Shown here: in pieces, positions 1 through 64,000 of the stretch | Layout: the number at the start of each line of letters is the position of its first letter | How positions within the stretch are numbered: the stretch's first letter is position 1 | From: Escherichia phage FFH2 | Length of the DNA stretch: 64,000 nucleotides | Reading direction: 5' to 3' (one strand) | Sequence record: KJ190158 | Position numbers and translations under genes: made by a program | Notes under the pieces: model-generated | Databases searched by the model: none | The model's input: only the letters and a program-made list of their open reading frames with translations | What the model was told of the DNA's origin: nothing

Positions 1-479
1 CTGCTGAGCGTATTGACTGGATCTGCAAACAGGTCAGATATTATATCCACACGCATCACGTTGACACCGTGGTTATGGAAGGGCTTTCCTTTGGATCACG
101 CGGGGATGCCACACGTGAACTGGCTGGGTTGTTTTACGGTCTTGAAATTATGCTTTGGGATGCCTTAGCTGATTGTGAAAATGACGGCCTGTTTAAGGTC
201 CACACAGTGACACCAACAACTGCCAAAAAGTTTGCTCGTAGTCATCTTCCTGAAGAACTTGCTTTTGAGGAGAAGAAAAAGCTTGACAAAAAGACAGGTA
301 AAGAGCATACTGTGAAGAAACCTGTTACAATGGATAAAAAGTTGATGGTTAAGGCCTGCGAAGTATCTGAACCTGGGTTCCTAGACGGGATCAATTTGGT
401 ACAAGGTAAGGCCGATCTCGCAGATGCTTATTGGATAGGCAGGGCTCATCTGGAGGGATTATCGCAAAGCGTAAAATAA
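1..479 (+). CDS. RuvC-like Holliday-junction resolvase, 5' end outside window
   Basis: The frame is open from nt 3 to the stop at 477-479. HHVDTVVMEGLSFGS resembles the RuvC catalytic Glu after a beta strand. The C-terminal GKADLADAYWIGRAH resembles the RuvC D-x-x-DA-x-x-IA motif. Confidence 0.6.
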   Translation, partial: AERIDWICKQVRYYIHTHHVDTVVMEGLSFGSRGDATRELAGLFYGLEIMLWDALADCENDGLFKVHTVTPTTAKKFARSHLPEELAFEEKKKLDKKTGKEHTVKKPVTMDKKLMVKACEVSEPGFLDGINLVQGKADLADAYWIGRAHLEGLSQSVK

Positions 480-1036
480 GAAAGAAAGCTGTCAAAGCCC
501 CAGTTCATAACGGGTGGTTAAAAGATTCTAAGGACATAGCCAACTTTCGAAAAGAATTGTCAGAGGAGCAGGATGGTCTTGATCCGATCTTGTGCGAGCC
601 ACTTCGTAAGCCTTGTTTAGATCATGATCATCTGACTGGTCGTTGCAGGGGTGTTTTGTCTCAATGCACTAATACCTTTGAGGGGTATGTGCTTAAATAC
701 TGGATGAAATACTGTAACGAGTATACAGATTGCAGTTTATCAGAGGCGTTGCGCCGGATGGCTGACTATTTGGAGAAAGACTACAGCGACTTCCCGCTCC
801 ACAAAAACTACAGAGATGATATGACAAAGTTCTTGAGGAGATGCTCTAAAGCTACGATTATTGCACGAGCAGAATCAGATCTCAATCTTGTCATTGATCC
901 GGAGTGCACCAAGCATGAGGCTATTGAGTTCTACATGCAAGAGTTTATAAAGAAAACTGAGGAGAGAGATTTCTATGGGGATGAAAAAGGTATTCAATCC
1001 TTGCGACTCGGTCCTGATCAGGATGAAATACCGTAA
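431..1036 (+). CDS. Endonuclease VII-family nuclease
   Basis: CLDHDHLTGRCRGVLSQCTNTFEG fits the DHDHxTGxxRGxLCxxCN signature of the T4 endonuclease VII family. There is no in-frame ATG before residue 92. The TTG at 431 overlaps the upstream gene by 49 nt, so the start is uncertain. Confidence 0.7.
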   Translation: MDRQGSSGGIIAKRKIRKKAVKAPVHNGWLKDSKDIANFRKELSEEQDGLDPILCEPLRKPCLDHDHLTGRCRGVLSQCTNTFEGYVLKYWMKYCNEYTDCSLSEALRRMADYLEKDYSDFPLHKNYRDDMTKFLRRCSKATIIARAESDLNLVIDPECTKHEAIEFYMQEFIKKTEERDFYGDEKGIQSLRLGPDQDEIP

Positions 1037-1196
1037 CTGGAAAGGTGTTGTTGCAGATCGCTGCGTTACTGAGCCTAATTTATGGTTTGGCTCTACAGAG
1101 TATCATAAAGAAGAGCAGTGGTTGATGCGTGCCTTCGATGTAGACAAGGGCGAATATCGTGACTTCGCTTTAAAAGACATTCTTCAGTTTTACTAA
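975..1196 (+). CDS. hypothetical protein (start uncertain: ATG 975, 981 or 1023)
   Basis: Co-oriented ORF filling the gap between neighbours. No recognisable motif. Confidence 0.4.
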   Translation: MGMKKVFNPCDSVLIRMKYRNWKGVVADRCVTEPNLWFGSTEYHKEEQWLMRAFDVDKGEYRDFALKDILQFY

Positions 1197-1208
1197 GGAA
1201 TCTTAACG

Positions 1209-2192
1209 ATGATGACAAAGTTAACTCTTGAGCAAATTTTAACACTAAAGCAACAGGGATACACTAATAGACAAATTGCTCGTGAATTTTTAGGCCGTGA
1301 GTCACGTGAGAGCTGGATCCGACTGCAGCTTAAACGTGCACAAGAGAATATGTCAGAGATTGTAGGAGAAGCAACGGAGCGCTTCCTTGAAGAGCACAAA
1401 GGTGCTAAAGTTTGGGTGTATGATACAGAGACATCTCCAACAAACGGCTGGTTCTTTGGGCACTATAAGACCAACATTCAAACCTGCGGTATTGAAATTA
1501 TGCCATATATGCTAACTTTCGCAGGTAAGTGGTTAGACAGTCCTAGTGTGGTTGACTGCGCTCTTCCTGATTATAAAATGTGGAGCGAAGATATTCACAA
1601 TGATCTTGAATTGATTCAGGACTTGTGGTATTATCTTGATAAATGCGATGTAGCAGTAGCCCACAATTCAGGTTTTGACTGTGGGTGGGCCAACCAACGA
1701 TTTGCATTTCACGGGTTGCCTCCAACAAGCTCCTACAAAGAGGTTGACACCCTTAAAATGATCAAGAAGGCATTCCGTTTGAATGCAAACACTTTAGAGT
1801 ATGCATGCAAATACTTCCAACTGGCCCGACAGAAACTGATTGACCACACATTTGAAATGTGGATCAAGTGTGTCCATGGCGATCTTGAGGCATTTAAACA
1901 GATGCGGGAGTATAATGTTGGTGATATCCTGTCTCTGGAAGGCTTGTATTTGCTGGCTCGCCCGTTTGCTAAGCAGCACCCAAACATGTCATTGTACTAC
2001 CAGGACGAGGAGCCAAAGGTTCGTTGCCCACGCTGTGGTGGAGAACACCTTCACGAGGAAGAAGCTTTGGCGTATACTCAGCTGAGTGCATTTAAAACAT
2101 ACCGCTGCGAAGGTTGTGGATCTGTTGTTCGTGATCGTAACAACATCCGTACCAGAGAAGAGATGAAAAACACCCTGATTCAGATAATCTAA
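1209..2192 (+). CDS. DEDD-family 3'-5' exonuclease (RNase H-like fold) with N-terminal HTH and C-terminal zinc ribbon
   Basis: VWVYDTETSP (ExoI DxE), VAHNSGFDCGW (ExoII) and YNVGDILSLEGLY (ExoIII Yx3D). The N-terminal QGYTNRQIAREF is HTH-like. The C terminus has CPRCGG...CEGCG. Confidence 0.7.
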   Translation: MMTKLTLEQILTLKQQGYTNRQIAREFLGRESRESWIRLQLKRAQENMSEIVGEATERFLEEHKGAKVWVYDTETSPTNGWFFGHYKTNIQTCGIEIMPYMLTFAGKWLDSPSVVDCALPDYKMWSEDIHNDLELIQDLWYYLDKCDVAVAHNSGFDCGWANQRFAFHGLPPTSSYKEVDTLKMIKKAFRLNANTLEYACKYFQLARQKLIDHTFEMWIKCVHGDLEAFKQMREYNVGDILSLEGLYLLARPFAKQHPNMSLYYQDEEPKVRCPRCGGEHLHEEEALAYTQLSAFKTYRCEGCGSVVRDRNNIRTREEMKNTLIQII

Positions 2193-2200
2193 CAAGTAGA

Positions 2201-2228
2201 GGGAGGCTTGCGCCTCCCTTTTCCTTTT
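2201..2228 (+). terminator. rho-independent terminator after the exonuclease gene
   Basis: GGGAGGC-ttgc-GCCTCCC stem-loop followed by TTTTCCTTTT. Confidence 0.7.
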
Positions 2229-2237
2229 GGAGGCACT

Positions 2238-3056
2238 TTGAGCAAGAAAGAGTCTAACGACAAATACTACACAAACCCTGAGTATGCAGAATATCTTGTT
2301 GGTAGAGTAAAAGACAAGTATGGGAATTGTGCATACGTTGAGCCTTCTGCTGGAAGGGGTTCTTTTTCAAAACTATTTTCAGAGATACTGTCGTACGATC
2401 TAGTACCAGATCCTGAATTTGAAGGACCAACACCGTGCATTCAGGCAAACTTCTTGGAGGTGCATCCCAAGGCAGATGTCTTCATAGGTAACCCACCATT
2501 TGGCAAGAATTCATCTTTAGCTTGCAAATTCTTTAACCATTGTGCATCGTTGCTAGATCTTGGCGGGGCTATAGCCTTCATCTTGCCACGGACATTTGAA
2601 AAAATATTTTTTGCAAACAAACTGGACATGTCTATGCACCTTGTCTACAGCGAAAGGTGCCCTAAGAACTCGTTTTTACTTAATGGCAAACCTTATGACG
2701 TGCCATGTGTTTTCCAAATTTGGGAGAAAAAGGCGTGCAATAGGGATCCTGTAGAGATTGGAGAGAATAGGTTATTTTCTTTTAGCACACCAGATGACTA
2801 CGACTTCTGTGTAAGACGTGTTGGGTATAATGCTGGAAAAGTATTGGGTGATGATGACCCAAAATCTAAAGAATCTACATATTTCATAAAATCTTTAGTT
2901 GACGGTGTTGACAGAGTGTTTGCTGAATGCTATTCTTCTTTTCAAGAAGAAGCAGGTAAGACTGCTGGAATGAAGAGTATAGGCAAGAAAGAACTACAAT
3001 ACATTTTGGAGACCCGGTATGATCAAAAGTATAGACTTGACCAAAGAACTTACTGA
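2238..3056 (+). CDS. DNA N6-adenine methyltransferase (motif I before motif IV, NPPF type)
   Basis: VEPSAGRGSF (SAM-binding motif I) followed by FIGNPPFG (motif IV). The start is placed at TTG 2238, with GGAGG 5 nt upstream, because the longer ORF start at 2208 lies inside the terminator hairpin. Confidence 0.75.
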   Translation: MSKKESNDKYYTNPEYAEYLVGRVKDKYGNCAYVEPSAGRGSFSKLFSEILSYDLVPDPEFEGPTPCIQANFLEVHPKADVFIGNPPFGKNSSLACKFFNHCASLLDLGGAIAFILPRTFEKIFFANKLDMSMHLVYSERCPKNSFLLNGKPYDVPCVFQIWEKKACNRDPVEIGENRLFSFSTPDDYDFCVRRVGYNAGKVLGDDDPKSKESTYFIKSLVDGVDRVFAECYSSFQEEAGKTAGMKSIGKKELQYILETRYDQKYRLDQRTY

Positions 3057-3477
3057 TGCAAAAGCTTTTGGTGAGACAGCAGTACAAAGGGGGCAGGCGA
3101 TGGGACTGGCACTACCTTTCGTCTTAAAAGAGCACTTTACAGATTTTCAACTTATCAAGGGTGATAAGGGAATGCTTATCCTGGAGCATAAGTTGAGTAA
3201 GAAACGCTATAAAGTTGTTTTTAATTCTAAAGCTCCAACAAAACTGGGATTCAGAACTTACAATCTTAACCCATCCTACACTAAGGGTGTTGGAAGGGTA
3301 GAACAACAGCATTTCAGTGCCAGAGCTTCTTTAGCCCCTTTGATGCTAAATTTCTCAGGGGTGGCTTTAGGATACCTTGATAAGAAAAGAGTTCTTCATG
3401 TCCGTTTCACAGACTTTGTAACGCTCTTAGCTAACAACGAGGTTGATGAAAAGGGACGTGTAAAAACAAACTTCTAA
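3019..3477 (+). CDS. hypothetical protein
   Basis: 152-aa ORF with GGAGA upstream of the ATG. It overlaps the methyltransferase 3' end. No recognisable motif. Confidence 0.55.
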   Translation: MIKSIDLTKELTDAKAFGETAVQRGQAMGLALPFVLKEHFTDFQLIKGDKGMLILEHKLSKKRYKVVFNSKAPTKLGFRTYNLNPSYTKGVGRVEQQHFSARASLAPLMLNFSGVALGYLDKKRVLHVRFTDFVTLLANNEVDEKGRVKTNF

Positions 3478-3504
3478 TAACGCATAGTATGATTGGAGAC
3501 CGAA

Positions 3505-3696
3505 ATGACACTAAAGTTAACAATTCCAGACAGCTTTTCAGAAAACTTTATCCCAGAAATGATGAGTAAGATGCGATCATTGCTTGATCAGATTGAGGAG
3601 GCTGTTTGGGAAGACGATGCTGTAGTGGCTAACGAGCTGGTAGATAAGTGTAAAAGTATTATTGATGCAGTTGAAGAATACCACGGAGGTTTTTGA
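3505..3696 (+). CDS. hypothetical acidic protein (63 aa)
   Basis: ATG 3505 is preceded by GGAGAC. The stop overlaps the next start (TGATG). Confidence 0.55.
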   Translation: MTLKLTIPDSFSENFIPEMMSKMRSLLDQIEEAVWEDDAVVANELVDKCKSIIDAVEEYHGGF

Positions 3697-4310
3697 TGGA
3701 TATTATTGTTCTTAACGCCCCACCCAGCAGTGGTAAGGATCACATTGCAGATCTCTTGTTGGAAGCTATTCCTAACTCACACCACCGCGAGGTTAAGGAG
3801 ATGCTCTTTAGTGTGGCAATTAAGGCAGCTGGTGTAACTCCTCAACTCTGGAATGCACTTTATGACCGCCACTACAAAGAAGAGCCTTGCCCTTTCTTAA
3901 TGATAGACGGCAAGCATGTTTCTCCGCGAGAATGGATGATCCATTGTAGTGAAAATCTGATTAAACCTATCTTTGGTGAAGATGCTTTCGGTAAAGCCGC
4001 AGTCGCATCTTTGAAGAAAGATTTCCCTAAAGGTAAAGGGGTTGTTGTTTACTCCGATGGTGGATTCAAAGAGGAGCTGGCATGCCTTAGCGAGTACGCA
4101 TACAGCACAGGTGGAGATCTGTTGTTGTTCCGTATTCACCGTGTCGGATATGACTGGGGAAATGATTCCAGAACCTATCTAAGTCTGGAAAAGAACGGAA
4201 TAAAAGGAATTGAGTTTGATGTTGTAAACCCTGAAGGTGCACCTTGGGAATGTGCATCGGAGATTGTGTGCAAGTATATTGATGCTAAAGAGGCCCAAGA
4301 AGAATGTTAA
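3696..4310 (+). CDS. P-loop kinase, probable deoxynucleoside monophosphate kinase
   Basis: The N-terminal IIVLNAPPSSGKDHIADLL P-loop is arranged as in T4 gp1 and T5 dNMP kinases. GGAGG SD upstream. The gene sits in the nucleotide-metabolism cluster. Confidence 0.5.
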   Translation: MDIIVLNAPPSSGKDHIADLLLEAIPNSHHREVKEMLFSVAIKAAGVTPQLWNALYDRHYKEEPCPFLMIDGKHVSPREWMIHCSENLIKPIFGEDAFGKAAVASLKKDFPKGKGVVVYSDGGFKEELACLSEYAYSTGGDLLLFRIHRVGYDWGNDSRTYLSLEKNGIKGIEFDVVNPEGAPWECASEIVCKYIDAKEAQEEC

Positions 4311-4897
4311 TCGGAATTGATGTAGATTTGACACTGGTAGATTCAGGAACAGCATGGTGGGAGTGGTTGGAGCGTTTGTATGGTCCAGCCAGTAAGACAG
4401 TCGCTAAACCTTCTAATGGACTGATGTATTACGATCTGTCAAAGTATTGGCCTGATCGCCCCAAAGAAAACATCATAGGGCCTTTTGATTTCTGGAGTGA
4501 CCCATTCCTCTACGACTTTCTTAAGCCTGAAGAGGGGGCTATTGAGGTTATGAAAGATTTGGTGGCTCGTGGTCACAAGCTTGCATTTATCTCGGTATGC
4601 AAGAAAGGTCACCTTGCATCTAAATCAAGGTTCTTAAAGCGTTGGACCAGTGATTTTATGGATCTGGACGATCACACCCAGGGTCACGGCTTCTACGCCA
4701 CACATTTCAAAGGAAATGTGGCTGTAGATGTTATAATTGACGACAGGCATGAATACCTTAACCAATTCGCTTCACGACCTGAAGTTATTAAAATCCTAAA
4801 AGATACGCCTTATGAGCAATTCGAGGAGTTAAAGGTCAGTGTTGACTATACCGCTAATAGTTGGTATAAAATAGGAAAGTTTTTAGAAGGTATTTGA
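4304..4897 (+). CDS. HAD-superfamily phosphatase, 5'(3')-deoxyribonucleotidase-like
   Basis: N-terminal GIDVDLTLVD (DxDxT nucleophile motif) and a later VIIDDRHEYL (DD motif). Size and context match phage deoxyribonucleotidases. Confidence 0.55.
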   Translation: MLIGIDVDLTLVDSGTAWWEWLERLYGPASKTVAKPSNGLMYYDLSKYWPDRPKENIIGPFDFWSDPFLYDFLKPEEGAIEVMKDLVARGHKLAFISVCKKGHLASKSRFLKRWTSDFMDLDDHTQGHGFYATHFKGNVAVDVIIDDRHEYLNQFASRPEVIKILKDTPYEQFEELKVSVDYTANSWYKIGKFLEGI

Positions 4898-4898
4898 A

Positions 4899-5099
4899 AT
4901 GGGCAGATGTTCTAAAGGTGGCGATCCTGTAGTCAGATACGGTGACTGGCTGGAGGTATATGATCTGGGGGGTAAGCTAGTGTATGCCTCCAGGATCACC
5001 CAAGATATGTGCTCTGATATGTTTAACAGATACCTTGCATTTAAGGCCAATATAAACCCAGACGAAATTTCCAAAATTAAAACAAGGAGAGCTAAATAA
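4899..5099 (+). CDS. hypothetical protein
   Basis: 66-aa ORF between two enzymes, with an AGAAGG SD. Its stop overlaps the thyX start. Confidence 0.5.
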   Translation: MGRCSKGGDPVVRYGDWLEVYDLGGKLVYASRITQDMCSDMFNRYLAFKANINPDEISKIKTRRAK

Positions 5100-6082
5100 T
5101 GCTAAAACTGTGCACTGCAAAGATCATTGCTGACAGCATTTCCGAGAAAGGTAAGCGTATCACCACTTTTGAACTAGAGTATCCTCGAATTATTCACTCA
5201 GAGCTTATGACGCACCGAGTATTCAGCCGAAACGCCATGTCTTCCCGTGCAGTGCCTGTCGGCAAGATGCTGCAGCAGATTGTGGAGAATCCGGCAATGC
5301 CAGTTCGCTTCGGTGTAAATAAGCGAGGGATGGAAGATGGTGGGGAACACGATCAAAAGATCCGTGTAGAGTACACTGACATGGAGCTAACCCCTGAAGA
5401 GTTTTGGAAAGAAGCTGCAAAAAACGCCGCTTGGCATGCAGAGAAGTTCGCCCTTGCTGGTTACCATAAACAAGTATGTAACCGCTTAGTGGAGCCGTTT
5501 CAGCGCATGAAAACAGTTGTAACAAGCACAGAGTGGAATAATTTTTTCCATCTCCGTTGCTGGCACGATGCGGATCCTACGATTCAGATGTTGGCTAATT
5601 GTATGTGGGAAGCTCTTGTGAATAGCACTCCTGAAATCCTTAAACCAGGTCAATGGCACACTCCATATGTAGAGCACGTTTATTTGGACGGAGAGTTTAA
5701 CTACGCTGTACGTGACACAGAAGGAAAGCTCTGCATTCTTGATACTAAAGAAGCTCTGTCTATTAGTGCTAGTTGCTGTGCACAAGTATCTTATCGAAAT
5801 ATTGACAGCACGTTTGAAAAGGCAGACAGTGTGGCTAAAAAATTGATTGGTGGGGATCGTATTCATGCAAGCCCTTACGAACACCAGGCAACACCTATGG
5901 ATCATGATAACGCAATGGAACGTTTAAACTACTACCTATCTTCATGTGAAATCACACAAGACATTAGTACTTGGCAGGAAGGTGTAACCCATCAAGACCG
6001 TGATGGTAAATTCTGGTCTGCCAACTTTTGTGGGTGGGTTCAGCACAGACAACTGCTTAATAACCACTTCGTGAAAGGTTAA
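5099..6082 (+). CDS. thyX: FAD-dependent thymidylate synthase ThyX
   Basis: HSELMTHRVFSRNAMSSRAVP matches the ThyX signature RHRxxSxxxxSxR. AAGGAG SD upstream. Confidence 0.9.
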   Translation: MLKLCTAKIIADSISEKGKRITTFELEYPRIIHSELMTHRVFSRNAMSSRAVPVGKMLQQIVENPAMPVRFGVNKRGMEDGGEHDQKIRVEYTDMELTPEEFWKEAAKNAAWHAEKFALAGYHKQVCNRLVEPFQRMKTVVTSTEWNNFFHLRCWHDADPTIQMLANCMWEALVNSTPEILKPGQWHTPYVEHVYLDGEFNYAVRDTEGKLCILDTKEALSISASCCAQVSYRNIDSTFEKADSVAKKLIGGDRIHASPYEHQATPMDHDNAMERLNYYLSSCEITQDISTWQEGVTHQDRDGKFWSANFCGWVQHRQLLNNHFVKG

Positions 6083-6111
6083 TCCTATCACAGCGATAGG
6101 TAACTTTTGTG

Positions 6112-6140
6112 TTGACTAATAGTATCAGATAATCTATAAT
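6112..6140 (+). promoter_or_regulatory. sigma70-type promoter
   Basis: TTGACT-17 nt-TATAAT. A GGCTCAC...GTGAGCC hairpin (6144-6164) follows, then an SD and ATG 6181. Confidence 0.7.
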
Positions 6141-6180
6141 AATGGCTCACTTTGTTGGTGAGCCAGAAATGGAGACAGAT

Positions 6181-6642
6181 ATGAGTAATGTTATGATTCC
6201 TAAAAAGACATTTATTTCAGTTACTTTAGATTTCCTAGCTACCGTCCCTGGGTTTAACGTTCGCACACGAAACGGTCTCCGAGCTGCACTCTTCGCCGTA
6301 GGGTTTGATTTAAAAAATATTGATGTTCTTCGTGGAAAAAACGTTAGATGCAAAAATAAGCCAACCCATTATCGAAAGGCAGATGTATTTGCTGGTGTCA
6401 TGCGTGCAGACTTTAGATACCCACAAATGTATAACGGTGTAGATATTTTAGATGTAGATAAAGCACCTGGTGAGGCAATGCTTGTTCAAGATCTTCCGTA
6501 TGATATCCCTGTAGAGGATCGTGTTAATGTAAGAAAGTATACAAAACAATCTGAAAAGGCTGAAGATATTCATATTGTTGATGAACCTTTCAATTTTGAA
6601 GATCTGCATCGCCTAGAAAAATTATTCGGTATTGAAAGCTAA
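6181..6642 (+). CDS. hypothetical protein
   Basis: The start is set at ATG 6181 (GGAGACAGAT upstream). The longer ORF from 6142 would begin at the predicted transcription start and run through the 5' hairpin. Confidence 0.55.
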   Translation: MSNVMIPKKTFISVTLDFLATVPGFNVRTRNGLRAALFAVGFDLKNIDVLRGKNVRCKNKPTHYRKADVFAGVMRADFRYPQMYNGVDILDVDKAPGEAMLVQDLPYDIPVEDRVNVRKYTKQSEKAEDIHIVDEPFNFEDLHRLEKLFGIES

Positions 6643-6652
6643 GGTGGTGAAG

Positions 6653-6883
6653 ATGAGTCATAACTCCAAGTGGAAGGATCTTGGTTTTGCAAGTCGGGCA
6701 GAATATGTTGGCTGGCTTTGGTTCAACGGCCTGACAAACGATATTAAAATGTATGATGATGTTTATTATGACGAGTATACAGGTAAAATTATAAATATCT
6801 CTGTAGAAGAGGATACCTTTGTCCAGCAAGATACTGATACCTGCCTTGATAAATACGTTAATGAAGCGGAGGAAGCAAATTGA
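6653..6883 (+). CDS. hypothetical protein
   Basis: ATG 6653 is preceded by AAGGTGGTGAAG. The stop overlaps the nrdA TTG start. Confidence 0.5.
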   Translation: MSHNSKWKDLGFASRAEYVGWLWFNGLTNDIKMYDDVYYDEYTGKIINISVEEDTFVQQDTDTCLDKYVNEAEEAN

Positions 6884-9195
6884 TCACCAAGGTAATTAAA
6901 AGCAACGGATGTGAAGTGGCATTCGATCCAGAACGTTTAAATAAGGCAGCTATTTTCGGTGACGACGGTAACGGCAATTGGTCACACATTGCACTGGATG
7001 CATACAAACGACTGTATGATGGATGTACAACCAAAGAAGTTAACCAAGCTATCATAGACTCCTGTGTTAGCCGTAAAGACGAAGCACATTCCCGTATGGC
7101 TGGTCGTGTTCTTATTGGTCAGATTTATAAAGAGGCTTTTGGAGGGTTTACAAAGATCCCTTCCTTACCATCATTCTACAATACCATGGTTGAGAAAGGG
7201 TATTGGGAGGATATGGGCTATAGCTTTACCGAGCTAAACACTTTAGACGCTGTTATTGACCACAGTAAAGATCTCGGTTATGGCTATGCAGTCCTTAAAC
7301 AGTTTCGCGACAAATACGGGATCAAGGATACTCTTAAAGACACCTTGTTTGAATCTCCCCAGATGATGTTTATGGGGATAGCAATGGCTGTCATGAAGAA
7401 TATGCCGAAAGAACGTCGTATCAACGATGTTGTAAAATTATACACTTATCTGTCCGACTTAAAGATCAATGCCCCGACACCGTACTTAAACGGGCTGCGC
7501 ACAGGTAAGACAGGGTATGCATCTTGTTGTGTAATAAAAGCTGATGATACAGCAAAATCTATTGGTGTGGCACGTGAAGTTGCGTACACAATGACGGTTA
7601 ACCAAGCAGGTATCGGCTACTATTTATCATCAAGATCTGCAGGCGATGGTGTTCGTGGTAACACTATTAAACACATGGGTAAGATTCCATATTATCGAGG
7701 TATTGATGCTGGGGTTAAGGAGAACAGACAACAATCACGTGGCGGTTCTGCAACAGTATCATTCCTTGCACTAGACCCGCAGATTGATGAGCTAATCCGT
7801 TTGAGAAACCCTATGACTGTTGCTTCAAAAAGAATCAACACCATGGACTACTCTATAGGTATTAATAGGTCGTTTATCAACCGTGTGGCTAAGAATTTAG
7901 ATTGGATGCTTGTTTCTTATAAGCACGCGCCTCAACTGCATGAAGGTATCTTCACCATGTCTATGGAGGAGTTTGATGCAGAGGTTGATCGTATCGCTAA
8001 AGATGACAGTATTCCTAAAACATGGATCCGAGCTAGAGATCTTGCTGTTGAACTGCTCACGCAGCGTATTGAGGTTGGAAGGCTGTTCGTATACTGGACA
8101 GACGAGATGAATAGACATACACCTTTTAAAGATGTGATCTATTCAAGTAACCTGTGTGCAGAAATAGCCCTCCCGACAAAAGGCTATTCAGATATGCGTA
8201 ATATCTTCAAGCACGATGTTGATGATGGCGAAGTTGCATTGTGCTTCCTGTCATCACTTGTAGCTGGAAGGGTTACCCCAGAGGAGTATGAGGATGTTGC
8301 ATATTACACGGTGCTTATGATTGACAATGTTATGGAAATCATGACATATCCGTATGAAAATATGGAGAGCACTGTTAAAAAACGCAGATCCATCGGAGTT
8401 GGCCTTACCAATGTTGCACATTTTATTGCCAGCCACAAGGTTACTTACGGATCTCCTGAAAGTAAACAGCTTGTTCACGATCTTGCAGAACTTCACAGCT
8501 ACAGCTTGCATAAGGCAAGTTTACGGTTGGCAAAAGAGCGTGGTGTCTGCGAGTGGATGCATAAAACAAAATATCCAGAAGGTTGGTTACCAATCGACAC
8601 CTATAACAAAGAGGTCGATAGCGTGGTGAAAGATCCTTCTCTTAAACAGGATTGGGAAGGGTTACGTAAAGAAATCATTGAAAATGGTGGGCTACGTAAT
8701 AGCGTTCTTGAAGCATATATGCCTAATGAAAGCTCTTCGCTGGCAACAAACACCACTAATGGGGTTTATCCTGTCCGTGAGCACATTATCTTTAAAAAAT
8801 CGCCACAAGGGCAGGTGCTGTTTATCGTTCCTGACTATGATGAGTTGAAAGAGTATTACACCTCGGCTTGGGACGTTGATACTAACGACATGATCGATAT
8901 GTATGCTGTGATTCAAAAATTCACAGGTCAGGCAATCAGCGCGGATTTATACATAGACTACACCAAGTTGAAAGATGGTAAAATTTCAATGAAGGAGCAG
9001 CTAGGGTATCTTATCCGTGCCACTAAATTCGGGATGAAGACATGGTATTATTTAAACTCCAGGGTTGGTGCTGGTGACTCCTTGGCAGAGGAACTTCATG
9101 CCAAGAAACAGGCTGAAGATGAAACCAGAAAGAACTATCCTTTGATTGCAGATAGTTCAGTTGAAGATCCGTATTGCGAAAGTTGTGCACTATAA
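6880..9195 (+). CDS. nrdA: Class Ia ribonucleotide reductase large subunit
   Basis: N-terminal ATP cone (VIKSNGCEVAFDPERLNKA), active-site SNLCAEIALPT, and a C-terminal redox tail CESCAL. TTG start with a GAGGAAG SD. Confidence 0.95.
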   Translation: MITKVIKSNGCEVAFDPERLNKAAIFGDDGNGNWSHIALDAYKRLYDGCTTKEVNQAIIDSCVSRKDEAHSRMAGRVLIGQIYKEAFGGFTKIPSLPSFYNTMVEKGYWEDMGYSFTELNTLDAVIDHSKDLGYGYAVLKQFRDKYGIKDTLKDTLFESPQMMFMGIAMAVMKNMPKERRINDVVKLYTYLSDLKINAPTPYLNGLRTGKTGYASCCVIKADDTAKSIGVAREVAYTMTVNQAGIGYYLSSRSAGDGVRGNTIKHMGKIPYYRGIDAGVKENRQQSRGGSATVSFLALDPQIDELIRLRNPMTVASKRINTMDYSIGINRSFINRVAKNLDWMLVSYKHAPQLHEGIFTMSMEEFDAEVDRIAKDDSIPKTWIRARDLAVELLTQRIEVGRLFVYWTDEMNRHTPFKDVIYSSNLCAEIALPTKGYSDMRNIFKHDVDDGEVALCFLSSLVAGRVTPEEYEDVAYYTVLMIDNVMEIMTYPYENMESTVKKRRSIGVGLTNVAHFIASHKVTYGSPESKQLVHDLAELHSYSLHKASLRLAKERGVCEWMHKTKYPEGWLPIDTYNKEVDSVVKDPSLKQDWEGLRKEIIENGGLRNSVLEAYMPNESSSLATNTTNGVYPVREHIIFKKSPQGQVLFIVPDYDELKEYYTSAWDVDTNDMIDMYAVIQKFTGQAISADLYIDYTKLKDGKISMKEQLGYLIRATKFGMKTWYYLNSRVGAGDSLAEELHAKKQAEDETRKNYPLIADSSVEDPYCESCAL

Positions 9196-9234
9196 TTTTA
9201 AAGGGGCTTCGGCCCCATTTTAGAGGTTAGAATA

Positions 9235-10323
9235 ATGGCTGTATTTAATGCTGAGAACACCGCTCATAAAACTGGTGACTATCCGCTGTTTCTAGGACAG
9301 CAAATGGGTATGTACGACTCTATCAACAAAAAATATCCACAACTGTTTGAACTATACAAAAAACAAAAAGAACAAGACTGGGCAGAGGATGAAGTGGATT
9401 TGTCGCAATCTATTTCAGATTTTGTAACATGCTCCAAGTCAACTTATGATGTGATGGTGCAGACCTTGATGTGGCAATGGGAGGCTGATAGCGTTGCGGC
9501 AAGATCGATCATCTGCCTCTTTTCACCATTCATCACTAATAGTGAGCTTTTCACTCTATTGATGAAACAGTCAGAGATTGAAGTTCTTCACGCACTAACT
9601 TACTCAGAGATTGTTAGACAATGCCTCCCCAATGCCCGTGAGATTATAGAAGAGATTCAGGAAAACCAAAACGTTCTGAGCAGATCTGGCGTTATTGTCA
9701 AATACATGCAAGAGCTTGAGGTTATTGGTGCAAAATACCGACTGGATCCTTCTAGTGTTAAAGAAGATATTGTGCGGAAATGCATTCTTAGAGCGCTTTT
9801 TGCACTTTTAGCCCTGGAAAGTATTGAGTTTATTGCAAGTTTTGCATGCACTTTCGCAGTAGCTGAACAGGGTATTTTTGTTCAGGTGGCGCAGCTTGTT
9901 CAAAAAATCATGCTTGACGAAATGCTACACTCGAAAGGTGATTTTGCCATCATTGATATCCTGCTTAATGATCCGGCATGGGAGAAAAGCTTCCTTGAGA
10001 TAAAAGGGGAGTTAAAAGAGATTCTTGATGAAGTACGAACCAAAGAGTACGGTTGGAGTGACTATATTTTCAGCGAAGGAAGAGCGATTATAGGTCTTAA
10101 CTCACCGTTGCTTAAAGAATGGGTTGACTATAACTGCTCACCAATTTATGATTACTATGGCATCGACAAAGACTTTGTGCCGCCAACAAAGGACCCTCTA
10201 CCGTTTATGCAGGTGTGGATGAAACCTTCATTGCAACAGACGGCGAACCAAGAAATGTCGAACACTGACTACCGCGTCAACACAACTGTTAACGACGCTG
10301 AAGAAGAAATTTGGGAGTTTTAA
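9235..10323 (+). CDS. nrdB: Class Ia ribonucleotide reductase small subunit
   Basis: Ferritin-like R2 with E-x-x-H iron-ligand motifs (EIEVLHALTYSE, LDEMLHSKGD). The acidic-aromatic C terminus EEEIWEF is typical of the R1-docking tail. Adjacent to nrdA. Confidence 0.9.
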   Translation: MAVFNAENTAHKTGDYPLFLGQQMGMYDSINKKYPQLFELYKKQKEQDWAEDEVDLSQSISDFVTCSKSTYDVMVQTLMWQWEADSVAARSIICLFSPFITNSELFTLLMKQSEIEVLHALTYSEIVRQCLPNAREIIEEIQENQNVLSRSGVIVKYMQELEVIGAKYRLDPSSVKEDIVRKCILRALFALLALESIEFIASFACTFAVAEQGIFVQVAQLVQKIMLDEMLHSKGDFAIIDILLNDPAWEKSFLEIKGELKEILDEVRTKEYGWSDYIFSEGRAIIGLNSPLLKEWVDYNCSPIYDYYGIDKDFVPPTKDPLPFMQVWMKPSLQQTANQEMSNTDYRVNTTVNDAEEEIWEF

Positions 10324-10326
10324 TAT

Positions 10327-10605
10327 ATGAGCTGTGAAAAATCTTTTTTCTTTATTATTTACGGTAAAGATAACTGCCCACATTGTGTAAGAGCAAAAGA
10401 ATTTGCAGTCAGTAAGGGTCTGCCTTTTGTATATAAGACACTTGGCGAGGGTTACACAAAAGAAGAGCTTATTGAGAAGTGCAGTCCAATCGTACCCAGA
10501 ACGTTGCCGCAGATCTTCTTAGAAAGTAATCTTGAAAGTGTCCATATAGGCGGTGCCGACGATTTCATCTCTTTTGTTAAAAATGGTTTTGGAGAGAAAA
10601 AGTGA
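10327..10605 (+). CDS. Glutaredoxin/NrdC-like redoxin
   Basis: YGKDNCPHCVRAKEF has a CPHC active site. TLPQIF...IGG is the glutaredoxin-fold cis-Pro and GG region. The gene sits between nrdB and nrdD. Confidence 0.8.
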   Translation: MSCEKSFFFIIYGKDNCPHCVRAKEFAVSKGLPFVYKTLGEGYTKEELIEKCSPIVPRTLPQIFLESNLESVHIGGADDFISFVKNGFGEKK

Positions 10606-11462
10606 AAGTTGTAAAACGGGACGGTAGAGAAGAGTTCTATAACGGAATTAAGGTGATCAAGGCGGCAGAGTCCGCCTTACTTGAGTCTGGACATACTGAA
10701 GAAGAAGCTTACCGGATCGCCTGCGCGGTTAATGAAGTTGTTGCTAACAATCTACCAACCGACCAGTGCACGATCTCTGTAAAAAATATCCATATCCTTG
10801 TTGAAGACGCTCTTATGGATATGGGTTTAAAATGTGCAGCCAGAGAATACATCCAGTATAGGCAGACAAGAGATAATAACAGAGAGGCAGGTGGAAAACT
10901 GCTTGCAGATATTAGTGGCTTCTTGGATCGCACTTGTGATGAATTTACAAAAGAAAACGCAAATAAGCCTACCAATCATGTACACACTCATCGTGACCTG
11001 CTTGCAGGCATCCTTAGCAAACACCTTGCATCAACACAGATCCTGACAGACCGTGTCTCAGAAGAGCACAATAAAGGCTTCATCCATGTGCATGATCTTG
11101 ACTACTTGATCAGTCCGTTAACAAACTGTTGTTTGGTAAATTATCCAGATATGTTGGAAAACGGATTCAACATTGGTAACGCCCATGTCAGTAAGCCGAA
11201 GTCAATAGGGGTTGCAACAACAATCCTTAGCCAAATCTCTAGTGCAGTAGCTAGTGCTCAATATGGAGGTCAGACTATGAGCCATATTGATCATTATCTG
11301 GCACAGTATGCTGAAGCGACCTATGAGAAGAACCTTAAATTTTGCCAGGAACATTGGTTGCCAGATGCTGAGACTGTTGCAATGCAAATGACAGATAAAG
11401 ACGTATTTGACAGCATGCAGACTTTGCTCTATCAAATCAATACGTTAACCTCTGTCAACGGT
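10602..11462 (+). CDS. nrdD: Anaerobic ribonucleoside-triphosphate reductase, exon 1
   Basis: ATP cone (KVVKRDGREEFYN) and colinearity with E. coli NrdD up to ...YQINTLTSVNG (E. coli ...YEVNTLHTANG). The frame hits a stop immediately after the proposed 5' splice site. Confidence 0.9.
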
Positions 11463-12260
11463 TAACAAACTGGCCGTTGTAAAACTCTCCTAACCTCATA
11501 AGAGGGGTCGGTAAATCCGGCTAACGGGGAACGCTAAGGCGAAAGCTATGCCAATCCCGTGACTAGTTCTTACAGGAGTTGGAACGGTTGTAACGACTAA
11601 CGAAAGGCAGAGATGCTTGACAAACATTTCTGAACCAAGTAGTGTAGAGGTTAGTTGAAATACTAACTTCGAAATGGAGAGGCTCTATGAAAAAGATCAT
11701 TCTTAATGGTGAAGAATCAAACTATGTGATTGATGAGGTTGGAAACGTATACGGAAAACGTGGAATGCTACACCCAATATTGTGGGGAGGTTATGGAAAA
11801 GGTAACAAGCATGTTAAACGCCGTTATATGTACTCTTTCAACCACAAAGGTAAAAAGATTCGAATCCAAACCTCAAGGATTGTTGCCTTGTATTGTTTGC
11901 CAGATGTCCCAGAAGACCCTGAAAACTGGGAAGTGAATCATAAAGACGGCAATACATTGAATGATCATCCGTCTAACCTAGAGTGGGTTTTGCCGGAAGA
12001 TAATAAGAGACATGCTTTCCGAACAGGGCTTTGCCCAGGCAAGTGCTATAGGAAAGTGCAGGCATACAAAGGGAAAACCTTGGTGGGTGAATATCCTTCA
12101 CTCTATGCCTGTGCAAAAGCCTTAAATTTGAACGTAGGTAACGTTCATAGGGCTATCGAAGGAAATGCCGAAGGTAAGCATCTCACAATAAAGGGTTATT
12201 ATCTTATTGAAGTAGAGTAAGAGATAGTCTGGCCCTGTGGAAACACAGGGGAGGAGACAG
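11463..12260 (+). mobile_element. Group I intron in nrdD carrying an HNH homing-endonuclease ORF
   Basis: The exon end CAACGGU can pair with the intron GCCGUUG (11475-11481) to form P1 with a U.G wobble at the splice site. The intron ends in G (12260). P7 candidates are GACUA (about 11565) and UAGUC (12225-12229). Joining 11462 to 12261 gives NTLTSVNG|QTPFITLSLGLDTS, matching E. coli NTLHTANGQTPFVTFGFGLGTS without a gap. Confidence 0.85.
11687..12220 (+). CDS. HNH homing endonuclease (intron-encoded)
   Basis: VNHKDGNTLNDHPSNLEWV is an HNH motif. A C-terminal NUMOD1-like HTH is present (YPSLYACAKALNLNVGNVHRAI). The ORF lies entirely inside the nrdD intron. Confidence 0.85.
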   Translation: MKKIILNGEESNYVIDEVGNVYGKRGMLHPILWGGYGKGNKHVKRRYMYSFNHKGKKIRIQTSRIVALYCLPDVPEDPENWEVNHKDGNTLNDHPSNLEWVLPEDNKRHAFRTGLCPGKCYRKVQAYKGKTLVGEYPSLYACAKALNLNVGNVHRAIEGNAEGKHLTIKGYYLIEVE

Positions 12261-13523
12261 CAGACTCCATTCATCACATTAAGTTTAGGACTGGATACCT
12301 CGGTCTTTGGTAGAATGATTACCAAAAATTACTTGAAAGTCCACAAAATGGGTCTTGGTGAAGAACGTATCACACCTGTGTTCCCTAAAGTGCTGTTCTT
12401 CCTAGAAGAGGGTGTCAACATGAACCCTGGAGATCCTAACTATGATTTGAAAAGATTGGCTCTGGAATGCTCTGCAGAGCGGATTTATCCTGACTTTGTT
12501 TCTGTTCCACTAAATCGTAAAGTGACAGGCTCGACAGATGGTAAAGTAACGAGCATGGGTTGCCGGAGTTTTCTTAGCAAATACAATGACTTGGAAACAG
12601 GCGAGGAGAAATACCTTGGCAGATTTAACTTAGGCGTTGTTAGCCTTAACCTGCCAATGATTGCGGCAAAAGCTAAAACGGAAGGTGTTGATTTCTTTGC
12701 AGTTCTTGACGAATACTTGGATCTTGCATACGAGGCTCACCTTGTAAGGGTTAACCGTCTAAAAGGAACAAAGGCAGGGCAGAACCCTATCATGTGGTGT
12801 GAAGGCGCTCTTGCTCGCCTGGATCCTGAAGAGAGTATTGATAAACTCTTCTATGACGGGTACGCTTCCATCAGTATTGGGTATATTGGTGTGTATGAAA
12901 CCTGTCAGATTTTGGGCAGAGAGGGTGACAAGGCTTTAGCTCTTGGAATCCTTCAGCACATGAAAGATGCTTGTGAGCGATATAAGAAGGAAAGTGGACT
13001 AGCATTTAGCTTGTACGGCACCCCTTCTGAGAGTTTATGCTATAAAGCTGCAACCTGTCTGGATCGTGAATATCCAGAAGTGTTGAAGCACGAGCATGAA
13101 TACCTCACCAACAGTTTCCATCAGCCAGTATGGATCAATAGTTCACCTTTTGATAAGTGGAAGTATGAAGAAGGTTTTGCTATGATCTCTTCTGGTGGCA
13201 ACATTGGATATATAGAGACACCTAACCTGAAAAACAACCTGGATGCTTTAGAGGCTCTTGTTGACTTCGGGTATAAACACATTATGTATTTTGGTATTAA
13301 CCAACCTGTGGATAAATGTCTCAAGTGTGGTTTCTCTGGTGAGTTCAGTGCAACAGCTAAAGGCTTTGTATGCCCAGAGTGTGGAAACCATGAAGAGGGA
13401 ACGATCAGTGTAATTCGACGTGTGTCCGGATACCTTTCCAGTCCTAACTCCCGTCCTTACAATAAAGGTAAGCAAGCGGAAGTTATCGAGCGAGTTAAGC
13501 ACTATGGAAGTTGTAGTTGCTGA
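12261..13523 (+). CDS. nrdD: Anaerobic ribonucleoside-triphosphate reductase, exon 2
   Basis: Colinear with the E. coli NrdD C-terminal half. It has a Zn ribbon (CLKCGFSGEF...CPECGN) and the glycyl-radical motif RRVSGYLS. Confidence 0.9.
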   Translation, partial: QTPFITLSLGLDTSVFGRMITKNYLKVHKMGLGEERITPVFPKVLFFLEEGVNMNPGDPNYDLKRLALECSAERIYPDFVSVPLNRKVTGSTDGKVTSMGCRSFLSKYNDLETGEEKYLGRFNLGVVSLNLPMIAAKAKTEGVDFFAVLDEYLDLAYEAHLVRVNRLKGTKAGQNPIMWCEGALARLDPEESIDKLFYDGYASISIGYIGVYETCQILGREGDKALALGILQHMKDACERYKKESGLAFSLYGTPSESLCYKAATCLDREYPEVLKHEHEYLTNSFHQPVWINSSPFDKWKYEEGFAMISSGGNIGYIETPNLKNNLDALEALVDFGYKHIMYFGINQPVDKCLKCGFSGEFSATAKGFVCPECGNHEEGTISVIRRVSGYLSSPNSRPYNKGKQAEVIERVKHYGSCSC

Positions 13524-13526
13524 TAC

Positions 13527-13556
13527 TTGACAAAAGCTACAAGGATGTGGCATATT
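13527..13556 (+). promoter_or_regulatory. sigma70-like promoter
   Basis: TTGACA-18 nt-CATATT immediately after the nrdD stop. Confidence 0.45.
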
Positions 13557-13586
13557 ATTGACACACAGTGAGCTAGGAGGTACAGT

Positions 13587-13703
13587 ATGTCTACAGGTAT
13601 TTATAAAATTTGCAAGTGTGGTTGTCGTTGCAATCTTCGTTGGTGCAAGGCACTGGACGATTTTATTTGGCATTGCCCTAAATGTGATGCGGAGTATCTA
13701 TGA
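13587..13703 (+). CDS. Cys-rich mini-protein (38 aa), zinc-ribbon-like
   Basis: MSTGIYKICKCGCRCNLRWCKALDDFIWHCPKCDAEYL. It has a strong SD (TAGGAGG) 7 nt upstream and is below the ORF-track cutoff. Its stop overlaps the nrdG start (ATGA). Confidence 0.5.
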   Translation: MSTGIYKICKCGCRCNLRWCKALDDFIWHCPKCDAEYL

Positions 13704-14173
13704 ACATTGCCGGATACACAGAAATATCTTACACCGAAGGACCAGGTATTAGAACTGCCTTATGGGTATCTGGGTGCCCACACGCTTGCCCTGGTTGCTT
13801 TAATCAGGCATTTTGGTCAAAAGATAAGGGGAGAGAGTTTACTGAAGAAGATTTGCAAAAAATCTTGTCAGATTTAGATAACCCGTCTGTGTGCGGTATC
13901 TCTCTGCTGGGTGGAGAACCATTAGCATACTATAATGAGCCAGATATTATTAGCCTGATGGAGAAAATTAAGGAAAAATTTGGTGACAAGAAAACTATTC
14001 TTGTATATACTGGGTTCACATTTGACCATATCTCTAGTGATGTTCTTAAACTGGCTGATATCATCATTGACGGTAAGTATGTAAAAGATTTACCAACCAA
14101 GAAACCGTTCCGAGGTAGCGATAACCAAAGAATGTTTAAAAAAGTAGCAGGCGGTTGGGTTCAGGTAGACTAG
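13700..14173 (+). CDS. nrdG: Anaerobic RNR activating enzyme (radical SAM)
   Basis: SGCPHACPGCFNQ is a CxxxCxxC cluster, and the protein is colinear with E. coli NrdG (GISLLGGEPL, IIIDGKYV, RGSDNQR). Confidence 0.9.
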   Translation: MNIAGYTEISYTEGPGIRTALWVSGCPHACPGCFNQAFWSKDKGREFTEEDLQKILSDLDNPSVCGISLLGGEPLAYYNEPDIISLMEKIKEKFGDKKTILVYTGFTFDHISSDVLKLADIIIDGKYVKDLPTKKPFRGSDNQRMFKKVAGGWVQVD

Positions 14174-14176
14174 TTG

Positions 14177-14206
14177 TTGACAAAGCTTTGTTTAGATAGG
14201 TATAAT
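14177..14206 (+). promoter_or_regulatory. sigma70-type promoter
   Basis: TTGACA-18 nt-TATAAT. Confidence 0.65.
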
Positions 14207-14237
14207 TATCGTAAAATGAAAGAAGAGGGGGTGCCAA

Positions 14238-14351
14238 ATGGCTAAAAAAGCCTTGAAGAAGGCGTACAAAAAAGAGATTGCGCTTGAGCTTAAGAAAAAA
14301 CACAAGCGTGAAAAGAAATATCATGAGGATGAAGAGGGGGTGCAACAGTGA
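14238..14351 (+). CDS. small highly basic protein (37 aa)
   Basis: MAKKALKKAYKKEIALELKKKHKREKKYHEDEEGVQQ with an AGAGGGGG SD. Below the ORF-track cutoff. Overlaps the next start. Confidence 0.4.
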   Translation: MAKKALKKAYKKEIALELKKKHKREKKYHEDEEGVQQ

Positions 14352-14698
14352 CACAAGAACGTATCGATTTGGCTAATAAGTTTGTAGATCTCATTTTGCC
14401 ACGGTTAGTTACTCAACATGCAGATGCTATTTCTACTAATCTTGATGGCTTACGTCTAATGCTGAATCGCACAGATGACCCTCGTATTCGGGCTGATTTA
14501 GAAGCCTCTGCCAACAAACTGGAAAAGTTCTTGCAAGTGGACACGCAAGAAGCCTTGCACAAGATCATGGTGGAAGGTTTCTCTAAAGAATTTACCGTTA
14601 AAGAGCTTAAGGAGCTGATCCACCAAGAAGAGATGAATATCCGAGTTCAGGCTGTTGCAAGCAGCATGGAAGCGGCTATTGAAAAACTGTTGCAGTAA
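14348..14698 (+). CDS. hypothetical protein
   Basis: 116-aa ORF with a GTG start preceded by the same GAAGAGGGGGTGC box as the upstream mini-ORF. Confidence 0.55.
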   Translation: MTQERIDLANKFVDLILPRLVTQHADAISTNLDGLRLMLNRTDDPRIRADLEASANKLEKFLQVDTQEALHKIMVEGFSKEFTVKELKELIHQEEMNIRVQAVASSMEAAIEKLLQ

Positions 14699-14736
14699 AA
14701 GTACTTGGCACATCTCAATCTGAAAGGAGTCCCAAC

Positions 14737-15525
14737 ATGGGTCGAGCTAAAGAAACAAAACGCATGCGTGATGAAGCTAGAGAGGCTCGCAAATCTGATC
14801 GCCTGCGTAAGGCTGCTGAGAAATTTGCTGACGAAAGAGAGCACACTGCTCCAGCTCTCCGACCAATGAATAAGAAGCAGCAAAAGTATCTTGATTATCT
14901 AGGGTCACGTAAGATTATTATTGTAAACGGTGTGTTTGGATCCGGTAAGACGTTCATGGCATCTGCATATGCAGGTGATCTTCTGCGTAAGAACGAGATT
15001 GATAAGATCATTGTTGCACGTCCTTACGTTCAGACAGGAAAGACTTCAGGATTTAAACCTGGAAATGCAATGCAGAAACTGTGGCCCTATCTTCGAAGCA
15101 TGATGGACACGATTTGTCGTCGTGTTGGCAAAGGTGCTTTTGCCGCAATGCTGGGAGACGGTCAGAACAGCCGTATCGAGATTTGTGAGGTTGAAAGCAT
15201 TCGTGGTCGTAGTTTCGATGAGCGATGCTTTGTCCTGATTGACGAGGCACAGCAAACTAACCCTGAAGAAATGTTGTCAATTATCACAAGGATCTCTGAT
15301 CAGGCCACCCTTGTAATTATGGGCGATAATAGCCAACGTGACATCCCTGGTAAATCTGGCCTTGCATGGGTGACGGATTTCTTTACTCGTCATCCAGATC
15401 CTGAGGTTGGAATGATCAGCTTTGATAGTCCAGACGATGTTGTTCGTTCCGGGTTGGGTCGTCAGATTGCACTCAATCTTATTGAGGATCGTGCAAATCA
15501 TATTTGGACCCCTGTTTCCGAGTAA
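14737..15525 (+). CDS. phoH: PhoH-like ATPase
   Basis: Walker A (VNGVFGSGKTFMA), Walker B (FVLIDEAQQT) and IMGDNSQRDIP, typical of the PhoH family. Confidence 0.9.
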   Translation: MGRAKETKRMRDEAREARKSDRLRKAAEKFADEREHTAPALRPMNKKQQKYLDYLGSRKIIIVNGVFGSGKTFMASAYAGDLLRKNEIDKIIVARPYVQTGKTSGFKPGNAMQKLWPYLRSMMDTICRRVGKGAFAAMLGDGQNSRIEICEVESIRGRSFDERCFVLIDEAQQTNPEEMLSIITRISDQATLVIMGDNSQRDIPGKSGLAWVTDFFTRHPDPEVGMISFDSPDDVVRSGLGRQIALNLIEDRANHIWTPVSE

Positions 15526-15569
15526 TACAGAAGGGTGGTTATTCCACCCTTAGATATCTAAAACAGCTG

Positions 15570-15598
15570 TTGACAAACAGGTAAGATTTAGATATTAT
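15570..15598 (+). promoter_or_regulatory. sigma70-type promoter
   Basis: TTGACA-17 nt-TATTAT. An AGGGTGG...CCACCCT hairpin precedes it, after phoH. Confidence 0.6.
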
Positions 15599-15628
15599 TA
15601 CCGGACAAGACAAGGAGAAGGAGATAGT

Positions 15629-15940
15629 ATGGCTACAATACAAGAGAGGCTGAATAAAATATACTGCCTGTTTGTCTATAACGGCGAGACAATTTTGGCA
15701 TATAAAGGATCCAAGAATGTATGGATCAAGGACAGTGGTGGTAATATAATCAACTTAGCGTTGCTACGTGAGCGCCGACACAGATTCTTTATCGAGTCTC
15801 GGATTATTGAAAGCAACACCTGCTACAGAACAGGCGATAAAGTGATTGTTGACAATGATACGTGGTATGTGGTAGACTGGCAATCATTGAGCTGTGATGC
15901 TTCTGACAATCGTAAGTATTCCCTAGTGATTGCTAAATAA
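15629..15940 (+). CDS. hypothetical protein
   Basis: 103-aa ORF with an AAGGAGAAGGAG SD. Confidence 0.6.
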   Translation: MATIQERLNKIYCLFVYNGETILAYKGSKNVWIKDSGGNIINLALLRERRHRFFIESRIIESNTCYRTGDKVIVDNDTWYVVDWQSLSCDASDNRKYSLVIAK

Positions 15941-16000
15941 AGGTAAATGTGAATCAGGTTTAAATAAATAGCTTTCAACTTCCAATATTAAGGATTTCTC

Positions 16001-17050
16001 ATGAATTTAACACCTCGCAGCACCATGGTACACGGCATGAAAGAAAAACAGAACGGTTTCGAACCTATGAGTAATAAAATGTTTGGTATGCCGGGTGGTA
16101 TTATGGAAACATACAGCTACCCAACACCTGTTGTTGACCACGTTCTTTATATCGACGATTTGGAAGACTTACAAGATCATATGTCTCGTCTGCAGACGAT
16201 CCGTATGGCTCAGCCGGAAGAAAGCATTCGGGTGATCATCAATAGCCCTGGGGGTTGCGTGCACATTGCAATGGCTTATCTGCAGGCATTCCGCGAGTCT
16301 CAGGCAAGCGTTGTTGCACATGCCGAAGGGATGTGTTGCTCTGCTGGAACAATCTTATGGCTTGGTTGCAAAGAACGTACTGTGGCTCCGGACACAGAAT
16401 TTATGTTCCACTACTATCAAGGTGGCACTTATGGTAACGGTGTGAACATGAATACTCAGGTCAGCTACTGGAAAAAACGTTTTGAACGCCTGATCGAAAA
16501 ATACTACGGTGGGGTGCTGACAGAAGATGAGATCGCATCCATCACAGCTGGTGGCGAAGTGTGGTTGGACGGAGAAGAGCTGGCAGCACGCACTGGAGCT
16601 ATTATTCTGGATGAAGGCAACATACAACGCATCCAGAACGGACAAAAACCGAAAAAGCTTCTGGCAAAAGGTGATGAGGAAGGCGTGTTAGGTGAAGCAG
16701 GTCTTCCGGAGATTCACCAGTGCACATCTTTAGATGAGTTAGTTCATGCTGTTGAATCTGCAAAAGCGGGCGGTTCGAAAGGTGATGTTCACACCGTGTT
16801 CCTGAACCTGCAGATGGAAAGTGGCGAGACCGTCAGAATTGCCCTGGGTGAAATTACTTCAGAAGATCTGCAGAGATTCTCTGTCGTTGAACTTCAGGAT
16901 ATTCTGTCTCAATTGAAGACTACTCTGAACGGCGGTGAAGAGGTTAAGGTGAAAGATAAGACTCGCAAGCGTCTGGTGGATAATATTATTAAAACAGCAA
17001 AAGAGCTCAATGAAAAAATCCTGGGTGCAGGAATTGTCGAAGAAGTTTAA
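16001..17050 (+). CDS. ClpP-family (S14) serine protease with a ~140-aa C-terminal extension
   Basis: VIINSPGGCV, GMCCSAGTILW (catalytic Ser context) and FMFHYYQGG (His) follow the ClpP order. The acidic, Lys-rich C-terminal region has no ClpP counterpart. Confidence 0.75.
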   Translation: MNLTPRSTMVHGMKEKQNGFEPMSNKMFGMPGGIMETYSYPTPVVDHVLYIDDLEDLQDHMSRLQTIRMAQPEESIRVIINSPGGCVHIAMAYLQAFRESQASVVAHAEGMCCSAGTILWLGCKERTVAPDTEFMFHYYQGGTYGNGVNMNTQVSYWKKRFERLIEKYYGGVLTEDEIASITAGGEVWLDGEELAARTGAIILDEGNIQRIQNGQKPKKLLAKGDEEGVLGEAGLPEIHQCTSLDELVHAVESAKAGGSKGDVHTVFLNLQMESGETVRIALGEITSEDLQRFSVVELQDILSQLKTTLNGGEEVKVKDKTRKRLVDNIIKTAKELNEKILGAGIVEEV

Positions 17051-17063
17051 ACATTAATTCTAA

Positions 17064-17086
17064 AGCCCTCTTCGGAGGGCTTTTAT
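17064..17086 (+). terminator. rho-independent terminator
   Basis: AGCCCTC-ttcg-GAGGGCT followed by TTT. Confidence 0.7.
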
Positions 17087-17101
17087 GATCTGGAGATTTG
17101 C

Positions 17102-17635
17102 ATGACTTGTGCTAGAAAACCTGATGAACAACGTAACGCCTACGATGAGTATGTGACACCGGAGTGGTGTGCAGAAGGGCTGTATGACCTTATTCCGTTC
17201 CCAGAAGACTGGACCTACTTAGAGCCTTGCAGGAATAGTGCCTCAGGTGTGTTCTACTCCCGTATGCCGTTAGGATCTGCATGGGGAGAAATCCAAGAAG
17301 GTGTTGACTATCTGAATACAGAATACAACCATGTTGACTGTATTATCACCAACCCACCATACAGCTTGGCTCGTGAGTTTGTAGACAAGGCGTTGAAAGA
17401 TGCTGACGTAGTTATTATGCTTTTACGTCTTAATTTTCTGGAAAGCAAAGCCAGATTTGAATGGTGGCTTGATAATGCACCTACCACTGTGATCACAATA
17501 TCTAAGCGTCCATCATTTCAATCAAATGGTAGAACTGACGGGCAAGCATATGCATATTTTGTATGGGACAAGAAAAACCGTCTAGACTTGCCGCCATTTA
17601 TGTGGTTGGCACCACCAGAGGCAGATTTGAAATGA
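17102..17635 (+). CDS. DNA N6-adenine methyltransferase (small, NPPY type)
   Basis: IITNPPYSLAREF is motif IV (NPPY). An upstream DEYVTPEW and LEPCRNSASGVF resemble the SAM pocket. Confidence 0.75.
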   Translation: MTCARKPDEQRNAYDEYVTPEWCAEGLYDLIPFPEDWTYLEPCRNSASGVFYSRMPLGSAWGEIQEGVDYLNTEYNHVDCIITNPPYSLAREFVDKALKDADVVIMLLRLNFLESKARFEWWLDNAPTTVITISKRPSFQSNGRTDGQAYAYFVWDKKNRLDLPPFMWLAPPEADLK

Positions 17636-17916
17636 AAATGAGTGCTAAGGACAAGTTGCACCAGTTAGCGCTAAAACGTCCTGTAACGCTCCCTGACGAG
17701 CTTAACTCCATTTATGATGCGATTGTAGGGGAGATACAAAATAAAGCGTTAGCAGGCTTTCTGGGATGCGGATTTTCGATAAATCTACCCTCGCATCTCT
17801 CAGATTACTTCCCGCACATTGTTGGGGATTTGAGGGCAGGAGGTCTGCAGGTGGATGTTGTTGGCATCTCTCCGGAGAAAAATAACACAGTTGCCTACTT
17901 GACAGTGACCTGGTAG
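17632..17916 (+). CDS. hypothetical protein
   Basis: The start is set at ATG 17632, overlapping the methyltransferase stop (ATGA). The longer ORF from 17563 would overlap the methyltransferase by 70 nt. Confidence 0.5.
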   Translation: MKMSAKDKLHQLALKRPVTLPDELNSIYDAIVGEIQNKALAGFLGCGFSINLPSHLSDYFPHIVGDLRAGGLQVDVVGISPEKNNTVAYLTVTW

Positions 17917-17951
17917 TAGTGTATTTTGTTTTCAACAAGAGGGGGTCATTT

Positions 17952-18191
17952 ATGTACAAGTCATTCTCAATCTACTCAAGACAGGCGAAACACTACACAG
18001 AGATCCTGATCACTCAGAAAAAGTCTGTAGAAGGTGAGTGGGAGTATCACCATAAAATGTTGCGTCCAGATTGGGTTTTTGATAGACTTATTGCTATGAT
18101 CCCTCTTGGAGAAGTATACCCTCTGACAGGTCATAGGGATGCTTGGGATTTAATTGATTACATAGATTCATTTAAGGAGCCCAGTGTATGA
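17952..18191 (+). CDS. hypothetical protein
   Basis: ATG 17952 is preceded by AAGAGGGGG. Confidence 0.5.
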   Translation: MYKSFSIYSRQAKHYTEILITQKKSVEGEWEYHHKMLRPDWVFDRLIAMIPLGEVYPLTGHRDAWDLIDYIDSFKEPSV

Positions 18192-18586
18192 AGATTGAGA
18201 TCACTAAAGAAGGTAAGAAAGTGTCTGGAGACTATGCAACAGTAATTCGAGATTTAATGTTTGAAACCACCAAGTTCGGCACATCTAAAGTTGGTCAAAC
18301 TGTTAGTGTGCAAGGCAATATCACCACAGGGGAGAAGATAATCATCGTGATCAAAGGACAAGATCCTGTGGAAGGAACAGTGGGCCGAGGAGGCTACCTG
18401 TGCATTTCTGAAGAACCGCGCATGCTGGTTGCTGATAACTCCACAGGTAAAAAGCGGGTATGTAACACGGACGAGGTGATGATTATCTATCCAGTCAATC
18501 CAGATGATCCGGCAACATGGATTGTGGGAAATGAAATCTTCTCTTTAGAAGAGTTATCCTTTCCAGCTCCGCGCTCTGTTCAGTAA
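18188..18586 (+). CDS. hypothetical protein
   Basis: 132-aa ORF whose start overlaps the upstream stop (ATGA). Confidence 0.55.
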   Translation: MKIEITKEGKKVSGDYATVIRDLMFETTKFGTSKVGQTVSVQGNITTGEKIIIVIKGQDPVEGTVGRGGYLCISEEPRMLVADNSTGKKRVCNTDEVMIIYPVNPDDPATWIVGNEIFSLEELSFPAPRSVQ

Positions 18587-18625
18587 TAATTTATCTTACC
18601 AGGGACGGTAGAAGTAGGAGGTAGC

Positions 18626-18859
18626 ATGAAAGTTAAATTTCTTACAGATTTAGGGTACCCTTCCTTGGTTGACTGCATTGGTAAAATTGTGGAAGCAAAA
18701 CGGCTATCTGCAAACGATAATGTTGTCATGGTTAAGGGAAAAGATTTATTAGCTGCAGGTGCAGAGTCTGGCAGGATCTCTCCTGACTATACATATTACT
18801 TATCTTTAAGTAATCTACCAGAACGAGGCGGCAAAGGCCTTGAAGTTGTGGAGGAGTGA
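18626..18859 (+). CDS. small paralogue family A member (MKVKxL...VEVVEE)
   Basis: MKVKFLTD...KGKDLLAAGAE...LEVVEE. It shares its N-terminal, central G-x-D-L-x-AAGA and C-terminal motifs with 22289-22513 and 22503-22757. Confidence 0.65.
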   Translation: MKVKFLTDLGYPSLVDCIGKIVEAKRLSANDNVVMVKGKDLLAAGAESGRISPDYTYYLSLSNLPERGGKGLEVVEE

Positions 18860-18864
18860 CAGGT

Positions 18865-19401
18865 ATGCTTCTGATTAACTGGGAAGACCTCTATGGGGAC
18901 AAAGACCCTGTTGCGTTTGTTGATCGTAGATGGAGATACACTGAAGAACAACTGGCTGCAAAAAATTTAACTGCGAAACGCAGAAAGATCATCCAGTGCA
19001 AGTACAAATACGCACAATTTGCTGCAAAAGTGTCTCCACAAATCGAGAGTTTTGTACTTAAATTGTATGACGAATACCTCAAGTTCAAATTGGATTTTGT
19101 ACAGGTGTACCGTGCACAGGTACGCCCAGATACCAACATATGTAGATGGAAGGTTGTTTGTGACGGTAAAGATTTGCCGCTCAGCTTGACAATTGAGTGG
19201 CGTTATGGGTATCATGAGTGTGGTCTGTATGATACTTGGGATGTCATTGTAGATCCTGCTAAGTACCTGAACACAGAGGAGCTGGAATATATCAATAAGG
19301 TTATTCTCGATATGTTTTTCAGATACACCCGTGAAAACTCTGAGAAAGAACGGGATGATTTTCTTGACACCATCAGCAACCATCTGCAGTATACAATTTA
19401 A
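18865..19401 (+). CDS. hypothetical protein
   Basis: ATG 18865 is preceded by GGAGGAG. Confidence 0.55.
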   Translation: MLLINWEDLYGDKDPVAFVDRRWRYTEEQLAAKNLTAKRRKIIQCKYKYAQFAAKVSPQIESFVLKLYDEYLKFKLDFVQVYRAQVRPDTNICRWKVVCDGKDLPLSLTIEWRYGYHECGLYDTWDVIVDPAKYLNTEELEYINKVILDMFFRYTRENSEKERDDFLDTISNHLQYTI

Positions 19402-19419
19402 CCTACAAAGGGAGGGCTA

Positions 19420-19644
19420 ATGAGTATAAATGTTGTGCTAATAGGCTACCTGGTAATAGCCGTTATAACAGCGGTATTCTTGACAGGTATATGCATCGTG
19501 TCTAGACGAAAGGTGAAGTTTGATGATTTTATCACCATCATCACTGCTGCACCTTTTTGGCCTATTGTTATCTTCATCGTAATAATGTGCCTAGTTGATT
19601 ACTACAAGAATATTCGTAAGGAGAAAAAGGAGAGTAGGGATTGA
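19420..19644 (+). CDS. small membrane protein (2 predicted TM helices)
   Basis: Two hydrophobic stretches (VVLIGYLVIAVITAVFLTGICIV and ITAAPFWPIVIFIVIMCLV). GGGAGGG SD. Confidence 0.6.
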   Translation: MSINVVLIGYLVIAVITAVFLTGICIVSRRKVKFDDFITIITAAPFWPIVIFIVIMCLVDYYKNIRKEKKESRD

Positions 19645-19875
19645 GACCGCACCTAAAACTGTTTATACTGTTCTTAAAGAGATTGCGTTCTACGCAGATC
19701 TTAGCCAGGCACCTTTATGGGAAAAGAGCATGTATTTAAAATGGTGCGTTAATTTAGGGAGACCTTCCAGTGTTTCAAGCCATGTTTATTGAGATGCTAT
19801 CTGGGGTATTGTTACTGGTAGCCATCTTAGGTGGTGCAGTTCTGATGTATAACTATCTTGAAAAAGGAGACAGCA

Positions 19876-20061
19876 ATGGCAAAAAATAAATCTTTAGAGC
19901 AGGCTGAAAACCTTCTCCACGAGCTGGTAAAGGAGTGGAAAGTTGAATACTCAGATTTTAATGCACGAGAGGGTGAAGATTATTGGCCTACGGAGCGCTC
20001 AGAGGGCGAATGGTATCAAGATTTTATAGAGTGGTTATATCAGACGTGCGATGAGGGGTGA
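19876..20061 (+). CDS. hypothetical acidic protein
   Basis: ATG 19876 is preceded by AAAGGAGA. Confidence 0.5.
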   Translation: MAKNKSLEQAENLLHELVKEWKVEYSDFNAREGEDYWPTERSEGEWYQDFIEWLYQTCDEG

Positions 20062-20063
20062 CG

Positions 20064-20519
20064 ATGTTTGTTAAATATGTAAAAACGTGCCTCAACAGTC
20101 TTGGCAGAGAGCATTGGTACACCTTACTTGAAAAAGGAGAAATTTTAACAAAATCTGGAAAGATAACTTTGATACCCTTGGACGATAAAGACCCGTCACT
20201 CCTTGTCATAGATGATTACGTTACAGGTGTGTCGTACGAGGTCTCTGTGGAGAGGTTAATACGCAGAGCTGGCGGCCCTTGTGATCAAAGAGAGTATGTT
20301 TTCGATTCCGTTACAGAGAGGGATCATCCGTCTTTAATGTTCAGGATGGTAATCAGGGATATGAGGTCATCTATAGATAGGATCGTAAAGGACATTAAGG
20401 AACCTTTTAGGGTAAAAGTTAAGAAGTTTTTTGATTCTAAGATTAACATACTTGCTGTTGTGCTAGGCGTAATTCAACTTCTGTTAATTTTGCACTATTT
20501 TGAACTGTTGTTTAAGTAG
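20064..20519 (+). CDS. hypothetical protein with C-terminal TM helix
   Basis: ATG 20064 is preceded by GAGGGG. The C terminus is hydrophobic (ILAVVLGVIQLLLILHYF). Confidence 0.55.
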   Translation: MFVKYVKTCLNSLGREHWYTLLEKGEILTKSGKITLIPLDDKDPSLLVIDDYVTGVSYEVSVERLIRRAGGPCDQREYVFDSVTERDHPSLMFRMVIRDMRSSIDRIVKDIKEPFRVKVKKFFDSKINILAVVLGVIQLLLILHYFELLFK

Positions 20520-20579
20520 TGTGCAACAAGGCACAAAGGATGTGCCATAATTAAACAAATTAAGAAAGAGGTAGAGAGA

Positions 20580-20927
20580 ATGTCAAAGATTAAATCGATA
20601 TTAATGTGGGTAGCTGTTGTGGCTTTTGTAGGATACTGGACTTGGGAAACTGAATTAAAAGATATCGGATATACCAGTCTTGAGAGCAAGGCATGCATTG
20701 GCATAACCGATGCATTCAGGCAAAATGCTATGGATCACGAATGTGTCGATGCAGATATAGATGAGAAACTGTCTAAGGACAAGGATTTTTACCATGGTCA
20801 TGCCTTGCTTGATAGTGGTGACACTGTAGAATTCTGGTCGTGGTTCCGTGAAGATGGAACAATAAAGACAGCAGTAAAGATTTCCAACAAAGAGTTAATG
20901 CTGTTGCAGCAGAAGGAGGTGCAATGA
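20580..20927 (+). CDS. hypothetical protein with N-terminal signal-anchor
   Basis: The N-terminal ILMWVAVVAFVGYW is hydrophobic. AGAGGTAGAGAG SD. Confidence 0.55.
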   Translation: MSKIKSILMWVAVVAFVGYWTWETELKDIGYTSLESKACIGITDAFRQNAMDHECVDADIDEKLSKDKDFYHGHALLDSGDTVEFWSWFREDGTIKTAVKISNKELMLLQQKEVQ

Positions 20928-21211
20928 TTTGGATATCCTACACTGATGGCACCATGCTGTATACTGCAGGTACTAGGTATGAAGTTCAGGAGGACGATAA
21001 AAAATTTATCGTAAAAACATTTGACAAGGACGACAACCTTTTGTTAGAATTGACTTACAAGGTTGGGGAGGTATCTAGCATCCAATTGGATTGCGGTCAT
21101 AAAGATAACCCGCTCAAGAAACCTGGGGTAGGTAAAGCTTCAGAAGAACGCCTGTCTCGTATTGCAGAAAGCGTTTCTGCACAAAAATCTAAGAAGAGGA
21201 TTAGAAAATGA
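20924..21211 (+). CDS. hypothetical protein
   Basis: The start overlaps the upstream stop. GGAGG SD. Confidence 0.55.
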   Translation: MIWISYTDGTMLYTAGTRYEVQEDDKKFIVKTFDKDDNLLLELTYKVGEVSSIQLDCGHKDNPLKKPGVGKASEERLSRIAESVSAQKSKKRIRK

Positions 21212-21408
21212 GTGACAAAATTCTTAAATTTAATACCTACTATGAGAATGATTTGAACGATCTGTATTATATAGTGCGTAGCGAAAACCCAAATGTAGTA
21301 CTGTTTTGCCGAGAACCTTTCAAAAAAGAGGAGATTGAATCTACCATGGATGTGGATCAGATTTCACACCTGCTGCTCCTTGGATCATTAAAAGAGGCAG
21401 TATTCTAA
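21208..21408 (+). CDS. hypothetical protein
   Basis: The start overlaps the upstream stop (ATGA). Confidence 0.5.
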   Translation: MSDKILKFNTYYENDLNDLYYIVRSENPNVVLFCREPFKKEEIESTMDVDQISHLLLLGSLKEAVF

Positions 21409-21427
21409 ACCAGGATGGAGGGTTTTT

Positions 21428-21613
21428 ATGAAGCACTATTGTCTGTCTGGTAGAATGGGTGCAGATTGTGATTGGGTTTTCTTAAAACTTGTCAGCATTC
21501 GAGAGTCCATTTCAGAGGAAGAGCAAGAAAGTGAGCTAATGTCCTGGATCAACCATTACGGTAACACTTTTCGGCATGTTAAGGTAGAAGAGTTGCCAAG
21601 TGAGGCTGATTGA
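21428..21613 (+). CDS. hypothetical protein
   Basis: 61-aa ORF with a GGATGGAGGG SD. Confidence 0.5.
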   Translation: MKHYCLSGRMGADCDWVFLKLVSIRESISEEEQESELMSWINHYGNTFRHVKVEELPSEAD

Positions 21614-21615
21614 CT

Positions 21616-21705
21616 ATGATTGCATCAATATTAACGTTTATGGGTGGCGTGGCATTCGGATTCATTGTTTGCCTGTTTATAGTGATTATGTCTATGCGAG
21701 GCTGA
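21616..21705 (+). CDS. hydrophobic micro-protein (29 aa)
   Basis: MIASILTFMGGVAFGFIVCLFIVIMSMRG exactly fills the gap between neighbours. Below the ORF-track cutoff. Confidence 0.4.
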   Translation: MIASILTFMGGVAFGFIVCLFIVIMSMRG

Positions 21706-21708
21706 ATT

Positions 21709-22005
21709 ATGAAACTTTTTGAGTGGTTTAAAAAGTTTAAATATAAAGCTGTAGCCATCGTGCCGTGGTCCATTCAGTGGGTTGATGAAGGTGGTCTACC
21801 AATACCTGGTGACAAAGATACTGGGTACTGGATTATGATGGAGAACGGGTTTGGAAAGCGAAAGTATACGTGCACAAACTCTACTCGATCTGCGCTTAAT
21901 AGAGTGCCTGGTTACAAACTTATGGTTGTGTGGAAAATGTCAGGCGTGCCTCCAGCTAATGCTCAATTTCTTACTGACAATCCGACCACGGTAGAGGAAG
22001 ATTGA
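21709..22005 (+). CDS. hypothetical protein
   Basis: 98-aa ORF in the co-oriented array. Confidence 0.55.
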   Translation: MKLFEWFKKFKYKAVAIVPWSIQWVDEGGLPIPGDKDTGYWIMMENGFGKRKYTCTNSTRSALNRVPGYKLMVVWKMSGVPPANAQFLTDNPTTVEED

Positions 22006-22007
22006 TA

Positions 22008-22289
22008 ATGAAAAAGATTAACAGTGGTGAAGTTGAGTTTAAACTTGTCGGGAAAGGCACTTACTGGGAAGTTCGTCAAAAGGTATATTTGTTCGGTCTT
22101 ATTCCCTATTGGTCTAAATTCTACTGGGGAGCTAACGAGTGGGGAAGATACGCCACCAAATCAATGGCACTTATTGGTATAGCAGAGTACATTGCAGCCA
22201 GAGATAGGGTTGGAGACACTTATTACTATACTGCGGACGATATTCGTAACAGTGTTTACGTCCCACAACCACCTGATGGAGACCGTTGA
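22008..22289 (+). CDS. hypothetical protein
   Basis: ATG 22008. The stop overlaps the next start. Confidence 0.55.
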   Translation: MKKINSGEVEFKLVGKGTYWEVRQKVYLFGLIPYWSKFYWGANEWGRYATKSMALIGIAEYIAARDRVGDTYYYTADDIRNSVYVPQPPDGDR

Positions 22290-22513
22290 TGAAAGTTAAA
22301 GTTTTAGATTCAAGCTTCTATATTGGTCAGGAGCCTTTAGTAGGAAAAGTGTTTACTGCTGTCCCTAACGAAGATTACCCTGACCTTTTAAAAATAAAAG
22401 GAGCAGATCTTATTGCCGCTGGTGCATCTCAGGAATGCTTTGACAGTCAGTGGACCTACAACTTTGCCCTAGGTGAGGATGTAGAGGTAGTGGAGGACGA
22501 TCATGAAGGTTAA
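22289..22513 (+). CDS. small paralogue family A member
   Basis: MKVKVLDSSFYIGQEPLVGKV...KGADLIAAGAS...GEDVEVVED. Confidence 0.65.
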   Translation: MKVKVLDSSFYIGQEPLVGKVFTAVPNEDYPDLLKIKGADLIAAGASQECFDSQWTYNFALGEDVEVVEDDHEG

Positions 22514-22757
22514 AATTCTTGATTCTAACGTCTACTTGGGACAATCCTTCCTGAATGGAAAGGTCGTTCCTGCGGTATACTTTGAAGGGTTGCCGTGGGA
22601 TGATCCTGTGCGGCAACATCACAGTTATGTAGGCCACAACGTGGTGTTTATCTTGGGATCAGACCTGATCACCGCTGGTGCACCTGAATATTATTTCGGG
22701 GAAGAGTCCTACTATGCCTTTGGGGTAGGGTCAGATGCAGATATTGTAGAGCTGTGA
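22503..22757 (+). CDS. small paralogue family A member
   Basis: MKVKILDSNVYLGQSFLNGKV...GSDLITAGAP...GVGSDADIVEL. Confidence 0.65.
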   Translation: MKVKILDSNVYLGQSFLNGKVVPAVYFEGLPWDDPVRQHHSYVGHNVVFILGSDLITAGAPEYYFGEESYYAFGVGSDADIVEL

Positions 22758-22769
22758 TGGGTAACCGTT

Positions 22770-23168
22770 GTGAAAAATAAACTGTTTAAAGTTACAATGA
22801 AAATTCGCGGGGCTTGGAGCGTAAAGCAAGGGCGTATTCCAGAATTTGAGAAAGACTTCTACGTAGTCTCCACCTCGGAGGAGGCTGCATGCTGGCAGGC
22901 TGGCTATGCCTATGCAAGAACCTGGTACGAAGGGTACCAGACTGGGGGCTATGACGGAGAAATTATCAGCAAGGGTGTAGAAGAAATTAATGTGTTGACA
23001 AGTGAAAAAGTTTTTGTTATAGTGCATCCAGATTCCAGAGTGAAGCATTACTGGAATGCCAGAACAAAAACTTGGACACCGTTTGCAGATTCTGCTACGC
23101 CACTTTTAAACCAGAAAGCTCTTGACTCTGCCCCAAGTTATGGGGTTGTTGAAGAAAAGCTAAACTGA
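22770..23168 (+). CDS. hypothetical protein, paralogue of 24975-25370
   Basis: It shares FV..HP.S....YW......WTP....AT.L with the 131-aa protein at 24975. The start is uncertain (GTG 22770 or ATG 22797). Confidence 0.55.
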   Translation: MKNKLFKVTMKIRGAWSVKQGRIPEFEKDFYVVSTSEEAACWQAGYAYARTWYEGYQTGGYDGEIISKGVEEINVLTSEKVFVIVHPDSRVKHYWNARTKTWTPFADSATPLLNQKALDSAPSYGVVEEKLN

Positions 23169-23185
23169 AACAGTGAGGTGTCACC

Positions 23186-23476
23186 ATGATGGATTTAATT
23201 CTAAATATTGATAACGCAGGAGAGTTTAAAGACGATGGTGTAACAAGCATGGACAAACCCTGCTCTGCTAAGGTTGACTCAAAATGGACCTACAAGTTTG
23301 ACGGAGAGATCTTCGCAAATGATGAGAAGGTTGTAGATGCTGCAGCCATTTTAAACGCTCTAGGGTACGACCCTGTGAATTCTTTGATCAAGGATCCTGT
23401 TGAGTTTGCAGAGTATGTTCGAAAAATGGCAGATCTTGCTGTGGATATTTTAAAAACTATCGACAACAAGCTGTAA
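23186..23476 (+). CDS. hypothetical acidic protein
   Basis: 96-aa ORF with a GTGAGGTG SD. Confidence 0.55.
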   Translation: MMDLILNIDNAGEFKDDGVTSMDKPCSAKVDSKWTYKFDGEIFANDEKVVDAAAILNALGYDPVNSLIKDPVEFAEYVRKMADLAVDILKTIDNKL

Positions 23477-23482
23477 AAACTG

Positions 23483-23511
23483 TTGACACAACGCTTCAGA
23501 TTTAGTATCAT
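23483..23511 (+). promoter_or_regulatory. sigma70-type promoter in front of the HPF-like gene
   Basis: TTGACA-17 nt-TATCAT, followed by an AGAGGG-tttggtt-CCCTCT hairpin (23521-23539) and an AAGGA SD. Confidence 0.65.
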
Positions 23512-23558
23512 TGTTTTCAAAGAGGGTTTGGTTCCCTCTTCTTTAAAAGGAACACGTT

Positions 23559-23876
23559 ATGCAAATTGAAATCACTGGCAACGTAGAAATCACTGAAGGT
23601 ATGGTGTCTTTCATTTCCCACAAAATGTCTAAGCTGGAGCGTTTGCACCCCTCTGCCAACTATGCACGTGTGAGTGTAAAAGTTGAAAATGATCACCAGG
23701 AAGTTATGGCGCTCATTTTTGACAATTCTGGAAAAGAAGTTATTGCCAGGGCTAAAGGTAGTGATGCTTACGAGGCAACTGACCGTATGGTAGATGTTGC
23801 AGCACGTCAGCTGGCTAAATGCGGTGGAAAGAAAGGTAAGGGGAAAGGCAAAGTAAAGATTGACTTTGGAGAATGA
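23559..23876 (+). CDS. hpf: Ribosome hibernation promoting factor / RaiA (S30EA) family protein
   Basis: MQIEITGNVEITEGMVSFISHKMSKLERL...VSVKVEN...GSDAYEATDRMVDVAARQLAK aligns along its length with E. coli HPF (MQLNITGNNVEITEALREFVTAKFAKLEQY...VVLKVEK...GQDMYAAIDGLIDKLARQLTK). It is the short form, with a basic KGKGKGK tail. Confidence 0.8.
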   Translation: MQIEITGNVEITEGMVSFISHKMSKLERLHPSANYARVSVKVENDHQEVMALIFDNSGKEVIARAKGSDAYEATDRMVDVAARQLAKCGGKKGKGKGKVKIDFGE

Positions 23877-23885
23877 GGTGCTACA

Positions 23886-23987
23886 ATGGGCGTGATTAAG
23901 AAACTAGTCCCAAATGTAGAGATTGCATGCTTTGAAATTATGTTTGCAATCGCAGTTGTAGTTAATGTGTTAGGTTACGGCTATTAA
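23886..23987 (+). CDS. hydrophobic micro-protein (33 aa)
   Basis: MGVIKKLVPNVEIACFEIMFAIAVVVNVLGYGY with a GAGGTG SD. Below the ORF-track cutoff. Confidence 0.4.
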   Translation: MGVIKKLVPNVEIACFEIMFAIAVVVNVLGYGY

Positions 23988-24013
23988 TATCAAATAATTG
24001 AGGAGACCTCTAA

Positions 24014-24283
24014 ATGAAAATTAAATTATTCAAAACTGAGCTGGCAGACAAAAACTGTGGACTGGTTGAAGGCATGATTGTCGAAGCACGACCAGTTGAC
24101 TATATGAAGGTGGTTCGTGATGCCCTGGGTGAAGGTTTTGATCTGATGGAGCCAGCTCTGCGAGAAGATGTTATCGAGATGGCTAAAAAGCACACACCTG
24201 AAGGAATGGTGGTGTTTGTTGCACCAGGTAACGGAGAAGAGTTGATTGTAACTCCGGATGTGTATGAGATTGTAGAGGAATAA
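24014..24283 (+). CDS. small paralogue family A-related protein
   Basis: MKIKLFKTE...VVFVAPGNGEELIVTPDVYEIVEE. GAGGAGA SD. Confidence 0.6.
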   Translation: MKIKLFKTELADKNCGLVEGMIVEARPVDYMKVVRDALGEGFDLMEPALREDVIEMAKKHTPEGMVVFVAPGNGEELIVTPDVYEIVEE

Positions 24284-24374
24284 TCCTGCTTGGATTAGCA
24301 TACTTCCTCGACAAGGAAGGTTTGTAATTATTTGTGGGAAAGGAATCCCAATCTCTTACCATAGGTGATACTAT

Positions 24375-24638
24375 ATGATTGTTTATTTTAAAACTTCAGG
24401 TGGATACCCTGATTCTCAAAGCTTGATCGGAAAAACGTGCACAGCATACTCACCTCTTGATGAGGAGGTAGGCGATATTCTACGAAATATGTATCGGATT
24501 GATCCCCAAGAAGCCTTTGATCAAAACCTTGTATTTGTCAAGGGCTCAGACATGAAGTCTTTGGGAGCATTCCCTGAAGCAGATGATGATGCCGTTTATT
24601 CGTTCATGACCCCTTTTGAAGCTATGGTTGTCGGGTGA
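24375..24638 (+). CDS. small paralogue family A member
   Basis: ...SLIGKTCTAY...LVFVKGSDMKSLGAFPE... Confidence 0.6.
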   Translation: MIVYFKTSGGYPDSQSLIGKTCTAYSPLDEEVGDILRNMYRIDPQEAFDQNLVFVKGSDMKSLGAFPEADDDAVYSFMTPFEAMVVG

Positions 24639-24642
24639 TAAT

Positions 24643-24975
24643 ATGAAAGTACGCTTTATTGGTGAAACAATTCCTGTGCATCTCCGGTCGCCTGAAGATT
24701 CTGCAGATCTTGCATCTCAGAAGGCGAGAGGTTATGATAAGAAAGTAATCTCAACCGATGTAGAACTTGAGGCTACTAGTCTACCTGACCCTGCTGCATT
24801 CTTTAATCATTATGGATACTATTTCAGCAATCTGATGAATATCGGTGAGCTTGTGTTTATTAGTGGTGGAGAAATTGTTAGCAAGCTTGGCGGCGATCCG
24901 GATGTCTTTCATGAAACCTGTCCTTTTGCATTTGTGGTAGGTTCAGATGTGGAAGTTATTGAGGAGGTGCGGTAA
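24643..24975 (+). CDS. small paralogue family A member
   Basis: MKVRFIGE...LVFISGGEIVSKLGGDP...FVVGSDVEVIEEVR. The start is set at ATG 24643, after the upstream stop. Confidence 0.6.
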   Translation: MKVRFIGETIPVHLRSPEDSADLASQKARGYDKKVISTDVELEATSLPDPAAFFNHYGYYFSNLMNIGELVFISGGEIVSKLGGDPDVFHETCPFAFVVGSDVEVIEEVR

Positions 24976-25370
24976 TGGTAAGCCTATACCGTGTTGAGTA
25001 TAGCTCAGATACTGTGTACAACGTAAGAAGCAAAGATCGCAGCGACAGAGTGCAAGAAATGTATGTTCTTGCCGACAGTCCGTTATCTGCAGCGTTCAAG
25101 GCAGGGGCTCTTGCATCTCGTTGGAAATTTGAAGGCGGATCTTTCTATGAAGAAACCCTTGAAGATTCTGTTGTTATTTCTTCTGTAGAGGTTTCAGATG
25201 ACTACGAAGGGAAAAAGTTCGTAATGCGGCACCCACACAGCAACATTGCGTACTACTGGGATGTTCTGAACAACGAGTGGACCCCAGATCTTCAGAAGGC
25301 TACTGTGCTAACACCGTTTTTGGCAGATAAGTTCCCACCAGAAGGTAATTTATCCGCACTGTTTCAGTAA
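24975..25370 (+). CDS. hypothetical protein, paralogue of 22770-23168
   Basis: FVMRHPHSNIAYYWDVLNNEWTPDLQKATVLTP compares with FVIVHPDSRVKHYWNARTKTWTPFADSATPLLN. Confidence 0.6.
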   Translation: MVSLYRVEYSSDTVYNVRSKDRSDRVQEMYVLADSPLSAAFKAGALASRWKFEGGSFYEETLEDSVVISSVEVSDDYEGKKFVMRHPHSNIAYYWDVLNNEWTPDLQKATVLTPFLADKFPPEGNLSALFQ

Positions 25371-25378
25371 TTTTCTTG

Positions 25379-25417
25379 CACACAGGTGTTGACAACACCA
25401 ACCCTGTGTGAAATAAT
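25379..25417 (+). promoter_or_regulatory. sigma70-like promoter with its -35 box inside an 8-bp inverted repeat
   Basis: CACACAGG-tgTTGACAacaccaac-CCTGTGTG, then AATAAT 17 nt after the -35 box. Confidence 0.5.
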
Positions 25418-25449
25418 ACCTTCATCTTAACAAGACGGGAGACTGATTG

Positions 25450-25707
25450 ATGAAGATTAAACTGAAAAACCTTGAAATGGCAGAGATTCAGGATGGTGTT
25501 GATTTCCGCTCTAAAGATGGTGACATCTTAGAGGTAAATCTTCCAACCTACGAGCTGATTAAAGGTTTTGGCAACGTTCAGGAAGAGGATATTCCAGAAA
25601 TTCTTATGATGTTGATTCTTGACGGAACTGTGTTTGTAGGTGAAGGTGAGAACGCTATTGCAATCCCAGGCCATTTTTATGAAGTAGTTGACGAAGAGGT
25701 GCTGTAA
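25450..25707 (+). CDS. small paralogue family A-related protein
   Basis: MKIKLKNLE...TVFVGEGENAIAIPGHFYEVVDEEVL. Confidence 0.6.
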   Translation: MKIKLKNLEMAEIQDGVDFRSKDGDILEVNLPTYELIKGFGNVQEEDIPEILMMLILDGTVFVGEGENAIAIPGHFYEVVDEEVL

Positions 25708-26058
25708 ATGAAAGTAGAAATTACCGGTTTTGATGTGAATGTGGTTCCGGAAGATATTTTAGCTAAACTTCCAGAAGGTTTTGGTAACGGCGTTGTGGTG
25801 GATGCTGTTCCTCCTACCAAAGACATTCTGCTGCAGTATGGTGTAGCAGAGGAAGATGTCGATAAAGTTCTTACAATGATGGCAATCGATCGTGTTGTCG
25901 TTGTTAAAGGTCTCGATAATTTTGAGAGTGATCCACTGATTATTCGTGGAGATGACTACAAAATCATCGATAATGAAGGCCAAGAGTTCTATGAGCCTTG
26001 TGCAGAAGATATTCTTAACTTATTACTGGAAGCAGGCACCGAAGAGGAGGACGAATAA
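25708..26058 (+). CDS. small paralogue family A-related protein
   Basis: MKVEITGFD...VVVVKGLDNFESDPLIIRGDDYKIIDNE... Confidence 0.6.
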   Translation: MKVEITGFDVNVVPEDILAKLPEGFGNGVVVDAVPPTKDILLQYGVAEEDVDKVLTMMAIDRVVVVKGLDNFESDPLIIRGDDYKIIDNEGQEFYEPCAEDILNLLLEAGTEEEDE

Positions 26059-26387
26059 TGAAGATTGACCCGTTACTGAAGGCTCGTGCAGAAAAAGCGT
26101 ACACCATTAAGTTGACCAACTTGGTTCCTACTTGTCATCCGGATGTAGGTTGGCCCGAAGGTTTGGTGGAGGGAACTGTAACAGCTGCATACCTTCCTAA
26201 CATCAAATACCTCATGGAAATCTTGGAGCTGGATGAGGAAACGGCAGAAGAGTTCCAGTTGGACATGAAACAAAGTGGGACTCTGGTTATTCACGGGTGG
26301 TATAATACTAAAGATGCAGAAGACCCTCTGGTAACTTCTAATCTGGCATATGAAATCTTAGGGCCTTTGAACCTGGAGGAAGACTAA
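26058..26387 (+). CDS. small paralogue family A-related protein
   Basis: ...TLVIHGWYNTKDAEDPLVTSNLAYEILGP... The start overlaps the upstream stop. Confidence 0.55.
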   Translation: MKIDPLLKARAEKAYTIKLTNLVPTCHPDVGWPEGLVEGTVTAAYLPNIKYLMEILELDEETAEEFQLDMKQSGTLVIHGWYNTKDAEDPLVTSNLAYEILGPLNLEED

Positions 26388-26674
26388 TGAAAGATCTGGT
26401 TAAGATTAAGATTAAAGATACCAATGGAGAACTCAGTCATTTTGGAATTAATGATGGTGACGAGCTGATCGCACACCTGCCTACCAAGGAGGTTGTAAGC
26501 AAAGCAGTTGCCGGAGAAGAAGCTGCAATGCAGGCTGCAGGTGTGGATGAAAACTATGTAGCTATGTGCATGTGCCGAGATCAGGTTGTTCTGTATAAAG
26601 CGTATCGACCAAACGGAGCCACGGAGTGGCTTGTATTCCGACCCGAAGGATATGAAATCTTAGAGGCACTATGA
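26387..26674 (+). CDS. small paralogue family A-related protein
   Basis: MKDLVKIKIKD...VVLYKAYRPNGATEWLVFRPEGYEILEAL. Confidence 0.55.
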   Translation: MKDLVKIKIKDTNGELSHFGINDGDELIAHLPTKEVVSKAVAGEEAAMQAAGVDENYVAMCMCRDQVVLYKAYRPNGATEWLVFRPEGYEILEAL

Positions 26675-26754
26675 TAAATCTTGCCAAGGTTGCAACGGCA
26701 CTGTTAATTATTTGCTGGTCAGTAACCTTAACACTGTGTCTTGTATTTCAGTGA
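26671..26754 (+). CDS. hydrophobic micro-protein (27 aa)
   Basis: MINLAKVATALLIICWSVTLTLCLVFQ. The start overlaps the upstream stop (ATGA). Below the ORF-track cutoff. Confidence 0.35.
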   Translation: MINLAKVATALLIICWSVTLTLCLVFQ

Positions 26755-26763
26755 GGTGCTTGT

Positions 26764-27027
26764 ATGAACATCCTGATGTGGGTTATAGCAGTGGCGTTTG
26801 TTGCATGTTTTTGCTGCTGGGTTGCGGTGAGGATTTCTGTAGCTACCCTTCGGAAGTTGGGGTTCTCAGAATGGGATATTAATATCCTTTCTTTTCGCAA
26901 TGAAACAATCTCAGCCGCCCTGCTTTGTAAGAAATTTAAGTGGGAACCTTGTGAGGTCATGAGCTATCTAAGAACAGGCGATATCCCTGAAAGATTTAAA
27001 AAAGTTCTTGACGGCAAGGATAAATGA
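26764..27027 (+). CDS. small membrane protein
   Basis: The N-terminal ILMWVIAVAFVACFCCWVAV is hydrophobic. GTGAGGTG SD. Confidence 0.55.
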   Translation: MNILMWVIAVAFVACFCCWVAVRISVATLRKLGFSEWDINILSFRNETISAALLCKKFKWEPCEVMSYLRTGDIPERFKKVLDGKDK

Positions 27028-27055
27028 CAGTATAGTGACTAACAAGAGGTGAGGG

Positions 27056-27196
27056 GTGACTGATTTTACTGAAGCTTTAATGATGGCCTTGTCTGTTTTA
27101 GCGCTATCGGTGTGTTTTGGGGCGTTATTCACATCTCTGGTTAAAGTTTTACATACAGTATTATTACCCAAGGAGCGCAGTAATGACGAAGATTGA
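27056..27196 (+). CDS. hydrophobic micro-protein (~46 aa, GTG start)
   Basis: GAGGTGAGGG sits upstream of the GTG. ALMMALSVLALSVCFGALFTSLV is a TM-like segment. The ORF overlaps the next start. Confidence 0.3.
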   Translation: MTDFTEALMMALSVLALSVCFGALFTSLVKVLHTVLLPKERSNDED

Positions 27197-27434
27197 CTTG
27201 AATGCTGGTGATCATGTTGTTGTCAAATGCATTGGAGATTATCTTGGATTCACAATCGGCAATACTTACGAGGCGGTAGTGGCGAAGGTTTATCATGATA
27301 AAGTCCTCAGTCTTGTATTTGACTGTGATGATGACGGAGATGACCGTTACGTCTGTGAGGTGCTGGCTCGTGACGATAGTGAAGACCAGAAATTCCTGGT
27401 TATTGAACTGAACGGTATTTTTGTAGAACGTTAA
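27183..27434 (+). CDS. hypothetical protein
   Basis: ATG 27183 is preceded by AAGGAG. The longer ORF from 27117 lacks an SD. Confidence 0.55.
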   Translation: MTKIDLNAGDHVVVKCIGDYLGFTIGNTYEAVVAKVYHDKVLSLVFDCDDDGDDRYVCEVLARDDSEDQKFLVIELNGIFVER

Positions 27435-27462
27435 TTTAAAACAACATAAGGAGACTCTTACT

Positions 27463-27768
27463 ATGGCTAAATCTAAAGTTGAACTGTTCACCTCTCTTCC
27501 TTCTGACACTGCAGAGCGTGATCGCCTTCGCAAAACAATCGAAGAACTGGTGGAACTCCAACTTCAGATTAAAGATCTGAAAGATGCCATTAAGGATATC
27601 ATTCTCGTTGAGAAGCAGGATCACCTGTATTCTCCTAAATTCATCAAATCTCTGGTTGCTACCGAGTTTGATATTCGCTATGAGGCTGAAAAACGTCGAG
27701 CTAAAATCGAAGAAGAGGTTGAGCACATGTCCGAGGCAGACATTCTGTTCAAACGCTCTGTAGAATAA
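27463..27768 (+). CDS. hypothetical coiled-coil protein
   Basis: 101-aa ORF with an AAGGAGA SD. The heptad-rich pattern weakly resembles GapR/DUF2312-type DNA-binding proteins, but I would not rely on that. Confidence 0.6.
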   Translation: MAKSKVELFTSLPSDTAERDRLRKTIEELVELQLQIKDLKDAIKDIILVEKQDHLYSPKFIKSLVATEFDIRYEAEKRRAKIEEEVEHMSEADILFKRSVE

Positions 27769-27774
27769 TGACAA

Positions 27775-27800
27775 AGAGGGGGGCTTGGGCCCCTCTTTTT
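27775..27800 (+). terminator. rho-independent terminator
   Basis: AGAGGGG...CCCCTCT stem followed by TTTTT. Confidence 0.75.
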
Positions 27801-27823
27801 ACTATCTATGGAGGAGATTTAAG

Positions 27824-28156
27824 ATGGGTATACCGATCACTGTAAAAGAATTGAATGAACGTGATGCAGGTGGTCTATGGCCTGCACGAAAAATACGCTG
27901 CATCCGTATGAAAGAGAACCTTGAGCATCTTGAGCAACAGAAACGGATTGAGGTTGGCGATATTTTCGAAGTATTTTATTCTGATCGCCGTAACTGGGAA
28001 ACCATTCAACCTTCCGGTTTTGTTCTTGCTAAGCTTGACACTGGAGAAGTGATTGTTCCTGGGTTGGATATTGTCTTCGAAATTATACAGGAGTGGGATC
28101 CGGACAAGATTAGATACGAAGAGCTATTCGGTGAAGGTATTATCAAACCTGTGTGA
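27824..28156 (+). CDS. hypothetical protein
   Basis: ATG 27824 is preceded by GGAGGAG. Confidence 0.55.
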   Translation: MGIPITVKELNERDAGGLWPARKIRCIRMKENLEHLEQQKRIEVGDIFEVFYSDRRNWETIQPSGFVLAKLDTGEVIVPGLDIVFEIIQEWDPDKIRYEELFGEGIIKPV

Positions 28157-28164
28157 GGTGGATT

Positions 28165-28464
28165 ATGTCTACAAAGGCGGCTAAATACTCCTATATGCCA
28201 TCAACCTCTGCAGAGGTAGACTTTAGTTTCGATGTGTTTCCACTGTTTGAGGTGGTTCTGGCATACCCAACAATACTATCTACTCCTGAATCACTTGTGC
28301 CTGTTAAGTTGCAGAACGCTATGCATTACATGCACTACAACAACAAATGTAGGCACAGATGGTGTCAGGACGAGGAAAAAGATTTGGATAGTTTGAGAGA
28401 TTTTGACAGTCACCTTTTGACACCTTTCAGCTACTCCAACCTTGATAAGCCCTCGTGGGTATAG
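28165..28464 (+). CDS. hypothetical protein
   Basis: ATG 28165 is preceded by GTGAGGTGG. Confidence 0.5.
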   Translation: MSTKAAKYSYMPSTSAEVDFSFDVFPLFEVVLAYPTILSTPESLVPVKLQNAMHYMHYNNKCRHRWCQDEEKDLDSLRDFDSHLLTPFSYSNLDKPSWV

Positions 28465-28488
28465 CAAAATATCAAATTTAAGACACCT

Positions 28489-28515
28489 AGGACGCTCTGT
28501 GGCGTCCTTTTCTTT
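28489..28515 (+). terminator. rho-independent terminator
   Basis: AGGACGC-tctgtg-GCGTCCT followed by TTTTCTTT. Confidence 0.75.
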
Positions 28516-28738
28516 ATCTGGTGCACGATTGCATACCTTGGGTAGTTAATCTCATTACAGAGCGTTTAAGAGCTCCCTACAAACAACTCCATATTTCGAG
28601 CGTAGCGAGAACGCACGTCCGTTTTGACCCAAATCACCATACGCTCGGATTTTAACCAAACCCTCGCGGCGTTTCTGTGGACACATTACCGATCCAGTGA
28701 TAGTATCCACACATAGTTTGTAGAATATGGAGTACACA

Positions 28739-28828
28739 ATGAGAACATTGTCCGAAGTTTTAGTGGTGATCCTGATGATCATTACGTCCATAGCGGCTGT
28801 TGCCGGAATACTCACGGGTGGAACATGA
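28739..28828 (+). CDS. hydrophobic micro-protein (29 aa)
   Basis: MRTLSEVLVVILMIITSIAAVAGILTGGT. The stop overlaps the next start (ATGA). Below the ORF-track cutoff. Confidence 0.4.
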   Translation: MRTLSEVLVVILMIITSIAAVAGILTGGT

Positions 28829-29037
28829 TCAACACACATGCATCTGAAGAGACATCCGAAGGAGTTACCATCTGTCCCTTGGCTGAGCCAGTGAAAGAGG
28901 AAAACTTCGATTCTGAAGATTATCCATCTCCGTCCCAGGTAGATCCTGAGGCTGATGACCTAACGTGGGAAGACATCGTAGATATCTGGTTCTCTATTAT
29001 GCCTGAGCACGAAGAGTTCAGGGGTGGTAGACTATGA
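28825..29037 (+). CDS. hypothetical very acidic protein (70 aa)
   Basis: Rich in D and E (EENFDSEDYPSPSQVDPEADDLTWEDIVD). Confidence 0.5.
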   Translation: MINTHASEETSEGVTICPLAEPVKEENFDSEDYPSPSQVDPEADDLTWEDIVDIWFSIMPEHEEFRGGRL

Positions 29038-29156
29038 AGCACCGAGCCCACACAGGTTCCTCATACTAAAGCATGGCCTGAAGAGGCAAACGTGCATAAT
29101 TCCTGCGCATTTGGACGTATAATCCTGTTCACACTCTCATTTCCAGAGGAGATTTT

Positions 29157-29372
29157 ATGAAGATAGAAATATTTGGTGGAGCTGACAACACTCGTGGCCT
29201 GATTTACCTTGAATTTGATGAATCATACCTGCCAGAGGTGTTAAATATAGACTCTGTTGCTGAGGCTTTGGGAGTAAACCCTAAAGAACTCCACTCTTGT
29301 GCTGAGATCGATGGTTGGGAAGAGACCATGAACATTGATTTCAGTGAAGTAGAGGATGAACCGCTGGACTGA
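29157..29372 (+). CDS. hypothetical acidic protein, last plus-strand gene
   Basis: MKIEIFGG...EVEDEPLD with an AGAGGAGA SD. Confidence 0.55.
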   Translation: MKIEIFGGADNTRGLIYLEFDESYLPEVLNIDSVAEALGVNPKELHSCAEIDGWEETMNIDFSEVEDEPLD

Positions 29373-29499
29373 CACACAATTAGCTGCCCGGCTAAAGTGC
29401 TGGAAGCACCTATAACACATCTTTCAACTAAATTTCCTACCACCACAATCACTTACCTCCCACACATGACTGTTTGCTTGTTTAGTGAGCAGTCATGCC

Positions 29500-29527
29500 T
29501 TGACATTCTTGCCTATCCTGATAAAAT
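29500..29527 (+). promoter_or_regulatory. sigma70-like promoter firing into the ORF-free region
   Basis: TTGACA-16 nt-TAAAAT, just after a CATGACTG...CAGTCATG hairpin (29465-29497). There is no ORF downstream for about 2.3 kb. Confidence 0.5.
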
Positions 29528-30842
29528 TAAGTTCTTCTCTTTTCTTTTACCGAGTAATTCGGGTTTTCTGTTCTCTTCGGTTTGAAGGGGTATAGAGATA
29601 CACCTGAGTGAACAGGGTGAACAACCGAACATTTGGCTATGGCATTAGCATGGCGAAGCGGACGGGTGACGAAAGAGGGGCCGGAGGACACCAGTCACTG
29701 CCATATGATATATGGGTGATAACCTGAAGAGTCTGAATAAGTGTTTAAGTACCAGTCAGAGGAAAAGGTGAATGGTAGCCGAAGGGGGAGGGGGGTTTCT
29801 TGTATCTTTAATTTGTATATTATGTATACACTTGTAAACCAATCTCATCTGAATTTGTTTACCACACAAAGTGGATAGGGACAAATATTACCTATTAAAC
29901 TTGAATTATTTATAGAAATACCACAACACCACTTAAGTCTTTGATTTTACACACAAATCCTACAGATATTCACCCTCCATATTTAACATACCTGTAACAT
30001 ATTCCATACCCTACCTGACCGATCAATTCACCCAACTACATCCCCATATTTTCCCTGTCTGTACTACCCCTGCCCCGCCGGGAGTCCCGTCATATCTGGC
30101 TTTCCAGCAAATATCACACCCACAAATATCATTGCCTGAAGAGGGTTTCATCCCATAATACATGCCTTACCTGAAGAGCGCTTCATACACCACGTAAATT
30201 TTTTAATTGACCCCCTCCCCGCCGCCGGAGAGGTTGGCTTTTCCCACACAGACCTGAAGAGTCAGCCAGAAATATCTGAACAGGTCCAGCTATGCCACGA
30301 TTTTGTGCTTGTCCTACAGGAGTGCCTCCCTGTCAGGAGCCGGTAGCGACTGGAGTGCTGCCAGGCGGACGAAATGGGAATCATTCTCATTCTTATAACA
30401 ATTCTCAAATATCGAGGCAGTGAGGCAAATTAATAGGTGAGGCCGTTCACACAATGGCACAACATTTGCAACCTATCTTGTGGGAGTGAATGAGAATACC
30501 TATCATTGTGAGAATAGTTATCATTACGGGCAATTTAACATAATACCCATTATGCGCACCACTGGCGATCCATACAGGGATTGATAACATGGGTTACTGT
30601 TTACACACATAACAATTATATTTCTTACTATTTGTGTGGGATATAGTTAGCAGCCGATAGATTAGATATTGACCTGTAGACTTCCAACCGTCCAGACGTC
30701 TAAACGCCCACACAACAAGGGTTATACATACACAACTGAATGTAAACAGGGCCGCAAAAATGCTACCATACAAGCTTGTAAATTTTTCATGCAGCACTTG
30801 ACAAAGAGGAGGAAAACTTGTCTGACACTTTAGACACAATAG

Positions 30843-31168
30843 TGACATAATATGACATAATGGTGACACTGAACATAATTGACATGCCTGACTGTTTACA
30901 TAGCTAACTATTCATACAGAAATGATAAGCCATGCCATTCGTTTGCATGATAATAATTAACTTGTTTACAATAGATGACATAATATAAAAGCAGGGCAAC
31001 TATTAGAAGATCTATAGTTGCCTTGCTTGTTATGTCATGATTAACTAAATACAAGGCAACTATGATCTGATTAATAGTTTGCAGACAAACTATCACGGGG
31101 GTGATGGTTACTGCTTTTATATTATGTCGCGACTCCGTCGCGCCATGCCATTCGTTTGCATAGTTGCC
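30843..31168. repeat. cluster of three short repeat families (TGACATAAT, GGCAACTAT half-sites, 20-mer GCCATGCCATTCGTTTGCAT)
   Basis: TGACATAAT at 30843, 30853 and 30976, plus inverted near-copies at 31029 and 31121. GGCAACTAT/ATAGTTGCC at 30995, 31014, 31055, 31074, 31086 and 31160. The 20-mer at 30929-30948 and 31142-31161. Confidence 0.8.
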
Positions 31169-31778
31169 TTATTGTTACAGATAAAATAATTGTATTGTTA
31201 ATTATTTCTTATCTTTCTCTTAGTCATCTAATGATTCCAGTCAGTATAGTAATGTACAGTAAACATTAGACGACTAAAGATTTCTCTGTTTATTATAACT
31301 TACCGTGACAATTTCAGGCTGTTTACGAAAAATGTTGACACCTGGGCCGATTTATGTTATGCAGTTTACACGAATAATTATTTTATGCAGGTATTGACTA
31401 TTCCGTTATTCTATGGTTGGAATAAATACTTAGCAGACTATAGAATGGTGAGCGTACGTAAATTCTGAGATCTGGCGGCTATAGTTATACTCGATTTTTC
31501 ACGTAGAACACGCTTTTGTTAGTGTGTAAGTGTATGACTTATAAAGATTTTTAGTTGTTGACAAGATATTGAAGATGTGCATCAGGTTAAATTTTGTGCA
31601 ATAGCGGCATTACGTGCAATTTTGAGAGAGAAAACGGGTAAAAATGGCCTTGCTATCACACAATGAAAAATTATGCAATAGTTATTTTACATGTATGTTT
31701 GTACAGTGTGTGGGATTGATGGCTAGTCAATTATTCCACTTGCCAGGCTGGGCCGTTTGTGGTAGGAGAAATACAGAC

Positions 31779-31806
31779 AAAAAGAAAGGGGCCTTTTAAA
31801 GCCCCT
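31779..31806 (-). terminator. rho-independent terminator ending the minus-strand small-gene block
   Basis: Minus strand: GGGGC-tttaaaag-GCCCC followed by TTTCTTTTT. Confidence 0.75.
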
Positions 31807-31824
31807 GATAGTTTAGTTAAGAAA

Positions 31825-32244
31825 TTATAATGATTCGTATATTTCATAGATTCGATTTGCCAGGTCGTTACGGTAGCGGAATTTTTCCTCACGTTTGATC
31901 ATCAGATCTTTAAAGCCATATTCTTTAAGCACTTCATTAACTTTATGGCGGCATACCTTCATATTATCCTGTGCGTCACCAATAAACCTGTTGCTATGGT
32001 GCATGGCTTTAATTTCTTCTTCCAGGACCAGAGCAACTATGCGGACCGGATCAAGCTGATAGGCGGTAACATCCATGCGGCATTGTAAACGACTTTTTAC
32101 GTCTGCCACCGGATATACTGCAACCTCTTCCCCGTCAACATTGACAATAATTAGTTTACCATCGATTTCGAATCCTTTCGCCGCCGGACCGTGACAAAAA
32201 GCGTTATCAAAGCTATATGCCGGATTATTAGATTTAATGTTCAT
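31825..32244 (-). CDS. hypothetical protein
   Basis: 139-aa ORF with an AAGAGGTAAAA SD and its own promoter upstream. Confidence 0.6.
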   Translation of the reverse strand: MNIKSNNPAYSFDNAFCHGPAAKGFEIDGKLIIVNVDGEEVAVYPVADVKSRLQCRMDVTAYQLDPVRIVALVLEEEIKAMHHSNRFIGDAQDNMKVCRHKVNEVLKEYGFKDLMIKREEKFRYRNDLANRIYEIYESL

Positions 32245-32293
32245 GGTGTTTTTACCTCTTAGTTAATTTTCTTACAACTTCCCTTCAAAAAAG

Positions 32294-32322
32294 AATATAG
32301 CAAAACTGCCGATCCTTGTCAA
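32294..32322 (-). promoter_or_regulatory. sigma70-type promoter
   Basis: Minus strand: TTGACA-17 nt-TATATT. Confidence 0.65.
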
Positions 32323-32390
32323 CCAAGGATAGCATAATTTTTATGTGATCAAGGGGCTTTATTGCCCCCCTGATCGTGCAACTTGTTGTA

Positions 32391-32654
32391 TTATTTGTTG
32401 CTCATCCAGTTTTCCCAAGCTGCCTGATAATCTGCCTCACTGCGGCGGATCTCTTCTTGTTCTTCAAGCCGGATCTCTTCTTCCAGGTACCCCAGGATAT
32501 CGGCTTTTTTGGTCTGGCGTAACATCCAATCATCTTTTTTACGAGTAAAGATCTTATAAGCTTTCTCGCAAACCTCTTTTTTGCTACCTTTTTGGACTTC
32601 AAGAACACGATAAGCCATATATTGAACTAGTTTGAGCTGGTCAAGACGTTTCAT
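32391..32654 (-). CDS. hypothetical protein
   Basis: 87-aa ORF with an AAAGAGGAAAA SD preceded by a GGGCC-aaaa-GGCCC hairpin. Confidence 0.6.
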   Translation of the reverse strand: MKRLDQLKLVQYMAYRVLEVQKGSKKEVCEKAYKIFTRKKDDWMLRQTKKADILGYLEEEIRLEEQEEIRRSEADYQAAWENWMSNK

Positions 32655-32714
32655 AGTGTTTTCCTCTTTGTGCGGTTCTGATTAGTGGGCCTTTTGGCCC
32701 GTGTCATTATCTTA

Positions 32715-32987
32715 TTACTTATGGCGGCAGAATTCAAGCGTTTTTAATTGATAATCTTCCTCAGCCTGGAGTACTACCGCCTCGATCATTTCGTTGGCAT
32801 TGTTAAAGCCATAACCTTTAGCGAACTCATCCGCGCCACCTTCGTGATCATGTTCTGCGTTCATCGCTTCCACAAAATGGAATTCCAAATTGTTGAGGTA
32901 GGGGCTTGATGTTCCGTCCTCTTTTTCGATGAGATCCCAGATAGCATTAAAACGTGATTCGACTTCTTGATTAATCCAGCTTGACAT
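32715..32987 (-). CDS. hypothetical acidic protein
   Basis: 90-aa ORF with a GAGAGGAAAA SD preceded by a GGGCA...TGCCC hairpin and a TTGACA-17-TAACAT promoter. Confidence 0.6.
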   Translation of the reverse strand: MSSWINQEVESRFNAIWDLIEKEDGTSSPYLNNLEFHFVEAMNAEHDHEGGADEFAKGYGFNNANEMIEAVVLQAEEDYQLKTLEFCRHK

Positions 32988-33095
32988 AATGTTTTCCTCT
33001 CTTCTGGTTGTTGTGTGGGCACTTTTGCCCCTTCAAGATAAATGTTACCCCACCCCCTGGCAGATGTCAACGGTTTTTATAGTTCTTATATGACA

Positions 33096-33138
33096 GGCAG
33101 GCCCGGTGATTGTCTCCCCCCGTCGCCAGGTGCCTGCC
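33096..33138 (-). repeat. GC-rich structured element, copy 3 (see 42421 and 42556)
   Basis: Minus strand: GGCAGGCacctggcgacgGGGGGAGACAATCACCGGGCCTGCC. The outer arms GGCAGGC and GCCTGCC are complementary. The core GGGAGACAAYCACCGGG is shared with the 42.4-kb copies. Confidence 0.7.
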
Positions 33139-33151
33139 GTTGAATAAGTAT

Positions 33152-33184
33152 AACAAAAAACAGGACCATTGCAAGCCCTGTTTT
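33152..33184 (-). terminator. rho-independent terminator
   Basis: Minus strand: AACAGG-gcttgcaatggt-CCTGTT followed by TTTTGTT. Confidence 0.65.
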
Positions 33185-33198
33185 CTAGTCAATAAGGA

Positions 33199-33390
33199 TT
33201 ATATTTTTTCGCCTATGTAGTCCGGTCGGTTTTTCTCTGTCATGCGCTTTAGCAATTCTTGCATGTTACTTATGGCTTGTAGTGTATCCCCTTCCAGGCT
33301 TGAATCAACATAATCAGGATCGTCTATGACCTTTCTATGATTATGATAACGCAGTACCGCTAATACCTTTCTAACTTGTTCGATATTCAT
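33199..33390 (-). CDS. hypothetical protein
   Basis: 63-aa ORF, last gene of a 4-gene mini-operon (33824 to 33199). Confidence 0.5.
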   Translation of the reverse strand: MNIEQVRKVLAVLRYHNHRKVIDDPDYVDSSLEGDTLQAISNMQELLKRMTEKNRPDYIGEKI

Positions 33391-33402
33391 TTTTACCGCT
33401 CT

Positions 33403-33537
33403 TTAAAACAAGGTGCCAACCGTTTCCAATAGATCACTGACTACCAGGACAATACTGATCAGCACATACCTAACCATAAGGGGAAAGAGCGCCAGCGATC
33501 CCGCCACAATCCCCAAGGTGATGATTATCTTTCTCAT
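33403..33537 (-). CDS. hydrophobic micro-protein (44 aa)
   Basis: MRKIIITLGIVAGSLALFPLMVRYVLISIVLVVSDLLETVGTLF exactly fills the gap between neighbours. Below the ORF-track cutoff. Confidence 0.45.
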   Translation of the reverse strand: MRKIIITLGIVAGSLALFPLMVRYVLISIVLVVSDLLETVGTLF

Positions 33538-33539
33538 GG

Positions 33540-33824
33540 TTAACGGTTTACGTAAGCTTTACCGTTTACGGTGATGGGCAGATCTTCCAGGTCTGGATCT
33601 TCCTTAAGGTCGCGAGCAAGCTCACCGCACCGGATACCCTCGAATCCGTAGTACTCTGTCGTGCCGTCCTGGAAAGTTTTAGCGGCAAGGCATAAGCGAT
33701 AAGTAACCCCGATTTGATTGACGGCATGAATATCCGTTAGATTAACCTCTTTTGCCAGCTCTTTAGCCATTACAGGCGCATTAAGTCCAACAACCAGGGC
33801 AACCACTGCGATCATCTTTTTCAT
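33540..33824 (-). CDS. secreted/periplasmic small protein
   Basis: The N-terminal MKKMIAVVALVVGLNAPVMA looks like a Sec signal peptide with an AxA-type cleavage site. Confidence 0.6.
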   Translation of the reverse strand: MKKMIAVVALVVGLNAPVMAKELAKEVNLTDIHAVNQIGVTYRLCLAAKTFQDGTTEYYGFEGIRCGELARDLKEDPDLEDLPITVNGKAYVNR

Positions 33825-33915
33825 TGTGTCTATCCTCTTTCTGCTACGTTTAAGGCGGCGGTAACCGCCTGTTTATGCTTTGTTGGTTAATTTTCGGGTA
33901 TCGGTATAAATTAAA

Positions 33916-34131
33916 CTATGCTGTACGCTCAACTATAACAACGGTTTGGGGGATCTCCCCTTCCACCACTAGTAAGGCCTTTTTCTGCGTGATAGATATC
34001 TTTACCCGTTGCAGCGTGGCGGTGAAGTCTTTCATTTCGTCACGTGGTGTTTTAGTGCAATGCCAGATTTCAGGCTTGCCGATCTGTAAGTTGCGTAAAA
34101 ATTCTGTTTTTCCTGTTTTGTTAGTGATCAT
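33916..34131 (-). CDS. hypothetical protein
   Basis: 71-aa ORF on the same strand as all supported neighbours. The overlapping plus-strand ORF 33875-34267 lacks an SD. Confidence 0.5.
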   Translation of the reverse strand: MITNKTGKTEFLRNLQIGKPEIWHCTKTPRDEMKDFTATLQRVKISITQKKALLVVEGEIPQTVVIVERTA

Positions 34132-34140
34132 TTGTCAACC

Positions 34141-34245
34141 TCACCCGATACCGTTGGAAGACAAGATCACATTAGCCATGGTTGCAATCAGGCCAATACC
34201 TAAGGCAATAACCAGGATCACAGCATCAATTAATTTTTGTTTCAT
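34141..34245 (-). CDS. hydrophobic micro-protein (34 aa)
   Basis: MKQKLIDAVILVIALGIGLIATMANVILSSNGIG with an AGAAGAGAATAAA SD after a GGGGCCG...CGGCCCC hairpin. Confidence 0.4.
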   Translation of the reverse strand: MKQKLIDAVILVIALGIGLIATMANVILSSNGIG

Positions 34246-34322
34246 GGTGTTTATTCTCTTCTGTTAGTAACCTTATTCATGGGGCCGTAGCAGCGGCCCC
34301 AGGGTAAGGCGGCTATATGCTT

Positions 34323-34568
34323 TTAGTGTTTCATTCCAACCATCGCGGCACGGATCGCCGTAGTGCTGTACTTGAAGCCGTCCGGGGTCTTATCTTGTCC
34401 GGTTAGCTCCAGAAAAAGCATCATATCCCGCGCCGCATCATTACGATTAGCATTGGCGTTAATAAAGCCTTGGGCCAACCGGTACAATGACTCATCGTTA
34501 TTAATCCAAAGGCTTACATTCCAATGAGTTTTGTTTTTGTAACCGTTATAACCTTTATTGCTTTTCAT
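34323..34568 (-). CDS. hypothetical protein
   Basis: 81 aa, YNGYKNKTHWNVSLWINNDESLY... I recall this N-terminal pattern as recurrent in phage and plasmid proteins of unknown function, but that is unverified. Confidence 0.6.
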   Translation of the reverse strand: MKSNKGYNGYKNKTHWNVSLWINNDESLYRLAQGFINANANRNDAARDMMLFLELTGQDKTPDGFKYSTTAIRAAMVGMKH

Positions 34569-34659
34569 GGTGTTTACCTCTTCTTTGTTCCAGGTGGCGG
34601 ATCATTCTACCACCTTATGTATTATGCTTTGTTAGATGGTTGTTTGTTGTCAAACTATT

Positions 34660-34839
34660 TTAACGATAATCATCATATGCTTTATTGACCTGGCGAATAT
34701 AACATTCAAAAGCTAGATCAATAGATTTATATTCACGGATATATTCACCGTAGGAAACCACATACATTTCTATAGCTTCCTCATATGCGAGTAGAATAGA
34801 ATCTAAGCCTACGATCTCAGTCTTTGCAATAATAGCCAT
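34660..34839 (-). CDS. hypothetical protein (59 aa)
   Basis: MAIIAKTEIVGLDSILLAYEEAIEMYVVSYGEYIREYKSIDLAFECYIRQVNKAYDDYR with an AAAGAGGATAAAA SD. A TTGACA-16-TAATAT promoter and a GGGGC...GCCCC hairpin lie upstream. One residue under the ORF-track cutoff. Confidence 0.55.
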   Translation of the reverse strand: MAIIAKTEIVGLDSILLAYEEAIEMYVVSYGEYIREYKSIDLAFECYIRQVNKAYDDYR

Positions 34840-34914
34840 GATTTTTATCCTCTTTGTGGTTGGTGGGGCTTGTTGCCCCCTTTGATTTATATATTACAGT
34901 CTTATATGGTCATG

Positions 34915-35148
34915 TCAACTATTTTCAAAAAATTTTTCTGCTGTGATATTCTTCCCGGTAGGGTTCGCTACTTTCAAAATTTTATCATGCACTGGACGCC
35001 CAAAAGAATAAGCGCCGTACACAGTAAACCAATAATCGCCGTCAGGTTGTACTATTACCGCCGCATATGGTACGCCTTTTTCGTTTTTGCTGACAAAATA
35101 GATCACATTGCCATTAATAGCCTCAGCGCGTTTAATTTGTTCCATCAT
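34915..35148 (-). CDS. hypothetical protein
   Basis: 77-aa ORF with an AAGAGAGGTAAA SD after a GGGGCC-gaaaa-GGCCCC hairpin. Confidence 0.55.
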   Translation of the reverse strand: MMEQIKRAEAINGNVIYFVSKNEKGVPYAAVIVQPDGDYWFTVYGAYSFGRPVHDKILKVANPTGKNITAEKFFENS

Positions 35149-35202
35149 GATGATTTACCTCTCTTTATTTTCATAATTGGGGCCTTTTCGGCCCCGCCAG
35201 GT

Positions 35203-35487
35203 TTATTTATTGATAGCGTGCAGTGGGAAAGGTACGCCAGGTTGATAAATAACCTTTACAACCTCATCAGGACAAAAGAAGTTGCAGAACTCACCGCAAT
35301 ATGCCTCATCCTCTTTCAACTCTTCATCAACATACTCAAAAAAGTAGTCGATGCTTGGATAATCCTGGCCGGGATTATAGTCAACCATCGTTAATAATAA
35401 CTCTTGATCATTCCGTAGGATGTGCATACCCGCTTTTAAGTATTTTGCTTCCATTTCTACTACATCGCCAGCGGTAACAATAGCCAT
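35203..35487 (-). CDS. hypothetical acidic protein
   Basis: 94-aa ORF with a TAGGAG SD. Confidence 0.55.
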   Translation of the reverse strand: MAIVTAGDVVEMEAKYLKAGMHILRNDQELLLTMVDYNPGQDYPSIDYFFEYVDEELKEDEAYCGEFCNFFCPDEVVKVIYQPGVPFPLHAINK

Positions 35488-35620
35488 GATTTTAACTCCT
35501 ATCTATCTGGTCAACGATTGGGGGCCTCCCCCTCGACAACTCTTATTATCCATATTGTCGGGAATGATGCAAGTACTTCTTTAAAAATTTTTTAAGCGCC
35601 CCGTATGCCGTTGTAACGCC

Positions 35621-35654
35621 AAAATAATAAAGGCCATGCGGTTGCATGGCCTTT
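35621..35654 (-). terminator. rho-independent terminator
   Basis: Minus strand: AAAGGCCATGC-aacc-GCATGGCCTTT followed by ATTATTTT. Confidence 0.75.
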
Positions 35655-35689
35655 ATGTGATTATATTGCTGCAGGCCCTGCTAGGGGCC

Positions 35690-36040
35690 TTATTTTGCAT
35701 TCTTGCCTGTATTGCCGCCACGGTACCAGCGTCTGCGGTGAAAATGGTAATAATCACCCTCGGCATTAAACATCAGATGATTTTCAATAACCAGCTTACG
35801 AAGGTAGGCCGGATCTTGTTCCATTCTTGCCAGATTCCAGCGGCTGTTACGTAAGCGTATAAATTCCATATTCAGGCCGTTGATTGCAGTATGGATGTCA
35901 AAGTAACCACCTTTGAGACGTTCACGCATGGCGTTAAGCTCAACACAATATACAGATTTCTCACAAATCAAGGTATTAGCTATGGCGCGGACCTGGGCAA
36001 GGGGGTTAAGCTCATTAAGGTAATATAGTTTTATTTTCAT
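35690..36040 (-). CDS. hypothetical protein
   Basis: 116-aa ORF translationally coupled to the upstream gene. Confidence 0.55.
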   Translation of the reverse strand: MKIKLYYLNELNPLAQVRAIANTLICEKSVYCVELNAMRERLKGGYFDIHTAINGLNMEFIRLRNSRWNLARMEQDPAYLRKLVIENHLMFNAEGDYYHFHRRRWYRGGNTGKNAK

Positions 36041-36057
36041 AAAATCACCTGCTGAAA

Positions 36058-36366
36058 TTAGTTTGAGAAAACATCGTTCACAATAGCGATCACAATGCCG
36101 CCCACCTTGTCACGGTCAACAACGCACAAATCACCATAGATCATGCGGTAGTCTGGATGATCTTTCACAGAATAGTCAATAAGTGTTTTCTTGTCGTCCA
36201 GCTTCGTAACTTCCATTCTCATAACGATATGAGAATCATCAAAGGCATTATTCCGAAAAGTCATAGCCTGACCGCCAGGGCACCCGGTGATCTCCACTTC
36301 CACACCATCTACGATCTGACCATCAAAGAAATAAAGATTATTAGCCTGGATAAACATGTCTATCAC
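36058..36366 (-). CDS. hypothetical protein
   Basis: 102-aa ORF with an AAGGAG SD, downstream of promoter cassette copy 1. Confidence 0.55.
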   Translation of the reverse strand: MIDMFIQANNLYFFDGQIVDGVEVEITGCPGGQAMTFRNNAFDDSHIVMRMEVTKLDDKKTLIDYSVKDHPDYRMIYGDLCVVDRDKVGGIVIAIVNDVFSN

Positions 36367-36403
36367 TCCTTGTTAACTGCGTGGTCTTTTAACAGGGTTT
36401 AAA

Positions 36404-36450
36404 TTTACTTTATTGATGGCCCTGAAGTCAAGGCCATCTAAAAATAAATT
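36404..36450 (-). promoter_or_regulatory. 47-bp promoter cassette, copy 1 (-35 box inside a 7-bp inverted repeat)
   Basis: Minus strand: AAATTTATTTTTA-GATGGCC-TTGACTTCA-GGGCCATC-AATAAAG-TAAATT. It begins right after the upstream stop codon. Near-identical copies lie at 40146 and 40765. Confidence 0.7.
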
Positions 36451-36651
36451 TTACAGGCCTACAATCTCTTTGATTCGTTTAACCGCCGCCTCAGCGCCTT
36501 GGGGGTAAAAATTATGGTAACCAATCACGCGAGTGATACTAATCGCCGTTTGATGATCTTCATAGTCGCCCTTGAAGATTTCTTGACCGTCAATCAGCAC
36601 GGCAATTTTTTCTTCTTTTTTGAAGTTAATAACGCGGATATTGTTGCTCAT
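36451..36651 (-). CDS. hypothetical protein
   Basis: 66-aa ORF with an AAAGGAGAAA SD after a GGGGAaacaTCCCC hairpin. A TTGCAA-17-ATAATA promoter lies upstream. Confidence 0.55.
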   Translation of the reverse strand: MSNNIRVINFKKEEKIAVLIDGQEIFKGDYEDHQTAISITRVIGYHNFYPQGAEAAVKRIKEIVGL

Positions 36652-36893
36652 TTTTGTTTCTCCTTTCTGGTTTTTGTGTTGGTGGGGATGTTTCCCCGTT
36701 GATTGTTATTATCCATATTGCGGACCAGATTGCAACACCCTGGAAGAAAAATTTTTTGAAAAAGTTAAGCCCCCATGATCGGGGGCGTTATCAGTTACTT
36801 ATAGCAATAAAGTACATTCCTACCCCTAACAATATTTCAAGGGCGATGATCTCAAGCCATACCATAACACGGCGCACCTTATCAGCGCATGGC

Positions 36894-37019
36894 TTATCCT
36901 TGGTTGTCATCGTCTCCCCCTTCCCTCCTGTTAGTAGTGACGTGGTTTACAATGGCCCCCAGGAGTCCTATCACCACGCACACCACAAGAAAAATTATCT
37001 CCGCTGTTGTTCGATCCAT
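36894..37019 (-). CDS. hydrophobic micro-protein (41 aa)
   Basis: MDRTTAEIIFLVVCVVIGLLGAIVNHVTTNRREGGDDDNQG with GAGGA 11 nt upstream. It overlaps the 3' end of 36931-37152 in another frame. Confidence 0.4.
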   Translation of the reverse strand: MDRTTAEIIFLVVCVVIGLLGAIVNHVTTNRREGGDDDNQG

Positions 37020-37152
37020 TGTTATAAAATTCCTCAAGATCAGGCCTGAAAATAAAGCGTTCGTTATTGAATCCGTCACGCCAGGCGGCTGGCTTCAAAT
37101 CTTCACTAAAGGGATTAATTAACGTGACGTTATTTAAACGGCTGGTCCACAT
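36931..37152 (-). CDS. hypothetical protein (3' part doubtful)
   Basis: ATG 37152 is preceded by GAGAGGAATAGAAAAT. The last ~29 codons overlap a better-looking TM ORF and read as low-complexity sequence. Confidence 0.4.
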   Translation of the reverse strand: MWTSRLNNVTLINPFSEDLKPAAWRDGFNNERFIFRPDLEEFYNNGSNNSGDNFSCGVRGDRTPGGHCKPRHY

Positions 37153-37501
37153 ATTTTCTATTCCTCTCAAATAGGCGATCCGCCTCAGTTAAACATATCT
37201 CATGGGCTTGGTCTCTGGTTTTAGCCTCATCAAAAACCTGTTGTGCCAGGCTGCAGCGTAGGGAGACTGGAAGATCACTATAATAGGCGTTGACAAACGT
37301 TTGTGCGTCATACAGGTCGGAAAACACTTTACCCTTTCTATTATCGCCCTTGTCAACAATTGCAAGGATAACCAATACAATAGTTGCAACCACTCCCAGG
37401 AAAATAGATATAACAAACCATAGAAAAGCGGATCTACCTATCTTGCCAGCGATCCAGGCGTTGAACAAGGCAACTACTACAGCCAAAATAATAAATTCCA
37501 T
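37130..37501 (-). CDS. membrane protein (2 TM helices plus soluble C-terminal domain)
   Basis: The start is set at the internal ATG 37501 (AAAGAGGTACATAGA upstream, after a GGCGGC...GCCGCC hairpin). MEFIILAVVVALFNAWIAGKIGRSAFLWFVISIFLGVVATIVLVILAIV. Confidence 0.6.
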   Translation of the reverse strand: MEFIILAVVVALFNAWIAGKIGRSAFLWFVISIFLGVVATIVLVILAIVDKGDNRKGKVFSDLYDAQTFVNAYYSDLPVSLRCSLAQQVFDEAKTRDQAHEICLTEADRLFERNRKYVDQPFK

Positions 37502-37565
37502 TCTATGTACCTCTTTTGCAGTTCTGTTTAACAATAAGGCGGCAAATATGCCGCCTGTTACCTGA

Positions 37566-37946
37566 TTAAAAATTATCGCCGTAAATCTTTCCGCTTTCTG
37601 CCCACACCACCACGCGGGGCATGTTATCCCATACATCTTGTTTCAGATTTAACGCGTGCAATTCTTCGGTGGTGCTCATACCAGGCACGGGCTGATTGTA
37701 TACTGCAAAACGACCACCTGCATAATCATAGGCCAGGGTTAAATCACACTGAATCATCTTTTTGATCATGGCGTTGAGCATAGCGTTAGCCGCATACTGG
37801 TCACGTTTTAAAGGCAACTCTTTGATTAGTTTGCGATAGTTTTCAATGTGATCGCACACTGTTTCACGTGGAAGATCTTTCATATCCTCGCGAAAGGTAA
37901 CCAGGTTAAACATAACGGTGTCAATAGCTTTAGTAGTGTTTTTCAT
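37566..37946 (-). CDS. hypothetical protein
   Basis: 126-aa ORF. Upstream are a TTGCAA-17-TATATT promoter, a GGGGGCAAGACGTTTGCCCC hairpin and an AAAGAGGAAAA SD. Confidence 0.6.
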   Translation of the reverse strand: MKNTTKAIDTVMFNLVTFREDMKDLPRETVCDHIENYRKLIKELPLKRDQYAANAMLNAMIKKMIQCDLTLAYDYAGGRFAVYNQPVPGMSTTEELHALNLKQDVWDNMPRVVVWAESGKIYGDNF

Positions 37947-38035
37947 AATGTTTTCCTCTTTGTTTTGTGTGGGGCAAACGTCTTGCCCCCTTGAGTTTTA
38001 ATATAGCAGGTTTTTAGATTATTGCAACACTTTAT

Positions 38036-38659
38036 TTATGAAAAACTCATCTCTCCATATTCATCTACATCAAACCGCCAATCATTGGCCTCAATAAGGC
38101 CGATCAGGTTTTCGGTAGTGAACTGCTCTAGATAGGCCTCCTCCAGGTCTACGTAAACCTTGCGGGATAGCTCCCGTACCGTCTCGGTGATCAGCTCTTC
38201 CAGGTCTTCCACTTTGTTTTCTTGTTTGGCGGTCAGATCTAGCCAGGTGGTATCAATGTATCCGCTTACAGTGTTTTCATGGCTGTAATGGCTGTACTTG
38301 TCGCGTTCAATACTGGCTGATAACTCGCCATCGTGCATTGTGCCGAACAAGTGACGAATTGATCGGAACTTGGTCAGGGCCTTTACTTTACGCAAGAATT
38401 TTTCTAAATCCACGTTTTCAGCACTGATTGACGCGCCGTCACCCTGGCACCAAAAGCCGGACCAATGTACATCGGTATCTTCAAGGCCGTACTCTGGAAA
38501 AACTTGTTCTTTATAATATTCAATTACACTTTCTGCGAAAAAATCCTCTCCGCTGTGTTCTTCTCTTTCGCGGACCATTTCAATAGCTTTTTCTTTTTGT
38601 TCGTCGGTCAGCACGTCGAAAGATAAATTGCAACCTGTGGTAATGTTAACGGTGGTCAT
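38036..38659 (-). CDS. hypothetical acidic protein (207 aa)
   Basis: Contains HWSGFWCQGDGASI and YSHYSHENTV motifs. It has its own promoter, hairpin and SD. Function unknown. Confidence 0.6.
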   Translation of the reverse strand: MTTVNITTGCNLSFDVLTDEQKEKAIEMVREREEHSGEDFFAESVIEYYKEQVFPEYGLEDTDVHWSGFWCQGDGASISAENVDLEKFLRKVKALTKFRSIRHLFGTMHDGELSASIERDKYSHYSHENTVSGYIDTTWLDLTAKQENKVEDLEELITETVRELSRKVYVDLEEAYLEQFTTENLIGLIEANDWRFDVDEYGEMSFS

Positions 38660-38716
38660 GATATTTTCTCCTGTTTTCTTTGTTAGTGGCGGGAAGTTTT
38701 CCCGCCTGTGTGTTTA

Positions 38717-38744
38717 ATTATACTTATTGAGATTTACTTGTCAA
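38717..38744 (-). promoter_or_regulatory. sigma70-type promoter
   Basis: Minus strand: TTGACA-16 nt-TATAAT, followed 10 nt later by the hairpin GGCGGGAAaactTTCCCGCC (38688-38706). Confidence 0.7.
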
Positions 38745-38994
38745 CACTATTTTTTAAATTATTGTGGCGCAAAATGTTTAAAATCTCTTCAACGTCATCA
38801 ACACGGCGGCAATTTTTAAACGCTACCAATTGCCCCATGATTTTAATCACTGGGCGGCCTTGCCAGTGCCCCTGGAGAAAGCGCGCCTTGACTTTATCGG
38901 TGGGACTATCACGCCACCAAATGGCCTTGTTATTGCAGTAGTAAAAATTATTCAGGACAATATCAACTTTATCAAAATTTTTTAATTTACGCAT
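38734..38994 (-). CDS. hypothetical protein
   Basis: 86-aa ORF with an AAGGAAGGAG SD and a TTGACA-17-TATACT promoter upstream. Confidence 0.55.
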   Translation of the reverse strand: MRKLKNFDKVDIVLNNFYYCNNKAIWWRDSPTDKVKARFLQGHWQGRPVIKIMGQLVAFKNCRRVDDVEEILNILRHNNLKNSVDK

Positions 38995-39204
38995 AGTGTT
39001 TACTCCTTCCTTCTTGCTTTGATGTGGTTAGTATATCCGGACTATTCCAAGGTGTCAAGCTTTAAATAAAATCACTGTCAATGATATTTTTAACACCATA
39101 AAACGGCCCTAGGCGATGTTTTCAGGTTAATAAAGGGGATTGCATAGGTAGGGGCTTTTGTGGCGTTTGTGGGGCCAACCAGGGGCGCTATTCGTAGGAT
39201 AGAA

Positions 39205-39231
39205 ATAAAAAGCCCCGCACAATGGCGGGGC
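39205..39231 (-). terminator. rho-independent terminator
   Basis: Minus strand: GCCCCGC-cattgt-GCGGGGC followed by TTTTTATTT. Confidence 0.75.
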
Positions 39232-39239
39232 GTTGGTTG

Positions 39240-39437
39240 CTATTTGTCTTTGTGGCGGTATCGTTCCGCCTGTCGTTCACGTTCCAAAAGCAGGCCCGGT
39301 AATTTGCGATCATAGTGATTTCTCCAGATCTTCCCGAACCTTTTCGGTTTATTCAGTTTATTGTTACGCTGGCGGCGTTCCGGCAGCTCTTCGGAATCGT
39401 GGGGGCGCTTTACAATTTTTTCGAAATTAATTTTCAT
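39240..39437 (-). CDS. small basic protein (65 aa)
   Basis: ATG 39437 is preceded by AAAGGGGG. Rich in Arg and Lys. Confidence 0.5.
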   Translation of the reverse strand: MKINFEKIVKRPHDSEELPERRQRNNKLNKPKRFGKIWRNHYDRKLPGLLLERERQAERYRHKDK

Positions 39438-39798
39438 AAACGCCCCCTTTACTGATCTCAATATTTGCCTGAATCGCCCGGATACGACGTTTTATAGTCT
39501 CCTGATCCTTGCAATCATATCCCCAAAAGTCTACGATTTTTGCGCCGCCAGCCTTTAAGCGGTATAATGTTTCTTGCATCTTGTAAGCTGGGATCGGTCT
39601 CGGTGTTACCTGGTCCCCTTTCCCATCCTTGTACTTGATAATGTAGTCTTCGTTGTCGTTGAATACCCAAAATGGGTATTCTGTAAGCGCGTTGCTCTCT
39701 TTTTCGTTTTTGGATTGGATCTTGTTTACAATTAAAGCCGTAGCAATAGCGCCAATAATAAAACTTGCCCCGCTGATCATGTTACTTTCTCCTTTCAT
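39427..39798 (-). CDS. membrane-anchored protein
   Basis: The N-terminal ISGASFIIGAIATALIV looks like a TM anchor, followed by a soluble domain. Confidence 0.55.
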   Translation of the reverse strand: MKGESNMISGASFIIGAIATALIVNKIQSKNEKESNALTEYPFWVFNDNEDYIIKYKDGKGDQVTPRPIPAYKMQETLYRLKAGGAKIVDFWGYDCKDQETIKRRIRAIQANIEISKGGVYEN

Positions 39799-39856
39799 TG
39801 TGCTGATAAACTATCTTTATAGATGGCCCTGCCACCAGGACCACCGAAAAAACAGT

Positions 39857-40102
39857 TTATTTGACGATACCGACAAAACAGATCCCGCCTTCCCCTATAT
39901 AGGCAATATCGGTAATTTTATAATTTGTCAAGATCCGCGTGTTCAGATCATTAATAAAATCGGTCATCGCGTTGGTGTAGTTGTCTTCCGTGTCTAAGGC
40001 ATAATCCCAGGTGTAAACCTTTTTACGTCCGAAGCCTTTTACCATGATACGGGCGCTTTTGGTGTTGGTAGGGGCATAATATTTGGTAATTAGTGCGGCC
40101 AT
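39857..40102 (-). CDS. hypothetical protein
   Basis: 81-aa ORF with a TAGAGGAG SD, downstream of promoter cassette copy 2. Confidence 0.55.
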   Translation of the reverse strand: MAALITKYYAPTNTKSARIMVKGFGRKKVYTWDYALDTEDNYTNAMTDFINDLNTRILTNYKITDIAYIGEGGICFVGIVK

Positions 40103-40145
40103 TGTTTTAACTCCTCTATATTAGTTCAGTGTTAACAGTGTAAAG

Positions 40146-40192
40146 TTTACTTTATTGATGGCCCTGGAGTCAAGGCCATCTAAAAATAAATT
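40146..40192 (-). promoter_or_regulatory. 47-bp promoter cassette, copy 2
   Basis: Minus strand: AAATTTATTTTTA-GATGGCC-TTGACTCCA-GGGCCATC-AATAAAG-TAAACT. Confidence 0.7.
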
Positions 40193-40533
40193 TACTCGTT
40201 TTCTTCCAGTTCTGCAAGCTCTTCTTTCACTTCTTCAAGCTCTGTCTGTAATTCTTGGTATTCTTCATCGTCCTCAATATCCAGGCTGTCGATGTAGTCG
40301 CTAAATCCGCAGCGGTAAGCGATAGGATCTAGCTCCTTGAGGATACGCGACGGAAGAAAAGAAATGTTTCCGATCATAATTTCGCCGTAGATCTCGTCTA
40401 ACCATTCATCATAGTTTTCGTCGTACTTGTCCTCGTCGATTTCAAAGTTATCGATCTTATTCTCAAGGTCTGCGATCTGTTTTTTCAGCGCGGCGATCTG
40501 CATGGCTTTTTCTGCGGCGGTCATAGTAGTCAT
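40192..40533 (-). CDS. highly acidic coiled-coil protein (113 aa)
   Basis: About one third of residues are D or E (IDEDKYDENYDEWLDE..., DIEDDEEYQELQTELEEVKEELAELEENE). It has its own TTGACA-16-TATACT promoter and hairpin. Confidence 0.6.
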   Translation of the reverse strand: MTTMTAAEKAMQIAALKKQIADLENKIDNFEIDEDKYDENYDEWLDEIYGEIMIGNISFLPSRILKELDPIAYRCGFSDYIDSLDIEDDEEYQELQTELEEVKEELAELEENE

Positions 40534-40611
40534 GGTGTTTTCTCCTTTTGTGTGTTCTGGGAAGTTTTCCCGTTTATGTGTTTAGTATACTGATCTAAGT
40601 TAGCTTGTCAA

Positions 40612-40731
40612 TTAAAAGTTTAAGAAAAATTTTGCGATACCGTTGGCGCTACCCATCAACATTTGCGCCAGGATGTAACCAATGATGCAAACGATAATAG
40701 TTACCTTTGTGTGCTGGCGTGTAGTACTCAT
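40612..40731 (-). CDS. hydrophobic micro-protein (39 aa)
   Basis: MSTTRQHTKVTIIVCIIGYILAQMLMGSANGIAKFFLNF with an AAAGGAGG SD, downstream of promoter cassette copy 3. Confidence 0.45.
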   Translation of the reverse strand: MSTTRQHTKVTIIVCIIGYILAQMLMGSANGIAKFFLNF

Positions 40732-40764
40732 CTTCAAGCCTCCTTTTAGCTTAACTGGGATTAG

Positions 40765-40810
40765 TTTACTTTATTGATGGCCCTGGCGTCAAGACCATCT
40801 AAAAATAAAC
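40765..40810 (-). promoter_or_regulatory. 47-bp promoter cassette, copy 3
   Basis: Minus strand: AAGTTTATTTTTA-GATGGTC-TTGACGCCA-GGGCCATC-AATAAAG-TAAACT. Confidence 0.65.
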
Positions 40811-41206
40811 TTAGTAAGTTTTCAGTACTTTCCCGTCCAATCTGTCAAGCTGGATCTCGATAGCTGCAGAAAACCTATTATAAACCACATCGCCCATGGA
40901 GTCCAGCCAATCTATGACGTTATACACCTGCTCTTTATTCTTGCAAGTCCGGATCCGTTTCATTACGTAAGACGGATCAATATTAGTGCTCTCGTTGTTG
41001 TGGTCATGCGCCTGGCCTGCTGCATTAGTTATAGATTTTACAACCACCTGAAAGGGCTTTAAGGTGCCTTTTGCGTTCATCTCACGCGCTTTTGCGGCGC
41101 GGTTGTTATATGTTACACAACGGCGGCAAATGTTGACCAAATGCATATCAATAATTTTTTCATCGTTTGCCAGTTCGTTCATGATGCGGCGTACGTTCTT
41201 ATTCAT
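40811..41206 (-). CDS. hypothetical protein
   Basis: 131-aa ORF. Upstream are a TTGACA-TAAACT promoter and the hairpin GGCGGGAATGTTTCCCGCC (41225-41243). Confidence 0.6.
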   Translation of the reverse strand: MNKNVRRIMNELANDEKIIDMHLVNICRRCVTYNNRAAKAREMNAKGTLKPFQVVVKSITNAAGQAHDHNNESTNIDPSYVMKRIRTCKNKEQVYNVIDWLDSMGDVVYNRFSAAIEIQLDRLDGKVLKTY

Positions 41207-41292
41207 GATCTTTTTCCTTTGTGTTGGCGGGAAACATTCCCGCCTTTTGTGCCCAGTTTACTTTAATTTTGCAGCGTGTCAATAATTTTTTT

Positions 41293-41691
41293 TTATTCGT
41301 GGGCGCATGTCACAATGTGCTTTTTATACCCCAGGTGGGCAGCAAGTGCTGACAAAAACTCATCTTCATAGATCCAGCCGTTGGCAGTGATCCCCATAGC
41401 ATTTAACGCGCTTTCAAGTGCTGCATTGGCCTTATCATAACCGTGACCGCTCGCCTTGCCACCAGTATAACCGTACTTGTTGTTCTTGCTGTCGTGCATC
41501 CAAAAGACGCAATAATGAGTGTTACCGCTGGAGGCGGCATAGTACCGGATCTCCGCTACTTCGTGCAAATTATTATCATCGTCCAGGCCAACCAGATTAT
41601 AAGCCTTGTAAAATCCACGATCACGGCGGCAGTTCTTGACATCAGAAAAAGAGAAGTCGGCATTGTCAAAATTAAAGGTTGTGGTTTTCAT
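41293..41691 (-). CDS. hypothetical protein
   Basis: 132 aa, containing GGKASGHGYDKANAALESAL. A TTGACA-17-TATACT promoter lies upstream. Confidence 0.6.
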   Translation of the reverse strand: MKTTTFNFDNADFSFSDVKNCRRDRGFYKAYNLVGLDDDNNLHEVAEIRYYAASSGNTHYCVFWMHDSKNNKYGYTGGKASGHGYDKANAALESALNAMGITANGWIYEDEFLSALAAHLGYKKHIVTCAHE

Positions 41692-41755
41692 GATTTTATC
41701 CTCTTAGTGTCTTTTGTGATTTCAGTATATTTTGTGTCGGGGCGTATGTCAATAC

Positions 41756-41953
41756 TTATTTTTTATTAAACCAGTGATTGATCTGACCTTTTGTCAGGGC
41801 GCAACGATTAAGTTGGTGCCGGGTATAGCTCTGACCGCGACGGAATTTATAAAGGCCTTGCCCGTTGTTGATGGTTACGTCCACCTGGCAAACCATTTGA
41901 TCGGTGACCACCTGGCGAGCGTTGCGACGTACTTTGATTCCGTAGGCGTTCAT
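41756..41953 (-). CDS. small basic protein
   Basis: 65-aa ORF with an AGAGAGGATAAAA SD and a TTGACA-17-TATTCT promoter. Confidence 0.5.
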   Translation of the reverse strand: MNAYGIKVRRNARQVVTDQMVCQVDVTINNGQGLYKFRRGQSYTRHQLNRCALTKGQINHWFNKK

Positions 41954-42038
41954 GATTTTTTATCCTCTCTGTTAATTAGTGTGGTGTTGTTCACCTTGCG
42001 AGGATAAGAATAACAAGAACTGTCCGAGCTGTCAACTA

Positions 42039-42215
42039 TTAGTTAAAATTATTTTTTGGGCGGAATTCTCCAGCCGCCGCCCCTGCCAGGTTAACCATCA
42101 TTTTTTCGTACTCTTCTTTATATTCCAACGCTCCCGCTATAGCCTTTTCAACCAGGGCGATAGCCTCAGCGTCATTAATAGCTACATTTTCCAGGGGGAT
42201 CATATTACCTTTCAT
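42039..42215 (-). CDS. hypothetical protein (58 aa)
   Basis: MKGNMIPLENVAINDAEAIALVEKAIAGALEYKEEYEKMMVNLAGAAAGEFRPKNNFN with a strong SD (GAAGAGGAGG). Below the ORF-track cutoff. It is the first gene of the small-gene island. Confidence 0.55.
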   Translation of the reverse strand: MKGNMIPLENVAINDAEAIALVEKAIAGALEYKEEYEKMMVNLAGAAAGEFRPKNNFN

Positions 42216-42374
42216 TTTTGTACCTCCTCTTCAATTGTTACCTATCCTATAGCATAGGCCCACCAGGTTTACAAGCCTTCATTCTCTCCTACCTGGTCAG
42301 TTAGGTCCTGCCAGGCTGGCCCCACTAGGTTGCAGCGGTTAGTGCATCAGGTTAGAAAAATTTTTTGAAAAGTG

Positions 42375-42403
42375 TTGACAGCGGCCCCGCCAGGTGGCAC
42401 AAT
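42375..42403 (+). promoter_or_regulatory. plus-strand sigma70-like promoter P1 in the ORF-free island
   Basis: GAAAAATTTTTTGAAAA (UP-like), then TTGACA-17 nt-CACAAT. It is oriented opposite to all flanking genes. Confidence 0.5.
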
Positions 42404-42420
42404 ATACCTATCGAAAGGAC

Positions 42421-42493
42421 GGCAGGCACCGGTGACGGGGGAGACAACCACCGGGGATGGGCGCTGCATAAAATGAGAACGGTTATCATTATC
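42421..42493 (+). repeat. GC-rich structured element copy 1 plus Fur-box-like motif
   Basis: GGCAGGCACCGGTGACGGGGGAGACAACCACCGGGG... contains the CCGGTG/CACCGG stem. It is followed by GAGAACGGTTATCATTATC (42475-42493). Confidence 0.7.
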
Positions 42494-42518
42494 ATTTAAA
42501 AATTTATGCAAAAAATCC

Positions 42519-42546
42519 TTGCTTTCTTTGTCCTGTGTGATACTAT
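42519..42546 (+). promoter_or_regulatory. plus-strand sigma70-like promoter P2 (extended -10)
   Basis: TTGCTT-16 nt-TGaTACTAT. Confidence 0.45.
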
Positions 42547-42555
42547 AATAACAAG

Positions 42556-42629
42556 CCGGGGCAACAGGGGCCGGGAGACAATCACCGGGCCTGCCCGTTA
42601 TTCTGCAAACGAGAATGATTATCATTCAA
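42556..42629 (+). repeat. GC-rich structured element copy 2 plus Fur-box-like motif
   Basis: CCGGGGCAACAGGGGCCGGGAGACAATCACCGGGCCTGCCCG followed by GAGAATGATTATCATTCAA (42611-42629). Confidence 0.7.
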
Positions 42630-42742
42630 AATTCTAAATGAGAACTCCTCGCATTTAATAAATTTAATTAGCACGCTAATTACACTCCGTAACAATTTAC
42701 TATAAAATAGTATCCACTAAAATATTCCCATATAGAAATTTT

Positions 42743-43200
42743 AAAAATCCATTTCTGAAAACGAAAAATCGATTTCGTCCCTAAAAATTTCAGGCCTAGA
42801 TCCGGAACGATTTCCAGAAAATCCGATTCAGAAAACGAAAAACAGATCGAGTACTGAGAAATTTATCGAGAAAAATTTTCAGAAAATCCAAGCCCTGAAA
42901 TGAAAAGTAGATCGAGTACCTGGAAAGCTGCACCGCAACTTCAAGATAGTGGTTAGATTGTTACCATAGAAGGTCAAGGGTAAGTGGAGGAAGTTCTAGT
43001 AGAGGGAGGTTAGCATGTGTGGGAAATCTATAATGGTGGCCTGGAATATAGTGCAAACGATAGGATGAGTTATTCAGCTTGTCGCGCCTACTCTGAAAAA
43101 TCCATTTTAGTTTTCGATCCATTTTCTGATTTTCTAAGAATTTTAAAATATCCGGCCCGGTGAAATATCAAAAGGAGGAAATCCATTTTAGAAATCCCCC
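42743..43200. repeat. A/T-rich iteron field: three tandem ~65-73-nt units plus inverted copies of (A/G)GAAAATCC
   Basis: Units start at 42743, 42816 and 42881 (AGAAAATCCnnTTCnGAAAAYGAAAAnnAGATCGAGTAC...). Further AAATCCATTTT copies lie at 43095, 43177 and 43190, with inverted copies at 43115-43135. Confidence 0.75.
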
Positions 43201-43231
43201 TTATACTTGATATGCCAGGAATTTTCAAGTA

Positions 43232-43561
43232 TCAGCTGTCTTTGTTTTTAGGTTTGTACATGCGCAGAGGTATGGTCTTTGTAACATTCCATTTCCTCAA
43301 CCCTTCCCAGCTCCAGTTGTGGGCGTGATACCCGGTTATGCATGCACTGCTGGCGTGATCATAAGCATAAGAGAACGCTATGTGCACCAGGTGGGGCCAG
43401 TCCTTCCACGGCTGTGGACCGTAAGCCTTTCTCCAACACCGACACAAACTAATTGTCTCAAGAATAGGGAGAATAACAATTCCATATACCACCACCAGAA
43501 TGGTCAGTGCAATGATTGTCAGGAACACATACCCTGCAGTTGAAATGATGATCTCTGTCAT
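43232..43561 (-). CDS. membrane protein
   Basis: The N-terminal IIISTAGYVFLTIIALTILVVVYGIVILPIL is hydrophobic. Last gene of the 64-to-43-kb minus-strand block. Confidence 0.55.
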   Translation of the reverse strand: MTEIIISTAGYVFLTIIALTILVVVYGIVILPILETISLCRCWRKAYGPQPWKDWPHLVHIAFSYAYDHASSACITGYHAHNWSWEGLRKWNVTKTIPLRMYKPKNKDS

Positions 43562-43761
43562 TTGTCGTCCCCTTTCTTACGAATATAGATGTGAGAGCCT
43601 GCCTGTATATAAATTTCTCGACCATCCTCTGCAAAGATATGAAATACACGATCACCTTCGTACTCGATACGAGATATCTTCATAATGGTCTTTCCACCTG
43701 GGATACGGATCTCGTCCCCCACAGCGATGTTCCATGCAGATTTAAGCTTAAACATCTGCAC
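43558..43761 (-). CDS. hypothetical protein
   Basis: 67-aa ORF overlapping its neighbours by a few nt, consistent with translational coupling. Confidence 0.5.
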   Translation of the reverse strand: MQMFKLKSAWNIAVGDEIRIPGGKTIMKISRIEYEGDRVFHIFAEDGREIYIQAGSHIYIRKKGDDK

Positions 43762-43993
43762 CCTCCTTTGGGAACTTGAACTCTGGCATAGCCATATACG
43801 CTACAACAGGGTTGTGATCAAAGTAGAACTGACCGTTAATTATCCCGGTTTTGTCCACATAGTTACCAGATCCTGCAAGAACAACCTCGCAAGCTCCGAA
43901 ATCCACATTGCCATTCTCATCTGCCATGGCTACAATATACTTTCCTAGAGGCATGTTTTTAACGCCGTCTACAAATGTCCACCCTTTGTTCAT
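43748..43993 (-). CDS. hypothetical protein
   Basis: 81-aa ORF with an AGGAGA SD. Confidence 0.55.
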   Translation of the reverse strand: MNKGWTFVDGVKNMPLGKYIVAMADENGNVDFGACEVVLAGSGNYVDKTGIINGQFYFDHNPVVAYMAMPEFKFPKEGADV

Positions 43994-44014
43994 AACTTTA
44001 TCTCCTGGACTTTC

Positions 44015-44347
44015 TTAAGGTAACCAGTAAACAATTTCGCCTTTCAGTTCCATGTCGTTACCGACATAGATTTTCCAGCCATCCATTTTAGCCACTGCAG
44101 GAGTGAAGTCCGAAGAACCACTAACCTCTTTCCAAGTCCCGTAGTCAGGTTGCCAGATATAGAATCCACCTTCCTTGTCCCATGCTCCATATACCACATC
44201 GAGCAGGTTGCCCATTGCAACAATAGTAGGCCGTGGGAACAATGCATCTACAGATGCGCCACAATATCTAGTATCTTTTAAATTGCACTCCCAAAAGATG
44301 TCTGCCAGTGTGGCGGCGATAGCTTTACGTCTTTCTAATGTTACCAT
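44015..44347 (-). CDS. hypothetical protein
   Basis: 110-aa ORF in the co-oriented array. Confidence 0.55.
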   Translation of the reverse strand: MVTLERRKAIAATLADIFWECNLKDTRYCGASVDALFPRPTIVAMGNLLDVVYGAWDKEGGFYIWQPDYGTWKEVSGSSDFTPAVAKMDGWKIYVGNDMELKGEIVYWLP

Positions 44348-44354
44348 ATCATAC

Positions 44355-44546
44355 TCACTTGTTGTTGATAAGTTCTAAAACTTTCTGTCTTACTTTGTCA
44401 AGGTCTGTGGATTCAAAAACTGTACGATATCCCCAACTTTGCCCATAGGAGTGACTGCAATCCCCGTAGCACCATTGCTCAATTTGATAGTATTCAAGGA
44501 ACGGGTGCTGTCTAACTATGATACCATCCCGGTTAAAAATTACCAT
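44355..44546 (-). CDS. hypothetical protein
   Basis: 63-aa ORF in the co-oriented array. Confidence 0.5.
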   Translation of the reverse strand: MVIFNRDGIIVRQHPFLEYYQIEQWCYGDCSHSYGQSWGYRTVFESTDLDKVRQKVLELINNK

Positions 44547-44609
44547 AATACATCACTCTCTGTTAGTTTATGCATATATTATACACTGCAGTTTTCAGAT
44601 GTCAATCTT

Positions 44610-44804
44610 TTACAGGTTACTCCAGTATAATCGGCATTTACATTTTGGGCAATAAGGTTCTTTTATGTAATAACCATCAGTCTTTGGAACACTTTTTGGT
44701 GCAGTTTTAAGATTGTACCTGGTAAAACATCGGAAGCAGGTTACCTCTCCCACCTGTTGATCGTTGATCCACTCACCAGAGTAAAGCTCTTTCTTGTTTC
44801 TCAT
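44610..44804 (-). CDS. zinc-ribbon protein (64 aa)
   Basis: ATG 44804 is preceded by GGGAGAG. CFRCFTRY...CPKCKC form two Cys pairs. Confidence 0.5.
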   Translation of the reverse strand: MRNKKELYSGEWINDQQVGEVTCFRCFTRYNLKTAPKSVPKTDGYYIKEPYCPKCKCRLYWSNL

Positions 44805-44830
44805 AATTCTCTCCCAAATCCTCTGCAATC

Positions 44831-45001
44831 TTATACCAAAATCTCCAGCCAGAAAGCACACGGGAACACTTTGAGGATTGAATCTTTACTTGGCTCGGAA
44901 GTTCTTTTTCCGTATGGTAGGTAGAAATACCCTCCTGCAGACTCTAACACAGCCCCTTCGGTTGTATCTATCACAGCCAGAATTAAGATTTTAGTCTCCA
45001 T
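44831..45001 (-). CDS. hypothetical protein (56 aa)
   Basis: METKILILAVIDTTEGAVLESAGGYFYLPYGKRTSEPSKDSILKVFPCAFWLEILV with a GAGAGAGGGAG SD. The TTGACA-17-TATAGT promoter (45024-45057) overlaps the macro gene stop. Below the ORF-track cutoff. Confidence 0.5.
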   Translation of the reverse strand: METKILILAVIDTTEGAVLESAGGYFYLPYGKRTSEPSKDSILKVFPCAFWLEILV

Positions 45002-45054
45002 AGTGCTCCCTCTCTCAATCGTTGTGGTGACTATACCATCTCAAAAACCAGCTG

Positions 45055-45513
45055 TCAACACTTTTTGTACTCCACCACGATAATATCCATATCAAAAGTG
45101 GCAAGGTTAATAACGTCCTCTACGTGCTCCCACTTCAAACCGCCTATGCCGCACCCGATCTTAGGGATGTAGAATGGTAAAGTCGATCCACTGAATACCT
45201 CATTGACTAGCTCAAAGCCTTTCAGGATTGAGAAATATTCAGCATTAGGTCCTGGGTAGAACTGAGTATACAGATTGATTCCGTAGACAATACCTCTCGG
45301 AGATAAGTGCTCCCATCGGGAGAACGCACCCAGTTTACTTAGGCAACCATGTCTGGTCTCTTTGTCAGCTGCCAATGCTTGAGGGAACTCACGGGCAATC
45401 TGTTTTGCTATCCCCTTGCCCATTGTGTGGAAGCAGTTACAACCGTGGATCAGGTGACCAGCACCACTCTTAAAAAGGGAGATTAAATCTCCCTCTACAG
45501 TATCAATAATCAC
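45055..45513 (-). CDS. Macro domain (ADP-ribose binding / ADP-ribosylhydrolase) protein
   Basis: VEGDLISLFKSGAGHLIHGCNCFHTMGKGIAKQIAREFP and PKIGCGIGGLKWEHV match the macrodomain GD...N...G.GIA and IG.G.GG motifs. The start is set at GTG 45513 (GAGGAG 11 nt upstream). Confidence 0.75.
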   Translation of the reverse strand: MIIDTVEGDLISLFKSGAGHLIHGCNCFHTMGKGIAKQIAREFPQALAADKETRHGCLSKLGAFSRWEHLSPRGIVYGINLYTQFYPGPNAEYFSILKGFELVNEVFSGSTLPFYIPKIGCGIGGLKWEHVEDVINLATFDMDIIVVEYKKC

Positions 45514-45928
45514 GGTATGCCAGCTCCTCTTCCACAATTTCAAAAAACTCATCCCAACCTTGTGGCATATTTGAGTTACCGAAGTGGCTTTCATAGTAAA
45601 GGTTCTTACCGCTAGGAAGGTAGAAATCTGTTACCTCATAAAATCCACAATCGTCGCACTCACCTTCTTCAAACTTGGCCTTAACCTTAATACCGAGGAA
45701 GGTGAAAAGTTTATGGACATCTTCAGTTTCGAACTCCCAGGGAATGTTGTTTTCCGCATCGGTGTAGAACTGGATCAGCAGACCATTGTCCAGTTTACCA
45801 AAATACTCTGTGAAGTAACTTCCTTCCCAGAAATCTTTATGACAAATAATATCCATGCGTTTGCCCATAATAATGGTGTGAGCGTTTTGGGCATCGTCAC
45901 GAATCAGTTTTGGCATTTCATAGATCAT
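45503..45928 (-). CDS. hypothetical protein
   Basis: 141-aa ORF that overlaps the macro gene start by 11 nt. Confidence 0.55.
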   Translation of the reverse strand: MIYEMPKLIRDDAQNAHTIIMGKRMDIICHKDFWEGSYFTEYFGKLDNGLLIQFYTDAENNIPWEFETEDVHKLFTFLGIKVKAKFEEGECDDCGFYEVTDFYLPSGKNLYYESHFGNSNMPQGWDEFFEIVEEELAYRDY

Positions 45929-45996
45929 CTTAGTTCTCCGGGTTCAACAGGTGGTGGCGCTACAGGAAGATCATAAAACATAGCTATCACAGTCTC

Positions 45997-46194
45997 TTAC
46001 ACAGGAATTGCTTCAAACAGGCCGTTATCTATACCGTCCTTCAGATAGAGATTATATTCTATGTCGGTATCTGTGTAAAGGGCAGCATCCAGCATTCTAT
46101 CTGTGAGTCCATCCATTGGGTGGAGAAACCACCACCCACGCCAGTCAAAGTAACAGCCTGGTGCATCTTCTCTTACACGGATTCGATAAATCAT
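45997..46194 (-). CDS. hypothetical protein
   Basis: 65-aa ORF with a CAGGAGG SD. Confidence 0.5.
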   Translation of the reverse strand: MIYRIRVREDAPGCYFDWRGWWFLHPMDGLTDRMLDAALYTDTDIEYNLYLKDGIDNGLFEAIPV

Positions 46195-46290
46195 GGGCAG
46201 TGGCCTCCTGTTAGTTATACATCCCAGTTTTCTTCGTTCATCACGTCCTCCCGTTCTATGAAGTTATAATTGCACACCTTTCAACCTGTG

Positions 46291-46707
46291 TCAACAGAAA
46301 ACTTCAACAAATTCTTCCACAGTTTTAATGTCGTGGGAAAAAGGTTTACGGCTATAACGGGCAATAGCACTATCAACCACCGCCCGGTACTCTAAATCTT
46401 CAGAGTATTTCATGAAGCATTGTAGCGTCTCTGGACAGATAGCTAAATAGCTCCACCACCCCTCTTCAGATTGGTAGTCGAATCCCATACTCTCCAACCA
46501 TGAAGCGTACACACCTGCACCCTCTAGCCAGTGGGTATTTTCATCAAGAAATTTATTCACCGACATGTGTGCTTCCAGGCACTCGTCAAGCTCTTTTCCG
46601 TTAACCAGCCATGCACTGACTGTGGCGCATCCGAGGTCTACAGATTGAGTTGACAGGTTGTATTGGTCATAGTTCTCAGGTTTAACAATGATATCTTCTA
46701 ATGTCAT
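46291..46707 (-). CDS. hypothetical protein
   Basis: 138-aa ORF with an AAGGAGA SD right after a terminator. Confidence 0.55.
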   Translation of the reverse strand: MTLEDIIVKPENYDQYNLSTQSVDLGCATVSAWLVNGKELDECLEAHMSVNKFLDENTHWLEGAGVYASWLESMGFDYQSEEGWWSYLAICPETLQCFMKYSEDLEYRAVVDSAIARYSRKPFSHDIKTVEEFVEVFC

Positions 46708-46723
46708 TTTTCAGATCTCCTTA

Positions 46724-46754
46724 TACAAAAATGCCCCACCCTTTCGGGCAGGGC
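46724..46754 (-). terminator. rho-independent terminator (same 22-nt stem-loop as at 58453)
   Basis: Minus strand: GCCCTGCCC-gaaa-GGGTGGGGC followed by ATTTTT. Confidence 0.75.
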
Positions 46755-46769
46755 TATGTTAACTAGATG

Positions 46770-47996
46770 TTAAAACGGTATGTCATCATCAAAGGCGTAC
46801 TGTGCTGGATTCTGATCCATCGGGTCATCTTCCTCATCATTTACAGGAGGAGCGTCTACAGTGTTTTGCTGTGGAGCTGCTTCCTGTTTGGCAGCCTGAG
46901 GTTCTTGATGGTCAGTTGACCCAGCACCGTTCTTGATCCAATCGTACAACGGCTCAGCCAGATTAGTCAAGACATCTTTTGCTTCTGCAGTAATTGCCAC
47001 TGCAAAATCATCAACTTTCGTTTTCTTGTCAATACGGCGACAAGCGTTCAACACCGCATTACCGACACTGGCACCTACTTCATCTTCAGTTCGGTTGGTG
47101 GCTTGAGCATACTCTTTCTTAAGCTCAATGGTGACTACGTGCAGTGTTTTAGCCACTCCCAGTGGGTCGTCTACCTTAAACCCGCGATCCAGGATGATCT
47201 GCAACGCATTGATGCTATGCCCCGTTTCCACACCGATAGGGTCGTAAGAGGATTTACGCTTGCCACCAGATCCTTGAGTGCCGTTCTCTGCCTTAGGGGG
47301 ATAGGCCTTGAAACCACTGATAATGTTTCCGGTGTCTTTGTCAACAATGGCTGCAACACGACCACCTACCACCAGGTCTTTAAGCTGCTCATCAGTTACA
47401 ACCATAGCACCTTCGCCAATCTTGTGGTCATTAACAGTAACCACGTTGCCAACAATCTGAGTCACATCACCATAGATGCGTAAAACGTCCTGATTGGCAT
47501 TCTGCTGAGGTTTCTGCTTCTGGCCTTGTGATTGTGCACCTTGTTGCTGTTTTTGCTGCTGAGTCGCTGCTGGAGCCTCTCCTGCACCCAGCTTAACCAT
47601 CTTAGCCAGTGAGCCCTTGTAATAGGTCTTACCGTTATGCTCGTTTGCCTTCAAAGGGATATTTACGATCCATCCTGGCGTTACGGTTTCCCACTTGTCA
47701 TCAATCTTAACAGAGACAGAGTCTTGATGACCTGGTTTAAGCAGCTTATCACCCATGCTGATCCAGACTTCTTCACCACCTTGAAGCAGGTTATCAGAGG
47801 AATCCAGTTCAGAAATCAGTAAAGAGATGGTGTGGCTGGATTCAATTTTCTTACCTTGCCACACAGTGGTTTTAATACCTGTTGTAGGATCAGCACCTTT
47901 AATAGGCTTGATGCTAACACGTTTAATCATGCCGTGAGCTAGTAAAACAGTTTCACGCGGATTCATTGGGTTAGCGAATTGTTGAATAACGCTCAT
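46770..47996 (-). CDS. single-stranded DNA-binding protein (atypical, 408 aa)
   Basis: The C terminus ...AQYAFDDDIPF has the same last six residues as E. coli SSB. A Gln/Gly-rich linker (QQQKQQQGAQSQGQKQKPQQ) separates beta-rich domains. The gene lies in the replication module. Confidence 0.7.
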   Translation of the reverse strand: MSVIQQFANPMNPRETVLLAHGMIKRVSIKPIKGADPTTGIKTTVWQGKKIESSHTISLLISELDSSDNLLQGGEEVWISMGDKLLKPGHQDSVSVKIDDKWETVTPGWIVNIPLKANEHNGKTYYKGSLAKMVKLGAGEAPAATQQQKQQQGAQSQGQKQKPQQNANQDVLRIYGDVTQIVGNVVTVNDHKIGEGAMVVTDEQLKDLVVGGRVAAIVDKDTGNIISGFKAYPPKAENGTQGSGGKRKSSYDPIGVETGHSINALQIILDRGFKVDDPLGVAKTLHVVTIELKKEYAQATNRTEDEVGASVGNAVLNACRRIDKKTKVDDFAVAITAEAKDVLTNLAEPLYDWIKNGAGSTDHQEPQAAKQEAAPQQNTVDAPPVNDEEDDPMDQNPAQYAFDDDIPF

Positions 47997-48361
47997 TATT
48001 TGTCTCCTTGTTCTTCGTTAGTGCTTGCCGTGTGTGCGAACCCTGCTTGAATTAATTTGTCCTGAACTTGAGCCAACAGGCCCATTGCAAAACTTGTGGT
48101 CCCAGAGAGGGCCATCAGCATATCCCGTTGTTGAGCTACCCAACCTAAGGCATAGTCCAAACGACGATATTTTTCTTCTTCACGCAGAGCCTGAAATAAT
48201 TGTTCAGCCTCCGGTTGTTGTGTGAGCTCCTGAAGTCTTCCCATGAAAGAAGAAAGCACTAGCAAAAGAGACACTTGATCTTTACTTAACCCTAAGAAAA
48301 ATTCTTGAGGTTGTTCTTGCTCGTTCATCGCAACCGACTCTTGATCGTTCATTTGTTCCAT
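47996..48361 (-). CDS. hypothetical protein
   Basis: 121-aa ORF whose stop overlaps the SSB start. Confidence 0.55.
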   Translation of the reverse strand: MEQMNDQESVAMNEQEQPQEFFLGLSKDQVSLLLVLSSFMGRLQELTQQPEAEQLFQALREEEKYRRLDYALGWVAQQRDMLMALSGTTSFAMGLLAQVQDKLIQAGFAHTASTNEEQGDK

Positions 48362-48444
48362 TATGGAATCTCCGATTTTATTTGAACAACATAGAAGGAG
48401 ACACTATTTTAGCATCCCCTTCTGTAAATTACAATAGGTATTTG

Positions 48445-48690
48445 TTAGCCAATCACTTCGAAAGTTCCCCAATTCCCGTCCAGCAGGCAGGTGATCGGAT
48501 CCCCATCGTCGTCAAAGATTTCAAAGTTTTCAGCATCCAGGATGTGGCCCTCGAACACAATACTTTCGTCGCCACCACCAGAGATAACAGCGTATTCCTT
48601 ACCTTGAGTCAAGTTTTGACACCCTTTGCCACCAAAACCTACTTCAACACAACGTACTTTCTGTCCTGCGCGAGCAACTACTTCAGTCAT
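48445..48690 (-). CDS. hypothetical protein
   Basis: 81-aa ORF with an AGGAGA SD. Confidence 0.55.
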   Translation of the reverse strand: MTEVVARAGQKVRCVEVGFGGKGCQNLTQGKEYAVISGGGDESIVFEGHILDAENFEIFDDDGDPITCLLDGNWGTFEVIG

Positions 48691-48707
48691 CTTAAGGTCT
48701 CCTGATA

Positions 48708-49028
48708 TTAATCGTCAAGTTCAAAATAGATTTTAACAGCTTCATCGAAGATTGGAATCCCGATGTTGTTGATAAGCTGCCAAACTACCATATCTTTACC
48801 TGGATCTGGGAGAATGTCAACCTTTCTCCATGCGCTGTATACCCAGTTCGGACCGCCTTCTGCACTAACTGGCAGATTTTCACCAGCCTCCTGTAGATAC
48901 TTATACAGCAAAAGATATTCTGGATACTCCAGAACACTGTCCTCTGTAGTATATAGCAGTTCACGGTATACTTTTAAGAACCCTGCTGGGGTGATGTTTT
49001 CAGTCTTCATTTGCTGCTTCTCCTGCAT
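48708..49028 (-). CDS. hypothetical protein
   Basis: 106-aa ORF in the co-oriented array. Confidence 0.55.
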   Translation of the reverse strand: MQEKQQMKTENITPAGFLKVYRELLYTTEDSVLEYPEYLLLYKYLQEAGENLPVSAEGGPNWVYSAWRKVDILPDPGKDMVVWQLINNIGIPIFDEAVKIYFELDD

Positions 49029-49389
49029 TCATCAGATCTGCCATAGCGTCACCCACGAAGAGAACAACCACATCGTTTACCGCGTCAGCATCATCTTTGT
49101 TGACGTTGCTGAATTTAGGACACACAGCAATAATCATATAGACACCGTTACCCACCTGAACTGTCCGTGTGGTGCACATCATGGCGGTATTTGTGCCTTC
49201 TTTGAAGGCGAAGCCTTGAAGACGCTCCTCTAGAGTGTTACCGGTAGACTTCAGAAGCGCCAGCTCGTCCAAGGCATAGATGATATCTCCGGAAGTTAGT
49301 GTTGCCTTGCCATCAGACACCATAATCACTCCATCAGCACCGTCAAGCTTAGAGGCTTCAAAGATATCAATATCCCAAATATTTTTCAT
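49000..49389 (-). CDS. hypothetical protein
   Basis: 129-aa ORF whose start overlaps the upstream stop. Confidence 0.55.
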   Translation of the reverse strand: MKNIWDIDIFEASKLDGADGVIMVSDGKATLTSGDIIYALDELALLKSTGNTLEERLQGFAFKEGTNTAMMCTTRTVQVGNGVYMIIAVCPKFSNVNKDDADAVNDVVVLFVGDAMADLMNAGEAANED

Positions 49390-49661
49390 TACGCTTCCTC
49401 GTCGTCTAAGTAATCATCAAGAGAGGTGAAGATTTCACCGAAGTATTCTAAGATTTCTAGCTCACGTGTGGTGCAGCAAACATAATCGCCTTGGTCGTCC
49501 TTAATAGTGGCCTCTTTACCCAGAATATCTACTTCAAGTTCATCGTTCAACAGGACGGCCCCTGTGTAAACTTTGTCAGCTGTGCAGTCCCGAAAAGCAG
49601 AGTCCTTCTCCAGATAGTCTGGCTTAACCTTGGCTTTAATTCGTTGGTATTGTTTGGTCAT
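49389..49661 (-). CDS. hypothetical protein, paralogue of 49725-49979
   Basis: ATG 49661 is preceded by AAAGGGGA. KVKPDYLEKDSAFRDCTADKVY...KDDQGDYVCCT compares with LKPECVANDRAFKDCTVGAIY...KDDEGDSVWCT. Confidence 0.55.
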   Translation of the reverse strand: MTKQYQRIKAKVKPDYLEKDSAFRDCTADKVYTGAVLLNDELEVDILGKEATIKDDQGDYVCCTTRELEILEYFGEIFTSLDDYLDDEEA

Positions 49662-49683
49662 TGTTGTGGTCCCCTTTCGTTTT

Positions 49684-49721
49684 GATAGGACCATTGTATT
49701 AGGTCCTATCGCTGTTGTCAA
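49684..49721 (-). promoter_or_regulatory. sigma70-type promoter with its -10 box in the loop of a 9-bp inverted repeat
   Basis: Minus strand: TTGACA-acagc-GATAGGACC-taaTACAAT-GGTCCTATC. The spacer is 17 nt. Confidence 0.6.
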
Positions 49722-49724
49722 GTA

Positions 49725-49979
49725 TTAATGTTCAGGTTTTACAAAAACGACTTCATTAACAGTGCACCAGACAGAGTCTCCTTCATCATCTTTAAAGGTA
49801 AGGCACTGTGCTGAGTTTTCCAGCTCATCGATCTCTTCTTGTGATAAAGGGGCCCCTTCTTCCAGAAGGGCTTTTACCAGAGGGTTCTCACAAAACTCTG
49901 CTTCATAAATTGCACCGACTGTGCAATCTTTAAAAGCTCGGTCATTTGCAACGCATTCTGGCTTCAAAGTAATTTTCAT
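49725..49979 (-). CDS. hypothetical protein
   Basis: 84-aa ORF with an AAGGAGA SD. Confidence 0.55.
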   Translation of the reverse strand: MKITLKPECVANDRAFKDCTVGAIYEAEFCENPLVKALLEEGAPLSQEEIDELENSAQCLTFKDDEGDSVWCTVNEVVFVKPEH

Positions 49980-50055
49980 CTTGGCAGTCTCCTTAGTTAT
50001 TTAAAAATCACCGATCTGTTTGTGTGAAGCATCTTATATCTAATCTTACTTCTTG

Positions 50056-50427
50056 TCAATGGCTATTTTCAATCAGCCACACAGGGTCGAGGTAAATTTG
50101 TTGGCGTGTTGCCCAATGACAAACTTCATTGTACATCTGAATCTCTTTGTCCGTCAGTTCACGAATAGGCTCATCTATACCCTCATTTTTGTGGTAATCC
50201 CAGTCGGCATCGATTTCCCACAGCCATGACTTGTTGTCACCACGCTTACGCACACAGAAGTCACCGGGACGGCCTGCCAATGCATTTAAGAACTCGTTCT
50301 CCGCTCGCTCTTGGAGAATACTAAGGAGCAAAACGTTAGAACATGACCGTAGAATATGCTTCAGCTCACAATCATCAATCTCAACTTCAATACGTTGTTT
50401 GACTGTGTGGGTACCTTTTACTAACAT
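50056..50427 (-). CDS. hypothetical protein
   Basis: ATG 50427 is preceded by TAGAGGAGGTAGG. Confidence 0.55.
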   Translation of the reverse strand: MLVKGTHTVKQRIEVEIDDCELKHILRSCSNVLLLSILQERAENEFLNALAGRPGDFCVRKRGDNKSWLWEIDADWDYHKNEGIDEPIRELTDKEIQMYNEVCHWATRQQIYLDPVWLIENSH

Positions 50428-50437
50428 CCTACCTCCT

Positions 50438-50632
50438 CTAAACGAACTCTGCAAGGGTTGTGTTGTTCACTGCACCGCAGTAAATGGAGTATCCCAGCCC
50501 ATTAGAGTGCAGAAACCACGGCGTTCCGAAATTATCTTTCACGTAGACATCGCCGTTGCTTGTAAAGGGCCAATATTCTTCGCCAAGGGTAAAATACCTA
50601 CTCATACCTTCAGCAAGATACTTTACTTTCAT
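50438..50632 (-). CDS. small paralogue family B member
   Basis: ...GEEYWPFTSNGDVYVKDNFGTPWFLHSNG... shares the G..Y....(I/V)KD..G..W(F/Y)L pattern with the next two genes. Confidence 0.55.
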   Translation of the reverse strand: MKVKYLAEGMSRYFTLGEEYWPFTSNGDVYVKDNFGTPWFLHSNGLGYSIYCGAVNNTTLAEFV

Positions 50633-50856
50633 AGGTCCTCTTCTACAGCTACAAACTTGGCAAGCAGGGTGGTTCCGTAGATATGATACTCACCGTTTGC
50701 CAGATGGGAGATAAACCAGGCAATCCCTTCCTCGTCTTTAATCATCTTGTTTGCACGATTTTTATCGTAATAAACCTCGTAGGTCTTTCCTTCTTTAAAG
50801 AATGACAGGTCTGTCATCTTTTCTTCTACAAAAGTAGCTTTAACCAAAGTTGTCAT
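50629..50856 (-). CDS. small paralogue family B member
   Basis: ...EGKTYEVYYDKNRANKMIKDEEGIAWFISHLANG... Confidence 0.55.
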   Translation of the reverse strand: MTTLVKATFVEEKMTDLSFFKEGKTYEVYYDKNRANKMIKDEEGIAWFISHLANGEYHIYGTTLLAKFVAVEEDL

Positions 50857-51137
50857 TGATCGGTCTCCTTCTTGTTAAGTCTGAATACTGCAATAATAAC
50901 ATTCCCAAGGTGCAGTGTCAAATCATTTCCAAGATACCACAACATTCCACGGTCATCTTTGATGAAAGGGTAACAATCTGGTGCCTTCCAGACATTGTAC
51001 ACTTTCCCAACCTGAAAGAAATCAGGCCCTGTTGGGATTTTGGTACCAGGCCACACTTGAGATACCTGAACACACTCCACCTGCATAATAACAGGGATAG
51101 TCATAGATGTAAATGTTTTTGTTGGTTCTACTACCAT
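50853..51137 (-). CDS. small paralogue family B member
   Basis: ATG 51137 is preceded by AAAGAGGAGA. ...VGKVYNVWKAPDCYPFIKDDRGMLWYLGNDL... Confidence 0.5.
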   Translation of the reverse strand: MVVEPTKTFTSMTIPVIMQVECVQVSQVWPGTKIPTGPDFFQVGKVYNVWKAPDCYPFIKDDRGMLWYLGNDLTLHLGNVIIAVFRLNKKETDQ

Positions 51138-51186
51138 AAAAGTCTCCTCTTTGCTCAACAACACTTCCATGTGTTGATAGTTTACA

Positions 51187-51540
51187 TTAGTGACAATCAC
51201 CCCAATTACGACCACACAAGTATTCACCTGTGATCTGGAACGGGACTCCCATCATTTTAGAAGCTTGCCAGAAGCAATGTACCACCATTTCGCCCACAGG
51301 ACTCCAGATAAGTTCAAGCTTTCCGTCATCGTTCAAGATAGGATCGTACACCGTGTTTCCGTCTCTGTCAACCACTTCGTTTCCGTCCTCATCCTTGCGT
51401 GCCTTTTTGTACTTATGACCGTCGAACACATGAAGTTTGGCCTCCTGCTCTGCCTTAAATGCTTCCAGTTCTTCGATTGTGTCGAAGGTGTACACAGTCT
51501 TATACTTCGGTGTGTCAGGGACTTGAAGCTGATATTCATC
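51187..51540 (-). CDS. DNA polymerase (family A, T7 gp5-like), exon 2
   Basis: It begins DEYQLQV..., completing motif C (YYH|DE). It ends ...GRNWGDCH, like the T7 polymerase C terminus ...GPNWAICH. Confidence 0.85.
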   Translation of the reverse strand, partial: DEYQLQVPDTPKYKTVYTFDTIEELEAFKAEQEAKLHVFDGHKYKKARKDEDGNEVVDRDGNTVYDPILNDDGKLELIWSPVGEMVVHCFWQASKMMGVPFQITGEYLCGRNWGDCH

Positions 51541-52383
51541 CATCTGTTCAGGTAGGTCGTTAAGCTACCCCGCACCATTACGTGCATAGCCATACAGTTT
51601 CCTGTATGGATCGGACTACCTCACTGCCTTGGTAACAAGGCACCTCCCATTTCGACCGCACTTGCTGGCCTACTCTACTCGCTTCTTCACACCAACCTAT
51701 GTTGGAGCTATGCTTTCGATAGTCTCTGAACGTTACTACCAGGTGTAGTTTTTAGAGATATGTTTCCACTGTCTTCTTTGCTTTATAGCCCTGACGGTCT
51801 CATAAGGATATCCAAGATCCCTAATCTCGCATTGTCGTAGACCACTCTGCAACAGTTCGCAAATCTCTATTACCTCATCTTCTGTCAGCACAGCGTTAGC
51901 ATTATACTCACCAACTGGCCTTACTCTGAGGTCATTATCATAGGCGTGCTTGATATTTCCACCAGGGGTGGTCCATTCTAGGTTCCAGTATGCATTGTTG
52001 TACTTATTCCCATCCTTATGGTTCACCCATGTGAGTCTTTCAGGATCTGGGTTTGATACAAAGCATTCAGCAACCAGGTGGTGGACACCTTTTGTGCACT
52101 GCTTCCCCTCGATTAGCATGGTTACGCAAAGGTAACCTCTACCATTATCAAAACAAAACATTGTTGTATGATCACGTTTCGATAAAGGTATTGTTCCATC
52201 ATCAAACACGGTATACCCGTGATAATCAGCTGTTCTAGCCATTTTAACTACACCCCTTTAGTCTTCGCTGCGGATTAGCATATTGAGCTTTTACCATACT
52301 CAGGTGTAAAAGTCAACTTAGCTTCCCCGTCAATTAAAGAGGTTATTCGACATAGATTACTCTATGAAGCCACAATGTTATTT
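51541..52383 (-). mobile_element. Group I intron in the DNA polymerase gene carrying an HNH ORF
   Basis: Minus strand: exon 1 ends ...UACCAU, which can pair with the intron UGUGG (U.G at the splice site). The intron ends ...ACAGAUG. P7 candidates are GACUA (5' part) and UAGUC (3' part). About 135 nt and 195 nt of GC-rich noncoding flanks surround the HNH ORF. Splicing restores the HDE of pol A motif C. Confidence 0.8.
51736..52242 (-). CDS. HNH homing endonuclease (intron-encoded)
   Basis: WVNHKDGNKYNNAYWNLEWTT is an HNH motif. The C terminus has an HTH-like region (LRQCEIRDLGYPYETVRAIKQRR). Confidence 0.85.
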   Translation of the reverse strand: MARTADYHGYTVFDDGTIPLSKRDHTTMFCFDNGRGYLCVTMLIEGKQCTKGVHHLVAECFVSNPDPERLTWVNHKDGNKYNNAYWNLEWTTPGGNIKHAYDNDLRVRPVGEYNANAVLTEDEVIEICELLQSGLRQCEIRDLGYPYETVRAIKQRRQWKHISKNYTW

Positions 52384-54807
52384 ATGGTAATAAATAATAC
52401 GACGAACACCTTCATCGTACCACCCACGCTTCACCATTTGGTGGTGCATGAGTATCCCAACTAAGTCACACAACGATGCACCACCATTTTGTTGGTATGC
52501 ATTAAGTAAAGAGTGTTTAGATCGGGTCCAGATGGCATGACCATCAAAAGAGTAGATAAACTTCTTACCCGTTGCTTCCCAGAATTTCTCCAGATCCTCT
52601 TTACGGCCCTTAAGACCAGGGTTGGCATCCCAAAGCGCATCGATTACCCTTTGTCCCAACTCTGGAGAGATGTCCAGCATATCTGCAACTTTATCTTTTT
52701 GTGCCCCGTACATAACCCCATACGTGATAGGTTTACCGTCGTTACGGGACACCTCTCTGCCTGCTACTTTTGTATATGCCTCAGCATTGTTTTGGTGTGC
52801 GTCTCCGTTACTTACAACATCATAATACAAGCCGTTGTCGAACTCAAAGGCACCCCAAGCCCCGATAAGCTGCTCTAAGTTGGACCCGTCAATACCGATC
52901 TCAAAGTATCCAGGAGGAACACCCCACAGACTACGCATCTCTTTACCCATAACCACTTTAGGAGATGGTTTAGGCATGTTTGCACAAATACTGTGTTTCT
53001 GTCTGGAAGTGTTTGTTAATCCAGAGCTTTTAGCAGGAAGCTTATGGTCAATCTTCAAACGTGGGTGATTAAGAAGACCAGTGTCAACCTTATCCTCCTT
53101 GATTGGATCAAGTACCGATCTGCGGTTTCGCAATGATAACCATAAGACGATATCTTTAGCCATCTCTCCGTTCAATTTTTCAAGATTCGGACACAGGTGT
53201 CCAAACGTATCTTTCAGTTGCGGAGAAGTAATAAGTGCCCTAGCTTTTCTACGTATTTTCCCGAATACTTCCTTTTTAATCCTTTCGGAGTTAGGAAAGC
53301 TTCGGAACTTGTGCACTGTTGTCTGAAACTTAGCATCAGTTTTGTTCCAGAAGTTGATAATTAGGTCACAATACTCTGACTCTAAAAGCTCGTCCATGTA
53401 TGCATATACTCGTGCATCAACATCTGCATCAGGTAGAGCTTTCTTCTTGCTGTCTTTAGTTACATCCTTAGTTCTCCACATTGTCGGAAGCCAACCAGCA
53501 CTGATCAGGTATCGCTTAATGTCGTCCTGATTGCTGATTTTCATAGGTATCTTGCAGTCAGGCATTCGCTTCTGCTGCAGATCGCTTATTGCCTGATCCA
53601 TCAGCTCTTTAGGCAAAGGTTGTGGTGTGGAGGTGCCCTTAATATAGCCTCTCAAGAAATCAGCCATCTTATCGTGGTCTTTGCAGCCCATCTCTTCACA
53701 CCATTTTATCCCCATTTTACTGACATCTCCTGTGGAGGTAAATGCTCGCTTAGGTGGGGCTTTGAACTCTAAAGCGCTCATGTCTACAGGATAGCCAAGC
53801 TTATCTTTTAACCATTTCCAACCATTATTGGAGATTGTCCCATCTTGGTTAAACGGCTTTTCAGGGAACTTGGGCCGCTGAGACATTGACAGCTCTTTTA
53901 AAGGTAGTTGTGGTTCAACACGATCAGCTATTTCTTTCATCCACGCATCGCAACGGTCACGTAAAGCAATAGCCCCGTCTATGTCGAAATACACACCCTG
54001 ACGGGCCTGCAGCTCCATCAGGAAGTGCTGCAGCATGCCTCGACGTAGTGCGTTCTTCCAGGTGATCTTCTTGAACCCTTTCGGCTTCTCTTTGGCTGGA
54101 TCGTACATAAAGTTCTGCATGTCAGATTTGCCGTAGAATACACCTTTTGATTCCGCTACCAGCTCTTTCCAGAGCAGCTCCTGGATGATAACGTCCTCGA
54201 ATACACGATCCACATACTTCCACAACGGAAGATCGCGCCAGTCATCAATTTGAACTTTCTGGTTACCAAGGGCGTAGCCCCATGCCATAAGGCCGTGAGG
54301 ACCAACAGGCTGCATTTTCTTAGTAACCGGGTTGAATACAGAGTCCGGACAACCTTTTGGTAAAGGGCGATCAGGCCACAAGATTCGGCTCATCGCCAAC
54401 GTATCAAACAGGTTAACCTGGTGGTCGTTGATAGTCCCCATACATTTAGGATCACGGAACATATCAAAATGAATACCGGATAATCTCTCCATCAGCATAA
54501 AGTCATAACTGTAGCAGTTATGGCAGTTCAAAGCTGTTGGTGACCAGTCGGAATTGCCTGTAAGCCAACCCTCCAACTCCGAAAAATCTGCTATGCGAAC
54601 TTCAAAATCCTTATAAAGAGTTTTCTTTGCCAGAATAAAGTTCTTAGCCTTCTCTATATCCTCCTCGGAGTAGTGTGTGCGGTCATTTAGAGGAAGGAAC
54701 AGCATAAAACGGTTCTTATTCAGCTCTTTAAACAGGCCGCAATGATAATAAAGATCTGGGTCTTCCAAAAGCCCTGAGGCCTCCAGATCGAAGCACCAAT
54801 TACTCAT
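52384..54807 (-). CDS. DNA polymerase (family A, T7 gp5-like), exon 1
   Basis: N-terminal 3'-5' exonuclease motif WCFDLEASGL (DxE). Polymerase motifs follow (DGSNLEQL region, KPITYGVMYG motif B-like). As a plain ORF it stops one codon after ...IIYYH, inside motif C. Confidence 0.9.
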
Positions 54808-55538
54808 ACTGTCTCCTCCTGTGTCTTCTCAGCATTCTTTCTTGCAGCTATTGCATCGTCCCTGTTCTTGAAATACCCAAGGCATTTCCTTTTACCATCT
54901 ACATGAATTCTGGCTACCCATCTTTCATGGGTTTTATCCCAATTCACCCCTGAGCAACCGCTGGTGTTATTATACTGCACGGCTCTTCCACTCTTGTGCG
55001 AAAAACCATTATCTTCGAAGAACTTTCTTGCCCACTCTGCCTCTTCAAAAGTTCTGTACTGGCCTAGCCAGACCCTTTCACCTACAGAGTCTGTGCCTTG
55101 AGCTACCCATGCCCCTCTTTCTTCAGAATAGTGCACCCCGACCCTGCCAGATTTGTTGTTGCTACGAGGTATCTTGCAACTTTTCTTTTTGTTATCTGTA
55201 GGTTCGAGTAGTTGCAAATTATGAATACTGTTGTCAGCCACACCACCTGTTTCCCTTATCTCCTTGATGTGGTCAACCTCATACCCTTCCGGTACAGGAC
55301 CGTTAAACATTTCCCAGATTATAACGTGGGCACCTTTAGTGCAATGCTTTCCTAGACTAACCACAGGCCTGCCATCAGCATCTTGCCCCTTGTCAGCTCT
55401 GGAGCCTGCTGAAGTTTTAACATATCCTACACCGCTGCCTGCCAGAATGTCTATCTTCCAAAAAAGATTTTGACCGTCATACTCCAATATTTCTGACCAC
55501 AAGTGATTAGCTACACAGTGATCTCTGAACTCGTTCAT
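54804..55538 (-). CDS. free-standing HNH endonuclease with two AP2 DNA-binding domains
   Basis: EVDHIKEI...NSIHNLQLLEPTDNKKKS is an HNH motif. Two AP2-like repeats follow (SGRVGVHYSEERGAWVAQ...LGQYRTFEEAEWARK and SGCSGVNWDKTHERWVARI...LGYFKNRDDAIAARK). Confidence 0.8.
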   Translation of the reverse strand: MNEFRDHCVANHLWSEILEYDGQNLFWKIDILAGSGVGYVKTSAGSRADKGQDADGRPVVSLGKHCTKGAHVIIWEMFNGPVPEGYEVDHIKEIRETGGVADNSIHNLQLLEPTDNKKKSCKIPRSNNKSGRVGVHYSEERGAWVAQGTDSVGERVWLGQYRTFEEAEWARKFFEDNGFSHKSGRAVQYNNTSGCSGVNWDKTHERWVARIHVDGKRKCLGYFKNRDDAIAARKNAEKTQEETV

Positions 55539-55596
55539 AAAGTGTTCTCCTTAAAGGGGAGGCGGTTGTACTACCCCTCCCACTCTTTGTTAAACA

Positions 55597-57675
55597 TTAA
55601 AAAGGTGTTTCATCATCCTCAAAACCAGGGACCGGATCAGAGGATGGATCATCGTATTGGAGGTCTTCCTGCGTGTCAATAGGCTTGACAGTGGGTGTTA
55701 CAACCTTATCAGCCACAACCTTGCCCATAGGTGTTTCTACAACTGCATGCTCTTGATCCTCAAACATAGCCTGAGGTCTCCAAACAACCTCCCCACCTTC
55801 TCCGTCTGTAAACATTTGCATTTCTTTGTCCCAGTACCAATTACTGGCATCATGGAACTTACCTGTGTGCGGGTCCATAACTAAAGTGTCAGCAATACCT
55901 AAAGTTTTTGCTGGACGGTTCTTAAGACCTACCAGACGGACACGTCCACGAGAACGATCCACCATTTCTTCGGCCTCGACACCTATGACTACCCAACTCA
56001 ACTGTTCAAGCCCAGCCGATCCTCGCAAATTCTCTTTTCGCACAGGATACCAGAAAGGTAACGGGTTACCATCTTTGTCCTTAGGAGGCACAATCTCTGT
56101 ACGTTTGAGGTGAGCGATCACCAAGATAAACACGTTAAACTGCTTACAAAACGCAGCCAGTTGGGTCATAGCCATGTCCAGTTCTTTTCGCTCATCCTTA
56201 ACATTAAGCCCTGAAATTACCATGGACAGGTGATCCAGCACAATATAACGACAATAGTACAGGCAAACCATTTGCTTAAGCTTGGTAATCAACTCGTCCA
56301 CCGGAATAGACCCGAAATGTTTGAACACTTTGATTTTTCCAGCTTTTGCCCATGATTGGTGAATCTCTGCGTGTTCTTGATCAGTTAAAAACTGGCTAGG
56401 ATCTTCAACAAACTCTTTAACATCAAACCCTAACTGGTTTGCATACAAGGAGTTAATTGCTTCCTCTGGATCCTCCTCAAGATGGATCATGCATAGACGA
56501 TCATCCTCTTCATAGTCATCGGCCTTCGGGCATGTCGGGTCCATTAAGTATCTTGCAATACAGTGTTCCAGTTTTTTAGCCACGGTTGTTTTACCGCCGC
56601 CTGATGGACCTGTAAGCATTACGAGTGTCCCTTTGTGCAAGCCTTTTAGCATTTTTTGCAGTTTTGGGAACTCTGCACTGATATCTACCCCGTTGGAAGT
56701 CTTTTTCCGCAAAGACTCGATAGAGAAGTCTTCTAAATCCGACACAGCATCAGGCACATATTTAACAGGGTGCCGGAACATGTTGACAATATCTTCCAGC
56801 TTTTTAGCCTTCAGCATGTCTCGGATATCTTTTACACCGTCAGGGTCATTTACTTCACCAGGGTATTCTACGTGGTAAACGTTATCAGCCATCAAAAATG
56901 CTGCGATATTGTGCGTGGCCTCAACACCTTTAATGACGTGTTTTTGCTTCTCTACCTCGTTAGCTGCATCGTTATCCATTGCCAGCACAACTGTTCCATA
57001 GCTACGGATAAACTTCTCATTGTTTGCAAAAGTATCTACTGCGTTTGCACATCCACAGTTAATTCCAACAAAAGGCAGGCAGGGTTTTCCTGCCAGATCA
57101 CCACCGTTGATAACTGCGTCGATCCCGTCCTGGACCTCTTTAGCCCACTGCTTCACCTTTGCCGGGGCTTTAGCGTTGGTGAGAATCCCTTTTACTTGTA
57201 TCTGATATGCAGCCTGCCATGCTGCAATAACATCACCTTCTCCCTCACAAACGTTAATCTGCTTACGGTTGTTGGAAGATGCACACAGCTTTTGACCAAA
57301 CATCTGGGAGTTGGCCTTTACGATGCCAACAACGGAGAAATGGCCCCTTTGCTCTTTAGGAATAGTCCAGTCACGCTTTTTGAAACCAGACAGATTTCCG
57401 TAGCGGTCGTAATATGGGAAATATGTTGCAGTGACTGTCACACCGTCTTCTTGGGACAATGCTGATCGCACACCAAAATATTGTGCAGCCATCAGACCGA
57501 TATTTTGTTGTGGGACAGGGACAATTTTAGTATTTTCTAAAACAGTCTCTACAGTTTCAACTTCTTTTTCATCACGATAGTCTCGTTTCACACTTCCCCC
57601 ACTTTTATACTTAGTTGCTTTCGGGTTTGGCTCACCGAAACGGTTGTATGCAGATGCCATAAATTTACTTCCCAT
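55597..57675 (-). CDS. bifunctional primase-helicase (T7 gp4-like) without an N-terminal zinc ribbon
   Basis: TOPRIM (NVCEGEGDVIAA ... VLAMDNDAAN), Walker A (LTGPSGGGKTT) and Walker B (YIVLDHLS). Acidic C-terminal tail ...GFEDDETPF. There is no Cys in the first ~128 residues. Confidence 0.9.
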   Translation of the reverse strand: MGSKFMASAYNRFGEPNPKATKYKSGGSVKRDYRDEKEVETVETVLENTKIVPVPQQNIGLMAAQYFGVRSALSQEDGVTVTATYFPYYDRYGNLSGFKKRDWTIPKEQRGHFSVVGIVKANSQMFGQKLCASSNNRKQINVCEGEGDVIAAWQAAYQIQVKGILTNAKAPAKVKQWAKEVQDGIDAVINGGDLAGKPCLPFVGINCGCANAVDTFANNEKFIRSYGTVVLAMDNDAANEVEKQKHVIKGVEATHNIAAFLMADNVYHVEYPGEVNDPDGVKDIRDMLKAKKLEDIVNMFRHPVKYVPDAVSDLEDFSIESLRKKTSNGVDISAEFPKLQKMLKGLHKGTLVMLTGPSGGGKTTVAKKLEHCIARYLMDPTCPKADDYEEDDRLCMIHLEEDPEEAINSLYANQLGFDVKEFVEDPSQFLTDQEHAEIHQSWAKAGKIKVFKHFGSIPVDELITKLKQMVCLYYCRYIVLDHLSMVISGLNVKDERKELDMAMTQLAAFCKQFNVFILVIAHLKRTEIVPPKDKDGNPLPFWYPVRKENLRGSAGLEQLSWVVIGVEAEEMVDRSRGRVRLVGLKNRPAKTLGIADTLVMDPHTGKFHDASNWYWDKEMQMFTDGEGGEVVWRPQAMFEDQEHAVVETPMGKVVADKVVTPTVKPIDTQEDLQYDDPSSDPVPGFEDDETPF

Positions 57676-58429
57676 TAATTCTGCTCCTTACTACAGGCTC
57701 GTTTGCTAAGAATACGGCTTTTGCCCAGCCACGTGGTGTGAGGCTTCGGATCATCTTCGTTCTTGCACTCTTTCCACCCAGCTTGGCGTGTTGCATGGAA
57801 TACCCGCTAACCGCGTCAACTATTTGCGGGACAGGTTTTGTGGCCGGGATTATAAATCCATTACCTATCCAGCCGCAAGTTATTTTTGGATAGGCATCAC
57901 GTGGAGCTATAAATTCAGGAAACCAGGGGTTTACATCATCCTCCGGTAAATACCCGCCATAGTCAGAAGGGTGAAAACGGTAATCAGGTTTGCGCCACAG
58001 TGTGGACATAACACCCACAGGATTCTCTACATGCCACGGGCAATCGTAAATCTCTCCCAACTCTTCTGCAACCCGAGCATCCTTTACAGCATTAATCTGG
58101 ATCAGCGGGTCCTTAGCCAGCTTCTTCTTAAAGTGTGCAGCACCTGACACCGCTAAGTGGGTGCACGGAGGAAATGCAAGAACAAAGTCCGGAGCGGGGT
58201 ACATGCAGAAAGTTTCCTGAGGGAACCATGGATCAATCCAATAATCTACATAGTGAATATTTGGATGATCGGTGATCACCTCTGCATAACTGCCGTGGTC
58301 AGCACCTTCTGCATTAAAGCACAGGCACAGGTACCCAGCTTTTGCCCAGTCAATAACTGCACCACCAGACCCGTCAAATAGGCTCCACACAACACCTTTG
58401 TGGTAGTGTTCTTTGTAGATGAATTTCAA
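57665..58429 (-). CDS. DNA (cytosine-5) methyltransferase-like enzyme
   Basis: LFDGSGG (motif I FxGxG), FPPCTHLAVSG (motif IV PC), HVENPVG (motif VI ENV-like) and IRSLTPRGWAKAV (R-x-L-T-P-R). The start is set at TTG 58429 (AGGAGA upstream) because the longer ORF starts inside the terminator. Confidence 0.7.
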   Translation of the reverse strand: MKFIYKEHYHKGVVWSLFDGSGGAVIDWAKAGYLCLCFNAEGADHGSYAEVITDHPNIHYVDYWIDPWFPQETFCMYPAPDFVLAFPPCTHLAVSGAAHFKKKLAKDPLIQINAVKDARVAEELGEIYDCPWHVENPVGVMSTLWRKPDYRFHPSDYGGYLPEDDVNPWFPEFIAPRDAYPKITCGWIGNGFIIPATKPVPQIVDAVSGYSMQHAKLGGKSARTKMIRSLTPRGWAKAVFLANEPVVRSRINGK

Positions 58430-58445
58430 TTTGCTGTCTCCTAAT

Positions 58446-58474
58446 GCAAAAAGCCCCACCCTTTCGGGCAGGGC
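58446..58474 (-). terminator. rho-independent terminator (same stem-loop as at 46733)
   Basis: Minus strand: GCCCTGCCC-gaaa-GGGTGGGGC followed by TTTTT. Confidence 0.75.
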
Positions 58475-58480
58475 CTAATG

Positions 58481-58963
58481 TTAAACCCGGATACCTATTG
58501 TATACTCGGTGGATACCAATGTCAAATCTAAATTTAAAATTTCTTGCATCTCATAGTATGCGTCCAGGGTGAGATACATTTCCCCATCCTTTTCTACATA
58601 TTTGTCCAAGTGCTTGAGGCATTTCGGATAACTATCAAGTGCAGCTTTCAGGCACTCAAACTCTGTGCTGTTGATGAACCCTTCCATCTTGGCTACCCGT
58701 TCTGGGGTAACGATAGCACTGTAGTGAGATTTAGCTTCCTGAATGCAATGCGTCCAAGCATCAACCTTCTCTTCGAAAAGCCCGAAGAACTTCTTTTTGG
58801 TGAGCTTCAGATTCTTCAAGTGCTTAAGCACTCGGTTGCCGATTACAGCCACATCACGAAACTTAAGGATCACCTTGTCGATATCCTCGCGGCCTATTTT
58901 CACAAAGCAGGCTTCGCACATTTCAGGGGCTGCGTAACCTACTTTCCACATAAAATCTGACAT
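58481..58963 (-). CDS. hypothetical protein
   Basis: 160-aa ORF with an AAGGAGAAGG SD. Confidence 0.6.
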   Translation of the reverse strand: MSDFMWKVGYAAPEMCEACFVKIGREDIDKVILKFRDVAVIGNRVLKHLKNLKLTKKKFFGLFEEKVDAWTHCIQEAKSHYSAIVTPERVAKMEGFINSTEFECLKAALDSYPKCLKHLDKYVEKDGEMYLTLDAYYEMQEILNLDLTLVSTEYTIGIRV

Positions 58964-58975
58964 ACCGCCTTCTCC

Positions 58976-59371
58976 TTATTCCTTAAAAGCTATGATATCA
59001 TAGGAACTTGCAGATGATTCTGGTGAAGAATGACTCCAGTCCAGGTCATCAGAATAGTCAGCGTACTGTGCGCCACTACGCAGTTTGTATTTTACCCACT
59101 TACCTGGTGCAGGGTTTTCACCACCTTCCCATACTTCCCAGCCTTCTGGCAGGCCGTCCTGAGCGTAGTCATCCACCTCACTAATGATCTTAGGGTTTGG
59201 CACCAAGATCCCCGCAGGCTCTTCCTTCCGGATAAGTGTCCACACAGCGTAGGTGTCTGAGCAGGCGCATGATAGTAAAGTATATCCACTATTCAGAACT
59301 TCTGCAAGCTCTTTTTCAGCATCTTCCAATTTGGTTAAGTGGTATTGGATAATCTTCACACCTGTAATCAT
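58976..59371 (-). CDS. hypothetical protein
   Basis: 131-aa ORF whose start overlaps the upstream stop. Confidence 0.55.
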   Translation of the reverse strand: MITGVKIIQYHLTKLEDAEKELAEVLNSGYTLLSCACSDTYAVWTLIRKEEPAGILVPNPKIISEVDDYAQDGLPEGWEVWEGGENPAPGKWVKYKLRSGAQYADYSDDLDWSHSSPESSASSYDIIAFKE

Positions 59372-59676
59372 CAGAAACCTCCCACTTCTTCAGCAAATGC
59401 AGCTGCTGTCGTCGCTGCATCCAGATATGACTCTAGTTCACGGGCTGCACGTTTGTAAATTGAGTGGCGCATATCGTTTGGCAGTTGGTGGAAGTCCACC
59501 TCTTCACCGTTGTGGTAAACATGCACATCAGTGATTTGTCTAAATCCATAATAGTCAACATCAGAATCACGGCACTCTGGGTCTGGCAACTGGACAACTG
59601 CCTGAGCTTCCACAGTGAACATATCGTCAAGTTCGAAATCGATTTCAAAAGTGTATGGTTTATAACGTTTCATCAT
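59371..59676 (-). CDS. hypothetical protein
   Basis: 101-aa ORF in the co-oriented array. Confidence 0.55.
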   Translation of the reverse strand: MMKRYKPYTFEIDFELDDMFTVEAQAVVQLPDPECRDSDVDYYGFRQITDVHVYHNGEEVDFHQLPNDMRHSIYKRAARELESYLDAATTAAAFAEEVGGF

Positions 59677-59689
59677 TTGATTGTACTCT

Positions 59690-61015
59690 TTATTGATCAG
59701 ACTTATCTTTCGTAATTAAGGTCGGAGTAAGTTTGTAATAGCGGAAGCCACCACCACCTTGCCAGTTTACAGACTTAGAAATACCCCCTTGATCTTCACC
59801 ATCGATCACTTTTTCCAAGCGCGGAATAATATGGGTATGACAATGATCACCTAGCTCGATTGAGATCCAACGTCTTTTCATCTTGTGAGCTACAGCAGCA
59901 GTAGTTCCCGAACCACCGAATGAATCCAATACCAAATCGCCTTCTAGCGTACACATTTCGAAAATCCGCTTCAAAAGAGCTTCTGGTTTTTTCCCATTTT
60001 TGAAACTAACGCCGCCTTCATTTGCTATTCCATTCCAACTAATGTCTGTCCAAACATCAGTTATTAGTTCTGCAGGTTGCATCTCACCGTCAATTTCCAA
60101 AAGTCTATTGGAGTAAAAGACCATTTGCCTACCATTTGCGATATAAAATCCTTCAACATCCTCATTTGGATGTACATAAACCTTATTCCTATCTCTCTTT
60201 GACTTCTCGATAGTTTCTTTTCTCTTTATTTTAGCTCCACCACCAATTGCAACAGATTGAAATACACGTTCTGCATTATCAATTGCGAATTGTGCTAATT
60301 CATCATCGAATGTATCAGGCAGTTTTTTCTTGGCTTCTTTTGCATCTTTATAGCCATTGGCCTTTGCAAACGCATCGGCAATACCGCACCACGTCCAATT
60401 TTTATAATGGTCGTCCGGGTTTAATAAGTATTTGTTATACCCTGTATCATACCCTTTAGGTATATAGATTTTGTTAAGCGGTTTCTGGGTGCGATCTTTT
60501 GCATATACAAGCAAAAAGTTTGCTGTGGAGAAAACTGTAGCTCCTGTTGCCTTAAATCCTGAAGGGGAGTTTGTGGTCATCGATATGGTATTTAACTGAT
60601 TTGCACGACCAAAAATCTCGTCCATCAAAACTTTTAAATACGCCATTTCGCAATCATCTAAGTGAACGAATATTACCCCATCATCACTTAGAAGATTACG
60701 AATTATTTCTAACCTATCCCTCATTAAGCCCAGCCAAATGGAATGCTCCAGGCTATCATCGTAGTGCTCAAAAGCCCTTCCGGTATTGAATGGTGGGTCG
60801 ATGTAAACACACTTCACTTTGCCTGTATACTCTTGCTCTAGCGCCTTCAATGCTAATAAGTTATCTCCAAAAATCAGTTTATTATCAAAAATATCGTTTT
60901 CGGTCACTTTCTGGCTGCGGTAAGACTTGCTCGAATCTTCTAACAAAATGTGCGGCTCTAGCTTTTTGCGCTCGTTTTTACCTATCCAGGTAAGTTCTAA
61001 TTTAGTTTTGCTCAT
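59690..61015 (-). CDS. DNA methyltransferase, N6/N4 class (beta-type, type III Mod-like), orphan
   Basis: VKCVYIDPPFNTG (motif IV DPPF) lies upstream of VLDSFGGSGTTAAVAHKMKRRWISIE (motif I). No Res or other endonuclease partner is nearby. Confidence 0.85.
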   Translation of the reverse strand: MSKTKLELTWIGKNERKKLEPHILLEDSSKSYRSQKVTENDIFDNKLIFGDNLLALKALEQEYTGKVKCVYIDPPFNTGRAFEHYDDSLEHSIWLGLMRDRLEIIRNLLSDDGVIFVHLDDCEMAYLKVLMDEIFGRANQLNTISMTTNSPSGFKATGATVFSTANFLLVYAKDRTQKPLNKIYIPKGYDTGYNKYLLNPDDHYKNWTWCGIADAFAKANGYKDAKEAKKKLPDTFDDELAQFAIDNAERVFQSVAIGGGAKIKRKETIEKSKRDRNKVYVHPNEDVEGFYIANGRQMVFYSNRLLEIDGEMQPAELITDVWTDISWNGIANEGGVSFKNGKKPEALLKRIFEMCTLEGDLVLDSFGGSGTTAAVAHKMKRRWISIELGDHCHTHIIPRLEKVIDGEDQGGISKSVNWQGGGGFRYYKLTPTLITKDKSDQ

Positions 61016-61076
61016 CGTTTGGTGCTCTCCTTAGTTTTTGTGGGGAGGAGTGCCTCCCCTTTATACTCACATCTTA

Positions 61077-61418
61077 CTACTCAAGGTCTTCAGAGTCAAG
61101 CTCAAAAAGAATCAAACTGTGCATGCCTGCAGAGAGATCAACACACCCTGCAACAATAAGGGTCTGATAGTAAGGTTCAGCACCCTCAATGTCTTCGTTA
61201 AAATCTACAACAAGATAGTCACCTTTGTTAAAGGTGTATTTGTCCGATGTAAACGCAAAACCTGCCCAGTCCCCGACTGCAGGATCTTTATCAGTCACCT
61301 TTGTTAGCAGCAGGTCTTTTTCACGAGATCTTTTAGTAAAATCGTGAATCACAACATCCTTCTCTTCAGGAGTTGGATTGCCACACACGTAGTTAACTAT
61401 ATTTCTCCACAAACTCAT
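61077..61418 (-). CDS. hypothetical protein
   Basis: 113-aa ORF whose start overlaps the helicase stop. Confidence 0.55.
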   Translation of the reverse strand: MSLWRNIVNYVCGNPTPEEKDVVIHDFTKRSREKDLLLTKVTDKDPAVGDWAGFAFTSDKYTFNKGDYLVVDFNEDIEGAEPYYQTLIVAGCVDLSAGMHSLILFELDSEDLE

Positions 61419-62785
61419 ACGTCCCCCTCTTCTGCTCTGGTTTCAAAATCTTTCCTGACAATTTTGTCTAAGTCAGGGAATGTTGTATTGTAAAACTCTA
61501 CGACTCGCGGGTCAACAATAATGTCAACTTCTCTTAGTGGACGCAACAAGTTTATTCCTTGTATTGTCTTAACTCTACTCAAAGCGACATACGTCATCCC
61601 AGGAGAGAAAGCTCCGTTCTTTCCAAGGTCTAGGTTGTAACAATCTAGCGTAAGTCCTTGACTTTTATGAGATGTTACGGCGTACCCAGATTTCAGAGGA
61701 AGTTGCTTGTATGACCCAATCACTACCCTCTCTATAAACTTCTCCATCTTCCTTTCTGCAATGTTGTATCTTTGAGAGGGCTTATACTCGTTATTCTCCC
61801 ACAACCTCTGCTCTATGTCAACCTGTGTTCCATCTTCAAGCTCTACCACCACCGCCTTGTTCTTAAATTTAACAATTGTGGCACGTGTTCCGTTAACATA
61901 ATAAGGTACTTTGTGCGTCGGGTCAACATCGTTGGCGGTTATCATAACTTTCATGCCAATTTTCAACTTCATCTCCTGCTCAACTGGCAGGGTGGAGGGA
62001 AACTTACCCTTCATTTCACCAGTGTATACCTTCTCTGGGGCGTTGATGGCATCATAGAACCTTCTGTTTACTTCCTCTGCTTGTTTGTTGGTGGCGCAAA
62101 TTGTGAGAGCATCTGTTGGTACACCACCTTTGTAACAGCGAGCATTAAGTTCTGCTACAACCTCTTTTATGCGACGACCCTCACGAACACAGTTGAGCAT
62201 TGTGGCAAATCGAATAGACTCCTGTCGGAACTGATCTATTAGGGCTATGTTGTGGAGGTCAAGCTCTTTCCAAGATTCGGTGTAGCAACACAGGTCCGTA
62301 TGGTAGAAGTTGAAGTAGGCTTCCTTCTCCATAGAAGAGACAACAGGAGGTGCCTGGTAAAAATCGCCAAACAATATGACCTGTATGCCTCCGAAAGGTT
62401 TGTCATTTTTTCGAAGGAAGCGGAGTTTCCTATCCATCTCTATAAACTTATCAGCACGGATCATAGAGATTTCATCGATAATTAGGATGGTAAATGCCTT
62501 GCTTTTCAAAGGCTTTGCTGTTTTTGCCCTTATTGCGGTCCAGTCCGACTCCATGCTCACACCTGCTGCAAGATCGAATGTTCGGTGTGCTGTTGCTCCA
62601 TTAACGTTTAAAGCGGCTACCCCTGTCGGGGCAACCGTTATGCAAGAGTCTCCATACATTGACTGGATCATGTTGATGAGATACGTCTTCCCACAACCTG
62701 CAGGTCCTGAAACGAAGACATTCTCACCGCTCATGATTGCAATGAGGGCAGCATCTGTGCCTACGTCATACTGCCCTTTTTCCAT
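61415..62785 (-). CDS. SF1B helicase (Pif1/RecD/Dda-like)
   Basis: Walker A (VSGPAGCGKTYL), Walker B (ILIIDEISMI), and the C-terminal TSHKSQGLT and YVALSRVK motifs typical of the Pif1/RecD family. Confidence 0.85.
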   Translation of the reverse strand: MEKGQYDVGTDAALIAIMSGENVFVSGPAGCGKTYLINMIQSMYGDSCITVAPTGVAALNVNGATAHRTFDLAAGVSMESDWTAIRAKTAKPLKSKAFTILIIDEISMIRADKFIEMDRKLRFLRKNDKPFGGIQVILFGDFYQAPPVVSSMEKEAYFNFYHTDLCCYTESWKELDLHNIALIDQFRQESIRFATMLNCVREGRRIKEVVAELNARCYKGGVPTDALTICATNKQAEEVNRRFYDAINAPEKVYTGEMKGKFPSTLPVEQEMKLKIGMKVMITANDVDPTHKVPYYVNGTRATIVKFKNKAVVVELEDGTQVDIEQRLWENNEYKPSQRYNIAERKMEKFIERVVIGSYKQLPLKSGYAVTSHKSQGLTLDCYNLDLGKNGAFSPGMTYVALSRVKTIQGINLLRPLREVDIIVDPRVVEFYNTTFPDLDKIVRKDFETRAEEGDV

Positions 62786-63990
62786 TACGCCTCCTCGTAG
62801 ATAATGTCGATGATGTTACCATCACGGTCAACTACGTATTCAATCGGATCGCCATCTTTGCGTGATTCCGGTGCTGCTACGATTTCGTAGCGGCATGCAC
62901 GGCACTTAGCACTGTTGTGTTGGTATGGCACACTAACCACATCCGCAGGGTCAACCATAACCATCATTACAGTGCCATAGCCCGCTGCATACTCTTTGCT
63001 GGCGCAGTGCAGGCCATAAGAACACGCAGCTTCCGGATCATCTTCTACAAAGTTACGAGGCATGGACACAAAAGCACCCTGGTATTGTGGAACTTTACCG
63101 CTGTGCCAATCCACCCACCTGCTCCCGTTAAACTGAACCCCCTTATAGCAAATGATTCGACCATCTTCTGCAACCTGGATGTCATTAGCCTGCATGAAAT
63201 CGTAGAGCATGTTCACAGATTTTGCAGACGGGTTGCGTAGCAGACGGACAAGGAATTTAACATATCGGTCGTCCAGTGTTCCATCTACATAATCTTCCTC
63301 AATTTTCTTTGCAATGGTGGATCGCATCTCTACACCGTAGTAGTAGAGCTTACCATCTTTCATGATCAGGTTGTCTGCAAGTGTGGTGAACTCATTCTTG
63401 CGTTCCAGCCAGACAAGGATTTCACCAATTGCCTCGTCATATTCCTGAACAGAGATATGATCGAAGACTTTCTGGTAAACTTCCTCACTTTCGCTGCGGC
63501 GAATTTCAAAAATGCCTTCGTTGCAGGTGATCTGGAGGAGTTCCCCGCAAATAACTACCAAAGGCTCGATGCTTCGAGTCTGTTGCTGAGACACACTGCT
63601 CACCACCTCCAGCACCGGATCTTTGACTTCTACTAAAGGTTCTTCTGACTTGATTGCCACTCCAGTGAACCCCACACCGTGAACAACACACAGTGGGTAT
63701 ACCACACCCCAACGTTTAACGGAACCTTCCCCTAAGTCTAAGATCATGGCGTACTTACCGTTATCTTCCAGCCCATATCGAAATAAACGGGCCTCTTCAC
63801 GGGTTTCAAAATCCTCACGGGTGTAGCAGACGCTGTCACGGTCAGGATCGAACAGCTCTGGGGCACCTACTGCCAGTGTCCAGGTTGTGTCACCTTTCTC
63901 AATGGCACATGTGAAACCCTTCTTCTCAAGTTCTGCACGGCGGTCGCGTGCTTCTTTACGAGTTTTGAAATGTTCGTAGATGAAAATCAT
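62785..63990 (-). CDS. hypothetical protein (401 aa)
   Basis: GGAGA SD. Two N-terminal repeats (REEARDRRAELEKKGFTCAIEKG... and REEARLFRYGLEDNGKYAMILDLG...). The C-terminal region has CSYGLHCAS and KCRACRYEIV. Function unknown. Confidence 0.6.
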   Translation of the reverse strand: MIFIYEHFKTRKEARDRRAELEKKGFTCAIEKGDTTWTLAVGAPELFDPDRDSVCYTREDFETREEARLFRYGLEDNGKYAMILDLGEGSVKRWGVVYPLCVVHGVGFTGVAIKSEEPLVEVKDPVLEVVSSVSQQQTRSIEPLVVICGELLQITCNEGIFEIRRSESEEVYQKVFDHISVQEYDEAIGEILVWLERKNEFTTLADNLIMKDGKLYYYGVEMRSTIAKKIEEDYVDGTLDDRYVKFLVRLLRNPSAKSVNMLYDFMQANDIQVAEDGRIICYKGVQFNGSRWVDWHSGKVPQYQGAFVSMPRNFVEDDPEAACSYGLHCASKEYAAGYGTVMMVMVDPADVVSVPYQHNSAKCRACRYEIVAAPESRKDGDPIEYVVDRDGNIIDIIYEEA

Positions 63991-64000
63991 CTTGGTCTCC

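Follow-up and report, generated by a model that had tools for sequence, protein, structure and literature searches.

A conserved multi-hairpin element beside the direct terminal repeat of Vequintavirus phages, a candidate cis element for chromosome-end processing

Escherichia phage FFH2 carries a dense cluster of repeated and inverted words in DNA that lacks genes, which raises the question of what the cluster does there. We studied it in the window, the whole 64,000-nucleotide stretch of record KJ190158 that was analysed. The phage is a Vequintavirus (rV5-like coliphage) and a 137-kb myovirus, and the 2.45 kb around the cluster matched 120 phage records at 90-99% identity, essentially all of them Vequintavirus. 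The cluster lies inside an ORF-free gap of ~2.4 kb (29400-31825) between convergent gene blocks. The rightward genes end at 29372 and the leftward genes at 31825, the equivalents of rV5 ORF163 and ORF164, and the nearest gene is 650 bp from the cluster and converges on it. The rV5 paper draws the gap as a grey 'non-coding' box without a function (PMC3606486). Both this gap and the direct terminal repeat (DTR) discussed below are already published.

Composition profiles identified an AT-rich zone at 30600-31600, with 33-36% GC vs 42-45% in the flanks. GC skew around the cluster merely tracked the switch in transcription direction, in agreement with the rV5 authors, whose skew analysis showed changes in transcription direction only (PMC3606486). 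GATC/Dam sites were not enriched at the cluster compared with the rest of the genome. A Pfam search of nine flanking small ORFs, which small novel DNA binders would escape, returned no domains and no HTH, and hence neither a candidate binding protein nor an initiator-like ORF near the cluster.

The preliminary description of the cluster had listed six half-sites, five copies of a second word and a duplicated 20-mer, and had proposed a repressor operator, a pac site or a centromere-like site. Its coordinates were all correct on re-check. Of the six half-sites, four are exact copies of GGCAACTAT or its complement ATAGTTGCC, at 30995 (+), 31014 (-), 31055 (+) and 31160 (-). These occur nowhere else in the 64 kb and all fall within 174 bp, against 0.58 copies expected from shuffles. 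The remaining two are degenerate, with two mismatches each (ATAGTTTGC at 31074 and ACAAACTAT at 31086). The first pair forms the perfect 9-N10-9 inverted repeat that had been described and extends to 15 nt at 93% complementarity. Exact copies of TGACATAAT were likewise found where reported, at 30843, 30853 and 30976, and its inverted near-copies at 31029 and 31121 were borne out with one mismatch each; a further exact copy lies at 32982, and shuffles predict 0.93. The window contains just two copies of the 20-mer GCCATGCCATTCGTTTGCAT, both exact, at 30929 and 31142. TGTTTAC does recur here, but in seven copies on both strands between 29856 and 31320 rather than about eight, vs 12 copies in the remaining ~62 kb. 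Absent from the earlier list was the largest feature of the cluster: 30977-30994 and 31111-31128 form a long-range inverted repeat, perfect over 18 nt, with most of the half-sites between its arms.

The cluster sits beside the point at which the chromosomes of close relatives end. The Gotham and HdK5 genomes each open and close with the same 459 bases (identity 459/459), and the Gotham record annotates a 459-bp repeat_region at both ends. The first base of both genomes maps to window position 30364, and the EdH4 and ECP2309 records begin at that same base. Terminal repeats of 458/459 bp have been published for rV5-like phages by two laboratories independently (PMC6563267; PMC7471380), the second of which used a TruSeq library and noted the 'same specific start sequence' (PMC7471380). 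From this homology we infer that the FFH2 DTR occupies 30364-30822, where the window holds it once, as in a concatemer or circular assembly. The repeat and its two flanks are as follows.

30314-30363, strand not assigned: left-flank short-repeat array of three ~15-bp units, CTACAGGAGTGCC, CTGTCAGGAGCCG and GCGACTGGAGTGCTGCCA
30364-30822, strand not assigned: DTR (459 bp), placed by homology to Gotham and HdK5, with left end GGCGGACGAAATGGG and right end ...AAAACTTGTC, then TGACA
30823-30925, + strand: right-flank hypervariable short-repeat array, directly abutting the DTR

Circular permutation or headful packaging has been reported for vequintaviruses, in the rV5 paper (PMC3606486), for the bov phages and for BpE1AUH. 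These contrary reports derive from Nextera libraries or assembly-level inference. The bov phage records were rejected as independent evidence on termini: they came from Nextera libraries, were called 'circular permutated' and were later re-started at the same base. A headful pac site was also rejected, as the close relatives have fixed ends and an exact 459-bp DTR and are not permuted. The preliminary description had agreed to give up its reading if the repeats were absent from close relatives and no termini or protein occupancy mapped here. Chromosome ends do map here by homology and the cluster begins (at 30843) only 21 bp past the DTR inner boundary, so that its own ground for withdrawal falls away. 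The packaging-related option it offered gains support, although not in the form proposed, whilst the operator and centromere options are weakened.

Conservation changes abruptly at the DTR boundaries. Among Vequintavirus relatives the DTR interior is 90-97% conserved (mean identity 0.90-0.97), compared with 0.63-0.67 in the right array; the sequence is invariant as far as the CTTGTC-TGACA boundary and hypervariable past it. Directly outside each DTR boundary lies one of the two variable zones, in non-coding DNA without conserved ORFs. On the left, an alignment of 15 Vequintavirus sequences showed 1-4 units of about CTACAGGAGTGCY per genome with the boundary-proximal unit conserved, and in the conservation profile this array overlaps a hypervariable zone at 30257-30356. 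The right array is built from ~10-bp TGACAYWWTR units followed by (A)CTGTTYAC, and includes TGACATAAT at 30843 and 30853 and TGTTTAC at 30893. Its length ranged from 83 to 261 bp among 19 relatives, which differed in both the number and the sequence of the units and shared an invariant first TGACA. Position and copy-number variation among relatives place both arrays with the DTR-flanking repeats of the T7 SRL/SRR type.

Beyond the right array lie the following features, among them the core of the cluster (30975-31141).

30929-30948, + strand: 20-mer direct repeat copy 1, GCCATGCCATTCGTTTGCAT, an exact duplicate of 31142-31161
30949-30975, strand not assigned: variable spacer of AACTTGTT/AACAAGTT-type units, with TGTTTAC at 30963
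30977-30994, + strand: outer stem left arm GACATAATATAAAAGCAG, 18/18 complementary to 31111-31128
30995-31022, + strand: hairpin/palindrome P1, GGCAACTAT-N10-ATAGTTGCC, extending to 30989-31028
31029-31037, - strand: inverted TGACATAAT near-copy GTTATGTCA, closing an alternative local hairpin with 30976-30984
31055-31082, + strand: hairpin/palindrome P2, GGCAACTAT-N10-ATAGTTTGC, with an imperfect right half
31086-31109, + strand: hairpin H3, ACAAACTATCAC-GGGG-GTGATGGTT, including the degenerate half-site at 31086
31111-31128, + strand: outer stem right arm CTGCTTTTATATTATGTC, including the inverted TGACATAAT near-copy at 31121
31129-31141, + strand: small hairpin H4, GCGAC-TCC-GTCGC, leading into a conserved CGCGCCA motif
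31142-31168, + strand: 20-mer copy 2, overlapping the fourth exact half-site ATAGTTGCC (31160-31168)

Along a concatemer the parts would follow one another as right-end unique DNA, variable array, DTR, second variable array, 20-mer, spacer, hairpin element, 20-mer. The hairpin element itself measures ~150 nt (30977-31128), with P2 spaced 60 bp from P1. The left arm overlaps the third TGACATAAT (30976-30984), and the TGACATAAT copies make up the outer 8-9 nt of the long closing stem, a word that is reiterated in the right array. Among relatives the 20-mer is conserved, the spacer at 30949-30975 carries insertions of 0-60 bp, some with a GGTGACC...GGTCACC hairpin, and rV5-type genomes have a 33-bp insertion immediately before the near-copy at 31029. 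Folded as RNA, the 211-nt core gave z-scores of -8 (+ strand) and -10 (- strand), and with DNA parameters -9 on the + strand. In a predicted alternative two-domain fold the region of 20-mer copy 2 pairs with 31046-31064.

The core proved far more constant than its surroundings. Over 30975-31141, 62 of 116 records were at least 99% identical to the window and 44 were 95-99% identical, and the remaining 10 differed only by the 33-bp insertion; across the whole 2.4-kb gap just one of 120 records reached 99% identity. The near-invariant stretch runs from 30975 to about 31177. The P1 half-sites were invariant in 18 distinct relatives, with spacer position 31008 (A or C) as the sole variation, and the single half-site exception was one phage whose 31160 copy has G in place of A. 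In the FV3 record the whole core is gone through a clean deletion between the two 20-mers; either plaque growth does not require the core or the palindrome was lost from the record as a cloning or assembly artefact. The distance from the core to the cut site varied by about 250 bp among close relatives, out of helical register, which argues against a binding site that positions a nuclease.

This pattern also bore on several simpler explanations that were considered and rejected. The enclosed segment has a single orientation in 116 of 116 genomes, against an invertible segment (inverton). A MITE-like mobile element is contradicted by the single copy, the fixed locus and 20-mers that are not adjacent to the arms. 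A 62-aa ORF at 30908-31096 (- strand) is contradicted by a core that is invariant across all three codon positions and by a frame that crosses the indel-rich spacers.

We then compared the homologous ORF-free gap of seven further lineages, which share gene order with the window but not sequence. In all eight lineages the gap holds a perfect 15-22-nt long-range inverted repeat around 2-4 hairpins, an architecture that spans five genera.

Window (Vequintavirus): left arm GACATAATATAAAAGCAG, 116 nt between the arms
A5-4: left arm GACACTATAAAACGAG, 71 nt between the arms
Metagenomic L012: left arm GACATAATAACGCTGAG, 82 nt between the arms
Mydovirus KPP-1: left arm AGCGACACAATAACACGGGAG, 164 nt between the arms
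Seunavirus PVP-SE1: left arm GACACTATAACACGAGAG, 183 nt between the arms
Seunavirus EspYZU12: left arm GCGACACTATAACACGAGGG, 183 nt between the arms
Henunavirus Hena1: left arm AGCCACCTATAAACGCTGATAG, 204 nt between the arms
Phapecoctavirus: left arm GCTAATAATAAGCCA, 97-98 nt between the arms

Four of these lineages have mapped ends, with a DTR at the homologous site, and there the element lies 155-309 bp from the DTR; the architecture is found in four more. The distances of the element past the DTR are listed here.

Window: 155 bp, DTR by homology
Phapecoctavirus Mt1B1_P17: 197 bp, DTR of 328 bp
Henunavirus Hena1: 261 bp, DTR of 519 bp (annotated)
Mydovirus KPP-1: 309 bp, DTR of 514 bp (PhageTerm, T7-type)

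No comparable long inverted repeat was found within the DTR or on its other side. The hairpin sequences of A5-4, L012, KPP-1, PVP-SE1, Hena1 and Phapecoctavirus are unrelated to GGCAACTAT whilst the architecture is kept, indicating that selection acts on pairing and not on that word. In L012, H3 reads TAACAC-GGGG-GTGTTA, with the stem altered on both sides and the GGGG loop kept. The right arm is followed by a GC...(T)CGCGCCA motif in five of six further Vequintavirinae lineages, and by CGCCACC instead in Hena1. Searches for additional cases added little: the ORF164 search in IMG/VR for related loci gave only three loci, and a BLAST search of the L012 core against the phage collection gave no match. 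An IMG/VR scan with the flank motif TGTCGCN{6,10}TCGCGCCAY, which is dominated by random matches and serves only as a negative control, found the inverted repeat in none of the 120 matches listed.

Selection on pairing was also visible in the outer stem. For this we aligned six distinct Vequintavirinae arm sequences by register over 16 nt, with Phapecoctavirus omitted; the two Seunavirus arms are identical over these 16 nt. Thirteen of the 16 pairs change on both sides, with no one-sided changes and no G-U in 96 cells, and slid controls paired at 27-55%. All 96 cells pair, a figure that is partly by construction because the arms were found by a perfect-inverted-repeat search; the covariation and the shared position of the arms do not depend on that search.

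The predicted folds further distinguish the two strands. The + strand (window orientation) folded more stably in eight of eight lineages, about seven of them independent, with both RNA and DNA parameters, and the predicted structures contain 28 G-T pairs on the + strand vs 12 on the - strand. On these models the bias points to function as a single strand of defined polarity, and G-rich loops rather than selection could be a partial cause. Within the predicted folds the GGCAACTAT half-sites appear to behave as stems of a folded single strand and not as protein recognition words, whilst in Vequintavirus the four 9-mer copies could be protein sites as well as stems. An ssDNA element and a structured ncRNA fit the covariation and strand bias equally well.

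Taken together, the sequence evidence leads us to favour, tentatively and at somewhat less than even confidence, a strand-specific cis element for packaging or concatemer-end processing. We give a modest chance to the more specific proposal that this is an undescribed conserved ssDNA element of Vequintavirinae, and analogously of Phapecoctavirus, that signals the start of DTR copying; with the same modest chance, that signal might operate by loading a primase or primosome or by fold-back priming. A concatemer junction has one DTR and each packaged genome requires a pair, which makes duplication of the repeat necessary. Published models of terminal-repeat duplication use strand displacement, primase initiation or a hairpin (PMC4281155). 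In FFH2 the predicted strand-specific multi-hairpin fold occurs solely to the right of the DTR, which on the + strand places it 3' of the stretch that would be copied.

A possible sequence of events is as follows. A nick at the left boundary of the DTR would let a polymerase peel off the top strand, and the displaced strand would carry the DTR, then the array, then the element. The element, acting as a folded single strand and specifically as the + (top) strand, would lie 3' of the DTR and could start synthesis back across the array and the DTR. Whether primed by a loaded primase or primosome or by folding back of the strand, this start would yield a second DTR copy per packaged chromosome. 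Such displaced-strand geometry would explain the one-sided element, the folding of the + strand and the variable distance to the cut, and would need no conserved promoter. An equally compatible variant is that terminase assembles on the hairpin structure as a landmark. In either case the hypervariable arrays would lie on the discarded side of each cut, where they may be auxiliary binding repeats like T7 SRL/SRR or the scars of breakage and repair.

Three other readings were weighed against end processing. A structured ncRNA gene on the + strand, with a regulatory, decoy or anti-defence role and only an incidental proximity to the DTR, is rather unlikely. It would account for the covarying outer stem and the fold z-score of -8, and the + strand bias with its excess of G-U-type pairs is the classic signature of a transcribed strand, although the outer stem itself has no G-U in its 96 cells. 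TGACATAAT resembles an extended -10 element, and there are promoter-like matches at 30822-30879 and 30957-30984. However, the only conserved -10-like word sits within the left arm, so that a transcript initiated from it would miss the arm and be unable to fold into the conserved stem. Within the genus the DNA preceding the left arm varies, across lineages no conserved sigma-70 promoter was found there, and in PVP-SE1 a hairpin resembling a terminator lies 5 nt before the arm. There is no conserved T-run terminator (L012 is without one), and Rfam gave no match on the element at E<=1 in the window and five other lineages.

Lower in probability is a replication origin or general priming site that recruits the phage primase-helicase or host DnaA/PriA independently of packaging. 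The adjoining AT-rich stretch (31170-31300) and the combination of repeats with palindromes would suit an origin, three perfect DnaA boxes (TTATCCACA) occur in the DTR-equivalent of L012, a divergent relative, and the terminal-repeat boundary of T5 carries a similar repeat region rich in DnaA boxes. In the window, though, a scan gave no cluster of DnaA boxes, on which ground the TGTTTAC units were also rejected as such boxes. Phased iterons are lacking, as the GGCAACTAT copies alternate in orientation and the direct arrays differ in both unit number and period; no initiator gene was found close by, GC skew tracks only transcription direction, and the FV3 record is without the core. We consider it still less probable that the cluster is a duplex operator array, in which a dimeric protein (repressor-like or small terminase) binds GGCAACTAT-N10-ATAGTTGCC. 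Two 9-N10-9 palindromes 60 bp apart with isolated half-sites at 31160 and 31086 (the latter degenerate), half-sites that stay invariant while the P1 spacer varies, and a site close to the packaging cut all speak for such an array. Against it, other genera keep the architecture without the word, and perfect arms of 15-22 nt placed 71-204 nt apart exceed the needs of a binding site and covary. Strand bias is unexpected for duplex recognition, there is no gene within 650 bp to regulate, the nine neighbouring ORFs have no DNA-binding domain, and the distance to the cut site is not fixed.

The candidate end-processing element can be set beside several known systems. Details of the SRL/SRR short repeats of T7 were reportedly given by Dunn and Studier in 1983, and we know of no T7 array whose units reiterate the outermost word of a conserved hairpin element next to it, as the right-hand units do here. 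In the T7-like Yersinia fPS phages, 11-34 short repeats lie next to the left terminal repeat and vary among relatives (PMC5923468). The likeness to such phages is in the non-coding tandem units of ~7-15 bp just outside the terminal repeat, present at both junctions in the window, and in a copy number that differs between near-identical phages, seen here in the 83-261 bp right array. The unit sequences are however unrelated, and the phages compared are a 137-kb myovirus and a 40-kb podovirus. At the T7 concatemer junction, terminal-repeat duplication has been placed on a hairpin or primase-initiated intermediate in the work of Chung and Hinkle (1990), as it is cited in PMC4281155. Both phages have a short DTR once per concatemer junction that is duplicated before packaging, and an inverted-repeat or hairpin structure beside the repeat is implicated in both. 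By contrast, the basis in T7 is biochemical and the window element is known from sequence alone, as a multi-hairpin of 100-250 nt with a 15-22-bp closing stem and no sequence shared with T7.

T5 offers a likeness of another kind in its Repeat Region 3/injection stop signal, a large untranslated region that runs from the terminal-repeat inner boundary into unique DNA, with nested repeats and palindromes at that boundary; the three DnaA boxes in the L012 DTR-equivalent recall T5's eight. The T5 repeat is however 10 kb and coding, its region is tied to two-step injection, and the window lacks a DnaA-box cluster. We know of no two-step transfer in rV5-like phages. Long stems around two or three small hairpins start DNA synthesis in the G4-type complementary-strand origin, PriA sites and the T-shaped hairpins of AAV ITRs, which are strand-specific and ~100-200 nt long. 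The likeness to these is in shape and geometry only, with no sequence similarity, and the window element is internal, 613 bp from the physical end, rather than terminal. Headful pac sites and lambda cosB share with the cluster repeated words in alternating orientation next to a terminase cut, but ends of the window type are fixed, with a short exact repeat and without a permutation series, the distance from the cluster to the cut differs among relatives, and no terminase gene was identified beside the cluster. A literature search found no description of the conserved hairpin element, which has no Rfam family. We place the cluster among the cis elements that flank phage terminal repeats.

The rV5-like phages rank among the coliphages isolated most frequently and serve in therapy cocktails, yet deposited records of them begin at arbitrary positions, and circular permutation is ascribed to them in many papers. 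Recognising the rV5 'non-coding box' as lying at the chromosome end gives a rule to orient and annotate more than 100 genomes, and the hypervariable arrays are natural strain markers. The hairpin module is a likely essential cis region, to be preserved or used for packaging heterologous DNA. Even for T7, only models have settled how a short terminal repeat acquires its second copy, and a conserved, covarying, strand-specific element sited exactly where a priming or processing signal would be required makes the question of DTR duplication testable in a tractable E. coli phage. If the proposal is true, it would provide a defined cis site for end duplication in non-T7 phages with short DTRs.

Ultra-conserved non-coding DNA lies at window positions 29457-29806, in a block with 98-100% identity in the 15 vequintaviruses compared, where its conservation is higher than that of the neighbouring genes. 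It overlaps a promoter-like site, and the greater part of the block lies downstream of that site. The + strand of the block is purine/G-rich, and fold z-scores were -2.0 for this strand and -0.4 for the - strand. Rfam gave no match for the block, which we regard as a candidate phage ncRNA. A further 650 bp of non-coding DNA, conserved at 88-99%, separates the hairpin core from ORF164 (31180-31825). It shows G skew on the + strand, reaching +0.29, and contains several promoter-like words. The promoter-like sequences and ORF164 are placed as follows:

29500-29527, promoter-like site, TTGACA-16-TAAAAT with TG, near-consensus (11/12)
31335, 31394 and 31559, TTGACA-type promoter-like words inside 31180-31825
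31828-32244, - strand, ORF164, encoding a protein of 139 aa

The ORF164 protein has no Pfam domain. Vequintavirus and Phapecoctavirus are members of different subfamilies; the protein is 90-91% identical between them, and in both groups ORF164 is the first gene inside the direct terminal repeat (DTR). Despite this protein identity, the non-coding DNA beside the gene is unrelated between the two.

The outer word of the left arm of the hairpin element recurs in the array units adjoining the DTR (30843-30861), and the right arm could therefore pair with array units instead. Positions 30843-30861 and 31119-31128 give a 10-nt perfect match across a 265-nt gap. PVP-SE1 has an additional left-arm copy upstream (locus L154, 3243-3257; 15 nt, 285-nt gap). 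The array units in the window and the extra copy in PVP-SE1 may thus offer a second choice of partner for pairing.

L012 (IMGVR_UViG_3300045988_159287), a divergent metagenomic phage of the rV5-like kind, has a group of three perfect DnaA boxes (TTATCCACA) inside its DTR-equivalent. They fall within 48 bp (5840-5887) and share one orientation, and one TGTGGAAAA variant lies 150 bp from the group. These boxes recall T5, whose injection-stop region has DnaA boxes.

Matches in the phage collection included approximately 18 UNVERIFIED, unannotated records titled 'Campylobacter phage' (MG0656xx). Over the end-module region they share 90-99% identity with E. coli vequintaviruses, and they are probably coliphage genomes, mislabelled or contaminant.

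Variant end modules were also seen among relatives. In the record of Shigella phage CM1 (L019, MK962749; locus approximately 1643-2280) the complete DTR occurs twice, the second time 63 bp beyond the first, an arrangement that amounts to a tandem duplication of the DTR plus 63 bp of array. Either the end module is truly duplicated in this phage, or terminal reads have given rise to an assembly artefact. In FV3 (L024, NC_019517) the whole hairpin core is cleanly deleted between the two 20-mers of the direct repeat, whilst in V18 (L025, KY683736) an A12 run stands where the TGTTTAC units and 20-mer copy 1 are missing. Both are deletion variants, either natural or artefactual, and could serve for tests of function.

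Follow-up and report, generated by a model that had tools for sequence, protein, structure and literature searches.

Many small genes in the minus-strand island of phage FFH2 are preceded by a short G/C hairpin upstream of the Shine-Dalgarno (SD) sequence, which raises the question of what such a hairpin does for the gene behind it. The window analysed here was a stretch of 64,000 nucleotides of the Escherichia phage FFH2 genome (KJ190158), assigned by sequence comparison to the rV5-like Vequintavirus with 93-96% identity. It contained 59 perfect G/C hairpins, compared with 30.7 ± 4.4 in simulated sequences (first-order Markov), and 26 of the 59 are located in the island of about 10 kb. The hairpins listed in the original prediction all exist, at most 1-3 nt away from where it placed them. 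However, a G/C leader hairpin was found at 14 of the 30 island genes (one of the 14 stems being imperfect) instead of at least 15, or at 14 of the 23 genes whose own leader is no shorter than 50 nt; the description "most small genes" was therefore slightly overstated. About half of the small early genes share one compact control cassette.

The cassette is composed of a sigma-70 promoter, about 10-12 nt, the hairpin, an A/C-rich unstructured spacer of 7-23 nt, a strong SD and the ATG (Table 1). The hairpins have a G-first G/C stem of 5-8 bp and a loop of 3-6 nt, and the SD consensus in the island leaders is A-rich around (A)GAGG or GGAG. From the hairpin end it is 19-35 nt to the ATG in the 14 island genes and about 7-23 nt to the SD, which corrects the range of 10-25 nt given before.

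Table 1. Leader hairpins and promoters in the window (hairpins as stem-loop-stem; promoters as -35 hexamer, spacer length, -10 hexamer)
Feature	Position	Strand	Gene	Start past -10 (nt)	End to ATG (nt)	Sequence and remarks
Leader hairpin	38688..38706	-	38036..38659	10	28	GGCGGGAA-AAC-TTCCCGCC
Promoter	38744..38717	-	38036..38659			TTGACA-16-TATAAT
Leader hairpin	41226..41244	-	40811..41206	10	19	GGCGGGAA-TGT-TTCCCGCC
Promoter	41282..41255	-	40811..41206			TTGACA-16-TAAACT
Leader hairpin	37971..37989	-	37566..37946	10	24	GGGGCAA-GACGT-TTGCCCC
Promoter	38027..38000	-	37566..37946			TTGCAA-16-TATATT
Leader hairpin	36684..36697	-	36451..36651	10	32	GGGGA-AACA-TCCCC
Promoter	36735..36708	-	36451..36651			TTGCAA-16-GATAAT
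Leader hairpin	34865..34879	-	34660..34839	11	25	GGGGC-AACAA-GCCCC
Promoter	34918..34891	-	34660..34839			TTGACA-16-TAATAT
Leader hairpin	33017..33030	-	32715..32987	11	29	GGGCA-AAAG-TGCCC
Promoter	33070..33042	-	32715..32987			TTGACA-17-TAACAT
Leader hairpin	35520..35532	-	35203..35487	12	32	GGGGG-AGG-CCCCC
Promoter	35572..35545	-	35203..35487			TTGCAT-16-GATAAT
Weak leader hairpin	40559..40571	-	40192..40533	12		GGGAA-AAC-TTCCC; 5 bp, 3 G-C pairs
Promoter	40611..40584	-	40192..40533			TTGACA-16-TATACT
Imperfect leader hairpin	34592..34615	-	34323..34568			AGGTGGTAG-AATG-ATCCGCCACCT
Hairpin	32687..32700	-	32391..32654		32	GGGCC-AAAA-GGCCC
Hairpin	33853..33870	-	33540..33824		28	AGGCGG-TTACCG-CCGCCT; no promoter found
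Hairpin	34280..34301	-	34141..34245		34	TGGGGCCG-CTGCTA-CGGCCCCA; no promoter found
Hairpin	35179..35195	-	34915..35148		30	GGGGCC-GAAAA-GGCCCC; no promoter found
Hairpin	37537..37556	-	37130..37501		35	AGGCGGCA-TATT-TGCCGCCT; no promoter found
Hairpin	61042..61059	-	ATG at 61015	11	26	GGGGAGG-CACT-CCTCCCC; TTGACT-17-TAAGAT at 61099..61071
Hairpin	23520..23540	+	ATG at 23559		18	AAGAGGG-TTTGGTT-CCCTCTT; TTGACA-17-TATCAT 8 nt before
Hairpin	6143..6165	+	ATG at 6181	2	15	TGGCTCAC-TTTGTTG-GTGAGCCA; -10 hexamer TATAAT
Imperfect hairpin	55557..55581	-	start at 55538			GGGAGGGG...CCGCCTCCC; directly upstream of SD

Among the nine promoter-linked island cases, eight have the hairpin start 10-12 nt past the -10 hexamer (10, 10, 10, 10, 11, 11, 12 and 12 nt), with one variant. 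Upstream of gene 34323..34568, TTGACA and CATAAT at 34653..34621 are separated by a spacer of 21 nt, which is 17 nt in three relatives. Of 56 promoter-like sites in the window, eight were followed by a hairpin starting 8-14 nt downstream, against about one by chance. The hairpin is placed more uniformly relative to the -10 hexamer than relative to the ATG, and the promoter is the tighter anchor, a point missed earlier. When a recognisable promoter was searched at the 14 island hairpins, none was found at five; at 32687..32700 we could read off the sequence at best a weak one (8/12, TTGAAT-17-TAAGAT), whose end lies 8 nt before the hairpin.

If the mRNA begins, as predicted, 7-8 nt past the -10 hexamer, the hairpin starts around position +4 to +6 in eight of the nine promoter-linked cases; since it is located downstream of the predicted start, it would be part of the gene's own mRNA. 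It had been proposed to sit at the extreme 5' end of the message; it is indeed near the predicted start, but 3-6 unpaired nucleotides would precede it. The fixed distance to the -10 hexamer would also be explained if the nascent 5' hairpin or a G-rich initial RNA:DNA hybrid acted on RNA polymerase, through promoter escape, sigma release, backtracking or pausing. Every stem is G-first, and a spacing of 10-11 nt arose independently in cluster-B-like mycobacteriophages. However, the promoter-less hairpins have the same distance to the ATG, indicating a role in mRNA or translation rather than initiation, and the compactness of the cassette may alone explain the fixed spacing. We consider an action on the polymerase unlikely.

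In the predicted 5'UTRs the hairpin is the sole stable element, and the SD and AUG are unpaired. Of the 14 leaders, 13 had fold z-scores between -1.8 and -5.4, including -5.4 for 38688..38706 (dG -14.6 kcal/mol), -4.3 for 41226..41244 and -3.2 for 37971..37989; the value of 35520..35532 was only -0.45. With its flanking pairs, the hairpin at 34280..34301 reached a dG of -25 kcal/mol. Through in silico removal of the hairpin, predicted SD accessibility was left unchanged (0.56 vs 0.57-0.59), and a role in insulating the ribosome binding site is unsupported. Processing by RNase III, as at the early-region R sites of T7, had also been suggested, and wherever transcripts of the phage early region read through, the hairpins would be intercistronic. 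But RNase III substrates have about two helical turns, about 20 bp or longer, whereas the stems here have just 5-8 bp (relatives reach 9 bp) with loops of 3-6 nt, and no extended lower stem was predicted except a modest one at 34280-34301. Stems this short led us to reject RNase III sites as extremely improbable.

Among described elements, the PeSL cassettes of T4-type phages such as RB49 come closest, a likeness that the original prediction did not draw. Like a PeSL hyperplastic region, the island combines consensus sigma-70 promoters and G-first stem-loops with a 3' SD and ORFans (PMC2839356). Arbiol et al. reported that an RB49 stem-loop cut downstream lacZ as much as rrnB T1 (PMC2839356), and in the RB49 sequence this stem-loop has no U-tract either. 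By analogy, the stem-loops here might chiefly block or weaken transcription coming through from the preceding cassette and thereby insulate ORFan units, with the repeated leaders as shuffling substrates and any effect on their own 5' end incidental. Consistent with this, in most promoter-linked cassettes no other terminator separates the promoter from the stop codon upstream; phages 93-96% identical have gained or lost whole cassettes with borders falling in the leaders; the same gene may have different leaders in different phages; and leaders group into paralogous repeat families.

Several features are opposed to such an attenuator. In the 8 nt after the leader hairpins we counted on average 1.4 T, and 13 of the 14 have 0-3, whereas the corresponding count is 3-7 T for six canonical terminators of the island (5-7 in five of them), and five of the six are placed after a stop codon and ahead of the next promoter. 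The earlier statement that no hairpin is followed by a U-tract thus holds for 13; 37537..37556 has 5 T in 8 nt and may be a terminator, since TATTGTTA follows it, its class being ambiguous. This hairpin is annotated as a terminator in Murica. The position is also different: the RB49 stem-loop lies within the promoter, where it begins 13-24 nt before the -10 hexamer ends, and is therefore absent from the gene's own transcript, while here it lies 10-12 nt downstream of the -10 hexamer in eight of nine promoter-linked cases. An efficient terminator at this place would cut the cassette's own transcripts too, and nothing about a terminator would call for a constant distance to the -10 hexamer and the ATG in four genera. 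Attenuation as the main role is possible but rather doubtful.

Among 9-10 relatives, divergence was 3.0% in the stem and 3.1% in the SD, compared with 5.8% in the flanks, 6.9% in the spacer and 19.9% in the loop. As far as the alignments go, it is the stem that is shown to be conserved, rather than the loop or the exact sequence. Some stems are lengthened in relatives (the counterpart of 36684..36697 is GGGGAG-ACA-CTCCCC, longer by one pair) and some are kept via G.U pairs, as at 35520..35532. In a comparison of sense-strand mismatches as a possible sign of action as RNA rather than DNA, G.U pairs numbered four and A.C mismatches two. In rV5 and Murica, gene 40192..40533 has a full GGCGGGAAAACTTCCCGCC leader in place of the weak hairpin. 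Loops are even inverted between orthologues: GAAAA/TTTTC (35179..35195, TTTTC in phage 203), GACGT/ACGTC and TGT/ACA (41226..41244, ACA in L003 and L018).

These comparisons bear on a phage regulator, also proposed before, which could be an RNA-binding translational repressor, a boxB-like antiterminator or a dimeric DNA repressor with an operator at about +5 to +23, shutting off the early genes. The palindromes occupy common operator positions, the hairpin GGGGCC-GAAAA-GGCCCC resembles lambda boxB, and alia and ukendt are dominated by two or three stem types with similar UGG-containing loops. But stems vary within the FFH2 genome (GGCGGGAA, GGGGC, GGGCC, GGGGA, GGGGG, AGGCGG, GGGCA), the stem consensus differs from genus to genus, and the loops, with about 20% divergence, are inverted in close relatives, the boxB-like one included. 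A single regulator is not supported by this pattern; a sequence-specific site appears unlikely, and the probability of the regulator proposal in all its forms is very small.

The hairpins might also have no current function, being passengers of duplicated promoter cassettes or palindromes persisting via DNA-level processes. The paralogous leader families and the loop inversions, which reveal DNA-level activity of palindromes, would agree with this, as would stems weakened in several strains: uncompensated changes are C-to-A in the hairpin of gene 38036..38659 (A6-1 and SophiaRose) and G-to-T in that of gene 40811..41206 (JLBYU08). Yet stems are about twofold better conserved than flanks and more than sixfold better than loops, the layout persists in two subfamilies despite stem turnover, and it recurs convergently in mycobacteriophages, so that absence of function seems quite unlikely.

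With other stem sequences, the layout was found in Justusliebigvirus, Phapecoctavirus and Seunavirus. The layout of Seunavirus PVP-SE1 is the same, its GCCGGGG/CCCCGGC stems stopping 20-23 nt short of the ATG. A hairpin starts 8-14 nt downstream of 9 of 19 strong promoter-like sites in alia and 13 of 23 in ukendt, where chance would give about 1.7% per site. Gene 37566..37946 encodes a membrane protein conserved in related genera, and its orthologues in three genera have three unrelated stems at the same position (those of alia and ukendt differ from 37971..37989). To judge from these genomes, four genera are shown to keep the layout though the stem sequence turns over; this clade-wide design had been overlooked. 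Cluster-B-like mycobacteriophages have TTGACA-16/17-TAnnnT-10/11 nt-GGCGGG-loop-CCCGCC-SD-ATG, with seven such cassettes within 3.5 kb in L037, and this layout arose convergently and independently.

Considering all this, we tentatively prefer the reading that a structural 5'-proximal hairpin shields early mRNAs from 5'-end-dependent RNase E decay, within shuffling cassettes akin to the PeSLs of RB49. The design would be a variant of known elements, not a new kind, and most likely protects messages. Among the roles first proposed, a 5'-terminal stabiliser is best supported: the hairpin is near the predicted start, no other stable element is found in the 5'UTR, the SD is open, and the stem is kept while the loop is free; against it are the unpaired 5' nucleotides, the five sites without promoter and the natural variants in which an uncompensated change weakens the stem, and a G/C-rich stretch at the start of the transcript could even hinder promoter escape. 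RppH is blocked by a 5'-terminal stem-loop, but RppH and RNase E need only at least 2 unpaired 5' nucleotides and prefer at least 3 (PMC8833179), so with 3-6 predicted, classical flush-end protection would be borderline at best. Obstacles on a transcript also shield RNase E sites downstream (PMC11194081).

In the shielding model, the hairpin would act as RNA, at the centre of a short expression cassette that is repeated from one early gene to the next. As a structural block close to the 5' end, it may limit 5'-end-dependent attack by RppH and RNase E, or the scanning of RNase E from that end. With a ribosome sitting 7-23 nt further on, the hairpin would leave little single-stranded leader exposed, and reduced exposure might give longer-lived early messages. 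RNase E plays a major part in the decay of T4 early mRNAs (PMC3014915), and its action on host mRNA is stimulated by T4 Srd (PMC4980113). Because rV5 encodes a probable Srd homologue, gp11 (PMC3606486), host RNase E may be stimulated by the phage itself, and there protection would matter. At the five sites lacking a promoter, and wherever transcription reads through from upstream, the hairpin might serve as an internal barrier, and the cassettes may behave as shuffling units, like PeSLs.

The same layout had been noticed elsewhere in the window. In the replication module it is present at 61042..61059 and, in imperfect form, at 55557..55581. Both plus-strand hairpins were found as well, within a nucleotide of where they had been placed (6144-6164 and 23521-23539); the geometry of 6143..6165 is atypical because of its short distances to both the TATAAT and the ATG.

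The minus-strand island of small genes was 93-96% identical over its full length to Vequintavirus phages (A6-1, SophiaRose, rV5, Murica and JES2013), and its counterpart in rV5 is ORFs 164-197, all of which are small, hypothetical and on the minus strand. This identity places the window in the genome of an rV5-like myovirus. We curated 30 minus-strand island genes, all small and hypothetical, and inspected their upstream intergenic stretches after marking every perfect G/C hairpin and the best sigma-70 match. A leader of at least 50 nt belonged to 23 of the 30 genes, and in 14 of these 23 (about half of the island genes) a G/C hairpin ended 19-35 nt 5' of the ATG. All hairpins listed in the original prediction were recovered by the hairpin scan and the leader inspection; the layout it described held, though we found it in 14 genes and not in at least 15. 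The stems were 5-8 bp and G-first with dG from -5.5 to -25 kcal/mol, the Shine-Dalgarno (SD) region was A-rich around (A)GAGG or GGAG, and the spacer between hairpin and SD was composed of 55% A, 21% C, 13% G and 11% T. The window contained 59 perfect G/C hairpins against 30.7 +/- 4.4 in Markov simulations, and 26 of the 59 fell inside the island. The leader-hairpin layout is a real, non-random, clade-wide regulatory design. No tRNA genes were found in the window scan, and no Rfam family matched at gathering score anywhere in the window.

Nine of the 14 leader hairpins were preceded by a promoter scoring 9-12 of 12, near the sigma-70 consensus. The distance from the last base of the -10 hexamer to the hairpin start was 10, 10, 10, 10, 11, 11, 12 and 12 nt in eight of the nine; the other is a variant, with a promoter spacer of 21 nt in the window but 17 nt in three relatives. 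The geometry of the eight recurred at the gene that starts at 61015, with 11 nt from the -10 hexamer to the hairpin. The window was also scanned from the promoter side, taking sites with at least 10 of 12 matches and seeking a hairpin start 8-14 nt downstream. Eight sites carried a hairpin at this distance (chance about 1.7% per site), and almost no hairpins were found in the rest of the first 60 nt after promoter-like sites. Since transcription usually starts 7-8 nt after the -10 hexamer, the hairpin is predicted at about +4 to +6. From promoter geometry and sequence, the predicted transcripts would begin with 3-6 unpaired nt, usually within a CA motif. The other five hairpins, without a convincing promoter, sat 7-45 nt after the upstream stop codon.

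Folding covered each leader up to the ATG, beginning at the predicted start or at the stop codon. The sole stable structure was the hairpin, with a free energy of -5.9 to -25.4 kcal/mol, and the SD and AUG stayed open; fold z-scores were -1.8 to -5.4 in 13 of the 14 leaders, the exception having z -0.45. The hairpins resemble intrinsic (Rho-independent) terminators in their G/C-rich stem of 5-8 bp, short loop and intergenic location, and annotators label a few of them as terminators. However, they lack a U-tract and are placed after a promoter instead of before it. The 8 nt after the stem contained 1.4 T on average over the 14 hairpins. That none is followed by a U-tract, as had been claimed, was true for 13 of them (0-3 T) and failed for one, which has 5 T and is terminator-like. 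True T-tract terminators are separate in the island: six other hairpins had T-rich tails (5-7 T in five, 3 T in one), five of them between a stop codon and the next promoter, that is, in terminator position. The leader hairpin is not a canonical terminator. We also rejected terminators of antisense transcription, as no T-tract follows the hairpins on the opposite strand, and RNase III processing sites like the T7 R sites, an option in the original prediction, as stems of 5-8 bp are too short where about 20 bp of double-stranded RNA is needed.

Positions of the island, its hairpins and its cassettes in the window
Feature	Position	Strand	Remark
Small-gene island	31825-42215	minus	
Leader hairpins without convincing promoter	32687, 33853, 34280, 35179, 37537	minus	
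Promoter-linked variant leader hairpin	34592-34615	minus	
Leader hairpin with weakest fold z-score	35520-35532	minus	
Terminator-like leader hairpin	37537-37556	minus	
Loop inverted between orthologues	35179-35195	minus	GAAAA/TTTTC
Loop inverted between orthologues	37971-37989	minus	GACGT/ACGTC
Loop inverted between orthologues	41226-41244	minus	TGT/ACA
Leader hairpins with pairing kept via G.U	35520, 37971, 34280	minus	
T-tailed hairpins	39212, 35627, 36769, 33154, 32353		
T-tailed hairpin	31787		After the last island gene
63-nt promoter cassette	36390-36452	minus	Gene start 36357
63-nt promoter cassette	39797-39859	minus	Gene start 39780
63-nt promoter cassette	40132-40194	minus	Gene start 40102
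63-nt promoter cassette	40751-40813	minus	Gene start 40731
Cassette presence/absence	34253-34576		Missing in rV5 and phage 203; both borders 8 nt upstream of successive ATGs
Cassette presence/absence	35699-36043		
Cassette presence/absence	33394-33520		
Cassette presence/absence	32658		Extra 296-nt cassette after this position in rV5
Cassette presence/absence	33174-33189		

The 14 leaders were aligned with 9-10 relatives (Murica, rV5, A6-1, SophiaRose, ECP2303, JLBYU08, phage 203, JES2013 and two IMG/VR contigs). Divergence from the window was 3.0% in stems, 3.1% in the SD, 5.8% in the 5' flank including the promoter, 6.9% in the spacer between hairpin and SD, and 19.9% in loops. Three loops were exactly inverted between orthologues (comparison loci L017, L015, L003 and L018, from phages 85-95% identical); in each case the palindrome has flipped in the DNA itself. 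In some relatives the stem was lengthened by paired changes (GGGGA/TCCCC to GGGGAG/CTCCCC), three hairpins kept their pairing via G.U, and some variants carried uncompensated changes that weaken the stem. A wobble test of the sense strand gave four G.U against two A.C mismatches in 75 distinct promoter-proximal hairpins, too few events to tell RNA-level from DNA-level selection. On balance, stem pairing is constrained, and loop sequence and orientation are not. The hairpin is inside the 5'UTR and is structurally conserved. Judged by these alignments, its sequence and loop are too variable for one sequence-specific binder, and the idea of a site for one phage regulator gained no support, given how much stem sequence and loops vary. 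As in the boxB of the lambda nut site, where N acts in antitermination, a small hairpin stands early in a phage early transcript, and one copy in the window has a GAAAA pentaloop; in contrast to boxB, there are many copies with unrelated loops, and the loop is inverted in a close relative.

An IMG/VR scan with a 207-aa island protein gave eight loci, two of which were close relatives, and so yielded no large set of orthologues. Only one island gene, the membrane protein gene 37566..37946, has a recognisable counterpart in Stephanstirmvirinae. The early regions of phages alia (Justusliebigvirus) and ukendt (Phapecoctavirus) nevertheless showed the same layout, more regular than in the window: TTGACA-16/17-TAnnnT, 8-14 nt (often ..CACATAGG), the hairpin, and 17-29 nt to the ATG. 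The hairpins there were GGCGGGAAA-TGG-TTTCCCGCC, GCGGCA-ATGG-TGCCGC or GCGGGAA-TAG-TTCCCGC, and of the strong promoter-like sites, 9 of 19 in alia and 13 of 23 in ukendt were followed by a hairpin in this position. The layout recurs in Salmonella phage PVP-SE1 (Seunavirus), where the stem is different again, GCCGGGG/CCCCGGC, and the leader hairpins end 20-23 nt 5' of the ATG whether or not a promoter precedes them. In three genera, the orthologues of the membrane-protein gene have three unrelated stems, all in the same place. Across genera, position and pairing are, on this comparison, conserved and sequence is not.

The closest published elements are the promoter-early stem-loop cassettes (PeSLs) of RB49 and phi1. 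PeSLs are known from the T4-type phages RB49, phi1, PST and nt-1 (Arbiol et al. 2010, PMC2839356; Comeau et al. 2014, PMC4122927). They consist of a consensus sigma-70 promoter, a G(n)-loop-C(n) stem-loop and an SD between the ORFans of a hyperplastic region, and have been proposed both to end transcription arriving from upstream and to serve modular shuffling (PMC2839356, PMC4122927). We compared the rV5-type leaders with the RB49 PeSLs by architecture and inspected the hyperplastic region of RB49 directly. Both are composite units of a near-consensus sigma-70 promoter, a G-then-C stem-loop, a CA-rich leader, SD and ATG; both are packed between ORFans, and entire cassettes are gained or lost between close relatives. 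In the window, too, copies may be alike enough to recombine. The stem-loops differ in placement. In RB49 they begin 13-24 nt 5' of the last base of the -10 hexamer; they occupy the promoter spacer, overlap the -10, or hold the -10 hexamer in the loop and, being located within the promoter, are absent from the cassette's own transcript. The leader hairpins of the window are found neither within or upstream of the promoter nor before the predicted start, but 10-12 nt downstream of the -10 and past that start, in the gene's own mRNA, which speaks for a hairpin intended to be part of the message. Placement downstream of the -10 is only a minor subclass among PeSLs, described as before the start site (PMC2839356, PMC4122927). 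The host phages also differ, Vequintavirinae and Stephanstirmvirinae here and Straboviridae there. In PVP-SE1 (L140) we observed RB49-style PeSL placements at 23836-23931 and 24947-25014 beside leader hairpins downstream of the -10, with forms having the hairpin between -35 and -10 or the -10 hexamer in the loop.

The leaders formed repeat sub-families of 20-63 nt with 62-100% identity, and no single consensus covered all of them. Among phages 93-96% identical, cassettes of 127-345 nt occurred in some and were missing from others, their borders falling in leaders or SD regions. In rV5 and Murica, gene 40192..40533 had another leader, of the type that precedes gene 38036..38659. By their sequence, the cassette indels and the leader swap would fit modular shuffling via repeated leaders, and they extend the PeSL shuffling idea past T4-type phages. 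A 63-nt promoter cassette, TTTAGATGGCCTTGACnnCAGGGCCATCAATAAAGTAAAnT, had four copies that were 62-100% identical. The hairpin of this cassette, 7 bp long, has the -35 hexamer in its loop, a typical PeSL placement, and none of the genes served by the cassette has a leader hairpin; two copies are labelled as 45-nt 'terminators' in the Murica annotation.

We infer that the leader hairpin protects phage early mRNAs. A hairpin a few nt from the 5' end, with a ribosome 7-23 nt downstream, would leave almost no exposed single-stranded leader. Transcripts of T7 gene 10 carry a 5' stem-loop. For the E. coli ompA and papA mRNAs, 5'-terminal stabilising stem-loops are described (Emory, Bouvet, Belasco 1992, as cited in PMC3997798). 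The leaders share with all of these a short, sequence-independent hairpin close to or at the 5' end, with a strong and accessible ribosome-binding site (RBS) after it, and conservation of structure instead of sequence: the stem against loop divergence (3.0% vs 19.9%), the loop inversions and the stem turnover between genera indicate that structure matters and sequence does not. RppH is blocked by a 5'-terminal stem-loop, and both RppH and RNase E require unpaired 5' nt (PMC8833179); obstacles near the 5' end shield RNase E sites downstream (PMC11194081). RNase E plays a major part in the decay of T4 early mRNA (PMC3014915) and is stimulated against host mRNA by T4 Srd (PMC4980113), of which rV5 gp11 is a probable homologue (PMC3606486).

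The protective role has weak points. The 3-6 unpaired nt predicted here, unlike the ends of ompA-type mRNAs, reach or exceed the length up to which RppH and RNase E are blocked (PMC8833179), and this length suffices for RppH in vitro. Five copies also differ from the ompA type in lying in polycistronic RNA without a promoter, and the element is repeated at dozens of genes per genome. Stabilising hairpins reportedly lie within about 2-4 nt of the 5' terminus (PMC8833179), against the 3-6 nt given by starts predicted from promoters. Owing to these points, appreciable weight remains with an attenuator, in which the hairpins would damp read-through in the manner of PeSLs, and with a hairpin acting co-transcriptionally. 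The protective, attenuator and co-transcriptional roles are not mutually exclusive. An RBS insulator gained no support, since the in silico SD accessibility in read-through RNA was unchanged on arm mutation or hairpin scrambling (0.56 vs 0.57-0.59).

We scanned IMG/VR with the pattern TTGACA-N16/17-TANNNT-N8-14-GGCGGGAA. About 115 chance matches were expected, most single matches were chance, and multi-copy loci alone were informative. Some of the multi-copy loci were phi92-like or phAPEC8-like contigs, and others were high-G+C contigs. Locus L037 was 99.5% identical to Mycobacterium phage Thonko, and one contig, represented by three loci (L073, L081 and L085), was about 82% identical to Mycobacterium phage Imvubu. 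The cassette of the mycobacteriophage early region reads TTGACA-16/17-TAnnnT, 10-11 nt, GGCGGG-5 nt-CCCGCC, SD, ATG, with seven copies within 3.5 kb of L037. Nearly all real cassettes had a spacing of 10-11 nt (one 12, one 13), though the pattern allowed 8-14 nt. Layout, spacing and even the stem core are common to the mycobacteriophage and enterobacterial phage cassettes, and this match looks like convergence, which would suggest a general design rule. No description of the mycobacteriophage cassette layout was found in the searchable literature. Three further high-G+C mycobacteriophage loci (L053, L062 and L067) repeat this cassette too. We consider it rather unlikely that the hairpin is, beyond an mRNA stabiliser, a position-locked part of early-promoter architecture, a G-first clamp at about +4/+5 acting co-transcriptionally on RNA polymerase or on nascent 5'-end chemistry, evolved independently in enterobacterial myoviruses (rV5-, phi92-, phAPEC8- and PVP-SE1-like) and cluster-B-like mycobacteriophages.

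The leader hairpins are best classed with PeSL-like cassettes and 5'-proximal stabilising hairpins, and need no new category. Therapy and biocontrol make wide use of phages of the rV5, phi92 and phAPEC8 groups, and to our knowledge there has been hardly any study of their early ORFans, roughly 100 in number, or of how these are controlled. If the hairpins set mRNA lifetime, this would explain the strong expression of dozens of tiny early genes during clearance of host mRNA, and the cassette of promoter, hairpin, A/C spacer and SD could then give synthetic biology a natural expression unit that is portable and independent of context. Promoters and terminators are listed in the original rV5 genome paper, which does not mention leader hairpins (PMC3606486), and the literature searched gave no description of leader hairpins or mapped starts in rV5-, phi92- or phAPEC8-like or Vequintavirinae phages.

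Between the plus- and minus-strand modules, about 3.3 kb of the window (about 28510-31780) has no credible ORF, and the rV5 genome paper also marks a 'non-coding' box (PMC3606486). This gap contains an A+T-rich segment (30600-31400, 34-36% G+C) with repeated and inverted motifs, including palindromes of the form GCAACTAT/ATAGTTGC, repeated copies of GACATAATAT and a 20-nt sequence that recurs exactly, at 30929 and 31142. The gap could serve as a replication origin or have a regulatory role. Long non-coding gaps also adjoin the early island in ukendt (L012, 8083-9343) and alia (L011, 6720-7223), where short A/T-rich repeats of the AAAGTTTA..AAAATT type are numerous.

Follow-up and report, generated by a model that had tools for sequence, protein, structure and literature searches.

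A repeated intercistronic hairpin cassette with an overlaid putative promoter among the early genes of Escherichia phage FFH2

A short element recurs between small genes of Escherichia phage FFH2 (sequence record KJ190158), and the question raised by this locus is what such an element does at each of the places where it occurs. The DNA considered here is a stretch of 64,000 nucleotides (64 kb), referred to below as the window. A first-pass annotation had described a promoter cassette in three copies on the minus strand, with the -35 hexamer in the loop of an inverted repeat, and had offered three roles for the arms of this repeat: an RNA hairpin that ends or processes the upstream transcript, a palindromic operator, or a cruciform. 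Among these three roles the data favour the RNA hairpin. The reading that we prefer, which we place at just over an even chance, is that of a composite cassette of the PeSL (promoter-early stem-loop) kind located between early cistrons, in which a selected hairpin of the RNase III type would be combined with an overlaid promoter in three copies and with a recombination joint. The earlier picture was incomplete, as the larger hairpin, the fourth structural copy and the role in recombination had been missed.

It is important to establish that the repeat itself is real. A 50-nt probe run against the window found sites on the minus strand at 36402-36451 (2 mismatches), 40144-40193 (no mismatches), 40763-40812 (3 mismatches) and 39809-39858 (16 mismatches), and no others. 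A repeat search of the window returned these same four copies, 63 nt long, as its top family. A covariance model made from the family gave the four window copies scores of 74-86 bits, with E values of about 1e-13 to 1e-15 for 64 kb; the next-best match in the 64-kb window had 15.6 bits and an E value of 2.3. The complete genome of rV5 (138 kb) contains exactly four cassettes, between ORFs 194/193, 192/191, 191/190 and 179/178. On the evidence of the probe, the repeat search, the covariance model and the four copies in rV5, the cassette repeat is real, lies far beyond chance and constitutes a small family. In the window, three members are near-identical, with 0-3 mismatches over 50 nt, and the fourth is diverged but of full length; all are on the minus strand, which is the coding strand. 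Direct reading and the probe both bear out the three copies as they were first placed. The wider search for further copies that had been suggested with them yielded exactly four in the window and four in rV5, and by blastn the cassette is carried by about 119 phage records. A genome-wide promoter class is ruled out, since there are only four copies in the 138 kb of rV5 and four in the window.

Copy 1 (36402-36453, minus strand) is located between a 66-aa gene (36451-36651) and a 99-aa gene (ATG at 36357). It comprises the stop codon TAA at 36453-36451, a lower stem formed by 36450-36441 and 36411-36402, an upper stem formed by 36438-36429 and 36424-36415, and a tetraloop at 36428-36425, with a putative -35 hexamer TTGACT at 36431-36426 and a putative -10 hexamer TAAATT at 36407-36402. 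Copy 2 (40144-40194, minus strand) is found between a 113-aa gene (40192-40533; stop codon 40194-40192) and an 81-aa gene (39857-40102). Its upper stem is formed by 40180-40171 and 40166-40157 around the loop ACTC, and the putative hexamers are TTGACT (-35, 40173-40168) and TAAACT (-10, 40149-40144). Copy 3 (40763-40813, minus strand) separates a 131-aa gene (40811-41206; stop codon 40813-40811) from the gene for a 39-aa membrane peptide (40612-40731). Its upper stem, formed by 40799-40790 and 40785-40776 around the loop ACGC, has a U·G pair in place of the C-G pair of the other copies, and the putative hexamers are TTGACG (-35, 40792-40787) and TAAACT (-10, 40768-40763). The diverged copy 4, designated type 4 (39806-39860, minus strand), lies between the 81-aa gene and a 123-aa gene (39427-39798), with the stop codon at 39859-39857. 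It has a 13-bp lower stem, a 2x3 internal loop, a 10-bp upper stem and the loop GUGG; CTGGTG occupies the place of the -35 hexamer, and there is no usable -10. A fourth copy near 39826 had been noticed before but was called partial, whereas over 39806-39860 it is a complete structural homologue of the others.

As first described, each copy begins at the stop codon of the upstream gene. In every window copy this codon falls in columns 8-11 of the alignment introduced below, and the repeat runs from there for 63 nt toward the SD and ATG of the downstream gene. The uniform distance of 40-50 nt to the next SD did not hold; the actual distances are 31-44 nt from the inverted repeat and 18-33 nt from the putative -10. 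Copies 3, 2 and 4 partition the unit that runs from a promoter at 41752 to a terminator at 39231, and copy 1 is located between the terminators at 36786 and 35656. The flanking proteins all belong to PHROG families of unknown function and are annotated as hypothetical in relatives. The 6-kb region around the cassettes is 94-97% identical to that of more than 100 rV5-like Vequintavirus coliphages, including A6-1, SophiaRose and rV5. The cassettes sit in a minus-strand block of small early genes.

When the sense RNA is folded, all four copies adopt the same minimum-free-energy structure, with dG of -22 to -28 kcal/mol and z of -4.7 to -7.2. The individual values are dG -23.6 kcal/mol, z -4.7 and a covariance-model score of 81.6 bits for copy 1, -24.3, -7.2 and 85.9 for copy 2, -22.3, -6.2 and 82.2 for copy 3, and -28.2, -6.9 and 74.1 for copy 4. 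The fold consists of an A/U-rich lower stem of 8-13 bp that starts from the upstream stop codon, an internal loop with 2 nt on the 5' side and 3 nt on the 3' side, an upper stem of 10 bp and a tetraloop. The upper stem is G/C-rich with G·U pairs and overlaps the putative -35. The inverted repeat GATGGCC/GGCCATC of the first-pass annotation is indeed a conserved pairing, but its extent was understated, as the second, A/U-rich stem takes the palindrome to about 49 nt. The placement of the -35 hexamer in the loop was correct for the AC of TTGAC only. With 10 bp of pairing and a loop of 4 nt, the TTG lies in the stem, and the loop holds no more than AC and two variable bases. Folding of the plus strand is far weaker (z +0.3 to -3.0), because several of the G·U pairs of the sense strand become C·A there. 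A search of Rfam 15 with the cassettes, at E up to 1, matched no family.

The structure was tested on a gap-free alignment (A1) of 36 distinct sense copies from 13 sources, namely the window, 10 GenBank phage genomes and 2 rV5-like IMG/VR contigs. The pairs considered were 13-20/50-57 and 23-32/37-46, which give 648 pair cells. Standard pairs occupy 98.5% of these cells, against 40-56% when the partners are slid by 1-3 columns. In the lower stem, both partners have changed at three pairs (UA/CG, UA/GU/AU and AU/UA); in the upper stem, five pairs vary at one partner only, always through G·U, and one cell is unpaired. These covariation counts reflect few independent events, the main contrast being that between the type 4 copy and the other three, and they are inflated by the close relationship of the genomes (90-97% identity) and by sequence exchange among the copies. 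An independent RNAalifold prediction gave the same fold with two more pairs, 11-59 and 12-58, of which 12-58 is a fourth covarying pair (A-U/G-C/G-U). The covariance model also distinguishes the strands, with 74-86 bits for the sense and 30-42 bits for the antisense orientation, an asymmetry that fits an RNA hairpin and a hairpin of the non-template DNA strand equally.

These data bear directly on the two DNA-level roles that had been offered, in which the palindrome of a sigma-70 promoter would be bound, as an operator over the -35, by a dimeric protein of the phage or the host, or would be extruded as a cruciform. The arms GATGGCC and GGCCATC do flank TTGAC in three copies, and the presence of four sites only is what a small regulon would have. 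However, at least five pair positions that are G·U on the sense strand, among them the differences between the arms, are C·A mismatches on the opposite strand, so that the symmetry of the duplex, or a cruciform, is poorly preserved. The lower stem that flanks the arms evolves by compensatory, pair-preserving change; copy 4 keeps pairing but not half-site sequence, and there is no promoter at that place. An operator would in addition have its half-sites 17 bp apart, centre to centre, on opposite faces of the helix. The strand-asymmetric G·U pairs together with the compensatory evolution speak against a DNA operator or cruciform as the main role, which we reject, and we regard a cassette built around either as very unlikely.

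The diverged copies are informative about which part of the cassette is retained. Copy 4 keeps every pair, through one A:U to U:A flip, one change of U:A to G:U, one of U:A to C:G and three wobble changes in the upper stem. In an rV5-like variant from IMG/VR (L011:2764-2833) the hairpin is kept as well, with the U·G at pair 17-53 changed to U-A; its loop and its 3' flank are each longer by a single base, which would bring a promoter spacer to 20 bp. Because copy 4 and this variant keep the hairpin while losing or mis-spacing the promoter, the constant feature is the hairpin and not the promoter. The hairpin of about 49 nt in the sense transcript is the primary feature under selection.

The earlier suggestion that an RNA hairpin ends or processes the upstream transcript can be divided into two parts. 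A processing role is in keeping with a fold that is maintained by compensatory and G·U changes, on the sense strand only, and even in copy 4 without a promoter, but intrinsic termination is not. An intrinsic terminator is ruled out by the lack, on both strands, of a U-tract after the hairpin, whose 3' flank reads AAUAAAGUAAA in the sense and UAAAAAUAAA in the antisense direction. A terminator scan of the window did not call the cassettes; it found 28 other terminator-like sites, with clear ones, for example, at 39231, 35656 and 46754. A related possibility is that the hairpin attenuates or terminates upstream transcription while the embedded promoter restarts it, which would insulate each downstream gene. 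The cassettes do lie within operons, between cistrons, and three have promoter-like sequence; there is also a PeSL precedent, such a role having been proposed for the T4-type stem-loops, of which one from RB49 cut lacZ expression as strongly as rrnB T1 (PMC2839356). This attenuator is nevertheless unlikely in our estimation. Besides the missing U-tract and the result of the scan, termination at copy 4, where there is no promoter for a restart, would silence the 123-aa gene, and termination would require neither a long A/U lower stem nor a conserved internal loop.

On read-through transcripts, the hairpin may instead be a processing signal for host RNase III of the T7 R1/R1.1 type. One cut in or adjoining the 3' side of the internal loop, within the invariant AAU/AAAG, would separate the cistrons, and the upstream mRNA would then end in the upper hairpin, which would protect it at its 3' end. 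Substrates of E. coli RNase III typically have two helical turns, and internal loops confine cleavage to one strand, leaving a 3' hairpin that protects against exonucleases (Pertzev and Nicholson, PMC1540722). In the cassette, the 10-bp stem and a stem of 8-10 bp (up to 13 bp in copy 4) provide two turns across the 2x3 internal loop. The distance from the loop to the cut has a minimum of 11 bp (PMC1540722); the upper stem has 10 bp, and the 11th position is the internal-loop pair of bases A22/A47 (or C22/U47). The optimal distal box is U-A and then U·G, adjoining the loop-closing pair (PMC1540722). Counted from the loop, the cassette has G32-C37, U31-A38 and U30·G39, with U31-A38/U30·G39 present in 24/25 type 1-3 copies, and type 4 has C30-G39 at position 2 of this box. 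For the proximal box, the optimum on the minimal substrate is G-C, W-W, A-U and W-W, and G-C is excluded at positions 2 and 4 (PMC1540722). In the cassette, position 2 is an A-U pair, replaced by G·U in type 4, and the bases at position 4 do not pair; with A-U as the ninth pair there is thus no G-C antideterminant. Positions 1 (U-A) and 3 (G-C) are both off the optimum, which was defined on a minimal substrate, and this, like the C-G of type 4 in the distal box, weakens the RNase III reading. The site of the expected cut, A48 U49 A50 A51 A52 G53, is invariant in 36/36 sequences of the alignment. From the geometry, the distal box and the intercistronic position we infer that processing of the RNase III type, with protection of the 3' end, is the most likely role of the hairpin.

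Two further roles of a transcribed hairpin should be considered here. REP elements are transcribed imperfect palindromes near stop codons in operons, and they can stabilise upstream mRNA and promote rearrangements. By analogy, the cassette could act without RNase III, as a passive barrier to 3'-5' exonucleases and/or as a stop-proximal stem that sets the output of the upstream gene by stalling terminating ribosomes. In common with REP elements, the cassette is an imperfect palindrome that is transcribed inside operons and lies no more than about 12 nt from a stop codon; its upper stem is stable, and its copies recombine. A passive barrier, however, needs no 2x3 internal loop, no invariant AUAAAG, no upper stem fixed at 10 bp and no second helical turn, and those same features are kept in the diverged copy 4. 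There is also no resemblance to REP sequences and no Rfam family. On balance a purely REP-like role appears improbable. The other role would be that of a site for a phage RNA-binding regulator, or of a nut/put-like RNA that acts in cis to modify RNA polymerase. No type departs from A48 and U49 in the internal loop or from the AAAG beside them, which suggests sequence-specific recognition, but an RNase III cut site would explain this invariance just as well. No candidate protein was found, the flanking genes all being of PHROG unknown function; the hairpin is 30-45 nt from the SD and so would not occlude translation; and three copies within 1 kb would be odd for an antitermination site. We give either form of this role only a small chance.

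Whether copies 1-3 are also promoters is a separate question. The putative sigma-70 promoter in these copies consists of an UP-like AAATTTATTTT, TTGACN, an 18-bp spacer and AAAGTAAAYT, in which TAAAYT is the -10. The location of AAATTTATTTT is within 1 nt of the position reportedly usual for UP elements (Estrem et al. 1998). Its sequence agrees with the UP-element consensus AAAWWTWTTTT (PMC2412878). The 10-nt AAAGTAAACT of these copies recurs unchanged as the -10 context of a standard promoter at 41282-41255. The latter is part of an element at 41215-41282 (minus strand) that is not a copy of the cassette and is used here for comparison. This standard early promoter cassette has an A-tract, TTGACA, a 16-bp spacer and AAAGTAAACT, followed by a GC hairpin, SD and ATG, and corresponds to P194 in the rV5 annotation. 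The AATAAAGTAAA of the cassette is found again in the phi92-like phage UAB_1, where it makes up the -10 region of a TTGCAA-16-TAAACT promoter that has a 5' hairpin and SD downstream. In many relatives, the -35 hexamer of the cassette is a perfect TTGACA. Across the 25 copies of types 1-3 in the alignment, the loop bases A33 and C34 do not vary, and the two bases after them have three and two states; the invariant AC of TTGAC is suggestive of a promoter, the number of events being few. In the mis-spaced L011 variant, which is outside the alignment, the hexamer is TTGATA.

The call of a promoter in the first-pass annotation is plausible on account of the -10 context shared with a nearby consensus-type promoter and the match to the UP element, but the hexamers themselves are at the noise level of a consensus scan. 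Copies 1-3 reach 9-10/12 with the 18-bp spacer, and the 9/12 class contains 65 sites where 40 are expected from shuffled sequence. The other early promoters of the phage reach 11-12/12 in the same scan, with spacers of 16-17 bp. According to RNAalifold, pairing alone can account for the conserved TTG and -10 hexamer; an argument that the -10 hexamer is more conserved than its pairing partners was dropped, because the pairs 11-59 and 12-58 explain this conservation. None of the cassette sites is included in the published rV5 tables of 33 promoters and 20 terminators. From these features we consider the odds to be modestly in favour of copies 1-3 being active promoters, and copy 4, judged by its hexamers, is evidently not a promoter. 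The co-regulation of three served genes that the first-pass annotation expected is conjectural. A different kind of promoter was also considered. Promoters of the N4-like kind are short hairpins with a stem of 5-7 bp and a loop of 3 nt, read by a phage virion RNA polymerase. With its stem of 10 bp and loop of 4 nt, the cassette is ruled out as such a promoter. The rV5 paper reports dependence on the host polymerase, and there is no phage RNA polymerase among the genes that it lists.

If both functions are present, the same 50 nt would be read twice, as sigma-70 promoter DNA and as RNase III hairpin RNA. The TTG of the -35 would double as the RNase III distal box (U·G, U-A and the closing G-C), and the -10 region as the 3' strand of the lower stem. 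Transcription would start anew from the promoter some 15 nt beyond the proposed cut, on its downstream side, and for this reason the processed and the primary downstream mRNAs would be almost alike; read-through and re-initiated transcripts would converge on nearly one downstream mRNA. The full proposal, in which this double reading is joined to a portable joint for modules between phage subfamilies, is put forward tentatively, and we hold it to be possible but rather doubtful.

The evidence for such a joint comes from the gene content of relatives. Copies 3 and 2 bound a gene module of 619 bp (40194-40812, minus strand), which contains the 39-aa peptide gene, a consensus promoter at 40611-40584 (TTGACA-16-TATACT) with its 5' hairpin, and the 113-aa gene. 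The module is absent, and one chimeric cassette is left, in ime, magaca, phiWec189, ECP32 and one IMG/VR contig. For ime, ECP32 and the IMG/VR contig, the alignment to the window reaches 40763 and resumes at 40190, and the remaining cassette has the 5' flank of copy 3 and the 3' flank of copy 2. A junction query found the single-piece arrangement also in magaca and phiWec189, and most of the 119 records carry the 619-bp module. Recombination between the copies is due to their being nearly identical. In addition, the loop variants ACTC, ACAC and ACTT occur at different paralogous positions in different genomes, and this sharing points to gene conversion.

Exchange has also reached another subfamily. 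The phi92-like phage KKE7M (Stephanstirmvirinae, Justusliebigvirus) carries 40612-40146 of the window at 95.9% identity, with homology from the first -35 base of the promoter at 40611 to the -10 region of the cassette. Relatives of KKE7M cover 76-77% of the same 1.9-kb query. In UAB_1, the relative examined, this place is taken by a different 72-aa gene, and the right junction falls within AATAAAGTAAA, which is shared and forms the recombination junction in KKE7M. Taken together, the arrangements in these genomes show that the cassettes have been sites of homologous recombination and gene conversion by which single-gene modules are added, removed and exported.

With regard to distribution, blastn found the cassette in Vequintavirus and KKE7M only. 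A covariance-model search of about 100 kb (the first 50 kb and the part from 96 kb on) of the 146-kb genome of the Salmonella phage PVP-SE1 (Seunavirus) detected no homologue. A pattern scan of IMG/VR gave 15 loci, of which three are real, all from two rV5-like contigs. PVP-SE1, KKE7M and the window each have their own repeated cassettes of the type "promoter plus 5' hairpin". Beside these, the present cassette is, as far as the searches extend, a rarer second type, apparently confined to Vequintavirus plus one transfer.

The rV5-like phages are widely used in biocontrol of E. coli O157 and in phage-therapy cocktails. Their early transcription is known from consensus searches only, and those searches missed the cassette; a literature search for transcriptomes or transcript-end data of rV5-like phages (Vequintavirus) found none. 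Should the hairpin prove to be a site for RNase III, these phages would, like T7, rely on RNA processing by the host for the expression of their early genes. By the genome comparisons, regulatory cassettes, beside coding homology, set the break points of gene-module exchange, both within Vequintavirus and between Vequintavirinae and Stephanstirmvirinae. The PeSL idea is extended by this beyond the T4-like phages, and the cassettes are natural insertion points for engineering.

It is useful to compare the cassette with systems that are already known. For the RNase III sites of T7, early intergenic segments were folded at R0.3, R0.5, R1, R1.1 and R1.3, with the site coordinates reported by Dunn and Studier 1983. 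The folded sites are mutually similar hairpins with upper stems of 9-10 bp, tetraloops, G·U pairs and internal loops; in R1 the internal loop is 2x3 and the lower stem has 8 bp. The cassette resembles them in being intercistronic and repeated, in its upper stem, tetraloop and G·U pairs, in the internal loop at about the 11th position and in the weak A/U lower stem. The UA/UG distal box adjoining the loop-closing pair is common to types 1-3 and R1.1 (PMC1540722), and copy 4 shares with R0.5, by the fold computed here, the C-G at distal-box position 2. A single cut in T7 early mRNA leaves a protective 3' hairpin, as proposed for the cassette. However, there is no homology, positions 1 and 3 of the proximal box differ, and cleavage of the cassette is a prediction. 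The adjacent promoters of T7 are also separate and read by T7 RNA polymerase, while the putative host-type promoter of the cassette is written into the hairpin.

In lambdoid phages, morons are units of promoter, gene and terminator inserted between genes. The piece shared with KKE7M is similar in being a self-contained unit of promoter, 5' hairpin, one gene and 3' hairpin, and in replacing a different gene at the same position. It differs in that its 3' element is not a factor-independent terminator, and in that exchange took place through homology in regulatory cassettes of virulent phages, whereas morons insert in the late operon of a prophage. With the REP/BIME elements of E. coli, the cassette has in common that it is a transcribed imperfect palindrome just past stop codons in operons, that it may stabilise upstream mRNA and that it promotes rearrangements; unlike them, it is phage-borne, has two helices and an overlaid putative promoter, and shows no sequence similarity.

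The closest known kind is that of the PeSL cassettes, described in the T4-like phages RB49/phi1, PST and nt-1 (Arbiol et al. 2010, PMC2839356; Comeau et al. 2014, PMC4122927). These consist of a stop codon, an AT-tract, a promoter of the sigma-70 type and a stem-loop, which contains G-T pairs and can extend over the -35 (PMC2839356, PMC4122927). The cassette of the present phage is likewise a repeated intergenic unit that starts from the upstream stop codon in an AT-rich tract, with a stable stem-loop containing G-T pairs that overlaps or adjoins a promoter, here a putative one. Both are found among small genes of unknown function in an early or hyperplastic region, and in both, single-gene modules lie between copies, and recombination within the cassettes has made these modules different from one close relative to the next. 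The differences are that our cassette occurs in Vequintavirus, has no sequence homology to PeSLs and is present in four copies per genome. Its putative promoter is sub-consensus, has an 18-bp spacer and is absent from one copy. Its hairpin is a two-part structure of roughly 20 bp with an internal loop, while that of PeSLs is a short stem of a G-run and a C-run, and it looks like a processing site rather than a terminator. Judged by its sequence features, the cassette is best filed with composite cassettes of the PeSL kind. Nothing about it appears to be categorically new; the noteworthy part would be the dual reading as promoter DNA and processing RNA, together with the joint between subfamilies.

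Two strong hairpins are located side by side at positions 35626-35692 and are terminator-like on both strands. In one of them, read on the minus strand, ATAAAGGCCATGC...GCATGGCCTTTAT is followed by TATTTT. This pair is a bidirectional terminator at the end of the operon of cassette copy 1, the promoter-plus-hairpin unit. A further near-perfect hairpin of 26-28 bp is found at 30973-31038 and is predicted by folding to be very stable on both strands (dG of -34 and -27 kcal/mol on the two strands). It appears to lie within the counterpart of a stretch labelled 'non-coding' in the published description of the genome of phage rV5, a close relative.

A commoner type of cassette occurs on the minus strand at 41282-41215, 40611-40547, 38744-38679 and 36735-36680. 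It consists of a consensus sigma-70 promoter, a short GC hairpin right behind the start site, the SD and the ATG, in that order. The copies are highly similar and recur in the window phage, in the phi92-like phage KKE7M and in Salmonella phage PVP-SE1. The GC hairpins are probably 5'-terminal stabilising hairpins, and the cassettes themselves probably represent additional recombination joints.

Four short patches, at 37913-37580, 34851-34658, 34585-34494 and 34196-33918, match KKE7M with 77-94% identity and add to the likeness between the Vequintavirus early region and this Justusliebigvirus. The sequence comparison indicates that early gene modules have been exchanged mosaic-wise more widely between the subfamilies of Vequintavirus and Justusliebigvirus.

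Seventeen GenBank records named 'Campylobacter phage' (within MG065635-MG065689) have about 95% identity to the window phage over the entire 6-kb region around the four copies of the first cassette. Their stated host is Campylobacter jejuni; the window phage is an E. coli phage. The name or host assignment of these records looks doubtful.

Three A/T-rich tandem repeats of about 65-75 nt each (42726-42926), which end in GATCGAGTAC, lie in an early-region gap with few genes. Tandem arrays of the same layout are present in PVP-SE1 (30985-31193) and KKE7M (3048-3268), and the GATCGAG ending is common to the arrays of PVP-SE1 and the window. All three look like iterons, as an origin or regulator array.
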